This document shows positions 1-64,000 of a stretch of 64,000 bases of DNA, piece after piece. Position 1 is the stretch's first letter. Every line of letters begins with the position of its first letter. The DNA is from Trichoplax adhaerens. Its lineage: Eukaryota > Animalia > Placozoa. Location: NCBI RefSeq assembly GCF_000150275.1, contig NW_002060944.1:4902123-4966122 (forward strand). Direction: 5' to 3'. The translations under genes were made by a program, and so were the position numbers. The notes below the pieces were generated by a model. That model had not been told where the DNA came from. It made no database searches and saw only the letters and a program-made list of their open reading frames with translations.

Positions 1-575
1 GTTTTCACATTGTCAATCGCCATCCTTTATCTAACATTAATCCAGTATAGTAGTAATCTCTCATCGATTTTGAAAAAGTCAACGTAGAAATGAAATTCCT
101 ATTTGTTATCCCTACGGTATAAAATACTTCAATCGAATAACCCCTTCCATTTGCAATGTAAGAATAATTAATTATTTCCACACTGTCAAGCATCATCCTT
201 ACCTACTATTAATCCAGCACAGTTTTGATTTATATCTCTTATCAAAGACTTTAAAAGTCAACGTATAAAATGAAATTCCTACTCGTCTATCCCTACGTTA
301 CAAAATACTTTCATCCAATAACTCCCTTCTATTTACAAGGTGAGAATAATAAATCATGTGCACCATGTCCAGCGTCATCCTTTACCTAGCAGTAACCCCA
401 GTATAGTTGTAATCTGCCAATCCAAGATTTTGGAAAAGTCAACGTAGAAAATGAAATTCCTATTTATCTATTCCTACGGTATAACATACTTTAATCGAAT
501 AATCGCCTTCCAATTACAATACTAGACTAATAAATCCTTTCCAACATGTCAAGTGTCATCCTACAACTAGCTTTA
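1..575. repeat. Degenerate tandem repeat, ~180 bp unit, ~3 copies (may continue left of the window)
   Basis: The anchor aagtcaacgta recurs at 76, 255 and 436. The flanking motifs tgaaattcct, cctacg, catcct and aatactt recur with the same period. Confidence 0.9.
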
Positions 576-1086
576 ATCTACCATGGTTATTCTCTTGTTG
601 CTCAAGAAGAGAAGATTGTACCTAGAAAGGAAATACAAATCAAACTTTATTTGCCCGCAGCTGATCTACTATCTATTGTTATAAAGCAAAATAAGATGTA
701 GATCATCAACTATGTTATATTGTCATATTATTCAAACTATTGTACTCTTCTAGCGTCATAACTAGGTTTAATTTGTTATAGGGTAATGGAAGAATTTTCT
801 TTGACAAACTAATAATTAATCAAGCAGCAACTTCATTAATATTCAGTGACGTGATACGCTCATTATCCTTAGTTTTTTTTTTATGGAAACAATTTCATGC
901 CTTTACTATGACAAGATGATGTACTGTATTAGCCATCTACCTCTCCACAGTGTTGAACTCTCATCTTACTATATTAGTTGTAGACGCGTTGGTATGTCGT
1001 CGTTACTGAGTTATACAATCGATCGAGATCATTTATATCAAGCTTGATTATTATTATTCTAACATTGGATATAAATTGACTTTTTC

Positions 1087-4000
1087 ATGGAAACCACCTT
1101 GGAAAAAGAGATTGATCTACAAGAATCGCCAGCAGGTCCACGTGAACGATTGAAAAAAAGAATTTCCAATCGATCATTGCCTCATGTACCAGCGGGAAGC
1201 AATGGCAATCAACGACCAGCAACGCGAAAATTGCCTTCAGCTCCATCGCCTATTACCACGGCTGGCAATGATCAAAATCCATTATCTGGTAAAATTCGTG
1301 TTATACCTATTGAGGCACAATTGAAGCAATTAGAAGCAGCAAGACGTCGTTCATTGCCGATGACAGCGGGTAATAAGCAAGAGATTTTAGTTCAATTGGA
1401 AGCTCGAGATCGAGCCGAAAGTTTCAAAGATAGAATGGTTGATCCATCATCTTCTTTACCTTACCATTTTCAACATGAAACTTACTACGATGTCGAAAGC
1501 CATCAAAAAGGCACGCAAACGCTTATTATTGATGCATTCGATGAAGTACGAGTACCATGGACTATCGTCGCTAGATTTAAACCAACTTCTCCTGGGTAAT
1601 AATGATCTATTGACTAGACATTGATTGAAATTTGAAGTAAAAACTTTAGAAAATACAACAAATTTATTGTCTACTATCTCTCTAATCAATCTCGATAGGA
1701 TCAATTAAATACAACTTATTGTAGAGTGTCCATAGATAGATGGAATCCTATCTACTATGATATAATATCTTCCGTAGTTTAAATAAAGGTAGAGCTTGTT
1801 TATAGATAAGCGCTTGATAGACATCGATCTTGATTAATTATGAGCGATATAAATGGCAAAAATGCCATCTTGCAGCTAAGCATAACGAATAATAGAGCAA
1901 TCCATCGTTTTACAGCGCAGATTGCTTTTTCGCCTCATTTTTTCTGCTCCCTACACACAATACAATTTATTCCATAACTATTTCTACTGGATCTTTTATT
2001 TAAATTTTAATCGCTTCTTTTCTCCTATTGCACTTAGAGATAAAGATCAAAATATTGACATCGGTCAAAACAGAATCACTTATAGAGCAACAAGTGGTGA
2101 AATTTATGAAAGCAATGTTGATCGGGTCATCAAAGCTACGGATAAAGACAACAAGCACGATGAACTTTATAAAATGATCGGCCAACCTATAGTTAACTTA
2201 GCTTTCAAAGGCTATAATACTTGCCTTTTCGCCTACGGACCAGTACGTAAACAATTTTAAAGTAGAGAACGATAACCTAAATAGAATGCTTACTATTGAT
2301 GCAGATGTTGACATATATAAAACAGTTTATTTGAATCCTTCCTCTGAATTGTTCTACCTTTTATCCTTTCATTGGTATGATTACTATCGTATTATAAGAA
2401 TATTCAAGTACCCCAACTAGCCACTAATCATACTATGTACTTTATTTTCGATCGACATGCTATTGCTTATCTAGTATGAGACTATGCCGTTATGACTACA
2501 AGCATTACGATAGATATTCCATCTATAGCATGTAATAAATTCAAAATAAGAGATAGTTCAGGTGGAATTCCTACTATTTATGTAGACTTGAACATAGACA
2601 ATATTAATATAGAATATCTAATTTTGGATCATTCCCTTCAAGTATACCACTTTTAGCTATTTTGCTTCATCATCATTACAATCTTTATCGGCATCATTTT
2701 ATTCTGATGTCTATGCCAAAAAGTAGAAAATGATGCTGTCCTTTTTGTTTTTCTGCCAACTCAAACTTCCATTTATTATAGGAGCAGATTAATACTATTA
2801 CATGTATCATCATGACAAGCTTTTAATCCATGTCATTTGCAAGAGTTTCCTGTGCTTTCAATTATGACTTCGTGACCTTTAATGTTCCTCCTTTTCTTTT
2901 GGTAATTTTTTTTAGATTGGTAGTGGAAGATCTTACTGGTAATTGTTTCTAGAACCACCATATGCTGGTTTTAATACAAATATTTTTAATTCAAATTAAT
3001 AAAGCTACTTAATGCCACTTTTCAATTTCCATTCCTCGAATTTGTCTTGCGTGAATACTTTAACATTGATAATTAGTGCCTTTCCAATTTTCTTTTACTA
3101 GCATTACCGGCAATGATATGGATGAAGGATTAATTCCGAGGATATGTGATGAATTGTTCGATAAAGTAGCAGAATATGGGGAGGTATTTGCACTTTTCTT
3201 CAATGTTTTCCTTCCTTTCAAAATATCTAACCAAGGTATATTGCTGTTAACTAATTAGGATAATGCTAGTATCGAATTTGGCTTTTACGAAATATTCAAT
3301 GAAAAAATCTACGACATATTAGCACTTAATGAACATACTAAGGCAGTATGTAATCTTAATTCTAAGAGCATAAGTCTAGCTTTTGAAAATGATTATTATT
3401 GAACTCAACAGAATATTCATATAGCTATAGATAGATAAGCGAGCAAACAACTTTTCCATTAAAAATTTCAACTAATATTAATCATTCCTTATTTCACTCA
3501 TTATTAGCTAAGCATATTAGAAGATCCGCAAACAGGACCTTATATCGATAATTTATCTATGTAAGCTACTTTTAAATTAGAATTCAAAATTCTTCATAAA
3601 AAATAAAAGAAATATTAGCCCATCATCTATAAAATGAACTCTGTTTAAAGGATCGGTAGTAATATTAATAATAAAAATTTTTTTACTATCGAAAAAGGTT
3701 TATAGTGAAATGTAAAGAAGACATTATAGTAAGTTAGAAGATAAATGATGCTTATAATATCTTCAAATTAAGGTAGACTTTCACATTTTTAATTATTCTA
3801 CAAAAGATTTAATGTAAGCTAAAAATTGAATATAGGACTGGCTAGAATATGGACAAAAGTTTAGGGCCATTTACAGTAACGGAATTAATCGTCGAAGTCG
3901 TCGAGCACATGTTGTATTTACGTTAGTTTTAAAAGTCTTCGAGGTAGTTTTCTGCAAGTTTCCTAGGCAACCAATAATTTTAAAATCATAGTGCAATTTT

Positions 4001-7000
4001 TATACCGTCGATTTTGAACTTATCATGTATACTATATTATAGATAGTAATTGTCCTAATTTAATCTTCTATAGACAACATTGGATGGAATAGAAGAAGTG
4101 GCAACCACTGCCAAAGTATCACGACTTAATATCGTTGACCTAGCTGGTTCTGAACTTGGATTTCAAAATAGTGATATAGTAAATTATATGCATCTCATTA
4201 ACATAGTAACAACTATTTTCCAGTTGGCATGCATGTTAAATTCTTAATATGACTATTATACTATATAATGTAACCAAACAAATACTAAATTACTATCTTT
4301 TTTTTTTAATATACAATCTTAGGACAACTGTAGTATTAGTCAATCGATACAATCCTTCAAGGCAATAATTAGGCAATTATCCATGGAAGAAACTGATGAG
4401 AACAAAGCTGAACGAGCTTATAAAGATTGTGATTTAACGAGGTAATACAACTTCATAACATGATTTCGAGATGGAAAGCTTAATAATTTCAAACTATAGA
4501 TTAAAATGACCTGCACAGTAGACAGAAATTTCCTGTTCATTCTTTGTTTAATCCAGTTTATTAAAAGAAATCCTGGGTGGAAATTGTAGGACTTTTATGC
4601 TGGCAACTCTTAGTCAAGCTGCTTCGAGTACTGGCGAAGAATTTATAGATACGATAAAATATCCAAGAATATACCAAACTATGTCAACTCTAACATTGTT
4701 ATAGAAATTTGATCGTTGCGTAACTATAACTTTGTTGCTATTTTATATCAATCAGATACAATGAAATATTTAAGGTCTATAAAACTGTTTAAAATTCTAA
4801 TATTAGCGTAAAATGACATCACTTTATTGAATAAGAGTATTTGTATTACTACTCAAATCATCTGGTTAATTTAATCGTTTCAAGATTTTACGAAATGGGT
4901 ATCAATTATAAAAAATTATTCTGTGAATTCCAATTTGATTGCTTTATTAATCTAGAAATAGCATTGCATGGATATTTTATAATCCTTAATAATTCATAAG
5001 TTATGCAATGCTGCAAAGTCAATTATAAATCGAGCACGAATTAATGAAGATATTTATGGTCTCCATCTTAAAGGTACTAAACTTCAGATTATCGTCATGA
5101 TAATATCTAAAAAAGGCTAATTACACTATAATTATAACTGTTAATTTCCTTACTGTTTTGGCTAATATAAATTCCGTCGTAGAATTAAAGAAGCAATCAA
5201 GTGACCTTAGGAGCCTTATGGCACATCAAGAATCCAATTCTACATGGAGCAAAGACCTAGCCAATATACAGAAAGACATTGCTATCACCGTTAAAGAACT
5301 TACAAGAGAAAAAGAGTAAATTTAAAAATTCTTTAAGAAATTGTGCTATCATGCAAATCAGTACAATACTATATGAGACTGGTTTAGTTCAAGATTTAGT
5401 ATAGTTATTTTCTATTCAATTCATTCTGATTACAGATTAATTAATTATAAATATGAAGAATCTAATACATTTAAAGATAGAGCACGACAAGATCTTGAGG
5501 TAAACTATATGCGCAATCAACCGATATTACTTGAAATCTACTATTCAAAAATGATTTTAGATATCTAAAATAATTTTATCAAGTCTTAAAATTAGAGAAA
5601 TGAAAATAAAGCATTATTCCATCACCAAAATTGTATTTCAGGAAATGGGAATTGCACCCATGAAAGACAGCAAATTTGATTACTTGGTTAATTTACACGA
5701 AGATGATCGACTATCAACTATTTTGTACTATATCTTAAAATGTAACTGAACACTACTCCGGATAGACTTTATTTAGAACTAAAGTATATTTGCAAAATAG
5801 TGGAAAATAAAATTGCAGGATAAAAATTCCAACTGTTATCGCTATATTATAACGAGACCAATCTTTCCGTATCAAGCAGCATACACCTCCGTGGGAAGTC
5901 TATATTCTGATTGCAACATCCGTTTACCTGGTGCACTCATAAGTGAAAGGCATTGGTAAGTTATCGTAACTATTATGCCATATGTTTTCATGCTATGGTA
6001 TAAGATAAAATCTTTTTTGATCATTTACGACCTAGTGTATTAAAATTACTTATTTATGGGTTATATTGGACATCATAGATTAAACTAAACGAGTAGAATA
6101 ATATCCTATGTATCCCACTAATGGCGAAGTAATGCTGTCTAACTAAATAATTCGTTAGTTTTACATTGCAAAATGATTTTAATCAGCAACGGTCTGGTCT
6201 ATTTCAATCTATGGAAATGCAGTTTACATTGTAATCTATATTTTAGCCAATCTATACTCGGAATAAGCTATAGTTTTTCCCAGCCAGCTAAGTGATGGCT
6301 TTGAAACAATCCATCTGCGCCATAATATAAGATAAAATTACTTGACTAGAAGCGATCGAGTCTATTTAAATCTATGAAAGATACAGTTTATACATACTAT
6401 AGCCTATGCCCATAACCAACTTACGAGCAGATTAAAGTTATATTCAGTCAACCATGACAATCTTATCGGTTTCGGTATTTACGTTATGTTATAAGAATAA
6501 AATTAATTTAATCGTCCATGATTTAGCTTACGATACAATCTGCCCAATAGTATCATCCATTAGTACTACAAATTATAGGCATATAAATTACTTATTGAGT
6601 TACGATTTATTCTATGTAAAATTTCTGATAAGAAAAGCCACTCTTAATATAATTATCATTCTAGCTATCATATATTTAGTTAAATCATATCCAGCCAAAA
6701 CTAATAATGATATAATCTAATCAATTATCGAGTACTATTTAACTAGATTCTAGCTACTGTAGACTCGTTATTAGTCTATTTAAGCAATGTCAAAAATACA
6801 ATACAATTTGTAATATAATCTTAGCTTAAATACAAATTTACTGCAATATATCTCGTACACCAAAAACTACATGTTTTCTTATTTATAGCACATTGCAGTT
6901 TATCAGTTTTAAGAGCAATAAAATTATTGTTATTATGAAATATCAAATAAGCTAATTGCAATGCATATCACATCTATTTAACAGTTACTTCGAAATTAGC

Positions 7001-10000
7001 GGTGATAAAATTACCGTCACTCCGACAGGTAAGAGTTTAAATTAGTGAATAGTAAAGGAAAGTGCATACCATACTATACATTTGAATTCTTTTCTACACG
7101 TCCAGCTCCCCAGAGATATGCTTACTTCTTCTAGTTTTAACCTATGATCTTTTCCTTTATAGAAAACTCAGCCACATACGTCAACGGTGAATTACTTAAA
7201 GAAAAGAAAGTCCTACATAATGTAGGGATTAAAATTCTGGTTTATCGATTGTTTATTTTCCTTTCTCACTGATGTAACACTGCTCTCGCTTTTGTAGAAT
7301 GATAAAATAGTCTTTGGTGATCAATTCTTTAGGTTAGAGATTAGGCATTGCGCATCATTACTACTTAAATTGGATAAAACCTTCTTCTAGTAACAAACTA
7401 TTGACCTCACTGCTGATAAAAGAATTTCTTTTTTCTCTTTATAATTTGCTAGAGTAAATTGTTCCAGAAGACGTGCATTGATTTTAACGCAACCTACAAC
7501 AGTTGGATCAATTACATTTAAACATGCATATCAGGAGCTGTTATCCAAACAGCTGGAAAAGTAAGCAGAACATAAATAATAAATTAATCGATATTCTATT
7601 ATCCTTTGATGTAAAACTAAATATATAGCGGTAGCTATACTCTTACGGTAAAGGAAAAAATATACAATAATTTAATCTACTAATTCTATATACTGTAAAG
7701 ATAGTCAATACAATTTCATGGTTATTTGTTTTCGTAACAGCCTTGTTAGAAGGACCTAGTTCTTAATAATACAATGGTCATTTGTCTTTATAAATCGGTG
7801 ATGAGAATATTCATTCTAATTCAAAATGATAGCTAGCCAAGAACATATGAGAAATACTCTTTTAATTATCTTGATAGACTCGGTGGGGTATAAATCGAAG
7901 ACAATGAATTTATCTTTTAGCTGTTCGCTATAACAATTCTCATAATTTAGCGCTGCAGATATGATTTATGATTTATAGGGGCACGATCTAAGTACCTAGT
8001 GTTACAGTTTAAATTTCTAATGACAATCTTTATCCTAATTCCCCAGTAGAGAAAAGAGAATATCCCTTTTAGTGCATAAATAATCAGCGTTCTCAACTAT
8101 ATGATAATTGATCATTTGCCTATTTTTTGGCGAGGATTATCAAATGCTATTACTGTCAATTTTAGTCATAATATGTTGAATATAATCCAAATTATAATCA
8201 CAGTTTACATCTATAATCGAGGACAAAGATATCTTCAGAATAATTTAACACTCTATGGTGGAAAATACTGGAGACTTTCGTCCATATAGAAATATCATTG
8301 TCTACGCATCCTATATCCATTAATTCTTGCTAATATGGATGAATGGGAAGAAAAGTAATTCCTTATAGATGTTAATAGAAAGGATTCCAATTTCTACATT
8401 ATATACAGCAATTAGCCAAATAGTCTATTCTGTTACTATTATAAGGGACGAAACAAAGTTTCTGTCTAGTAATCTTGCCTCCCTATTACATCTCCGTAGT
8501 TAAGACAAGCCTATCCTCACCAAGTTCCTGTCTAGCCACCTAGTCTCCCTATTACATCCCCATAATTAAGATGATACACCATTATAAAAGTAATCACTGT
8601 AACTTGAGGTAATAACGTCTATAGTAAAGTCAGTTCTTAAGGGTCTACAATAAATCAGACTAACTGGATTTAAAACCCAAACTAAGCTTTATTACAATAA
8701 AGCTAACCGTAACTGCATTTACAACAAAATATTAACAAGAAGAATTCCCAATCTACTTCTTGTATAAGCTTATATGTCCTAGTGCATGACCTATTTAATA
8801 TCGATGGTAACATTATCACACTTGCATGCGCTAAGCACGGGCATTGAATTACTATATTTTACCGGGGCACAAGCGACTAATGGCATTTAAACTACGCTAG
8901 TATTATAGCCTACGGTAGTGCATATTAGTAATTCCATAGTTAATTCAGAATTTAACTCAAGTACTAAGCTCACGACACTACAACAATTATTTCATGATGC
9001 AGGATAATCCAAGAAATTGAAAATGCTAATAATCAACTAGACGAGGAAATTTCACAAAAAATCATGGATTTACAGGTAAATCAGGAATCTTGGCTGGATT
9101 CTATTGCTATATTCAACTGCGTTTTAAGTATTTCCTTAGACAAAATTGAAAGAATTTTAGATACAGCAACAATTTAACAAAATATGATTGACTAACATAG
9201 AAACAAGATGGAAATCCTGCTCAATTACGCATAGCAATTGAAAAGCTAGAGTTCCAACAGAGTGATTTATCTATGGTTAGAGAATGGATCCGAAATTTAG
9301 TAAGTAGAGATGATGCTTGTCCATAATCCAACCTTACATGCTTAAAAATGATCTGATTATTTTTCACTTTCTATTTATATATTTCAATTTGGAAAATTTT
9401 GACTACACTATAAACTAGAAACGACTAAGAAGGATAGATCCAAAGAAAAGAAGAGATAGTTTAATGAGTATCGGTGAATAAATTCTAATATAGCTAAGTC
9501 ATAGAGAATTGGAAAGGAAAATGATCGGAAATGGCTGATTCAAATATTTTTTATTTTACTGACAGATGAAAGTACTTATGAAAGTTTAAGACTCTCTATT
9601 CTTCTCAACGAAGCCAATCATATTAGTAAAGCTATTGGAGAAACAGCAGTAAGTATATCATTATCCTAATATTTAGAAAATTGAGCCAAATTGAATTTCA
9701 ATATCTCAGTCTGTTCATTGATGATTATCTACGTAGATATTTGATCGTCTTGACAACGTAGTCGATGGAAAGGTAAGAAGCAACAGGATGAAGGGTTTCT
9801 ATTCGACCTTAAAAAAAGCTTACCGAAGAAGTTTTACAATAACTGATCATTGACGATCGTTTTGGTCATTTCTTTTACCAGATTTTAACTAAAATCTCCA
9901 TGAAAAACCCACAAACTAACAAGACTACTACCTGGTCCTTTTTGAAATTTGAATCGCACCTCGCTAATATGCGCGAGATCAATTGGGTAGGAGAGGATTT

Positions 10001-13000
10001 CTTGTTTAAATAGAGATGTTCTAGTTGGCTGTGATCCACTAGTATAAGTCTTTGGTTTTAGTTGGATCTTATGAGAAATAGAAGTAGTAGGATATTAGAG
10101 CTTTTCCGTTATACTTCTGTCGGTGATCACCATCTTGACGTATTGAAGACCTAAGGGAAAAATTGAAATTTCTGTTCACTAATTTGTAGGAAACCAACAT
10201 GAGAAAATCCAATTATACGGATGAATTAAATACCGGTCGAGTTGGAGTCTATAAAATTGGTAGCGAAGAAGCAGAAACAACAAACAAAGAGAGAATCCTT
10301 ATTCCAAAATCAGAAAGCGACCAAAGCGATTTTATTAAATTATCGGAGAAATTACTCAACGACATGACTATAAAGAAATCATCAAGTTTACCGATACGAG
10401 ATAGTACAAAAGATCTAGCGGATATTGCCATGACTGATTTATCCAAAGTTTTAGCTAATGTCGAACCTGAGAGTAAATTAATAGGGAAAGACGAAACAGA
10501 AATCGATACTACAGAAATAGTACTAGAAAATCCAATTATTGATCCGTTGGGTTTAGATACAGAATCAATGACAATCGATTTAACTAATGAAGAACAACGA
10601 AAATCACTAACAGATTCCTTATTTCAAAATTCCAATAAAATCAACAATTCTTTGTATGGCAGTTCGGGGGATAAATTAGAATCGTTATTTCATAATGTGT
10701 CAGGCGATGTTAATTCACCTAGTAGTAAGGAAACTTTAGATAGCACTGAAATCAACGATCATGACTCTGAATTAACGTTTAATTCCATTTCCTTAACGGG
10801 TAGCAAGCGTTCATCTGTTGCCAGTCAAGTAGAAATACATCCAAGTAGCAAGCGATCATCTGTTGCCAGTCAAGTAGAAATTTATCCGGATAGCAAGCAT
10901 TCATCCGTTGCGAGTCAAATAGATATACATTCTACCCTTCAAAGTAATTATTTATCTAAAGAAACACAGCAGGATAATCCTAATACAACGGGAGATATCA
11001 ATGATAGAAATCATTATTCCAAGAGTGAAGAATCTACGAAGGCCGTTGATAACAGGACTATACCCAATGCAAGTCCAGTTATTGCCATGAGCCATGATAA
11101 TTATACTTCAAGTAGTGGTGAAGATGATCGAAGTTCAAGCTTACGACAACGACCAGTAGTAAAGAAAGAAGATCTAAAGCTGTTGTAAGTTATAGCTAAT
11201 GGTTGAAGAATAGTATTACTCACTTTCTTAATCTTTTTGTTTCATTCAGTGTCTTAAAATGTGCTAAAAGTAACTTAAGTATAAAAATGAATTAAATTCG
11301 TTTTCATTTACGGTATATAGAGAAATTGTGGCCAAAAATAGTATTCAGACTGGGAAAGGATCGAAAGGAATTTACCCTGTAAGAAGAGGACGCAAAGCCG
11401 AAGTGGCTTCACTGGTAAGATAAACATTATTAGGGAATTTTTCAGTGCCTTAAGTTATAAGTAATGTACTGCTTTTGCGCTGATATGATATAATAATAGC
11501 TTTAACAGTTAAATCATCGTTAAGATAGAATAGACACTATTACAAAATTATTCAATGCCTTTTCAATTAAGTGTGATATTGCATTGATATGATAAAATAA
11601 TAACATTTAGCAATTACATGATTAGTAGGTTAGGATAGACCCTATTAGAAAATAATAGTGAAAAGTACTAGCTTCAACAGGCAAATCATTAATGAGATAG
11701 AATAGACACTATTAGAAAACATTAGTTAAAAATACTAGCTTTAATAGTTAAATCATTACTAAGGTAGGATAGAGAATATTAGTAAATACTAGCTTTAACA
11801 GTTTAATTAATGATTGGTAAGAACAGATAGATATTATTAATATTTAAATATTAGCTTTAATCGTGAAAGAATAATATATACACTTACTTGTAGGAAAGGG
11901 AAATTTTATCTGCACCATCAAGTCCTAAATTAGAAAATCGAAAATGTAATGGACTCAATTTAATATAGCGTCCATCTGATACAAATTAATAAGTATTCTC
12001 TTTATTATTGCACAAATATTAATAGTTATCAATTTCTTGCATAATTAGCCTTCAATTCCGCAACAACTATTGTCAAACTTTGTCATGATCATATCCAAAA
12101 GGCAATCTCATTTTTGGAAGGTATATCTAGATAGTTTTTACATACAATAGCAAAGCTACAATTTCATATCTCGAGAATTCGGAGTAGAATAATAAAAACT
12201 CGACGTTATAGCCATTCCATTAATTTGATGTATTATCCGTATTTCTATATGTACCTTGTAGCTGGAGTACAAGCCTGTTATGTCCCACTACCTCAAAAAG
12301 TTTTACACGAATGCCAGATGCTATCAGCTTTTGGAGCCTTATTACTCAGATACTATAATAAAGGTAATGAAAAAATTTCCTGTAACGTTGGCTAAATTGA
12401 TTAATAGGGCGAAGATACTGGCAAAATTCGATACAAAATAACTTATTACAAGTGATTCTATTATAATATACGCCTAACTTGATTATCGATCAAAACTTAA
12501 AAATATTCTCAGAGAGAGTCGGAAGTTCCGTTAACCTAAATCATTGCTGTCTCCAATTAACTGTATCGATGGAAATGCTGGCTGAACATGTTCGAACTTG
12601 GGGTAGTATGGATATTGCCCATAATACCTATGATCATATTAATATCCAACTATTAGGAATAACAAAGATCGCAGGAGGAAATGTGGCTAATATGCTTCTG
12701 GTAAGCTAATTTAGAAATAAATAAGTCGTGATTATTAGTAATTTAGTACTCCTGAACATCAGTTATTGACTACTTTAAAATTCTACCATATGTTATAGGC
12801 TGCTGAAACTTGGAAGGTCAGCGAAATCCATAATTCTTATAAGAGAATTTATGATTGTGTCCATTCTATTGCTGAATTATCAGGGGAACATACCTTTGTA
12901 TCAGCATCTTACCTATTTAATGATGAGAAAATTGATAATAGCGATATGATTGATGACATAGATAGCCATCGCAACCTTATTCAGGTATAGATCCATTTGT

Positions 13001-14556
13001 GAAGCAATCTTGGTGTGATATTTTCGTAATAGAGAGCAGTTGCATGCGTGATGTTAGTTGGGTGTAGAAGGATCTCAATTTTCGCTTTAATCAAATATTT
13101 CTGTATAGACAATATTATAAAGTTCTAATTTCGATTCTAATTAAAAATAAATTCATATTACATTAGTCTTACTATCCGTGAGAACTAAATAGCTAATAAC
13201 TAACTGTACTATATCGCTCTATAATTTGGTATCCTATGAATAATTAATCTATATAAATTCAAACATTTTAATAAATCTTGTTATTAATTCTATTAGCTAA
13301 CATCATTTCAATTTAATAGAATAGTCGTTATTAAGATGCAGCGATAAATTTACCTATAGTTGGAATACATCTAACTGTTTATTTCCAATAAATAGTTGGA
13401 TAATTATCTGAAAAAACGATATATTGATGGATCAAATCGTCCCATCGAGAAGGCGATCATCGAAGCTTATGACTGTATTTTGGAATGTGATGAAAAACTT
13501 AGTATCACCGGACATTCTCATCGAGTTCAGGTAAGATACATGAAACTATTAAACGTATTCTTAACTTAAAATATTTAAATTGTAGATTAATTCCTCAATA
13601 AATATATAATCTAGATAAGTGTTGAAGTCATAAATTGTCTCCTTGACATTACACAAGATGTAAAAATTTTATTAAAAGATCAAGGGCTCTTGCAATCGAT
13701 AGAGGTAATGTAAAAATTCTATCACTACCCATCTGCCTTTGTAATAAGTATTTTATGTGAGATAATCATGAATAGTATCGTCCAACCCTAAGCTAGCATC
13801 ATTATGTTTCGATCAATATCGATGTCATAGTCTTCAACTTTTGAAGCTTAATTATTTCGACCAGATATTTATTCTTTAAGATTTTATATAACTGACCTTA
13901 GATATCTTTACCAATTATAGAATGATATTGACGATTTTAATCAAGTCTATTGCCAATCTTCATTTATTCAGTCGGTTTATAATCGAGCAGTGGTTGTTAT
14001 TAACGATGTTGAACGATTAAAACTGGATGTTCAATCGCTAATTGCTACCTGTTGTGACAAGAACAGTTTAAAGAATAGATTGAAAACTTATGAGGAATCA
14101 GTTCAATATAGTAAAAGTATTATTCAAGATATTTCAAAATTGTTAAGAGTCATCAATCGGCATTCCAAACGTTCCAGTTTAATCCCAAATACACCAGAAG
14201 ATGGTTCAGTAAGAACGCCCGACTTATCACTGTTTGATCATTCTAAATCTCAAGATGACGACACAGACACTGGCATCATTGATCTAGCACAAAAAATTAT
14301 ACAAACTTGTAATACATTAAATAAGATTTTAAGTAACAGGTCGTCAGGTTCAACGACACCAAGACCATCCATTCGTGGTGCATTAGTAAAGGGTGATGAA
14401 CAAGTAACATCATCTACACCACCTCCAATTTATGTTAGATCGACATCATTTACAAATAAAGGGATTAAAAAAGGAATATTTGATGATGCAAAAAGTCGCG
14501 AATTAGAGCAAGTTTTAGCATCAGTTAAGAAAAAGCATAAAAATCAAGGTAAATAA
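1087..14556 (+). CDS. Kinesin-3 family protein, KIF14-like (N-terminal extension, motor domain, FHA, coiled coils, helical C-terminus), with divergent ATPase motifs; ~36 coding exons
   Basis: Exons traced in frame include 1087-1595, 2038-2242, 2916-2938, 3102-3183, 3259-3345, 3508-3560, 3698-3728, 3836-3943, 4074-4178, 4323-4441, 4557-4658, 5000-5073, 5183-5315, 5436-5499, 5642-5741, 5880-5955, 6985-7028, 7163-7221, 7298-7332, 7453-7560, 10190-11184 and 13921-14556, plus further short exons in 9003-9987 and 11321-13704. Motor motifs: AFKGYNTCLFAYG, EGLIPRICDELF, FYEIFNEKIYD, NIVDLAGSE, LLKEILGGNCRTFMLA, INED. Kinesin-3/FHA motifs: LVNLHEDD, ISERHC, TYVNG..NDKIVFG. KIF14-like motifs: NEANHIS and TWSFLKFESHLANMRE. 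Confidence 0.85.
4659..4999 (+). other. Putative U12-type (minor) intron with AT-AA termini in the kinesin gene
   Basis: 5' end ATATCCAA; branch site TCCTTAAT at 4983-4990; no polypyrimidine tract. Splicing joins EEFIDTIK to LCNAAKSIIN, colinear with canonical ETLSTLRYANRAKNI. Confidence 0.7.
8456..8570. repeat. Two-copy ~65 bp direct repeat in a kinesin intron
   Basis: aagtt(t/c)ctgtctag...ctccctattacatc...ttaaga occurs twice. Confidence 0.75.
10801..10930 (+). repeat. Coding 45 bp x3 repeat, SK(R/H)SSVASQ(V/I)(E/D)I, in the kinesin low-complexity exon
   Basis: Visible in the translation of ORF 10199-11188 and at DNA level (tagcaagc..tcatc.gttgc.agtcaa). Confidence 0.9.
11490..11862. repeat. 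Degenerate ~60-65 bp intronic minisatellite, ~5-6 copies
   Basis: aatactagctttaa(c/t)agttaaatcat and gatagaatagacactatta recur. Confidence 0.75.
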
Positions 14557-17500
14557 ATCCAGTTTTACATGAAATTCGATTCTCAATCAAGGCACTGCTA
14601 GAACTACGCTACATCCAATCTCCGACTTGTATCAGATCAATATTATTTCACCAAGCTTAATAACGTCTAAAATCGCTCATTGGCACAAGTTTTGGCATCA
14701 TTTAAGATAATACATGAAAAATTAAGCCTAACTAAATCAAAAAATTAATTTCTATACCATGCAGAATTTGATTTATAACACCAAATAATACTGGCATTAG
14801 ATTACGTGCTGCCTAATGCCATCTGCTGTTTCAATCTTGCTGTAACTATCTCGTATTTGAAAGTAACGATAAAAGTTATATTCATCATAGAAATTAAGCA
14901 ACCCATCTGTTAACACAAAATTGTATAATTATTCATGTCTATTCATTTACACTGTACGTATATCTATCAATTCACTTTTGCATCGATTTACTTCGCTAGC
15001 TCTCTATATGTACAAGGATACTATTAAATTGGATACCGCAATACCATTAAATATTTTCCCGAAAATAATAAACTAATTTTCGATATTTTATATTAATTAT
15101 GTAACATAGTTCAATATAAAAATTCTTCAGTACTACTCAAAAGGAACTATTATGAATGATCTTGTTTCTTCTTCTACTTCGCTAATAACTGTAATGATAT
15201 TATTAGCTGAAATGATAGTAATTATCCTGCAGTCGTTAATTTTTCAATTGTTTTGGCCATCCTACTGTTAAAGTTACTTCTTTCACTATAACGTTTCAAT
15301 TGAGACGATACTACTATATTTGATACGTTCTAATCATTCTTCTATATAGACATAATTGTTATAAATAATTGCCAACATTTAAGTTTGTTTCTGTAAGAGC
15401 TACAATCTTCTGTCAGTTATGTATTTATTTGTATTTATTCTAGCAGTACCATATCAATCAGCTCAACATTCAACATAAAAAAACACTGTCATTACGTTCA
15501 TTCCAATCACTGTTGATATTTGTAAGTTACAAATTTGAAAAAAATAGAATGTTTACAAAATATTTTACGTTCTATTTTGTCTATAATACGATTCTAATCA
15601 TAGTGGTAGCCTGCCCTGAATTAGTCGGTAACTTTATGATGTTGACGTTGAAGGATAATTTTTTGCGATCAAGTGATTCTTGATGCAGTTAAAGGACAAA
15701 AACTGATATAGCCGTTACGGTAGTGCAAGGAAACCGTTTTCTTAAAATAAAATGAAAGATCAAATGGACAATAGTCCACCTATAAAATTTTATCTTTTGG
15801 CCATTAACAATGTGTAAAACTACTTTATGTACATAGATGAGTTATTTAAATAATTTACTAAATTAATTGCTTATTTTTTTTATAAAAGATCACTATGGAA
15901 ATGATCTTCATTCATCATTTTCTACCATGTTACTATCATCAAATTTCCAAGTTTATGTGATGTACTAACCAATGTCACCATCAACAAACTTAATATTGCT
16001 TTAATTTGAAATAAAATATCTCAGCTCAGTTTTCTCTTCCTTGCTGATATTATTCAATTATCAGCTGTGCTATAAATTTATTATCCTTAGTAAGTTAAAT
16101 ATCCCGTAATTTGAAACTTAAAGTTATCCTTAATTTTATATTAATTTTAATATTATGAAATTTTGCATTAAAGAAACTGGCTAGAACGATATAATTGCTT
16201 TGCAGCAAGAATAGATAATACGTTCTAACGATATGCTTAGAACTTATCGCTATCATTTACATTAATATTATGGGATTATGACATGTGCGAAGCTGTATCA
16301 TCTCAACAACCTAGCTTTATGCTATAGAAGGCTAAATAGCTATGAATTTAAAAATAAAATTCTCTGTAAACACTTCTTTCTATAATAATGCCATCCAAAT
16401 ACAACATTCTAATTATGAAGTTACTTATAGCGTTTAGATATACGAAATAACAATTACACTTGAAATACTATTTTCAGCTTACCCTTTCTTTCAAACAGAC
16501 ATCGTTAACGTTATGCTTTATGTTGGGCATTGTTGTATCATTTTGATATTGCATAAATTTAAAAATAAAATATCTTAAAGTCATCCTTTTAATTTGTACT
16601 AACTTTAAATCTTTCAGTTATATCCTACCAGAAGCGTTGTATCGTCATAAGCAAACTTGATATTGCTTATATCAGATTTGCAAAGATATCTCTAAGCATT
16701 CTTTTCGTCTTTGTTACCGTCAACTTAAGCTATGTACATATATACAGTAGCAATATCATCCCAGCCATACTAAATGTTGCTTAGATTATTGTTATATCCA
16801 GTAGATAAAAGAGTCTTATCAGTTTTAGCTATTGCTTTATTGGCGAGATATCTTAGTTAATAATGAGAACGTAAATTAATCTAAGCTGGTAAATATGCGT
16901 AAATATGCGTAAAAAGATAAGCTGCATCGATCAGTAATATCTAAAAGTTACCTTTATGGGAATTTCCTCTTTTAAAAGGTAAAGTAAATAGGACTGGTAA
17001 AGTTGCCGACGGACTGATTAGTTAGGTAACAGCATCAATAGCTCAAAATTTTAGCCTACTGTACGAATATAGCTCTAGATAAAATAACCTAAAGAATTTA
17101 TTTCGGAATAGTCCTTTAACGTGTTTAGGCAACAAGATGTATACTCTAATCTATACCTTTGTCATAAGGGAGACTGATTTGTCTTGGATCGTCAAAATAA
17201 AATAGTAACGAATAAGAGTAGGTTAGTTACTATCCTTCTTATACGCTTTATCATGGACAAATGACATGGTAGTTTAAGACTATGAGCCCAAGACAATGTA
17301 AACTTTGTCAATTACAAAGAAGTATAGAACCTAAGCAAATTTTATATACTATTATGGAGAAGAGACTGCTACTATTTAAAAGTAGTCTTCATTTAGGCTA
17401 CGACTTGATCTCAGTTGATTATTGCAATTTTAAATCAGAATTTTAATACTTTTTGAAAATCCATTCTCAAGATTGATATAATCAATCGAGCTTTCAGTAT

Positions 17501-18644
17501 AAAAAAGATTAAGTAGATAAACATAAATTCCATGAAAATAAAAATAGTTATTTCTTTGTGAATTTTATATACTATTTGTTTTAAATTGGCGACCGAAAAA
17601 AATTGAAATCATAATTGAAATATTTAGAAAAGAAGAAAAACTATGATTGATAAACATAGATCTAAATTATTTCATCACAGCTCATACATGAAATAAAACC
17701 TCGATATGGCAAAGAATAATAATCATTATTTGCTATACTCTTAAAACTTAACAAAAAGGCTTTCAAACATCCTTTGAAATTATCTACTATTTACATGAAA
17801 AGAGAAAGTCTATAGAAAGAATTAAAACAGGTAAATAGTTATTAGGTCGAAAATTTAAATCGTGGCAACTACTACGAAACTATAAAATAATAATTATCAT
17901 AGTATAATATTAACATTATAAATAATATTTACAATAATCCATTGTTCATGGTAATTCGGCATGTAACATTAATTTGCAACCCTTTCATCCATAACTATCT
18001 TAAAATATTAATGGAATCTAATGTTGGCTAGCTTTTATATCTTAAGGTATAAATAAAATGAATAATCCTTTTTGAAAATAAAAACTAATTATATTGTTTC
18101 TAATTTAAATGAACGACGCTATCTTATCAAGCAAAATGATATTTTACGCTGAAAATTATCATTTATCTATCCTATATACATATACGCATATATATATATA
18201 TAGGTTCTACTCCACTTAATCTATTAGATTTCAATTGGATGGATAATTGGATACTGTAAATCCTTATGTATGGCAATACTTCTATGTGTGTCCATAGATT
18301 AATACCATAATTTAACTATCGATATTTCATTAGTGAATACAACCAATGTAATAAAGCTAGTTGGAACGGCAGCTTAGATCAAATAGAAGCTAAATTGTTA
18401 CTAATTTTTCCGAACGTTTCTATTTTAATGTAGGTAATATTCTTCGACAAGTTTGATAATTATATTATCTAAATCAGGATTATGTTGTGTGGCACCTTTT
18501 AAAATAAAGATAAATTAAAAAATCGGAGTCTTTTTCTTTCTTTCGTAGGCTGACAACATACTCAATTGAAATCTTTTTATGATATCTTACAGTATATCTT
18601 CTATCATCTCCAGCACGTACATGTCATGTGCTTAGTACGTAATA

Positions 18645-19924
18645 TTAATGATTTGGCGTAATTTGCATTTGTAGGCTTTGCCCAATATTGACTGGACCAT
18701 TATTAACACTAGCAATTGGTGCACCGTTACGATAGAGATGATTTGAATAAGGGCTTGGCATCGCTTCTGAACCATCTGATTGTGATGACAATGGTGATAA
18801 TGTCGATGTAGACCAACTTTCTGGTGATTCTGGTGGTGGTGTCAAATAATTAATAACCAATCGATTACTTTGTGAATTTAAATTAGTTGTTGTTGTCGTT
18901 GTACATTGCGGTGGTGTTTCACCATTAGGATATTGCGAAGGCGGTGTTAGATAGAATTCTTGAGTCATCATTGATGGTACTGGAACTGTTGTAATAGCGT
19001 TGTGAGTCATTAAATGAACACCGTTGACATTCTCATTATACAACTGCTGCGATGAAACTGGAATACCGGTTGGATTATTATTAGTAGTTACTATTGAAGG
19101 CGAATCATCACTTTCTAATTCATCCACTAAAACGGGTTGATCATCGGTTAAATTGTTTGCTGATGCTAACATTTCAAATCGTTTTGCATTCCTTTCTTGT
19201 AAATCTAAACTAGAATCATCACTATCACTAAACATAGCAACATCCGATTGCATATCTTGCCAACTTGTTTGCTCTATCATCCCATTATTGGTTATGGTTG
19301 GTCCATCATTTTCTAAATGGCCATTTTGATTGATAATATGATTACTAGAAGGATTACTGCCATCGTCTATATCAGTTGGTTGATTGTTAAAATCAGCCTC
19401 TTCATTATTATTAATGGGAGATACATAATCTAAAAAGGCTTGATCTAACTCTAACTCTAAAATATTTTGTAGATCAAATCCTTGATTGCCATCTTCTGTT
19501 TGCATAGGTACCGGCACGTAATTAGAGTTATGATGTAAACCATGACCATTGACCATTTCTGTGGTCATTGTTGGCAAAGTAACAGTGGCTTGCATGGGTA
19601 AACTTGGTTGTGTAACAGGACTAACACAAGTTGTTGTTGAATTTACACCTACCATACTAATAACTTCTCCATTCGCCGTAGTTACAACAGCTGATATTGG
19701 CGATGGTTGGAGAACAATCGGTGATGGCTGATGCTGTGGTGAATCATGATATTGTGGAGATGCTAAAGGTGAATTTTGGGCTGCATTAGGTACTAGTCTG
19801 GCTTGTTGTTGTTGCTGTTGCTGTTGTTGTTGTTGTTGCTGTTGTTGTTGTTGTTGCTGCTGTTGCTGTTGTTGCTGTTGTCGATGGAGCTGCTGTTGCT
19901 GTTGTTTTTGCTGATGTTGATGAA

Positions 19925-19955
<31 letters not shown>

Positions 19956-22900
19956 ATGGAGCTGCTGTTGCTGTTGTTGCTGTTGATGAAGCTGCTGTTG
20001 CTGTTGGTGTAGATGCTGTTGCTGCTGATGCAATTGCTGTTGTTGTTGAACTTGAGTTTGTACTTTCTGTTGTGACTTTTGTGCGTCTCGACCATTGACC
20101 GATTTGGCATAATTAGTTGTGGTCGATTGGCGTGGAGTCATACGAGGTATAGGTACTTTGGGTTGTGTTGTCTCTTGGCGAAATATCTCAGGGGAGACAA
20201 TTCTTGGCTTATCCGGTAATGGAGAGAGTGATGCAGCTGTTCCGTTGGTCGTTGCTCCATGAACAGCAACTTTCCGACTCTGATGTTGACGAATTAATTC
20301 TGCAACTTGACGATGTTGCTTCTCCTTAGCAACATCATATGGCGTTCTAAGATGAATATCCTCAATACTTTCATCAGCATTTCGACCTAATAGAGCTTTG
20401 ACATTTTCAATTCTGCCGTCTTTAGCTGCCTTAAATAGTGCTGTCTCACCATAAGTATCTTGTGCATCAATAGCAACTTTATGTTCAAGTAATATCTGAA
20501 CGATACGAGAATGTTCTGTACTGGCTGCCCAATGCAATGCATTTCGACATTTGTTATCGACTGTATCTACCTTGACCACATCAGGTAATTCCAGTAATTT
20601 CTTGACAATATTAGTCATACCATAGCGTGCAGCATAGATTAATGGAGTACTACCGGTTTTATCCGTTGCAATTAAATCTGTTCGGCTATCATGAGCTAAA
20701 ATCTAGTAGAGGATAAATGGTCAAAAAATTGATTAAGAAATGCTATTTTTCTCCTTGAACATGTTTCAACTACCGTATAAATGCCTTCATTTGGCAAAAT
20801 GAGGAGTAACATTGGAAAGTATATAAGAGCAAAGGATCGAGGATGATAAGTAAAACTAGGAAATATTGGCTCAATTACAATTACAATTTACCTTAAAAAT
20901 AGTCTCTGCTTTTGATGTTATAGCGATATGTAACGGTGTCCTACCCGTACTCTCTTTAATATTTGGATTAGCACCGTGCTCTAATAACTTTGCCGTAGCA
21001 ATTTCATTTCTTTCAATTGAAGCAAAATGTAATGCTGTCATTTGATTATCATCTTGGGCATCTTTATCAGCTCCCGATTTGATTAGGTAATCCATAACGG
21101 TAGCAATATCAATGTGATGTTGACTATTTTGATCATTCTTATCATGATTTTCCTGATCTTTCTTCTTACCATTAGTTAATGGATTCGATTTTCGACGAAC
21201 AATTTGCATCAACGGTGTTATGCCACCTTTCCCTTTAGCGTTAACATCTTCTACATAACTTAATAATTCTTTGGGAGCATTTTGATCAGGTAAAAATTTA
21301 GGATTCGATTCGTTACGATGTAAACTATTCCATTCACGATCGTCTTCAGCAATCGCTGGGAAATCGTAATTAGAATCCGTTTCACTATCGTCGTCAGGAT
21401 GATTTATTTGCTTTTGATTAATATTGTAATGAAAGCGTTTACGTGGAGGTTCGATAATATCCACTTGTGTTTCACCGTCAGAATTCCAATTGATTTCTGT
21501 ATTTTTAATATCTGGCACTTCACGACAATTTTTATATTCTTGCCGCATTTGTTGCTTGTGTCCATAAGCACCAGCACCATTATTCATGTTGCTATTTCTA
21601 ATCATAATAATAAATAACATCAATTTCTAGCTATCTAAGTACAAGGCAACTAAGCAACAAATCAAAATACTTGTCGATTACATCACTAATGTAATTTATT
21701 GCTGTAACTTGAACATGCTAATTATCGACGGTTATAACAAAATCGATCTAAACTACTGTTTTTAAACATGAAGATTCTACTTACGGTCCAGCAAGTTTGG
21801 AGTTATAACTAGGTAATCCATTATTATCTTTATTCTCTTTTGATCCAAAAGGAAACCAAATACCGCGAGTTTCTTTCCTTTTACGTGTTTGCAAAACCCC
21901 TACCACTAGGAAGATGATAAATACGGCAGCTCCACCAACGGAAAGTATTAGAATCCATTCCAATGATAGCGGATTATCTTGAATCGGCACTTGAATAATT
22001 TCATCTGGAAAAGAAGGAAATTAAGAAATAAGTCCATAGCTTAATTTCTTTTCGCGACAAGAGCTTATTATATCTCCATGGTTTCGATTTGCAACTCTAT
22101 GCAACTGTCACTGATTCATGCGATGGCAAAATCATGATGCAAATTATTGAGGATTATAATACGATTGCACGATTCGTAATTTTAATATGGTAACCATGCA
22201 ATCTATGATCAATTTATAAGTCTTGTATCTAATTTTAATATAGTATTTTTATTATTGGACATTATCCATCTTGATTATTCATGATAGGACGGCTTACCGG
22301 ACAGAGAGAGTATCTTGAATGGAAGTTTGTTTAAGAGAATACTCTTGGAAATAGCTAAAGCTGCTAAAAATTTAGCCGCCTAAAAGGAAATATTAAATGG
22401 AGATGGATATACGTAGTTTCTATTTCTAGCTTAGGTCTCAAATTGTCAATTCAAGTTATAATTACGCTACCTCATTTGTCTTCTTAAAGCAAGATCCTGT
22501 ACATCCACGATTATCCAAGATTATACCTACTCGTAGCCTGTCATAACGGATATTTGAGAAATGAGAAGAAACAAATTAGAAAAATCAATCTTTTACTACC
22601 GATGTGTGAAATAAAGTAGCGCCAGAATTACTTCGACAGGAACTGAGTGTATTGCAAAGTCTATCACGAGTAATTACGTCTTATTTCTTACCCGACTGTC
22701 GATGTTGCTCGGCGTTCTCTATTCAATATAAACCTTCCATTTTTGAAATCGTTAAAGAGCGATCTTTTACTTCTTGATGTTGCACCAACCTTGACTTCTT
22801 TAACATCATCTTTACCATCCACTTTGGCAATTTCTATAGTAGTTCTTATAGCAATACTTAACGTTCTCAAAAATGACTTGGAGCTGTTGGTGAAGGATTC

Positions 22901-25900
22901 TAAATTGGTTGCCAAGATCATATAAGATACGCCTTTGGACTACGCGTGAGAATAGGCCATGATAGAGCAAAGAAAAATAGAAATTATAAGTAAATTGGAC
23001 ATGCAAGCCACAAGATATGCTGTCACTTTTTCTAGTTAATTTCATAACTCAACTTTAGTACAGAAACGAATTACGGAAGATTGATAGAAGAGCAAGTAAG
23101 ATCAAGGAAAACAGAAAGAATAAAAGCTGAACACTTACATATTTTGGTGTTTGATCATTGCAATCTAATCCGTCAAACATGCATTCTCGGCTATTGCAGC
23201 CTTTATCGCAATAACCATTACCATAATTGGCTTCGCAATACTGATTGTAATTATCCCTAAATTTCAATTATAAAAGATACTTAATAATGGTAAAAATGAA
23301 ACAACTGTACGAGAGAACTAGTCCAAGAGCTAGACAAAAAGGATACAATGCGAATGCGGTCGTGAAAATAACTTACGGGCAAGAAGCTACTGCTTGATTG
23401 CAATCCCAACCATCGTATAAACAGCTTTCAGAGTTACATTCTTGATCGCACCGACCATCATGAAAGAGCTTCCAACACTGTCGGCCATCCTTACGTGTGC
23501 AATTACTCCATGGGCTCAAATAGAGTGAGCAATCGAATCCATCCCAGGCGCATTCGTAGGTATTACATTCCGGCTGTTGTGAACGATTAAGAAATAGGGA
23601 GATATTAAACTTATGAAGGGACAATAACTAATGTCATTAGGATATAAATAAGCGATGAATACATTAGCTTATTGGATGAGAAGTATGCAAACTTTATCAT
23701 GAAAAACTTACGTTGCAAACTGAATTGTTAAATACTTTCTTGCATGATGGGATGCTACAACGAGCGCCTATGTTATTAAGGCGAAATTCATTTCTTAGTA
23801 CTGAAATAAATGCGATAAATTTATTGAAGATAGATCGGATTAGGTCATATTTACCTGGCAATTCTATTTCGCAAGACTTTCCAGTATATCTCCATGGGCA
23901 TTGGCACTCTTGACGACCTTGTGAACTTGTACATACACCACCATTTAAACAGCGACATCCACCTTCACATCTTGAACCGGTAAATCCAGAGACGCAATCA
24001 CATTCGTATCCATTGGCTAATTCTCGGCATTGACCATCATTCTGGCAAGGATTAGGCGAGCAATGAATTACTTTACTATTACAATCTTGACCAGTGAAAG
24101 AGGATGGACATGAGCAAGTGTAAGTGCCATTACTACTTTGGCATGTACCACCATTGTCGCAAGGATTGGATGTGCATGGATCAAGGCGACTTTGGCAATT
24201 TTGACCTACACGAATTGATAAGTGTTTCAATAGGACTATCGATGATGAGTGGAAAACTCCTTATTGAATAAACTTGTTAATTTTACCTGTAAATTCATCT
24301 TTGCAGATACAAGTATAGCTATTATCGCCATCAATGCACTTTTCAAGGCCTTCTGCGTGGCATGGCTGGGATAAACATTCATCAATGTTACCTTGGCATC
24401 GATCGCCAATAAAACCTGTATTACATTCACATCGGAATCCACCAATTTCATCGATACATTTCCCACGACGATAGCAGGAATCTTCCTGGCATTCATTTCG
24501 ATCAGTTTCACAATGGATACCAGTGGTTCCAGTAGGACAAACGCAAATGTAACGATTAACAAGATCATGGCAAGTTGCAGTATTCATACATGGTGAACTT
24601 GCACATTCATTGATGTTGGTTTCGCAGTGTGTTCCTAGCGAAAGTTAGATTCGTATTGGTGCTTTAATATCCAGTAGATTTGAATCGGATGAAACTGTTA
24701 TACTTTGAGATTTAATCAATAGTGATACTCTTACTAATAAACAACGTAGCAACTTAAGAAAATTGTACCTGTATAGCCTTCCATACATGTACAGTTATAA
24801 CTGTTGATATCATCATGGCAGACACCTTTATTTAAGCAGGGCGAAGATGAGCATTCATCGAAATTGCTCTCACAATTGCGTCCAGTATAACCTTCAATTA
24901 ATAGCAATATAAATTAACCATATGAATATTTGAGGAGCTATTATCAAATATTCTGAAATATTTAAGCAATACTTCATGATGCCGTTAACTACCTGGTTGG
25001 CAGACACATTTATAGTTATCGTCGAGATCGTAACATGTCCCATCATGATGGCAAACGGTACTGGCACAATCATCGATATTCGTTTCGCAATTGCGCCCTG
25101 TAAAGCCATCTTTGCAGAAACATTGATAATTGCCAATATCATTAAGGCAATTGCCATTAAGGCATGGATTGGATAAGCATTCATTAATATCAGTTTCACA
25201 ACGTTGGCCTCGATAACCAACAGGACAATCGCAAAAATAGGAGCCGATGGTGTTGACACATTTGCCTTTCTCACATACACTTGCGCCAAGGTTACATTCA
25301 TCTGCAGAAAGAACGAGAATGAAATATAAGCTTTGCTTTTAAAAAGGATAAAATGGAGTAGTACAACTTTCATAAAAGAAGGAGCTCCTCACAGCTGTAT
25401 ATCAAAGACATTATCGCTGTACTTACTTATATCAATTTCACAGTGGATTCCTGTATAACCTCGAGAACACATGCATGATGCATTACCGCTAATATCGGTG
25501 AAACATGAGCCTAAATTCATGCAGGGGCTAGAAGCGCATTGATCAACTTTGTCGCAACGAGCACCTAATATAGATGATAGTAGCAATTTAACAGTGAGAT
25601 ACCAGGGTAGATGTTGAAACTATCATGACAGGTTATTGCGAATATTGGAAGTCATTGCAACTCCACTTATGCTTATTAAATTCACTTCTCTTACCGGTGT
25701 ATCCTCGCGCACAATCGCATTGATAACTTGCGACTAAATCAACACAAGTAGCACCATTTTGGCATTCATTATTAACGCAATCGTTGATGTTGGTTTCGCA
25801 TTTTTTACCCGTAAAACCAGCTTGGCAATGGCAAGCATAAGAACCATAAGTATTTTGACATGATGCATTATGATTACAAGGATTCTTGATACATTCGTTA

Positions 25901-28900
25901 ATATCCATAAGGCATGCGGTGCCGGTAAAACCTAACAAATAGCAATGATAGGCAATGAATTTAGTCGACAATAAACGCATCAACGCCAATCAAGGTAAAA
26001 ACTCGGACTAGATAAATAAAGAACTTATTTATTGCCAAAATTGACATATACAGCACTGAAATAGACAAATCAGTTAACAAGATTGAGATATAAATTGTAT
26101 GCCTGTAGTAATATAATCTGACTGCTCTTTTTCAAAGTGTACAGTTTTCAATCTTGAATTAGCAAAGACTGCATAATTTATACGGAACTCAGACTAGACT
26201 TAACTTAGAAAGTATACAGTTTTCAATCTTGAATTAGCAAAGACTGCATAATTTACACGGAACTCTGACTAGACTTAACTAGAGAGTATACAGTTTTCGA
26301 TCTTTATTTTAGCAATGATAATTGCATAATTGCACGGAATAACTTTAAAATTACAACTTACCGGTCGGGCATACACATGAATAGTCTTTCCATGTTACCG
26401 GATTAACGGCACATTTTTGTGCTGCACTACATGGTGAACTCAAGCAAGGATTGGAATATTTACATCTTCGGCCAGTAAATTCTGGTAAACAGCTATAATT
26501 CGATAGAAAATAAAATGATTGAATTAGTCACCTATACGTTAGATATTAAATAATAAAATATTAGTCTATGTATTGTAAAAGAAGATTGTCATTGAGCGCT
26601 ATCATAGTACTTCAATTAGGTTAATATCAACCGAAAGTATTAGCCCTTCCATCTTCCCATAATCCAACTGGATAAATTAATTATCATTAACTTATTCATC
26701 AGAAAACAAGTAAGACTACGTCTGATTTGCCCCTTAGCATTTTTTTTGTCATAAATTAGCATCTCATTAATTATGCTGATGCAAATTGGGAATCCCTTGT
26801 GCTATACAATGTTAAACTTAATTATAAATCTTCTCATATTACCTCCCAGTTATCGTCTAGAATCTTAATAGAATCTTTTTCTGTTAGACATTGACTCTGA
26901 CTTATAACAGTATTCCTTCAAGTTTAGCTATATCACGGATAAAATATATATATACTGTAGTCTACGATAGCAATTACTTTATTGACACCTATTGATGATA
27001 TTGTGCTTAAGTATCTATCTCAGTGATATCAATTAGTTTTGGGTTTGGCTTATCATTTTAATAATATCAATACAGATAAATTTACGATGTACTGTATTCA
27101 TAACGATGAATTTATTAATTTAATGAAGGGAGGAGTAAACTACCAATTGCAAAATTAAGCTGACATTATGAATATTTTATCGTGAGATGGCTAAAATCAG
27201 GATTGACTTTGCTAAAAGGGAGAAGTAAAGATAATATACGATAACGAAAAATCGTATGTAGTAGGTTGATAAACAGCTTTTTTTTCAATATGGATAGGAA
27301 TAATCACATTATTAGTATATCAGATTCATTTTCTCAAACACAAAAATGATTGATTAGTACATCTTTACATTTAATTTACTTGAAATATGGAAGCACTAAA
27401 GTGGAAAGATTGAGAATAGATTGATCATCTAATTATTATATTAGTTCTAACATATTCCCTATATTATAATTAGGGATTGTATAGCCGGCTGTCATTACTG
27501 TGTCCTCGAAAATTGGGGAGATTATAATTCCATTCAAGAGAATATGTTCAGTTCTTATCAAGTTATGCCATCATAGGCGCGATTAATGCACTTGAAGTAG
27601 TCGACTACTTATGTTTCAAATATAAATTAATAAAAATGATTACCATTAGTTAATTATAAGGGGAATTTTTCCGTAATTAGATAAAGCTTATAAAAATACT
27701 TGAAGTAATTGACTACTAATGTATTGGATATGAATTAAGAATGATTAGTTAATTACATCGAGAATTTTTCCGTGATTAGATAAAGCCTATTAATACACTT
27801 AAAGTATTCCACATGCTTTAATAACTGTCTCGGCTTTTTTATCATATACTACGAAAATTAAATGAATTGTTGACGAAGTTAGGCAAAATTGACATTTTCC
27901 ATTAACGAAGATAAGAGTTGGGTCAAAATTCAATTTTTTATATCATCAATGCTCGAAGATTGCAACATCATTGATGATTAAACTAATTAACTTGTATCAT
28001 CAATAAATTTCCGCTGAATGATATCATTTTATTGGCATAATCAGACTGTTATGTTGTCATGGCTGATTAACATTATTGCCTCAAGTCATAACTTTCAAAA
28101 GAATACTATGGAGTGATAAATAGAAATGGAAACAATAGCAAGAGATGAATACGGCGGAGAAGGAAACAAAAAGCAGAGCCAAAGGTATAATCATATTCTT
28201 TTAACTTGTATGGTGGCAACGAATATCATCGAATTGAATTCTGTACTAGTTAATGCCTACAAAGTTTTCAGTTATTATCAATGTCTTAAAATTCTTTTCT
28301 ATTATTATTGTCGCTGTCGTTGTTGGTGGTTGTTGTTGTTGTTGTTGTGATTGCTACTCCTTTTATATCGTCTACGAAGAGATATCTTTTACTTTACCGT
28401 CTCTCTACCCTCTATTTTACTTTATTTTCAAACTATTGGCATTGTTTGAATCAAAATAGACGTCGTATGGCTTTTAAAATAGAATTAAAAACGATTTCTT
28501 CCTCACTACTAATAAGTCAAGTGCTTGACAAGTACCGATACAATAGATTGAACAATATCGATTATTTTTACGCCTTTCCACGGATATATCAAGCTTAACT
28601 TCCTCTTCTGTTTTACTAGTGATTTTATTCTTGTAGTGGATAGAAGTGAAATTTCCTAGACTCCTCGTAAATTGGTAATAGCCCTTAGAATAATAAGTAT
28701 GAAATCAAAAATATCTACCTATATTGTCGACATGATGGACAAAGATAGGGGCGCACGGCACAGACAAATTATTTAATTTGATCAATATGTCATAGCATTG
28801 ACGCGTTAGTCTAGTTGATTTAATGAATAAATTGAAATATTTAATGATTGTTGAGCAATGGATATAAGAGAATTAATTAATGTTAGCCGAGTTATTATTT

Positions 28901-31900
28901 GCATGAATGGTGTTCATAGGAATAAGGGGTGCTAAAATCTAAAAAGAATAAATTGTTCTCGTGGACAGCACGTGTTGGTTACTTATTTGTTGCCTATCTC
29001 GAATCAATATATTCTTCTTGTTTTGAAGTTGGCGACGGTTAGTGACAAAAGATCAGAAACTAATTGCCAGCGGTAAAGATATTAAAATGTACAACTAATC
29101 AATTGTAACCTCGGTGATACATTCTATTAATATTGTCTATGTCATTATGATATTCCTTGTGGTCGATGAATACGTTCTACACTCGACTGAGATTCGATGA
29201 AATAAAATGAAGAATTGTAATATCGCTAGACATTATTTTCCTCCCTCTAGCTATAAATTTTATCCTTATCAATTCCTTATCATTGATTCCATAATTTAAA
29301 TTACGGAAATGTAATTATCTGAATTATGATTATAATCATATCAGTTTGAACATTAATTATTCTAAATTTAAATTACATTAATTCGTTGATTAGCTATATA
29401 AATCATGTCAGAAAAATTACAGTACTTCGATACGTAATAGCTTGATTTAATATGAATTCTTGCTATTATGATTTGTTATGTTCGAATCGCTTAAGATATG
29501 TTAGATGTTTGTAAAGTTTAACTTGAACAAAACCAATTACTCATGTCCAAAGCTTGAAAGAGCAAGAAGAAAATGTTATCGTGAGTCGTGACATTGATTG
29601 TCACTATCATATTTCCGGTTAATTGCCTATCGTCAATTTAAAAGTTAATTTGTTATAGTGATGTTGGACCGATTTGTTCATCATCTTAATATATTGCTAT
29701 TTGACGTTAAGTAGAGTAAAAAAACGAGAGAAAATAATTACATGAAGATTAGAGTAGGGATTATGAGTCATCATCGTGATGCTTAGTTCATGAATATAAC
29801 ATGTCTAATCAAATCTCTATTGAATCTTCTTGTCGTCATTTGCACTGATTATAGAAATGAAATAAATTGACTTTTTTCTTTTTTGACTGTCTGCGTCTCT
29901 TTTTTCTCTGTATTAGACTCTCTTCATCTTTTCAAATCAATAGTTATATTGTCAGCAATATTTAAAAGTATACATGCCTAGAAGCACTAATTAAGGCCAC
30001 TTGAAACTAATATAATAGATACTGTTCTTATTTTTATTCAAACGATGATTTAATGAAAAGAAAAGTAGATATAAAAAGAAAAGTATAAGATTGATGAGAT
30101 TTTAATATCTCATCTACTAAGTTATCAATAATAGCTACTAAAACAGGAAATAGCGATGGTAACTCAAACATAAAAGCATCAAGATATTCAAAATTTAAAT
30201 CTGAAAAAAGTGATCGTCATACTGCTCTCATCAATGCCTTTTCCGTTTAAAATGAAGCTCCTAATGCGATGTAAAGAGACCAAGAGAGTAAAAAGAGTGA
30301 TAACAACAAGTGGACAAATAACCAACGTTCATGGACAAGCAATCAATGATATATATAAATAAATTACGCTGATTTCTCTTTAGTCATGACATTCTCAATT
30401 GTATAAGGTTATGATTGACATAGAATTTAGACAATAGAAAAAAATGATGGAGGAGAAAGGTCGTGTGGGATGCAACTGGTGTCACTATTTTTTAAAACAT
30501 AGTCTATTGAAATTGATTCAACAATTCAATCTTTAAGACTATTATTATCCATGAGTGGGTACAACAGTTGCTCTTCTCAATCGTTATTGTTCATTAATTA
30601 ACGATATTATACAATTTCTACATGACTATGGGATACAAGGAAAGCATCACTAACAAAGTCAAAAGATGGATTGAAGAAGAGGGGGGTAGCAAAAAATAAT
30701 AAGAAGAATAATCAAAGAAAAATAGAATATTACAAACAACACGCTAAGAATAATTATAGCCTCAAGTCGCTTGCTATTTCAACTAAATTGGGGAGAGTAT
30801 TATGAAATAACAGTCGACCATTCAACAGTAATCTAATTAGTTAAGAGAGAATTAATTTCAACTTCTTAAGCAAAGTACGGGACCGGCTAGACATCAATGT
30901 CCATATCAAAATCACAGGGAATAATCAAACAATAGACTTGCTAGTTGATGGAGAATAGAGAGTAGTTAGTTTTGTCAGTTGTAACTATTTTTTTGTCTGT
31001 ATCTTTGCCACGTATTGACTTTTTTACATTACTTGTATCATCAACAATTTCATTTGAAAGAAGAGAGAAAAAAATGCTAATTTAAATATATGTATTGATT
31101 GAAAAATGAGATATCTAGTTGTTGATTAAATTTGCTATAGCTACAGCATAATATTACCAACTTTTAGTCATCGTCTTGGCTGACCCTGTATGACTCCATC
31201 TTATTGATATCCTGATTGAATTTATAGCTCAAACATGTTCTTTAAATAATTGTATTATTAATCTGCGACGATAGGATACAAATTTGAATTACGGCAAACG
31301 GCGCCACGCGTCCGACAATGCAATCAATAACTCTTGTTGATAGATTATGCAGGGTGGAGACATCGACTGTGGTAGCAAATTAACACCTCAATAACATTTC
31401 GAGAAGAGTTAAGTAGTACCCCTGCTATCTCTTAATAATTAAACCCCAACTGGATGTCCACTACCACCTATCTACTTGGATATAATATCGGCTAAAATTA
31501 TTGATTGTATTCTTTGAATCCTGATTAAATGCAGTGTACACGTCCGTAGATAGCCATATAGAGCAATAACAGATAAAATAGACAAACGCATGTAGTTAAT
31601 ACTACATACCCGTGTATACTCTAATTTCCTAACTAGCATACTTTTAGCTTGGAGAAATGATCTATCTCACTATGCATGTGCAAGATTATAAACTAGAGAT
31701 CACATAATTCGATAGATCGATAATACAATAAGTGACATCATGAGCAACAGGGTGCCATATTGACAATATATAATTACAACATCGACGGTCGATTTAGCTA
31801 ATTCGCTAAAGTCTCTTCCATTAGACATATATAATTATATATATAATATTTGACGCCCTTTCAACCCCATCGATAATGTAATTATCATCTAATATTTTAA

Positions 31901-34900
31901 CAACATATTCAAAGATAAGATAAGTCAAGAATGTTGACTATGCATGATTCATATAATATGAATTTATGCTAGCTTTTTTCAAATACAGTAAGGAAGGTTG
32001 CAAAATAATTATTTTAAATGATGCGTAAGCACAAAAATTTTAATTAATACTACAAACGGACTTTGTTATCTAAGTTTGCTAGGGTATTGAATAAAAAGCT
32101 ATAGGGCAAATAAGAGGGATAAAATAATTGCATTAACTCCAGGGAAAGAAATTTTAGCTATCATTTATATCTAACTTTACACGGCTTGGCGCTGAAATGG
32201 TAGTAATAATTAGAGGATGAGTCATGACTGCATAATAAAATCTCTTCATGAACTTTAGCTCTTTTACGGTTATGATATGGAAAGAATTTTTCTATCTATA
32301 CTAAAATGACATTTTATGTGTATTGAGTCATCGATGTAGACTACTATATATACTCGTATTTATATATAAGCAATGGATATTTTCATTAAAATAGAATTAG
32401 GGGTAAATGAAAGTAGATCTATTTAATGGTTAACCAAAGTATAATTATAATAATACTTTAATAATTATAATCGGAGATCGTGAGAAATTAATTAATCATG
32501 CCTAAGATTGCAAGTAATATCTTAGTAATTCTAACTATTTTATACTTCATACGTATCATTATAATTAAATGATGAAAGATTTTAATATAGCGAGATGGAC
32601 ATTTTTAGTACTTGTATAAAATGGAATCGACACCTAATCTTGATTAATAAATTCTATTTTTGAGTTTCGTAAAACTAGAACAACGACGTCTCTTTTAGAC
32701 TGATTCATAGTTTTCAAGTTGATGATATCCTAAAACGCTTACAGATAGCTCGCAAGTCTGGCAATAGTTAAGTGTTATAACTTTTGCATTGCTGCCTATC
32801 TTTCTTTCATATTCCCAAATGATGCCGACTGACTGGTGCTTATTCATATTGTACAATAGTTGTGATACTAAGATCGTTTTCGAATCATTCTTTGTTATAG
32901 TTAAAAGTAGCAGTTTCTTTATCTTTTCTTTATTACTTTCGTTCAATTCTACTTAATCTGCCTCAAGACAAATCAAAATCAAACATGATAACTAGCTATA
33001 CCTTAAACAAAGAGCTTTTAAACACTATTTGCTACCGTAAAGGTCTTATTAATATTCCAGTCTAAAGTGGAAACATTGTTTTTACACCTAAGGTCCTATA
33101 GATTGAAGAAGGCATGACTGCATAACAAGTAACAATACCCTGTCTTAAGCACACAGAATGATTAAGCCATAATTAATTTCTATCTTAGAGTTCATAAAAA
33201 TTAGGCACGTATACTCGCACTATAAATTAAAGGACAGAAATATTAAGAGTGTTCATATATTTTTAGCTTGACATCATAGAATAATCGAATAAAAGCCATT
33301 TGCGTAAATATAGGGACGTTTTTGTTCTACCTTATTTTAAGTATATCTTCTCAGTTAGCATCATGTGTAGAAAAAATTACGGAAATTCATCTGAACAGAT
33401 TAATAATTTAAAACTGTTTTCAATATGATGGAAATTTGAAAAGTTACTATTGCAATATTGATACCTTTCAACTACTTTTAACTATTTATGGAATAGCTTC
33501 TTAACGTAATAAAGTAATTTGATAGCAGCTTAATTCAATAATATAGCCATAGGCAGTATGAATTAATTATTCTAGCCGTTCAGCTATGTCTCTTAATTTG
33601 CCCAAGGTCAAGATAATGAAATAATTCACATTTTATTCTCTAGCGATTACAGTATTGTATCTTAATATCTGTGGCAATAAAGTACAACCCATCCGTATAG
33701 AAGGTAGATATTGTATCCCTTGTGTAATACTTCAAATTTTTTGAAAGAATAATTTAAACTGAATGAGTCATTTCTTCATCAATGACTCAAATATTAATAT
33801 ATAAGTAGGGTATAAAAGTATAGGTTGATATGTTCACAATATCGTGTTGCAGACTCTCTACATAAAGAGTCTATAAACCATTAGTAGGTTATAATATTTC
33901 AATTGCAATATCCAAATCATATTTAAGAATTTATATCTCCAAGAAACATTGACTAGTAGGCCCACACCATGGGCTGTTAGATTGGCAAACAAGCCTGTAT
34001 CCATCTCAATTAATCTACAGCAGTATCTATATGATAGCTTACCTGCATCTGCCGGTATAAGGATCACATTTGCCTCCATGCAGGCAGGAATCAGGCTGGC
34101 ATAAATTAACTAGATATCAAGAAAATAGAGATAAAAATTAAGCATATCCAGTCTTTAATACAACTAGGCTTCATATACAATGTCCGCATACTATTTTATT
34201 ACTAGGGTGAGAAGGTACCGTAGTGAAAAGAGAGTAATAACTAGTTAAAGAATTAATTTTAGTATTAGAAGTTATTAAACCGCGATTCGCTAAGGCAGTA
34301 AACTATAACTAAAGATTTTGTACGCTTTTATGAAGGTATAGGAACGAAAAATAACTATCAATTTAGCACTAATTTAAAATTAAGCAAATACTTGTAAAGT
34401 TTTACAGGGCTATCTTAGACTGTTTTCAAAAATAGTTTAATTGCTTTAGGAGCTATGGCTGTTATTATGAGTATAAATTATCAAGTTTGCCTCGTTTTTC
34501 AATTTAATGTGACAATGTTGATAATAGTTAAGGAAATATGACAGCTAATATTGTGGTAATTGTTAGTAACTCTGTTCGGCCAAGCCCCTGCCATGAGGGA
34601 GCATGATGACTAGCTTCAATAATCAGGGATATTAAAGGCAACGTAAAATGGCTTAGCTAGAAATCTATACTGACACAGAAAATTATGGTTGGGTAATATT
34701 GGACAAAGATTTAAAAAGAAAAGTTAAGCTCTTAACCAGTTATTTAGTAACAATGGTCTAAGTAAATTTAAACTGATGTATTACTACAGTATCTATTTGC
34801 CAAGGAATAGTATAAGATTTGGCTTAGTAAGTGTCAATATTATAATAAAATATTATTACAGAATTTTGTACTCTTCTTTAACTAGAAGTGAGAAGAAAGA

Positions 34901-36669
34901 TAAATGACTACAATCAAAGTAGTCTTCATTTACGGTTACTTAGTATCATTAAATTATGACTGGAAATTAATCCTTTCGAAGGTGGCTTTCTTGAAGGAAC
35001 AACTGCACTCTTGAATGTGAATTATTTTTACTCTATGTTAGCAGCTCGTCATTTTTTCCATTTTAATATCATTACTTCTTGATATTTCCTCCATAATTTA
35101 TCGATACATAGCAATTACTATTCTTTTAATTAATATCCGATAAATCACTAGAACGGACTCGTTTTTAAATTATTCCATATGATTTGATTGCAAATTTTTA
35201 ATTAAATTAATAAAATTCTCCTTCAAACGCTAAATTCAAACCTACTTTAATAGAGGTGGATTTATTAAAGATGGATAAAAAAGTCTTGAGTCTTCGTAAA
35301 AATTTATACGTGATCTTACGAAGACTTCTTATAACAGAAAACGGCTAAAATCGACTGTCATGATCTTTTTATAGAATTATGGGCGGAAGAGAAGATTTTC
35401 ATTGAATTAATGCAGGGTGGTTGTTTAAATTATTATTTTCCAGAAATTAGTTTAATCCATGATATTTAAAAAGATAGATGATTAGCTTTTCTCAAGCATA
35501 GTAAATCGTTCAATTTTATATGTTACTTTGTCTAACTTTCGACGGACAAAATGATATGACAAGTAAACCTACGTCTTGATTATTTAAATACACTCTCCCT
35601 ATGTAAAATAATATTTATGGAGCAAATGAACAGTGGTTATCATTTAACCACAATTCCTGTTGATATTAGTTTTATGGTATCTAAGTGAACTTTTTGGGGG
35701 TAATCCCATTCTTATTACTTTAATAAAATGCAAATAATGTTCTCTAATATGGATTTGACATGGTATTCTTTTGTAGATTTGAGAGTATCTCTTTGATGAT
35801 GTATTTTTTTTACTATTGCCTTTCAAAAATGGCCCTATCTAATCCCTTCGTAGGCATAAAATGCTGTTATGCTCACTAGATATGATGAAGATAACACTTG
35901 CGACATTATTAGAGAAGGTAGGATCTAGGTTGATTATGTTTCTATTTAACCTTAGGAAAAGATGAAGTTAGGAGAGGGCTAGAAATTATTGCATAATTGA
36001 AGGGATTGAGCAGCGATCGATATAACTTTAACGACCATTTTAAAGGTGCATAACGGGATTACAAAGCTCTGATTATTGTGGTTATACTCTCGTTTTATAG
36101 TAGAAAGAGAGTATCAAATAGATCTTTTTAGCCATTATTAACCGGATTACAAGCGCATAATCATAATTACAATATTTCATTTTAATTAAAATATCCACTA
36201 AAAAGTACGGAAAGAGCTTCAAATTAATAAGTTATTTGAATTGGAAGAGGAAAAATTATTGAATCATGAATTGACTAGAAAGATTAAATATGGAATCAGA
36301 TCGACTCTAATACTAAACAAAACGGTTTTAAAAAAGAAAATTAGTAGCGTATATTTAATGCTGGTTTGCGGAGTAAGTATCAAAAAATATAAAAGCGCTC
36401 GATATAATAACTTGAAACTAATATGAAGATAAGAATTTTTGCCTTTACTTTCAGAATCAACATTATCATTAATAGTAAAATCATTATTGGAAATAATGCT
36501 ATCCAAAATGATAGTGTTGATGGGTAACTTGAATTTCATGGATCATCAAGCATATTAGTTACTTTCTTTTGTCTACAAGTCGATAAAGTAGTGTATTACC
36601 TGATTGTCCTTTAACGTTTACTACCAATAAGAGTAATAGCAATGAAACGATAAACTGGCTAGGGTCCAT
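18645..36669 (-). CDS. Notch: Notch receptor (~1841 aa): signal peptide, 15 EGF, 3 LNR, HD, TM, RAM, ANK, polyQ, PEST
   Basis: 18 GT-AG exons with consistent phases: 36669-36600, 34109-34043, 26492-26362, 25931-25695, 25564-25427, 25301-24993, 24891-24769, 24634-24287, 24205-23855, 23767-23712, 23573-23377, 23256-23139, 22939-22692, 22537-22471, 22379-22298, 22004-21785, 21597-20892, 20702-18645. Signal peptide [24 protein letters not shown] motifs [16 protein letters not shown] and [10 protein letters not shown] ending [12 protein letters not shown] motif IWFP. Ankyrin repeats. PEST motifs YLTPPSQY and [13 protein letters not shown]. Confidence 0.95.
19803..20047 (-). repeat. CAG/CAA polyglutamine (opa-like) tract in the Notch intracellular domain
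   Basis: About 80 codons of mostly Q with periodic LH interruptions. Confidence 0.95.
26134..26340. repeat. ~75 bp x3 tandem repeat in Notch intron 3
   Basis: a(a/g)agt(g/a)tacagttttc(a/g)atctt starts at 26134, 26209 and 26283. Confidence 0.9.
27589..27806. repeat. ~110 bp x2 tandem duplication in Notch intron 2
   Basis: acttgaagta...gaatttttccgt(a/g)attagataaagc occurs twice, followed by the start of a third copy. Confidence 0.85.
28310..28350. repeat. (TTG)n microsatellite
   Basis: tgttggtggttgttgttgttgttgttg. Confidence 0.85.
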
Positions 36670-39600
36670 CTTGGCCAAGGGGAAAAGGAAATCTTAACTC
36701 CTTGTTGAACGATAATATTTTTGATGTATCTTGCTGCCGATTCAATCGTTTTTTCCACTTCTTTTCTTTAACTTTAACTGATATCCAATTATGAATAGGT
36801 GGGAAGGAAATGAAAATTGATTGTAACAATTTTAAATCCACTTGGATTATCCAAATTAATTTTAAATATCTAAATAAGCGATTTTGTCTTCGTCGTAACA
36901 AGCAATTAAACGTATGGTCAATGTGTAACAAGGAGATAGTCGTGTGTTGCAGGTTACTAATTGTTTAAGCATCAAGTTGAGATTAAACAGGTAAATCAGT
37001 AACTGATTAGTCCAAATGGACTGATGATAAACAATACAATTGGCTAAAAAAGAAAAAAAGATTGTATAGCTTAATAGGCTTTGATGTCCGTCATATGCTA
37101 ACTGTAGCTATGGCACGCAATTTTTTTTATGGAGGCTCTGCTAAACTTACTGTATTTGTTCTATTGTCATCGTTGAAACTATAGATGTTGACTAGTTTGG
37201 GAGGAGTTTAACCTAAATGAAACATTAGCAGACATTGCCAATTGATTCCATTTGCATGCTTTTATCTCTTACTTTCTTTCAGTAGTACCATCTATTGATA
37301 CAATGGATGTAAAGAGACCGTCGATCGATCAATAATAATAATAATTATAATCAGCGATATTGTTATGCAGACCGTTAGTAACTGTTTTAATCAATACGCA
37401 TCTAGCAGGGGTTGAAATTGAAGAGTAGAGTTAAAGCAAGGAGGAGGGAGAAAAGAAAGAAAGTATAAGGTAGAAATTGTTTGCTAAGTTAACACTGTTG
37501 ATGTTAAAGTCGTGGAATAATGTAGAGAATAGGGGGCAACCAGGGTGACGATAAAAAATTGCCATAACAATCTAAAAAAGAAGTCAATCGATGAGCAAAA
37601 AACAAAATGAATATCGATCTGACTAGTGATCAACCCATTCATATGGATAACTCTATACTTTATCCTATAAAATTAATACAATCTTGCTTGTATTGTTAGA
37701 GAAGAATCTAATCACCGCCGATAGAATATTCAATCATCATTGAACGATGATCAACTTGATGAAGTAAGATACTATAGAGAAGAAAAAATGATGTCATGGC
37801 TTGCCACCATTGTATGTTGAATATTGTTCTGATTGAGCGACTGCCATCACCTGTTGAATATTAACACGCATCGTTGCAACAATCAATTTTATTTATTGTC
37901 TTGAGTATAATTAACAGACTCTTTCAATGATCTACAATAGTAGATATACAACTAGCATCTTTCCTTATTATTCTGATCATCATAACATCTTGGAGTTATT
38001 ATTGATTAAGTTTGAGCTTTTTAATCTACTACGACTGTATCATTGTTGTAACCGTTGTTGGCTCTATTAGAGAGTTGGCCAATAGTTGAATATTCGATCA
38101 AAGCCAAGCTAAATTGCCTTTAGTAAACTTTAGATATAAATATACAATGAATTAACAATATTCAATTTGAATGGCGTTATTTCCTTTTATCAATGCCTAC
38201 ATAGTGCACACACACACTTCCATAGACTACATCGATATACACAAACACGCGTACCAATGGTCGCATACTGTTTCTTATTTTATTCTCAATGCTTCTCTGT
38301 TTTATTGAATAATGTAGCGGATACTTTACATTTACAAAATGGCTGACTGTATTATTCTTGAACGGTAAAAATTGAAAGATGACACAATAACTTGAAATTT
38401 CATTTCACATTAAATTGTCTCATAGAGCGTCGAAGCGTACTGTAGGTATTTCCATTGGCTTACTAAGCATTTTACTTTAGTCACAGCTTCATTATCATTA
38501 ATCACTTTATCCTGTACACTACCGTAGGACTGAAATTTCAGCCTACTTTACAATTCCAGTAGTTGTTTTTCCTCCCTCTTACTTTGATTATAGCCTTACT
38601 AATAGGCATAAAATCAGTGATGTTATCTCTTAATTAGTTTAATGTATTGGTATCAAAAGAAAGAATTTATATTCTATTGATGTGCAAATGAGATGCACTA
38701 CATAAGACAAGGACAGAGGGGGGGGGAGAAAGGAAATTTCAATTTAAAAAGTACAGCTGGTTGAATCTAGTATTTTCACATGCAATACGCGTAGATACTC
38801 TATTTTGAATCTATTACAAATAATTCCATGTAAACTGATCATATCTGCCTATCGATAGCAACAGTTTTATCATTCTATCGGTCACGATCATAATTTCGAG
38901 GAAAATATTTTTTGTCACGAAACTTGATCCAACTCAAATGAAAGTAATCTTCTGGTAAATATCTTCTATTTTGGTCATAACAACCCACTCAACAACCCAG
39001 AGATAATCACTTCATCAATTGACCAGATTAACATTCAATTTGAATTGCTTTTGTACACACAATCCGGATTTTTCAAGGGTCTTATTTTTTGTTACCAAGG
39101 TAATCTAACAAAATTTGACAGCCAAAACCGTTAGCTATAAGTCATTCTTGATTGCTAAACGTGCATAACGATCATGTTGTCCTATCTATTAATCACATTT
39201 TGAAGTCATTGTAGGTACGTTGAATCATCCATTTTTCTCTCATTATGATATAGACTAGATCAAATACTTATTCTGTAACATTGACACTATTAATGTTAAC
39301 ATCTATGGATATTAATTAGAATGATGAATATTCGTAATTTTATAATTTATTCTCACTCATTTTAATGTGAGGCGATAACGGATATTGATCTTGATCTGTA
39401 ATATTGTTTACAGTAAATTAAAACTTAACTCGGTATCAATTTATTATTAATGTAGTTAATATTCATCATTAAAAAATTGTTGGTCAAGAATTTATTAATT
39501 AGTCGATCGGAAAATAGTTAAGAATATAATCATCATCCACCTGTGTTTGCATAGATCGTCAATATTTGCGTATCGATGTAGACGTCACTGCCAAATTTCA

Positions 39601-42569
39601 ATAGAATAACTCTGCCGAGATTATGATTGACTTGGTGGCCAACTAAGAGTCGAGGCTAAAGTTAATTTCCTACATTTACACGCCCGTTAAGTTTGAGGTT
39701 TACATTATATTCTAAAGGGTCAGTAAAGCTTGTAAACGTCACTTCCATCGGCAATATTCTGTACATAAAGTCATTCTCGAGAAATACATAAAAAAACCAG
39801 TAAGGAAATCAACACTTCATATCACCCTTTGAGAGCTCATTTAATACTTAATAGATGGTGATTATTTGATTAAGAGTTAGTAATTATTACATTCATCTGC
39901 ATAGGCAAATAAAACGACGAATGGAGCTCTTATGCTAGCTGACATCGAGGTCGTGTAATTGAGCGCCTAAACTAGATGGCCATGTGTTATAACAGTAATG
40001 TTTTTCTAATTCTGGCCGATAGTGAAATTGAATTTTGTGCTCTTCGAACCGTACTTTCAATTACAATTCCTTCAAGGTTTTAGTATTGTGTTATCCTATC
40101 TGATAACCAATATCGCATGGAGGTAAGGAAGGAAATAATCAAAAAAATTGAACTATTGCCAAGGTGGATGCTTATCAATCGAACAATATTAAATCGAGCG
40201 TGATTGATTATTCATTTTTATACGACTCTTACTGCACTAGTACTCAATCAACTATCTAGATTGATTGCTGATATTATCTAGAGTTGGGTCAACATTATAC
40301 AGTATAAACATTTGCCATGTTGCTTTTGATGTTGGTGAATCAATGCTATTACTATCTAATTCTATGTTAATTTTAATGGTCAAGACACAATAATGTTGAT
40401 ATTCTAATGGTTGCTTTACATATTTCATTAAACACGTCGTTGATATTGATTATTTCTTTTAGTGCGCCAATAAATTCTTACAACATTACTTCCTATAAAT
40501 CCATAGCTCATTTGTACATTGAATATGTAAGCTATGAAGTGATTATGTTATTGCCTTTGCAAGGAAAAGAATTTGATATAAAATTGAGGAATCTAAATCA
40601 AATTCGATATTGAAGGTGGCTTTTTCGATCAGAGAACAATGGGCACGTGAACGAACGGTTGGCATCGAGCCATTGCGAGTGGTATGCGTAGTTATTTAAA
40701 TAATCGAAGCGATTCAAGGTGTTTTTACTCTACTGTATGCTAATTTAGCCTCCTTTCTGGAGATGACTAGTACAGCGCATTAACTTATGCATATGGATGA
40801 GTAGATTACTCTATACTAATGGTGTTGATTAAGGCTGGAAAACATTTTACACCTCGCCCACTATGCATATGAAGACACACGAGCAATTTGTAAATAAACT
40901 TGACTCTGAATAAAGTCAATAAATAACGGACTAAAATTCGTCATGCATGAATAACAATGTTAACAACATTTTTGAAATGATTCTAGTGTCATGAAACCCA
41001 TTAGTCTTACACATGTAGAACAAATGACTACAGAAGTAAGCTAAATAAAAATCGGCAGCCTGCATTATGCAATCGAGCTCGGATAAGATCGATGCATTCC
41101 ATTTCATGGACAACCCAATTTTATTGTGAGCCTATTGCAATAAAAGCAAACATGACCCGAATCGATGGATATTAAATGATATTGATCGTTTCCAGTAATA
41201 TATTGATGTGCTTTGTACTGATTTCGATGGTCTACAGTATAATGATTTATTTAATTAATTTCCTGTCATCGCTGATGAAGTTCAGACGACTTAAATGCTG
41301 CTATTTACAGTTAAATTAATTAATTTACCATTTTTATTATAAAGGTAATCTACTTTATCATTTGTTCATAACTAATTTACTATTGATCCAAGGGAAATTC
41401 CTATACGTGATTGTACAGCATATTCTGGAAATACTTCATATCGCCCTGTCTACCTATGAAATCAATATTTAAAAAAGTCGCAGTTCTGATATAGATCGTG
41501 CCCTAGCTGTTTATAAATTTGTATGGAGTTGGACTTTATACAACACTTGAAGTTAATACATATACTTCTAGTCTCTCATTCTCTCGCTGTACGTAAGTGT
41601 ACAATTGGATTAGGTTACCTCATTCATTCTCAAAATTGCGCCTTATTAATAGGAATGACGACATAAATTGTCTATTTTGGGGGGAAGGAACCAATCAACT
41701 CGAGTCAAGCCGTTCAGCTCTCCAAGACTACTAAGTAAAATTTAGCCTGGTCCACTAGCCCGAAGTATTGAAGAAAAATTATCATGATGAATACGATAGT
41801 GATCTAAATTACCCGTTTGCACGCGCATTTAGATCAATTTTTTCAAATTGCGTCTCGTACGAGTTATGGAGACCAATTGTTCATTTTCAGGAAACAAACG
41901 AATTAATCCACTTGAGTTTGACTACTATGACTTCCCAATACTGCACTGCTAAGCTAAGTTCGATTGCCTAGCCAAGCTAAAGTTTTCAGCGAAAATTAAA
42001 GCAGTACAAAGTGATTCATTTAGATCATAGCCGTGAATGGTAAAGCACGAGATTTCACGATGTAAGATCACAGTAGTAGGAAAGTACATTGCTTTCCTGA
42101 CCTAAATCATCGTTTTACAGCGCTCTATTGAACAAAATAAGACAGTTGGTATAAATTTAAGCCCGTTATAATTTATTTGTATATATGGAATTAGCCTGAG
42201 TGAATTGAATTCACCGCCTCGATACTCAAGGCCATAACCATGACAACATCGGCGGATATACGAGTACCCCTATCTTGGAACTGCTACACCAAAGGTGAAC
42301 ATGGATAGGTACTACTTCTTTCCTGGAATCTTCTATCAATGTAAGAATATAATAGCCCTTGCGATATCGATTTACTCCCTACGGTTATTTCCTTCATAAT
42401 ATCTGAATAAATCTATTTGATATCCTTGACATCCTCCATCGCCAATCCTATTGCATGCAGTCATGTCTAGTCATGTCCACTGATGTCCACTCGTACGAGG
42501 ACGCGGTAACACCTACCCGCAAAATCCAGATTTTTCCTCTGTGGCAAGAAGTTCCAGTTTCTAGATCGC

Positions 42570-43175
42570 CTTAAATCGCTCATTAGCAGCTGAAAATGAT
42601 TTAGAAATAAGGAAGAAACTTATTGGCGCAAAATTATAGAACATAGACGTTAATAATTTATGATAAGTGTTGGAAATCAACTAAGGAAGGGAGATTTGGA
42701 TGTCAACAGTATAGCGTATCGTTTCAGATCTGCGATTAAGTTGAAACGACCAGCAAATACTCAGCCCCCCGTATTCAGACTGCGCTATACCGTCCTCTAC
42801 AGTACAGTACTAGATTTCGTACTGTAAAGTATTGTACTGTGCACTGTAGAAAAGGACTCTGCACTTCTGCACTTAAATCGCTCATTAGCAGCTGAAAATG
42901 ATTTCGAAATAAGGAAGAAACTTATTGGCGCAAAATTATAGAACATAGACGTTAATAATTCATGATAAGTGTTGGAAATCAACTAAGGAAGGGAGATTTA
43001 GACATCAACAGTATAGCGTATCGTTTCAGATCTACGATTGAGTTGAAACGACCAGCAAATACTCAGCCCCCTGTATTCAGGCTGCGTTACACCGTCGTCT
43101 ACAGTACAGTACTGTACAGTATTAGACTTCGTACTGTAAAATACTGTACTGTGCACTGTAGGAAAAGGACTCTGC
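42570..43175. repeat. Near-identical 302 bp tandem duplication directly upstream of IMP3
   Basis: cttaaatcgctcattagcagctgaaaatg starts at 42570 and 42872. Each copy ends in a TACAGTA/TACTGTA cluster followed by aaaaggactctgc. Confidence 0.95.
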
Positions 43176-43269
43176 TCTGGTGGCTGCACTCGAGGTAGAG
43201 TGACTGTCTATCATCTGTCGGTCGTCTGTCTGTCATCGGTCTGTCATCTCTCTCTCTCTCGTTGCAAGC

Positions 43270-45343
43270 ATGGTTCGCTCCTTGAAATATCACGAAAAGA
43301 AATTATTAAAAAAAGTTGATTTTATATCATGGAAGAAGGAAAATAATATTCGCGAGATCCAGATTATACGCAAATATCATATTAAAAAAAGAGAAGATTA
43401 TACTAAGTAAATGTCTTCGCTAAAATAGCGTAATAACAACGCTTGTTACTTCTGTTCTACATTTCGGATATTCGTTCATGCAATACATCATGTTGTGCAA
43501 AATCAATACTCACTTTTCGACTTTGCAAATATAATCATACAACGGAGCATATTTAGGCATCCAAACAGTACATAGACGCAAACGATCATAGTGAGATATT
43601 GTATTTGTTAGAAAAATGAGTACAGTATGGAGATAGTGTACAACATGGTTGATTAATTCTTACTTTTCAAGATGTTTACAGTTGGATGAAAGGAAGAGAT
43701 CCATGGCTCGTTCGGCCACTGCAGTAACTCTTACATAGCACAACTTTACTTGTCTCATTCAAATTTCATCTTTTCTCTGTAAATGAAGTAACATCCAAAC
43801 TTTGTATTGGCTAGTAACACGCTGTACTTTGATTACGACCAGTTGGATAGATACGATAGTGTACATCTCATTGCTTCGCACAAGGCTTTATTCGATATCC
43901 AACTTGAGCTATCCCATTTCAAATGACATCTTTTCTCTGTTAAATCAACGGATATAGAAACTTTATATTGGTCAGTAATCCACTATACTGTTATTGTTAC
44001 AAGTTGGACCGATACGATATTACATCCCATTTCTTTATTAAATACTTTGTGCATTATCTACAATAGAAATATCATGCTATGATCCAGTATACATGTAATG
44101 CTATGACTGAATATAAAAAGTTCGAGTTATCCCTACGCGTAATATGTGATGCTGAACAAGCAGTATTATACTGGTACCAGATATGGAATGAGTTTAGTAC
44201 AATCAGATTTCATTTTTATCGCTCAAGTGTGTAATTACGTGATAGGCTATTTTTTAACCATCATCTCGTTAGTATACATTAAAGACACACGTCATGACTA
44301 CAGATCTAGTAGATCTACCTAATTCGTTATTCACAAAGTAATTATAGACATTGGATTTCTATGTTAGTTTAAAGGCTGCACCATATTGGAAGTGTCCCTT
44401 GCCATAATCTAAAATTGTACTTGAATTTAACATCTAGATATAATAAACTTTGTGGAATGGTAAGGAAATTATCTCATGTACTTAAAAAGCTAGATGTTAA
44501 TGATGAATTTCGCGTGGAAGCTTCCGCATTGTTAATCGAAAAACTGTAAGTCATCGTTTTATTTAACAGTTATATAATTCGCCCTTCCTTGATGGAGTTG
44601 AATACCTAAGTTGACTTTGATTGCGTAACTGATAATATTATATGTGTAGATATAATCTTGGACTTATCCAATCGCAGAAGAGTCTAACCTTGTGTGAGAA
44701 ATTAACCGCTTCCACATTCTGCAGGTCAGTGTACTAATCAAAGTAGATTCCAGTTTATGCATCGTTTATGACCATAAAATTTATTCTTGTAGGTTAATGC
44801 CAATAGCTTTTTTGCCATTGCATTAGTTCTAGTATAAAGGTGCGGTAATAACGATTCATTTCGCTATTTGACTACTGTGCATTGTAGGAGAAGATTGCCT
44901 GTCATTCTGGTCAAGCTACGAATGGCTCCTACCGTTTCGATGGCAACTACATTTATAGAGCATGGTCGTATCCATTTATGATTTCTCCTATTACATGTTA
45001 CTAATAATAAGTTTATTGACTCACATTTTTCTGATTAGAATGAAAGAGTATTGCTGCATTATTTTAAAAAGTGCATTTACTGTACAATTTTCGTTGACGC
45101 GTTATATCACAGACATTCGTATAGGACCAGAAGTCGTAACCGATCCTGCACTGTTGGTGACAAGAACGATGGAAGATTACGTTACGTGGACTGATTCATC
45201 CAAGATTAAAAAACATTTACTACGTTATCAAGGCGAGGTTAGGATCAATTTGCTGCTATAGTATTTATAATTTGTCTCTTCACAGTTTGTATTGAAATTA
45301 GCTATTTTATTGTTTCAAGTTGGACGATTTTGATGTATTGTAA
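43270..45343 (+). CDS. IMP3: U3 snoRNP protein IMP3 (S4 domain), ~182 aa, 6 exons
   Basis: Exons 43270-43406, 44438-44545, 44650-44724, 44888-44967, 45113-45237, 45320-45343. Motifs [63 protein letters not shown] and LDDFD. Confidence 0.95.
43751..44040. repeat. ~160 bp x2 degenerate repeat in IMP3 intron 1
   Basis: caaat..catcttttctctgt...tattgg..agtaa...agttgga..gatacgata occurs twice. Confidence 0.8.
44968..45112 (+). other. Putative U12-type GT-AG intron (IMP3 intron 4)
   Basis: 5' end GTATCCATTT; branch-like TTTTCGTTGAC at 45088-45098, ~15 nt from the AG; no polypyrimidine tract; phase 1. Confidence 0.55.
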
Positions 45344-46099
45344 ATGAAGAAATTCATCACAGGATTACAAAGAAAGCCACAGTTCTTCTAATTGAATGAA
45401 AGTTTTACAAAAGTAGCGACACCCTGTTACAGCCAGAAGCCAGTTGCTGAACATCTAGATGAATCATATTCAATACCAAAATATAATGAAATGCTAAATC
45501 TAACTAATTACCAGGATATTTATTTTCTTTTTATTACAATACGAACACGATCGTACACTACGCTTGTTACAATTGTAGCAGGTACGTATATCTCTATACT
45601 TCTACGATTTATTAATTTCCTGTTACTTTATGACAATATATTCTGGCGGAGAGCCTTTGATGTAAAGATACATGTTTGCAAGGACATGTACAATATTAAC
45701 TTTTTAAATAGTGTTAACATCTGTCCACTTATACCAGCAGTAAATACAGTATATGCTGGACATCAACTGCGATATTCAGAGCAAGATGTAGCACCTGAGA
45801 TATTCGAATCTCTAATCAAAAATAGGTAGACCAATTAAAATAGTACCTTTAATGCATTAATCAGGTTTCAATTATATCAATAACTGGTGCAGAATAATAA
45901 AGCAAATCAATCGATGCTTATTACCGTTTGTCTCGTCACAGTTGTAACTTAAAAATTCGTAATTTAATGTCAGTGATCCTGACAAACGTTGCAACACAAG
46001 TTGACTGTTGTCAAAATATAGTGTTATAATTTGTATATGCTACTATTAATTTAATTTCATCTTCGTAGCAATACGCCTTGATATAGAATCATCATCGTA

Positions 46100-48472
46100 T
46101 TACCACCACCAAAACCTTAAGTAGATCACTATTAGAAAAAACAGAAAACCTATGACAGCATATTTAGCGTAAGTTGACCGTAAATTCAAGTATTTGGCAT
46201 CCTTTTTATATTTCTGAGAATGCATCGATAAGTGGCTAGCTTTATCATCCAGAACTAAAGGGATAAAGCAAAATCAGGATAATCAGCTTCACATCGTATA
46301 GGATACGTACAAAATATGCAATTTATATATGATTCTTGTATTGTAAAAAGAGTTATCTATAAAAGAACAGATTATTGATAATTATAAACACTGTATGAGC
46401 AAAACAACCTGATAGCTGTTCTCCACGCTGTAAAATATCGTCAATATTTTGCAGCATAATTCTTTGTACATCGTGTAAGTCATCATTTAATTGATTTAAA
46501 TTACGATGAGATCGCGAATCCATATAAGATTTCTTTGTTTTCAGTAGAAATGTTTCTGAATGCAAAAGATTCAAGATATGCATCAGTAATGTACGTAATT
46601 TATACACAGCTATTTCTCAATTTTACATTAGCATTACACAAAAAATTACAGGTAGCTAACAGCGAATGCTGATTGATTATCTTAATTATTCAATGCTGAA
46701 GGGAAAATAATTTATTCCAGACAATTCTAGTAAAGTAATTACCAGCTTAGGTATGCTTACCAAATTCAATGAAACAGTAAGGCCTCGAAACTATTCTTAT
46801 TTCAGACCCATACAATTTGATAAATTCTGCTTGCAAATCATTCAAGTATCCAAATACTAGTCTTTTCGAAAAAGTCTTCTCGCAAAGAGCCATGAAACAG
46901 ACGCCGGTGTCTATTAAGTAACTGTTGATAAATAAGAAAAGGGTGTTTAAATTAACGTGAGATAGAAGGAAGGTTGGTTAAAAGCATTCCCAGTATAAAC
47001 GGATTGGACTCTGGCCGTTTATATTTTAATGTACGCGTATACTGTAAGATTCATGACCATATTAATCCGAACTTGTTACTTGTACAAAAGCACTGTAATA
47101 GAAAGTATAATGCTCCTACAGTATTTCATTTAAGGGGAATCTTTCAGGAGGGATTAATAAGAGCTTCGAAAAAGAGATCGAAAACTGTATTATTTACAAG
47201 TGCCATTGGAGGAATTCCATTTAGAACGTCTTTGTCATTTGAAATTCAGGATATACGAGTATTATATGGTACTGTATATCGCGCAATGCCACAGTGTAAA
47301 ATTATCATGACAAGAGAATGCAACGCAGGATGATGATAACTGCTTAATATATAGGCCAAAAATAAGTACTTTGATCATGTTGCAGCAGTGTGGTGCGTGT
47401 ACGGTGATTCCACATACTGATTATAATTAGTAGACAGCAGTAGAACAAAATTTGATATTCTTGTTACGAAAACTTACTGGAAAACGTAAGGACCAGTTTC
47501 GATGCTACAGCGTGTCGGTGATTGATCTGATAGTTTTCTGAACAACATCTTTGCTTGATTTTGATATTGTTGTGCAGTCTTGCCAACCTATTACCAGATT
47601 ATACGAAATTATTGACAAGAATTGACAAATCAAGTGTACTACCATGTGCTAACGTATCGGCAGTTTATGAGTGCAGATTAGTAACGTCCTTGATGGAAAT
47701 AATGGAAACACCGAATATCCTTTTAGTGTACAGTAGTTGGCACCCATGTTATCTACCTATAGGCAAGTTCATCTTGGTAGAAAAGTATTGCAAGTTAACT
47801 AATAATCCGGTATAACGTTTGGTGGCTCGTGAACTGTGGCAACTTTGCCAGACGTTAGGTATTCCAATACAGTACTAGCGTACGCCCAGCAAAGTTGATA
47901 GCGAAGCGGATTTTGTTTTTTTTCACCACAAGAGAAACTACCACGATATTACTGGATGATTTTCACTGCCATTTTTACAACCAGTATATCTATTGCTGGT
48001 AACATTATAAGACTAATCGATTTAGTTGTCAAGAAAGCTAAATGTATGACGGATCTTTTCTCCCTAACTGTAAGTAATCCGCCACTTTGGATATGGTGGT
48101 GTTTTAGAATAGCTGTGAAGTAAGCTCTTGCAATTCAAAAAAAGATTCTCTCTAATCTACTGTATTTCAGTTCAAAGTGTCGATGTCGTCGTTATTACGA
48201 AGAGCAATGATTCCCATACGAGTATTAGTTCGTTTTTATATTTGTTGGTATTTTAAAGGATATCATGATCAATAAGCAACAACCATAGATGATTGTACAG
48301 TGTAGAATAAGGTAAGACATGCATTGGCTATTATTACTCAACTACTATCCATTGCATGCAGTACAACGGAAGCGTAAATGCTCCAAGGAGAACAAACCTC
48401 TTCTGATTCTTGCATGGATGCAGCCATTATCAGCCCGTCAGCCACACGAGCTATCAAAGTCATTAAAACCAT
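46100..48472 (-). CDS. SEC22B: Vesicle-trafficking longin R-SNARE SEC22b, 215 aa, 5 exons
   Basis: Exons 48472-48398, 47587-47478, 46921-46761, 46555-46409, 46254-46100. Motifs [54 protein letters not shown] and a C-terminal TM ending RFWWW. Confidence 0.96.
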
Positions 48473-48512
48473 ATTGATTATTATTTCTCAACTAGGCTTA
48501 AGGCAAGCAAAT

Positions 48513-48625
48513 AAAGAGTTTGGGATTTGACAAGGTGATGAGAAAGAGTTTGGGATTTGGCAAGGTGATGAGAAAGAGTTTAGGATTGAGCAAGGTGATG
48601 AGAAAGAGTTTGGGATTTGGCAAGG
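48513..48625. repeat. 30 bp x ~3.8 tandem repeat just upstream of the SEC22B ATG
   Basis: aaagagtttgggatttggcaaggtgatgag (with minor variants) at 48513, 48543, 48573 and 48603. Confidence 0.95.
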
Positions 48626-48629
48626 CTCT

Positions 48630-49340
48630 CGTTGGCAGTTGACTGAAGAAATTTTCCGTTAAAGTCTAGTTTCCTATCGGACCTCTGCACGACCGTCCGC
48701 TCGTCTGTCCACTCTGTCGTTCACTCTGATGCAGTACCGTGCGGTATAGTGTGCTGTAGTTGTTGCTGCTGCATACTGTAGTAACCATATGTATCGTACT
48801 ATACTGTAGTAACGGTACTAAATAGTAATGTCAAGAAATTTTCCCTTGCAGTCCAGTCTTGACCTGAGCAAGGTTCGGTTGTCCGCTTGTCTGTCCACTC
48901 TGTTGTGCACCGGGATACAGTACGGTGCGGACTGGACCGGACTGGACTGGACCAGACTGAACTAGACTGGACTGGACTGGATAGTAATGTCGTGACGTGG
49001 CACGGGTGACCCACAGCCGTGAGGACTTCGTTGTACTGTACTGAGTGTACAGTGTACAGTGTACAGTACAGTACACTGGTGTACCGTACTGTAGTGGACA
49101 GGCTGACAGCACCATCGGCTGCAGTAGCTGCCCCTAAGTTAAGTGCCACTAGGCAAATTCAATCAAGTTGAACAGTGCTCTAGGTGCCCCACATTTCCCA
49201 AGCACAATCTGCTCAACACTTCGTTGACGGCTTCTGCTGTGGACTACAACTTCCTAATACAGCATTGATGCTCCTTTGACCAGTATTTTGGACTGCAGCC
49301 GCGTTATAATATCATGTCCTAAGGGCAGAGAGCAGCTCCA
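48630..49340. promoter_or_regulatory. Bidirectional promoter of SEC22B/SRD5A3: GC-enriched, with (ACTGG)n, TACAGT repeats, a duplicated ~65 bp block and a UPRE
   Basis: Head-to-head ATGs ~870 bp apart; (ACTGG)-like x10 at 48931-48980; gtccgct(c/t)gtctgtccactctgt at ~48695 and ~48881. Confidence 0.75.
48992..49002 (+). promoter_or_regulatory. UPRE / XBP1-CREB3-type site GTGACGTGGCA
   Basis: Exact TGACGTGG core at 48993-49000, between two ER secretory-pathway genes. Confidence 0.6.
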
Positions 49341-49342
49341 GG

Positions 49343-50788
49343 ATGGACGGTTTCGCATTAATATGGGGCTGTCTTTTAGCCATTGTTTTAGCTCAAGTTT
49401 TGGCTTATATCTTATGCCATCATCGTTTACCACTCTTCATCCGGGCTACATATGAATGGGGCAAGCTGCTTGATGAGAATACTTCTGCATTCAATCGAAA
49501 GTGGCTAGTCCCTAAAAGGTCAGACACTGAAACACCAAATACATTGTATGGTAATAAGAGCTGTAGGTGATGGACTAGTTAAAGTTGAGCTAAGCGTTCT
49601 TGATCAACAATGCAAGTTGCATTTCTGCTGTCAGCAACTTTTCAATTCTTGCAAAGTACAGACTCTGCAAAATACTGGACGATAGGCTACGGTTACAACC
49701 AACAGGTCTTTTGTAGGCTAGTGTTACTCTAGTGATCTTGATCACAAGTTGCTTTTCTGCAATCGTTAACTTTTGAATTCTTGCAAAGTACAATCTCTGC
49801 AGAATGCAGAAGGATAGACTATGGTGATAATCAACAGGTCTTTTATAGACGAGTGGATTAATCTATTGATAATCTCGTTTTGTAGGTACTTTGCACATTT
49901 CTACTGGATAGGAAGTACTTTTACTCTTCTCACTCTATCCGTGCTTTTCTCTAGCTGTAACAAACAGCAAAAGTTTTTGTGCTATCAAATCATCATTCAA
50001 GTAAAGGAAGTATTTGGCTACTTAGACTCTGCCAATTATTACACGATTAAGACCTCATCTATTATCCTTTCTCTGGTATTGCTATCCCTGCAAACATTTC
50101 GACGTCTCTACGAATGCTTATTTATCTCAAAATTTTCACAATCGGCACAAATGCATTTAGGTCATTACTTGTTGGGAGGAATGTTTTACATACTAGTTAA
50201 TTTAACAATCATATCTGATGGATCTTTCTTAACATCAGGTTTGTTGGTAATATTTTGCTCTTTCTATAGTTTATATTATAGTAGTTATATAGTATAACTG
50301 TTCACTGTTAAAGCGTTATAGCTCTTAACGCGTCAATTATAGGAGTATGTGTATCAACTTACGTAAAAGACTAGTATTAAGTAATTGATTCGAATTGCAT
50401 TCTAGATGGGGATACTTTCCGGTTGAAAGATCTATCAACTGCCACCAATATTATTGGAGTCTGCATATTCTGTTGGGGTAGTTTGCATCAACATCGATGC
50501 CATAATATCTTAGCTCAGTTACGCGTAGGAAGCTCATCTCACAACAACTATGGAGTTCCAAGAGGTGATTGGTTCAACTACGTTTCGTGTCCTCATTACC
50601 TATCAGAAATTATCATCTATTTTTCTATCGGATTCATTTTAAGTCTTGACCATCAGTCATGGTGGCTGTTATTGGCTTTCATTACAACGATGCTCTCCTT
50701 AGGAGCTGTCCAAACAAACCAATGGTATTATCAGAATTTTTCAAATTATCCTGAAGATCGTCGAGCTATCATTCCATTTTTGTTATGA
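49343..50788 (+). CDS. SRD5A3: Polyprenol/polyprenal reductase (steroid 5-alpha-reductase 3 family), ~303 aa, 3 exons
   Basis: Exons 49343-49518, 49886-50238, 50406-50788. Motifs VPKRYFAHFY, RRLYECLFISKFS, MHLGHYLLG, HQHRCHNILAQLR, PRGDWFNYVSCPHYLSEIIIY and YPEDRRAIIPFLL. Confidence 0.95.
49598..49855. repeat. ~138 bp x2 duplication filling SRD5A3 intron 1
   Basis: tcttgatca...aattcttgcaaagtaca...caacaggtctttt occurs twice. Confidence 0.88.
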
Positions 50789-51661
50789 AGAATAAATTAA
50801 CTTATCTCATTAGCCGCTAAATGAAGTTACAATATTGTATATATCTAGTCTTGTTGTCTATTTATGTACATTGAATTTTATGGTCAATAACCATAGGTAA
50901 AGCGTTGATATTTTCACACAAAAAATGAAGCACAAGATATTATCACATACGAGTATGCTGTTTCTATTTAGCGTATGAATACGCTATTTCGCTATTGTAA
51001 AGTACGTGATGCATTGATTAAGACATTATTGGTCATCATTTGTTATTATTATTAGTACCTTCATAAAATGAAGCAATAGAATGTATTAGTACATATGCAG
51101 TACTGCAGTACATTGTTATACTCAATATGCAAACTATTCTGACCACTATTTGTGCAAGATTACCTCTTCCATGCTCAGTTGTCGAACTGATAAATAAATT
51201 TTAATTTTGTATATTTATATTGCTCTTCAATCCCAGTATAATCTTTGATTCTCAACCGTTTTCTATTACTTATTGACCATTTTCGAGTACAATTTGCAAA
51301 TATTGAAGCTGGATCTATTGTACAGGCTGCAAATGCTGTCGATTTACTTGTAAAATTTGCTATATCACTTATCTATATGCCATAAAATAAATTTAGAATT
51401 AATTAATTGCAGCTACTGTAGTATTCAAACATCGATCAAGAGTTCATGTCTCGTCTATGCAATGGCAGTCATCCATTTTAAGCAAAGCATAGTATGGTCC
51501 GAACTATAGTTATATGCTTGTATAAGTCGTACGAGACAACACAGTTATTAACTTCTATACGAGTGCATATAGAGATATATATAATTATTTCTGTAGGCGC
51601 ATGACACTACTGCTTACTATCATAAGTAAAGTATCTTATTCACATTAAGCAAGGTATCATG

Positions 51662-52424
51662 AGCTGAAATCTTGTTCCAGATTGAATGATACGACTTTAC
51701 GAGTATAACACCTACAGATATCATTAGAAATAGCCTTCATGCAGCATGGTGTGCTCGTTTGGCTAGTTATTGATAATTAATTATAAAAATCGAATTATGT
51801 AGACAGCCAGACATAGATTTGAGTGTCATAAATTGAACTCTCCATCGACGCAGTTACTAGCTGAAATCTTCTGCCAGATTGAATGATACGACTTTACGAG
51901 TATAACATCTATTGATATTATTAGAAATAGCCTTCATACAGCATGGTATGCTCGTTTGGCTAGTTATTGATAATTAATTATAAAAATCGAATTATGTTGA
52001 CAGTCAGACATAGATTTGAGTGTCATAAATTGAACTCTCCATCGACGCAGTTACTAGCTGAAATCTTCTGCCAGATTGAATGATACGACTTTACGAGTAT
52101 AACATCTATTGCTATTATTAGAAATAGCCTTCATACAGCATGGTGTGCTCGTTTGGCTAGTTATTGATAATTAATTATAAAGATCGAATTATGCTGACAG
52201 TCAGATATAGATATCGACGCAGCTACTAGCTGAAATCTTCTGCCAGATTGAATGATACGACTTTACGAGTATAACATCTATTGATATTATTAGAAATAGC
52301 CTTCATGCGGCATGGTGTGCTCGTTTGGCTAGTTATTGATAATTAATTATAAAAATCGAATTATGCTGGCAGTCAGATATAGATTTGAGTGTCATAAATT
52401 GAACTCTCCATCGACGTAGTTACT
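51662..52424. repeat. 197 bp x4 high-identity tandem repeat (third copy has a ~25 bp deletion)
   Basis: agctgaaatctt starts at 51662, 51859, 52056 and 52228. Confidence 0.96.
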
Positions 52425-54860
52425 ATGACGACTAGAGGAATCGTAGCAGGACATGCAGGTAAAAGTACAATACTAACTACGGTATGGGTACTGTACATTA
52501 CGTTGAACACTGGGCGGTACGATACTGTACTATAAGGTGCAGCATACAGTATGATACTATACAATTCTACCGTACAGACTGTACAGTATATAAAGCGAAA
52601 TCTGCCCGCCTCGAAGTCACTCCACGTGCTGCACTAGTCGGCTTGAACTGGATAGGAAAGCTTAAAGTCCTGGTTGGATTTTCTTTTTTCCAAGCACTTC
52701 CTGGCAAAACTCGATGTCTACTGGAGAAAAAGAGAGGATCGCCACTATTATAGCTTCTATAGTAATGGCGGTATGACTCCATACTGTCGTTAGCATGAAA
52801 ATGAACTACAAGAAAATCTACATTTAAAAGACGAGCACTTAATCGACAAGATGGATGGTCGATTTTTTAATGGCCAAAGGGTATTGATGAAGCGATGAGA
52901 TGATATTCGCAATGCACGATATCGTGCAAGTCTGTTCAAGTCTACAAGTAAATTGGCTGGTGTTGTCTCGCAGATAGTTCTTAATAATTCTTAGATGCGT
53001 AGACAAGGTCACCGCCATAACTCACCAAAGACTGCAGCTTGAATTTTTGCTAATGGATAGCTCAAGTTTGCCTTGAAAGCGATGGAATGAGTCCGCTTCA
53101 ACAACGAGGTTCTTAAAGCACATCTTGGACTAATCACCTATATTTATCACGTAAGTAAATTGGATAAGACGCTTTATTTCATGCAATGACATTGCTTGAA
53201 AGATTTGTTAACTGCTATGTCAAAGGAATTGAGGATGCGATCTGTAAAATGATGAGAACAACCCTGACACCTCTTGTATGAGTGTTTAAAAAATCACGAT
53301 GAATAGTACTAGATTAGTCTTTCTGATACGATCGCTTCTACAATATCTTTCATTTCTAGACAGCGGTAACCTTCCATACTAAACTATGTATTGTATAAAG
53401 ATTGAAACTATTGACTGAAATGATTTTTCTATATTGTCATTAGTAGATATGGTGGAAGAGATAACAACTGAGAACTGAGATACAATTGGAGAGATGAGAA
53501 AGACTGTAAATTGCCATTGAAGACTCATAGCACGATGACAAGTTATTGCGCAGTCATGAGAGATTGGAAAGTAGACCTCGGATCATATGTAATGTACTTC
53601 CATCGATTGAAACATTTTCGTGTAAATCAAGCATTAAGATAGATACATTTTAAACTATTTACTACGTATAATAAACTAAATTGAGATGGAAGCGTCTCAG
53701 ACCGCTGGATAAAAATGTTTTGAAATAATGAATTTTCTATGTGGAATTGCAAATTCTGTATTATTGAATTGGTTGACGAAAAAAGAAAATAAATTCTTTT
53801 ATCAATTTACTGTAAGAAAATAGCTGAAATTTTCTGATTTATCGATACTGTACTCTATATCTAGTTATGGACTGCTATCGCCCAATGGATACATTTTACG
53901 GTATAGTTGATGCTGATCAGATAATCCATTATTTCTAGGCTGGCCTTTGTAAATGCCTCTATTACAGTATAACAAGCTCGTGAACTGCTATTAAAGGAAG
54001 TTCTTCATTATACGTAGAATAGCCTTGAACACTACTTGTAGGTCAGGTTGTAACCCGACTTGTAATGCATGGTTTATTCGATTGTGAGTGAAAATTGAGT
54101 TCTATAGCATTACAATCGAGCATACAGTATGCCTAGGGCTTATTACTAAATCTATTTACAGTTTATAAAACTGAGATTGCAAATGTCTGCTGTACAGCAT
54201 AAAATACATTATCGTACTACTTACAGTAAATCATGTTAAGTTATAAACTGTAGAATCTACAGTGATGATCCATTGCCAACGAACAAGAAGGCATATACAA
54301 TATCCAAGTCAAAGTACATGTTGTGGTATATGTACAATAGCTTGTGTCAGCGATCTTTACTGTAAACGAATTCTAAAATGCTTAACATTACCGCTCGTGG
54401 AGGCAGCAGCTTGGAATGGCATCATACGATATGTCATGATGTTAAACACGCATTCTATGCGCACATCTTGATGAGATAACATGAACAGTATAGATCACTC
54501 CTAAGTTATTTTGTTAAAAACATTATGACGTTAGAGAAAAGCTTAATAACAATACTTCTATACCATCTATTCGATAACTACTATGTCCGTAATAATTATA
54601 TATACGAGTATACAATATGCGGATCTAAAACTAAACCTAGCAACTGTAATTAAAGTACGAATATTTTTTTTGCCTATATGGCACAATTATAGCAAACGCT
54701 TTCATACCTACAATATCAAATTTTAAGTAATTCCAAAAAATTACCAAGGTTTATTGTAAATACAAAGAATAGCAATATATCGGCAATTAAACAATGTATT
54801 CAAACACCGCTCGCCGATAATATCGTTGAAAGCAATTTAATTTCACACATTGAAAATATT

Positions 54861-57800
54861 TTATGGCGAATCCTCATTGTCTTCTAAAATAATGTCTTCA
54901 TCTCCCGTTTGACTTTGGACTGACTTGCTAATTTTATTAGCTAATGGATCGGAAGTCCTTGACTTATCAGTATCTGGCGCTTTTGTCATTTGCATTGTAT
55001 CTGTTTCTGTGGTTGCTGTAGATGTGACTACATTGTCAGGAGAAACTGAGTATTTCCAATCTATGTCGAAAATAGTACAAATCAGCATTAAAATCAATCT
55101 TGCACGAATGGACGATGTGGTAATCGTTAATTAAATATCTGCAAATTTACATCAATAGAAATGACCACTTTAACTTACTACTAATAGCTCGTGCTCCTAA
55201 AAGGATCTCAAATTTAGAGTCACTGTTCCGTACCGCCTCAATAAGTATCTTTCCTTCTTTCTGGAAAAGGAACACTGCCGGTATTTTAATATCGTTATTT
55301 TGATCCCCGCTCATAGCAAACACCTGATGGGAATGTGCGGAACTTCCCTCGGTATTATCTAACAAGGTGATGAAATATAACTTATACTGTTAGTAAAATA
55401 TATTATCAATTTTGTTGTTGATGTAGCAAAACTATTGCATTATTTATCATAACTACCTATTACTATCAAGCCTATCGCTCCACTTGCTTGAACATTTCTG
55501 GCCTAAATATGAAATTAAATTGTCATTAAGAAATTGATCTATACCATAAAAGTGCAAGCACAGAATCAATTTAGTACCTTATCGATAAACATGCAATCAC
55601 CACGCTTAGTAATGACTATTTTCCCAGATACGTCATCGAAGTTATTTAAAGCGGTACATCCACTAACAGGATTTGATATGGCTGCAAACCCTCTTACATG
55701 ATATTTTGCCGTCAAATTTTTTCCAAATTGCGCCGGGCCCGCTGATAAAGTTACAAGTCCATTATGAGGCGCGGAAAGAAGCTGAACTACGCGAGGTTGG
55801 ATTACTACCATAAAAAGAATGCATGTAATCGTCAACTATTGCAGAAATATTGTAATAGTAGAATATAAAATACCCAATATAAATATAATAATGTATAAAT
55901 ATCATACCGGGATTTTCTTTGATAATACGATTAACCTCAATGACTTGTCGCATAAATTCTAAGCCTAATTCTGCATCTTTTGGTGATTTTGCCTAACAAG
56001 AACGATTATTAGATCAAGTCCATTAGCTAAGCAAAGTTGATTGTTTCTTTTTATAGTTATTAATGTATATTGCTTTGAAACTATAAAATTACCAATAAAA
56101 TACTACTAAAGGTAATAACGCAGATGTCTGACGAAGACTTACAATACTAGGCATATGTTGTAAGTGTAAGCGGCCATCTTGTATTGAAACGATCTGTACG
56201 CCCATTTCTTGTAAAAGTTTCTGATGTTCTAAATTACCGATCACCAGGTCAGAGGGCTTTAATTTGAGATTGTCTGCGTTTATACTAAAGAAGTACCGAT
56301 AAGAATTCAAAATAAGTTTTATTGCACGCAAGAGCAACATAAATATTGCCATATTCAGTTTAATTACGCCTGTGATGCATCTTTTGGGTCACATTGTTTT
56401 TCAGTAGTTCCTGAACGCAAATTCATAGTAAACTTTGAAAAACTGTTGGATTTATCATTATTTGCAGGGCAAGTCGAGGCATCCATGGTAAAATTAATAG
56501 TTTTATTTTCCATGACACGATCGATCTAGTTCGATAGGCAGTTGATTAGTAATTGCACAATAGTGCGCATAGGTAGTACTGAAGTAAAAGTAAATGCTAT
56601 AACCCAATCACAACATAAGTTAGTGTAGTTATGAAGCTACCTCGGAAATACGAATGTTGGATAGTGATAAAGGCAATAAATGAGCTTCAGTAGTAAAAAT
56701 AAAGTTATCGATTGGTAAAATCACATCTTCCTTTTCCGCAAATAGGAGGTAAAGATACTTAAAAGTCTCGGCAAAGACGAAAGAATCCAATCTGTAAATG
56801 GATAGTTGGCAATGTTAATACCAACAGTTACTATTAAAGATAAGATTTTTACAGCTTGACGATTTACCTATCTTCTTGACTCAATGTACGAACATCTTTT
56901 AGTGCAGCAAATCCGCACGGAACACGAGCGTAGTTGTTTAAGTTTTCTACGATGGATTTACCTACCTCTAAATAAAATGGGTCACGGGTTGCCTATAGGA
57001 TATAAAGTAGCATTACGAGGCTGCTGTGATTAAAATTGACTTGCATTTGGCAATGCAAGAAAACAACAGTTGTACCTTATATAAAAAATAGGTGCTCTCA
57101 GCAAATTCTGGACGAAGTGGATGATGAGGCCAGTATACACCCAGATTAGGCGTGAAGGCCTGCATTTAAAAAGAAGTAACGCTATCTTTTATTGGAATGG
57201 CACAGAGTAAAATGAAAAAATTTATGCCATACCTCAGGAATAAAATTATGTTTTTTTGTAATCTCATACAACCATTGATGTGTTATCACAGCAGACTTTA
57301 GGTCTCCTTTCAATACCTACAAAATCGTATAAATATTAATTGATTATATAAGATTGTTTAGCACAATTATCCAATATAGTAGCAATTACCTGTAATCCAG
57401 GCCAAAAAGCTTGTAAAGCATCCATGTACGGGCGAGAGGCATATCGTGGTCGATGCATTAATACATTTACAAGCATTGGTCCTTGGCTAATGTAGTTCAT
57501 GATGGCTTCGTAATGCTTTTAGATCAGAAATAACAAACGTCATTATTTTAAAATCCATGAGTATCGGTAGACTGCACAATAATAGTAACTGCTATATAAA
57601 CATTACTTTATTACCGTATTGAATCGATGGAGAAACGTTTCATCACCAAGTAAAATATAAGCTTTTAGACAATATTCATAGTACGAATCGAAGCCTGCAC
57701 CAACTCCACTATCTAAATATCAAAAGGGCAGTGAAAAAATTTCAAATTACGGGGATTATCATATCAGGGTATGGCAAAGCTAACCACGATATCGAACGAA

Positions 57801-60800
57801 TATAGACTGCGAACATAATGATACCATCCACTATAATGAATCACATACTGTATGGTAGATAAATACCTTTTGTTATCCAGTCACCATCATTTACATCGAT
57901 TGTTTGACCCAGTAAATTGCTATGTCGCTGTCGACGTTTCCATAATTGCTTCATTACCAGTCGGGCTTTTAACTACACGTATATGTGCATTTAAGATTTA
58001 GGTCAAATAGGATTAAATTTTGGAAAAAAAATTTTAAAGGCAAATTTTACTGTGGGTGCAATACCTCAAAAGTAGCATTTTGGGACCACCGGCTAAGCGC
58101 AGCAAATTCTAGCAAAACTGTTCCTGCGCAAGATAAACAAGTAGAACGTCCAGTACTGCTGGTAGATAATTCTTTATTGATGCCATACTTGAGATTAACC
58201 TAGAGTGTTGAGATGATGTAATGTTAATTGTGCGTTAAAAAAAGTAACAGTTCACTTATGATCATTTAGGCAGAATTTTCAGTTACTTACTCTAGGATAT
58301 GGTATCCCAGTAGGCGAATTAAAAGCCGGTAGTAGACGATTACCAATATCTTTTGCTTTATCTAGCAACTCGTTATTATACCATTGTAATTCAGGTCTTC
58401 CGCTTTCTTTAAGATGGGCTGCGACGGCATGGCCTCCCAGAAGTCCGCTAAATATGTATATTAATAAACAAGGGACATGAACTATCTGTAATCCATTTTT
58501 TTCACCTAAAATATACGATGATGTTATCTTGGCAGTAGTACTGATTGTAATTATAGTTACCCTAAAATGCGAATATTTGTTTCAAATACTGAAACAACAA
58601 TATCGGTATCGAAGGATACCGTATTGATAACTGAACGGACAGCTTTATTAAATTCTGCAACATCTCCTAATACCTAATTAAAATGTTTGAAGCGAAATAT
58701 CATTCAGTCAAAATATAGTTAACATAATTTATAATGATCACAATTTGATAAAGCTTGGGCTACTATTATTATTACTATCCAGCGCAATATAAATCCATCT
58801 TGCAAAAATGATTATTGGACTTACAGCTAGCGTGTCCAGAGTATCAATCAAAGTCAGTTGAAATCTATGTATGCAAAACAACAAGTAAAACTGAAAATAT
58901 CTCGTTTAAAATACGTTAACAATTATGATTGATTGTTGCTATTTCTCATGCATTGTATGCACATGTATATATATATAGTATGATACTATTAATAATTATG
59001 ATAAATATCAAAAATGGTATTGTGCACATAAAATTTACAATTACGGGAAAAAAATTTTGAAGGGTTAAAATTTGCGTTACGTATATTGCATATGTAATAC
59101 TGAAGTTTCAAGCCAGTCATTGTCGATACATTAAAAATCAGTATTTAAATCCTAAATGTGTCTGGGCAACATAGTATGGATATTTGTACATTTAGTTATT
59201 TTCAAATAATAAGTATTCAAAGTTGTAAAACCACTACATCAGTAATGTATGTAGAGAATACTTGCATGATAGACATGAGAAAAAAAGGAACAAAGAGTAA
59301 ACAGCTGAAAATTAGCTCAAAACGTAGATAAACGTTTTACTTTTTTGCCTTGTTCCATTGAACTCATAAATCTTGAACAATCTTCATATAATTATACAGA
59401 TATACAGCTTTTCTTAAATAGGGTGAGCAATAATAGTTTTAACCCATAGTGTAGTTATTGCTATTAATTTCTCTATATACATACTTGCCAAGTGCATCAT
59501 CAATATCCCCGCGATCCGGTTCTACTCCACGGATACGTCCACGACAGCTTAAAGGCATTAATTCATCTGCGGGATAAGCATTCGTCTGAAAAGATTATCC
59601 AGGAACAATCGAATTGTCAGTGTTTCCAAAGCAAATATTATCAAAAAAGAAAGTTATTATTTAATTTCAATACAGTGACGTCGTACACAATTCAATTTAA
59701 AAATAATGTTGAAAATACTTCCGTAATACAGAAAAACTATGTTACAGTAACAATCATTTTTTTATTCAATCCGTTTAAAGAAGGCTACGATTTCTTGTGG
59801 GGTAACCATCAAATTACGGTATCGATTTGAAAAGAATGTAATTTAAAAATTGCGAAGCTTCTCATGTAATAATACAGTAGTGAGCTTAATAGCGTTTGAC
59901 TACCTTATTAGATAATAGAATAACGTAAAGCAACTATATACCATTCCATCGTGAAATATTAGTGCTAGGGAGCCGTACTACCAGAGATAAAATTAAAATA
60001 TTTCGTTTGCACACTAATTACAAATTTATGCTTGACTTTGTAGGCAAAGATGATTGTTATGGCCCTCAGAAGTGATTGAATAAGTAACACCTAATAAGAA
60101 CCACTGAAGATATACGTTGTATTCCATCATTTAGTTATACTTTCTATAAGATCATATTTAGTTTTGTTATAAATGGATTATATCAAAGCAATAGGATACA
60201 TAAATGGGTAAGATAGGTTTTCAAATCCTCATTGTAATCAGAGATGTAGTAGCCATTTACAATTACTTGTAAAACAAATGGATCCATATATATAATCTCT
60301 TATAATAAATTAAGCAGTACAAGATCCAAAAGTAAACATAGTACATAAAAAATGTCAATCCATTTCTTAGGAAAGCAAAAAAAGAATGGAATTGAGTTAT
60401 ACAGCTAATTAACATATGATGAAAATGTGTAGGATCCTATACTCTTATATATTACAGTCTTCGATTGAGAGGAATAGCAGATTTTAGTTACTATATTATA
60501 TTGATTACAATTTATTAATTAATAATAATAATAATATTTCACTAAGTTTTTTACATACCATATACGCGTTGTAGCCATGGTAGAACATTTCCAGGACTTT
60601 TTCCCTAAAAAATTGAATTGTAAAGATAAATGCTATGTTGTTTGTAATTGCAATCGTTATAAGCGCAGCATTCATGAAATGTTTTTCGATTGTAATTTTA
60701 TGAAATAATTTTACTAGGCAATTTTTGGCCAAGGCTATTTTACCATTTGTAGATTAAATAGAAATATTGAGTGTTTCTATGATGGATAAGAAATAATCTC

Positions 60801-63160
60801 GACGTATCTTATGGGTATAGTAGTGACAGAGTATAAGAGAAGCACTTGTACTGTTGAGTTATTGATTGGATTTTTTTAATTTCATTTTTCAAGTTGAACG
60901 AATCAATTGTGATAATGTTACGCTCGAATAAAAATATAGTACAGTACAGTATAATGGTCAAAGTTTTTGAACCATCGAACGGCAGTCTGATAGCTAATTC
61001 GATAGTGCCATCGTTGAAGCAATACTTGTAAATTAAGACATTAGTATTTTGTCGGATTAATAGGATTAATTGAATCTATTATTGAGTTTGGTTAGTGTTT
61101 GTGGTAATAATGCGGTTTAAGTTATAATGACATAGTGAATATAAAACTACGTTAGGTATAATAAAGAGAGATTCTATCGTATACATGTAAATGCGAATTA
61201 TTATATGATTAGAATGTGATACTGAAATCAGATCAATTTGATACAAATATGAAAGCGTATAGTTTGATGGCTATACTGTATTTCATCTGTCTACTCTATT
61301 GGCATAACAAATCAACAGAAAGTTGAACATGTGTATTTTGCTGTATCAGGCGGATAATAATCATAATAATATTAATTCTTAATGGAAACACTGAAAGCGA
61401 TTAATTAATCTACTCTATAAACAATAATCCCTATTAATGTGATAAAAGTACGGTATGCCGGCTTTTACCTAGATAAAAAAGTAAAAGTCGGTATACTTTA
61501 ATCCTATTTCTATTACATTTGGATCAGAAATCAACACAAGGTTGATTACGCCTATTTTATCTTGGAAAAAAACTATTCTGCTACTGTATCAAGATGGGGT
61601 AATCTTAATTTCATCGTTAAAATGCTGAAAGTGACTAATTACGTATCTAATTCAGAAATAAATTGTTCAAAAGATAAACTTGATATGAATAAAAGTCAAA
61701 ATGTAAAGTCAAGTTTATGAGTAAAGTGAATGATTAGAAGATTGTGCCCAATATTGCTGGTACTCATGGCATCGTTATTCGTCAGCAGAACAACTACTGT
61801 ACAGTTTCCTTCGTTTGTAATAGCATGCTGCTTGTACAATGACAGACTAGCTTAGCAGGTGTTTTTACAACTGAAAATTAAATAGGAAATTGACGACGTA
61901 TCCCTGCAGTTTGCCTAAAGCGAACGCTGTAGTCTAGACATTGAAGAATATTTCAATTTGAAATGTGGTGTAATCATGGAGTTATCATGGCAAATAGTCC
62001 AGCGCGTAGATTGCTGCTATTGCATTAGTCTGATGATGATTACAGTACTGTCCAAAATAACATTGATATCGGGCGAATGAATTGTCGCTTTAGAACGACT
62101 ACGTATGATACTAAACTGGTGGATAGGTTGAAGAAAATAATTAATCTTCCATACTGGAATTTTGATATGATCTGCTTGACTCCTTTTGCATATTCATCAG
62201 TCATGTGATGAATACCCGAGATTGGGAAATAAAAGGATGAGAATTGAAATGAATAAGCAAGTATAAAATAAAGTAAGAGCGTTGTCTTGAGGATGTGATT
62301 TTTGGACATGAAAGAAATGGTTTTATCCATCGCATCTCATAATAAGATGCAATCTGTTGGATTAGTTTAAACACTAATTCATCATCTGGTGTTCATCTCA
62401 GTTGGGATTTTGGAGACAATATGCAATGTTGGTGTGAAGAAGAAGAAGGCAGTCCATTACTCTACACGTACATAACTATCATGAAAGTATGATGATTTAA
62501 CACTGGATTACAATCTTATGTTTCATCAATTCAGCGCAACAACAACATCGTCAAAACAAGACTTCAGGCAAACTCCTTCTCTACGTGTCTATCACGAGCT
62601 AGTCGTCGTTTGAAGGGATCGTCGATGATGATCTGTAGGCGATCATTTCTATTGACGTACAATAGTAGTATGGAGAAGAAGAAGTAAAGATCAAGTTGTC
62701 TATTGCCATTTTATGTTCATTCAATCAAGCGTAACAACACCATTGACTCAATGCGTCGATGGCGAACAAGTCGTCATTTTAAAGGGATCGCTGATGATCA
62801 GTGGTAGTATCGAACGATGAAAATAATCTCTGGGTTGGTCCAAGTGTAGGCAATCTCTTAGTGGCACTGGATCATCATTGATATTCATTCAATCCAGTAG
62901 ACCAACGTTATCGCCTAACAAGACGCCCATGATGATGATGATGATGGCACTTTTAGGCGTTGACCATCTACACTAGTCTCGTCTATAGTACGCGTAGTTG
63001 CACACTGATTGACAATGAATGATCGATACGTGTATCATGAATTATCTTACTTGTATTCCTTCTTTTCGGCAATACTCATACATGATCCACGCTTGGAATA
63101 GGCGATAATAATGGATACCAGTAAGAAGGCCAAGGCATGCAGTAATATCTTGATCGTCAT
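54861..63160 (-). CDS. EDEM3: ER degradation-enhancing alpha-mannosidase-like protein 3 (GH47 + PA domain), ~837 aa, 21 coding exons
   Basis: Exons 63160-63051, 60604-60559, 59585-59485, 58864-58825, 58673-58561, 58447-58291, 58199-58065, 57972-57867, 57712-57615, 57515-57390, 57316-57233, 57159-57076, 56992-56868, 56791-56641, 56525-56368, 56284-56143, 55992-55908, 55804-55578, 55502-55457, 55358-55179, 55060-54861. Motifs [62 protein letters not shown], and the PA domain [21 protein letters not shown]. Confidence 0.95.
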
Positions 63161-63359
63161 CTTCTCCTTGCCTTCATTCGTTTCGGTAGCCACTTTTTCC
63201 CTTGGGTTAGACTCTTGTACCTCTTGTTGTTCTATCTTGACAATGTCGTTTCACTCTTTTACTCCGATCGATTTCTTACTCGTTGTAACGGCAGGAATCA
63301 TCGATCACATTGACAGCACACACAACACATACAAATAGCAACAATCTTTCGTCTCTAAT

Positions 63360-63561
63360 CTGCAAGAAATAAATCAAATGAAGGATTGGATGATAGAACA
63401 ACTAAGATTGGAGGGGGGGGGGGGGATAGTCGATTGATTGGTTGATGTTTCTACGTTCTCCTTGCTGCCACCAAGGCACTCAGTGGGTCTGCCGAGGTTA
63501 TGCAATCGAGACTGCGTCCAGTATGCCACTGGATGCGTACTTGCGTACTCTGAACGCTTAC
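63360..63561 (-). other. Probable 5'UTR intron of EDEM3
   Basis: Minus-strand donor cg|gtaagc at 63561 and pyrimidine-rich acceptor atttcttgcag ending at 63360. Confidence 0.5.
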
Positions 63562-63574
63562 CGTATTGATTTTC

Positions 63575-64000
63575 AGTCTAGTACTGTACTCAGTCGGCTC
63601 CAGCTGACATCTCCGTCCGTAATCGAGGTTTGAGTTGCTCGCCATCAGCCGGACCGACGGCTGCAGCGTCGTCAGTCCAGTCTAGAACTGTACTCAGTCG
63701 GCTCCAGCTGACGTCTCCGAGGCTTGAGTCTTCCAACCAGTTGTTGGCCATCAGCCGGACCGACAGCTGAGTCATCAGTCCAGTCTAGAACTGTACTCAG
63801 TCGTCTCCAGGCTCCAGCTGACGTCTTCGAGACTCCGTCCATAATCGAGGTTTGAGTTGCTCGCCATCAGCCGGACCGACGGCTGCTGCGTCATCAGTCC
63901 AGCCATCAGCCGGACCGACAGCTGAGTCATCAGTCCAGTCTAGTACTGTACTGTACAGTACTCAGTCGGCTCCAGGCTCCAGCTGACGTCTCCGAGACTC
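63575..64000. repeat. GC-rich composite tandem repeat (~100 bp modules, ~4 copies) at the EDEM3 5' end; runs off the window
   Basis: cagtctag(t/a)actgtactcagtc, ctccagctgac(a/g)tct and gccatcagccggaccgac each recur four times. Confidence 0.9.

Follow-up and report, generated by a model that had tools for sequence, protein, structure and literature searches.

Kinesin-fold heads without normal ATPase activity are known from other subfamilies than that of KIF14 and include Vik1/Cik1, KIF26A and VAB-8. Vik1 is the kinesin-fold precedent for a partner subunit, being the obligate partner of an active motor and binding microtubules strongly, and Costal-2 and KIF7 are members of the kinesin-4 lineage. 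Vertebrate KIF14 is a cell-division motor that is essential for cytokinesis in human cells. Human KIF14 arrives at the central spindle via its N-terminal extension and not via its motor (PMC2063646), and a preprint describes microtubule binding by the extension itself (bioRxiv 10.1101/2020.01.30.926501). Costal-2 and KIF7 employ the kinesin fold as a non-motile Hedgehog scaffold, according to two reports (PMC2867816, PMC12919046). The window analysed here (a 64,000-nucleotide stretch of Trichoplax adhaerens DNA) contains a KIF14-family gene with the same succession of N-terminal extension, motor, neck coil, FHA domain, stalk block and helical tail as KIF14 of vertebrates, echinoderms, hemichordates and corals. 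Compared with those proteins, the placozoan one has an acidic motor, a 330-aa insert and no membership in the mitotic expression module. Its head lacks key residues for ATP handling and microtubule binding, and judged from its sequence the protein is probably a non-motile scaffold, likely common to the placozoans, and the likely sole placozoan KIF14 orthologue.

The gene lies at 1087..14558 on the forward strand, as do all features below, and its 36 exons encode 1705 aa without an internal stop, bearing out the roughly 36 exons and open frame of the initial annotation. RNA-contig joints were seen at 24/35 introns, and the other 11 are based on GT-AG ends, reading frame and RNA contigs of 1854 and 919 nt. 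All 11 motor-domain introns are present as joints in RNA run X5. The joints on either side of the proposed 23-nt P-loop micro-exon at 2916-2938 (2242>2916 and 2938>3102) occur in three of four RNA runs (X5, X6 and X8, from three studies), confirming that it is spliced. Run X4 gave no joints among its listed rows and run X18 gave no records, neither of which is evidence of absence. An unspliced, DNA-like run (X1) spans 2880-5900 with eight listed base differences, none of them in motif codons; because its motif codons are identical, the motifs from 2916 onward cannot be due to an assembly error. Use of a different P-loop exon carrying GKS/T was not found, since the transcripts carry the altered exon and a six-frame search of the gene gave no GxGK[S/T] (the only matches in the window are at 21156 and 25918), so that a hidden canonical P-loop exon is absent. 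A Ser/Asp/Glu-rich insert of about 330 aa (10190..11184), covered by RNA contigs, includes a 45-nt repeat of 2.9 copies at 10800-10930. A candidate exon at 10043-10139 was dropped because it breaks the frame and conflicts with the RNA contig size.

Membership in the KIF14 family is supported at the sequence level by trees, FHA domain and tail, in keeping with the KIF14-like identity first assigned. The best BLASTP matches are KIF14 proteins, with 335 bits and E 7e-96 for coral KIF14. In the phylogeny that had been proposed as a check, two trees without KIF13 and KIF28 (the first omitting two near-copies, the second having 15 rows without three long branches) both had a 100/100 branch with motor plus FHA on its KIF14 side. 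AU tests did not reject placement outside KIF14 (p 0.053), the branch being long (5.59 versus 0.005-1.05 for other KIF14 tips). Neither the alignment nor the first tree includes four rows with duplicated or gapped models (Biecheleria, Branchiostoma unc-104, Pocillopora and Acipenser KIF14). Exon 2 ends at a codon shared with exon ORFs of coral KIF14 (YGP| versus YGQ|). The neck linker IINRARINED, neck coil and FHA are retained in the alignment, with the neck coil and a coiled coil ahead of the FHA in the kinesin-3 order. The FHA domain (about aa 600-672, 5880..7461) was recognized by KIF14 alignment, with weak Pfam matches to FHA (E 0.03) and Kinesin_assoc from single exons. The kinesin-3 stalk block LxEANxIS...TWSxxKFE (within aa 749-865, 9566..9986) scored 57.9 bits with a KIF14-tail profile. 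A KIF14-tail profile built for this analysis gave 61.5 bits for the C-terminal helical region (aa 1209-1621, 11383..14299), for which the best of 50 shuffles reached 5.7 bits and a KIF16-tail profile gave no match; the tail is retained, as is the FHA, in line with the initial annotation. This region overlaps the segment that Pfam names 4HB_KIF14 (PF23313) in coral KIF14, a family whose score is weak on coral KIF14 too. Four single tail exons gave no 4HB_KIF14 match in Pfam. Of 18 exon pieces, 7 had no Pfam family at all, including the helix-4 exon and three tail exons, and RCC1-like matches of tail exons in the ESM Atlas were rejected for low recognition, with no other usable match there. The N-terminal extension (aa 1-157, 1087..1557; net charge +2, pI 9.0) has a basic stretch at aa 21-60 (+8), and reference KIF14 extensions have a net charge of +3 to +18; no similarity to other KIF14 N-termini, no Pfam match and no homologue were found for it. 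Searches of exons 1 and 2 against longer proteins gave no homologues, which is weak evidence of absence, and scanning metagenomes with the alignment of exon 2 gave five loci of 35% identity, which agreed at one common set of residues and were taken as chance.

The motor domain (aa 158-493, exons 1-12) spans 1558..5060 by Pfam and BLASTP, extending past the stretch first annotated (to 4660) to about 5060, across a non-canonical intron. PF00225 was matched in order by six single exons (E 4e-6 to 0.08), each under the whole-protein cut-off because the exons are short. Each motif was found at the position originally given, and changes are numbered here as in KIF1A. The RxRP motif reads ARFKP (1570-1584), with R11 kept and R13>K. 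Exon 2 (2038..2242) ends in AYGP (Q98>P) after a deletion before helix 1, both features being common to a 74%-identical relative (P0001) with the same exon border. The micro-exon IGSGRSY (2916..2938) carries T99>I and K103>R and keeps three Gly and S104, so that the RNA-confirmed P-loop, split over 2237-2242 and 2916-2938, reads GPIGSGRS and departs from the consensus GxxxxGK[S/T]. The microtubule-binding segment of loop 8 (3508..3560) is LSILEDP for LRVREHP (R167>S, R169>L, H171>D). Switch I (3887..3910) is NRRSRRAH and departs from NxxSSRSH at S215>R and S217>A, with N211, S214, H218 and the catalytic Arg (R216) retained. Switch II (4137..4157) has the whole DLAGSE of the DxAGSE consensus, only the following residue being changed (R254>L), and loop 11 after it is five residues shorter than in bilaterian KIF14. 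Helix 4 (4332..4358) reads SISQSIQSF, with the 'linchpin' Asn lost (N272>S) and L278>F, and loop 12/helix 5 (4416..4439) reads AYKDCDLT (P305>A, R307>K, S309>C). Y105, Y306, D248, G251 and the R216-E253 pair are also kept. The claim that all ATPase motifs are altered was therefore overstated, given the retention of DLAGSE, the switch I residues named above, the P-loop Gly, S104 and R11. Some of the motor changes are conservative (K>R, R>K, E>D).

Of 109 near-invariant motor columns, 70 (64%) are kept, compared with 88-100% in 27 kinesin-3 references and 77% in an oomycete KIF15-like outgroup. Six residues at nucleotide or microtubule sites (Q98, T99, K103, R169, S215, S217) are identical in 28/28 references and changed here, as are R307 and S309 (28/28) and N272 (27/28, one gap); GQTGSGKS, SSRSH, N272, R169 and YR, retained in all 15 KIF14-set references, are lost. 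The net charge of the motor is -14 (-5 to +8 in the 15 KIF14-set references), that of loop 7-8 is -3 (+1 to +5) and that of loop 12-helix 5 is -4 (+1 to +4). By this residue count, the putative microtubule-binding face (loop 8, the helix 4 Asn position and loop 12) is acidic and without its usual basic character. In the neck-FHA part 9/15 near-invariant columns are kept, with 32-34% identity to coral KIF14 (motor 38%); the whole protein is fast-evolving, and part of the motor drift is therefore general.

Published work allows the individual changes to be weighed. S215R and N272S equal KIF1A disease variants in a human list (PMC7844421 table 2). In a study of KIF1A variants (PMC8054982), T99M is non-motile with rigor binding rather than lost binding, R13H loses microtubule binding, and R254W and P305L move at about half speed. 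Because the latter two still move, R254L and P305A are weak evidence, and the weight of the inactive-motor case rests on Q98/T99/K103, S215, N272 and loop 8. Kinesin-1 loses ADP at 0.034 per s, a rate that rises to 2.77 per s in T87A and 0.14 per s in Q86A (PMC5307337). K91 contacts the phosphates, S202 takes part in the hydrogen bonding around Mg, and N255 links microtubule binding with ADP release (PMC4383081). The R216-E253 pair, both members of which are kept here, has been described as essential to hydrolysis (PMC8206134).

The explanation favored here is that Q98P, T99I and K103R would weaken nucleotide holding, that S215R would block the Mg/gamma-phosphate site, and that N272S, the shorter loop 11 and the lost positive charge of loops 8 and 12 would leave the head uncoupled and with a weak grip on microtubules. 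The head may stay as a folded spacer or docking surface, with the neck coil, FHA and KIF14 helical tail providing dimerisation and partner binding and any microtubule or PRC1 contact made via the basic N-terminal stretch. The original proposal of a maintained but catalytically impaired scaffold is supported by the altered P-loop exon in transcripts, the selection data given below and the predicted acidic face. Of the analogues then offered, Smy1 appears closer than Costal-2 or Vik1 because the microtubule face is acidic, although yeast Smy1 belongs to another subfamily and is tied to myosin V and actin, and there is no sign of a myosin partner here; Costal-2 and KIF7 bind microtubules, unlike what the acidic face of placozoan KIF14 suggests.

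A slow, atypical but active ATPase or motor is an unlikely alternative, in which an Arg in place of the P-loop Lys and the R216-E253 pair would compensate, and the head would go on cycling on microtubules with help from the basic N-terminus. It draws on the retained residues (DLAGSE, N211, S214, R216, H218, the P-loop Gly, S104, R11, Y105 and Y306), on the divergence running through the whole protein, and on the motility of KIF1A with single R254 or P305 changes. The changes hit at least nine near-invariant functional residues at once, however, two of them exactly as in disease variants, the loops facing the microtubule are acidic, and other long-branched kinesin-3 references still hold 88-96% of the near-invariant motor columns. 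Less probable again is a Vik1/Cik1-like subunit whose dead head heterodimerises via the neck coil and tunes or targets an active placozoan kinesin-3. The kept neck linker, neck coil and FHA and the several KIF1- and KIF13-named orthogroups in placozoans would suit such a role, but Vik1 binds microtubules strongly, whereas the binding face here is acidic. KIF14 is not known to form heterodimers.

That the locus is a pseudogene in decay, or an artefact of assembly or gene modelling, is very improbable and largely refuted: the branch of 5.59 and one non-canonical intron point that way, against an open 1705-aa frame, spliced RNA in several studies, motif codons that are the same in the DNA-like run, and a P-loop change shared by P0001. 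Strain differences, as listed, comprise 18 synonymous and 10 non-synonymous changes (pN/pS 0.15, p 1e-6), so that purifying selection acts on the gene as a whole; the motor holds 2/28 of the listed coding differences, one of each kind. An unexpressed gene with dN/dS near 1, named at the outset as a contrary outcome, was thus not found. A diverged duplicate, drifting while a canonical KIF14 exists at another place in the genome, is quite improbable, though less so than the pseudogene. In its favour, seven KIF1-/KIF13-named orthogroups are known by name and not by sequence. Against it, all six rows named kinesin_family_member_14 in the placozoan orthology file fall in OG_3685, with one locus per species, the examined part of the Hoilungia table has three KIF14 rows, all for that locus, and a coral KIF14 query gave no placozoan-labelled protein among the best 120 of 964 matches. 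From Notch synteny, the matching annotation split, length and E-value, we infer that the gene belongs to the one KIF14 orthogroup present in four placozoans. Against mouse KIF14, the motor half from Hoilungia (474 aa) reaches only 1.9e-50 and aa 1-474 from Trichoplax 2.2e-51, compared with 1e-118 to 1e-139 for canonical invertebrate KIF14s. The gene is probably no spare paralogue but the sole KIF14 in its lineage.

Expression data bear on where such a scaffold would act. None of the eight KIF14-orthogroup models belongs to any cell-cycle module, while the best models of KIF11, KIF23, PRC1, citron and KIFC1 score 0.87-0.96 in cell_cycle_2 in three species. Six of the eight are in no module whatever, perhaps because they are poorly detected. 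In H2, where the cell_cycle_2 module is not annotated, the control does not work. Because the gene models do not co-vary with mitotic genes, a role mainly outside cytokinesis is likely, and the proposed scaffold would act mainly there. A bolder extension, which we hold only tentatively and rather doubt, is that placozoans as a phylum have made their only KIF14 a motor-dead, cell-cycle-uncoupled scaffold, with division completed by citron, PRC1 and KIF23 in the absence of a motile KIF14. In the same reading, a putative arginine-filled pocket (R243, R349, R350, R352 and R353) may act as a sensor that holds a nucleotide or phosphorylated ligand without Mg. Motor-dead kinesins such as Smy1 and Costal-2 are already known, but from other subfamilies; here a conserved motor of mitosis is apparently represented by one degenerate orthologue alone, maintained by selection in an animal lineage. 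If true, this is a natural experiment separating the motor-dependent functions of KIF14 from those of its N-terminus, FHA and tail, and it bears on midbody construction in a simple animal.

The non-canonical intron lies within helix 6 (4659..4999) and has AT..AA ends, with a joint in X5 and a loose end in X17. Its 5' end is ATATCC and it contains a branch-like ATCCTTAAT. The U12-type consensus has an RTATCCTTT donor and a TTCCTTRAY branch, with AT-AN ends permitted and AT-AA on record (PMC1635337), and minor spliceosomal RNAs exist in Trichoplax. The donor agrees at 6/9 positions and the branch at 8/9, a branch score also reached by 3/34 GT-AG introns; the intron is a candidate U12-type one. 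No paper pairing KIF14 with a minor intron was found. The gene is broken up in three of four published placozoan annotations, probably as a result of this intron, and a split at or near it may explain why the gene escaped notice.

The KIF14-family gene comprises 36 exons on the forward strand (1087-14558) and encodes a protein of 1705 aa with no internal stops, in keeping with the initial annotation of a frame open over ~36 exons. Among the 20 sequencing runs listed, drawn from 6 studies, 17 contain this stretch, and the whole gene was compared with four of them (X4, X5, X6, and X8). Runs X5, X6, and X8 come from three studies (X6 is the only one recorded as RNA; X5 and X8 are spliced) and all show the joints 2242>2916 and 2938>3102; the 23-nt micro-exon at 2916-2938, proposed at the outset to carry the P-loop arginine, is therefore used. 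No joints were seen in X4 among the 15 of 38 joint rows listed. A second comparison, over 2880-5900, gave 13 joints in X5, with 5 of these shared by run X17, and no contigs of run X18 were placed. All 11 motor introns, and at least 24 of 35 introns overall, were seen directly as joints; the remaining introns rest on GT-AG ends, frame, and contig sizes (1854 and 919 nt). Another P-loop exon was sought, and no GxGK[S/T] was found in any frame of the gene. The unspliced run X1 spans 2880-5900 with 8 differences listed (7 intronic and one I416M), and X5 has none listed there, two of its pieces having one unlisted mismatch each. The X5 joint 2242-2916 is deeper (43.3) than the next joints (29.6), and this intron is entered from both sides by short X5 contigs, which may reflect RNA spliced in part or a surplus contig. 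In intron 20 (~8400-8970), additional divergent contigs and loose ends of X4 and X6 suggest a dispersed repeat element within it.

Comparison with 32 reference proteins places the protein in the KIF14 family. The best BLASTP matches are KIF14 (335 bits for coral KIF14 versus at most 215 for KIF16 or unc-104), and the millipede 'Kinesin protein 1B' (P0064; 282 bits) is probably misnamed, since both the tree and its KIF14-type tail put it with KIF14. In a 27-row motor and FHA tree the protein lies on the KIF14 side of a 100/100 branch, with a terminal branch of 5.59, and in a 15-row tree with three long branches removed it is again on the KIF14 side, beside corals (80/83); both trees cover kinesin-3 groups other than KIF13 and KIF28. 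With p 0.053 in AU tests, three placements outside KIF14 are disfavoured but not rejected. Independently of the trees, a KIF14-tail profile scores 57.9 bits for aa 749-865 and 61.5 bits for aa 1209-1621; shuffled sequences reach at most 5.7 bits (50 shuffles), and a KIF16-tail profile does not match the tail. The second of these regions coincides in part with the segment of coral KIF14 called 4HB_KIF14. BLASTP, trees, and profile support a KIF14-like protein with its tail retained.

Of 109 near-invariant columns, the motor domain retains 70, a lower share than the 88-100% found in 27 kinesin-3 references and the 77% of an oomycete KIF15-like protein. In KIF1A numbering, assigned by alignment offsets, the motor carries R13K, Q98P, T99I, K103R, R167S, R169L, H171D, S215R, S217A, R254L, N272S, L278F, P305A, R307K, S309C, R346K, and Y347L (E267D adjoins a 5-residue deletion and is uncertain). 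Retained residues are R11, G97, G100, G102, S104, Y105, N211, S214, R216, H218, D248, G251, S252, E253, S274, Y306, and T344. The earlier claim that all ATPase motifs are altered goes too far, the P-loop glycines, R216, and D248-E253 being unchanged. Relative to KIF14-set references, net charge is -14 versus -5 to +8 for the motor (15 references), -3 versus +1 to +5 for loop 7-8, 0 versus +2 to +4 for loop 11-helix 4, and -4 versus +1 to +4 for loop 12-helix 5. The neck-FHA region has also diverged (9/15 columns kept; 32-34% identity to coral KIF14, with 38% for the motor), which speaks against decay specific to the motor.

In other kinesins, K91 is described as holding phosphates, S202 as belonging to the network at the Mg site, and N255 as the linchpin of microtubule coupling (PMC4383081). 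Kinesin-1 Q86A and T87A release ADP 4-fold and 80-fold faster (PMC5307337); KIF1A T99M is reported as non-motile with rigor binding and R13H as having lost binding (PMC8054982), and S215R and N272S themselves appear in a KIF1A disease-variant table (PMC7844421). The placozoan protein is likely a non-motile scaffold, as the initial annotation had proposed for a catalytically impaired kinesin-3, a role predicted from sequence. Its head would bind nucleotide weakly if at all, without useful hydrolysis, and hold microtubules poorly; partner binding would fall to the coiled coils, FHA, and KIF14 tail. A basic stretch at aa 21-60 might contact microtubules or PRC1, as the N-terminal extension of human KIF14 is described as doing (PMC2063646; bioRxiv 10.1101/2020.01.30.926501).

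A slow atypical motor is unlikely given these changes; in its favour, KIF1A R254W and P305L still move (1.0-1.1 versus 2.1 um/s; PMC8054982), and the Arg-Glu pair considered essential for hydrolysis (PMC8206134) is kept, which counts against complete loss of hydrolysis. A partner subunit resembling Vik1 appears quite unlikely. Vik1, KIF26A, and VAB-8 are further examples of kinesin folds lacking normal ATPase activity. In function, Smy1 would be the closest counterpart (PMC2141741). At least 28 coding differences were found (27 from 40 of 86 rows listed, one from the 2880-5900 comparison), of which 18 are synonymous and 10 non-synonymous, with 2 in the motor; pN/pS among those listed is 0.15 over the whole gene (binomial p 1e-6), which indicates purifying selection on the gene as a whole. 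With every KIF14-named row of the placozoan orthology table in one orthogroup (see below), a spare duplicate is very improbable; a pseudogene or artefact, given this constraint and the open, spliced frame, is scarcely credible.

Other placozoans appear to share the degenerate gene. By term search of supplement 4 of PMC10580291, all 6 rows named kinesin_family_member_14 belong to OG_3685, which has three models in T. adhaerens, two each in Hoilungia (adjacent) and Cladtertia, and a single one in H2; by name, the same supplement holds seven KIF1 or KIF13 orthogroups, no KIF16 or KIF28, and citron kinase in 4/4 species. In supplement 12 of PMC6067683, the Hoilungia motor half (474 aa) matches mouse KIF14 at E 1.9e-50, and the second half (1198 aa) carries FHA and tail. 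Residues 1-474 of our model give E 2.2e-51 to mammalian KIF14 at Swiss-Prot database size, versus 1e-118 to 1e-139 for canonical invertebrate KIF14s and 1e-84 to 1e-104 for KIF1/KIF16. By these E-values and lengths, the orthologue in Hoilungia appears to be as degenerate as our model and broken at about the same place; in our model, aa 474 is where an AT..AA intron (4659-4999, forward strand) inside helix 6 falls. With its ATATCC donor and branch-like ATCCTTAAT close to the acceptor, this intron is likely U12-type (consensus from PMC1635337); minor spliceosomal RNAs are reported in Trichoplax (PMC2396436). It may be conserved, since Hoilungia and Cladtertia annotations break between motor and FHA. 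Among 17 matches to exon 2, the best is an 89-aa ORF (P0001; 74% identical) whose end, AYGP, falls on the same exon border and which likewise lacks the residues deleted before helix 1; its 26% distance is typical of Trichoplax and Hoilungia orthologues (mean 28.3%; PMC6067683), so it is likely from another placozoan. Open-licence literature searched for Trichoplax or placozoan kinesins, pseudokinesins, inactive kinesins, and KIF14 minor introns yielded, among the papers listed, no degenerate placozoan KIF14, and a large kinesin survey omits Trichoplax from its main text and leaves out the most divergent motors (PMC2867816). The gene is a real and seemingly undescribed case within the known motor-dead kinesins, its motor death being predicted.

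S- and G2-phase modules are described in placozoans (PMC10580291), and cell_cycle_2 was taken, by its content, as the G2 module; supplement 3 places KIF11, KIF23, PRC1, citron, and KIFC1 there (best models 0.87-0.96; T. adhaerens, Hoilungia, and Cladtertia), H2 having no annotated cell_cycle_2. By term search of that supplement, 0/8 KIF14 models fall in any cell-cycle module and 6/8 in no module, for which low detection could be the cause. Of the two Cladtertia KIF14 halves, one falls in a gland module (0.51) and the other in an orphan-rich module lacking annotation (0.68), which includes the neighbouring Notch as well. The gene adjoining KIF14 is notch_receptor_1 in the H2, Hoilungia, and Cladtertia gene tables (PMC10580291); in the AT-rich window, a Notch-like gene with EGF and ankyrin repeats (~18645-25400, reverse strand) lies tail to tail with the kinesin gene, its intracellular part including a poly-Gln tract (19803-20048). 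A 995-nt exon (10190-11184, forward strand) encodes a Ser/Asp/Glu-rich insert of ~330 aa unmatched in other KIF14s, within which 2.9 copies of a 45-nt repeat (10800-10930, forward strand) code KRSSVASQ-like units, possible kinase sites. A 159-aa open stretch (49818-50297, forward strand) has no Pfam match at E 0.01; it reads like an exon of a membrane steroid or polyprenol reductase. A 181-nt tandem repeat (11-562; 3.1 copies, ~75% alike) lies ~500 nt upstream of the kinesin start codon.
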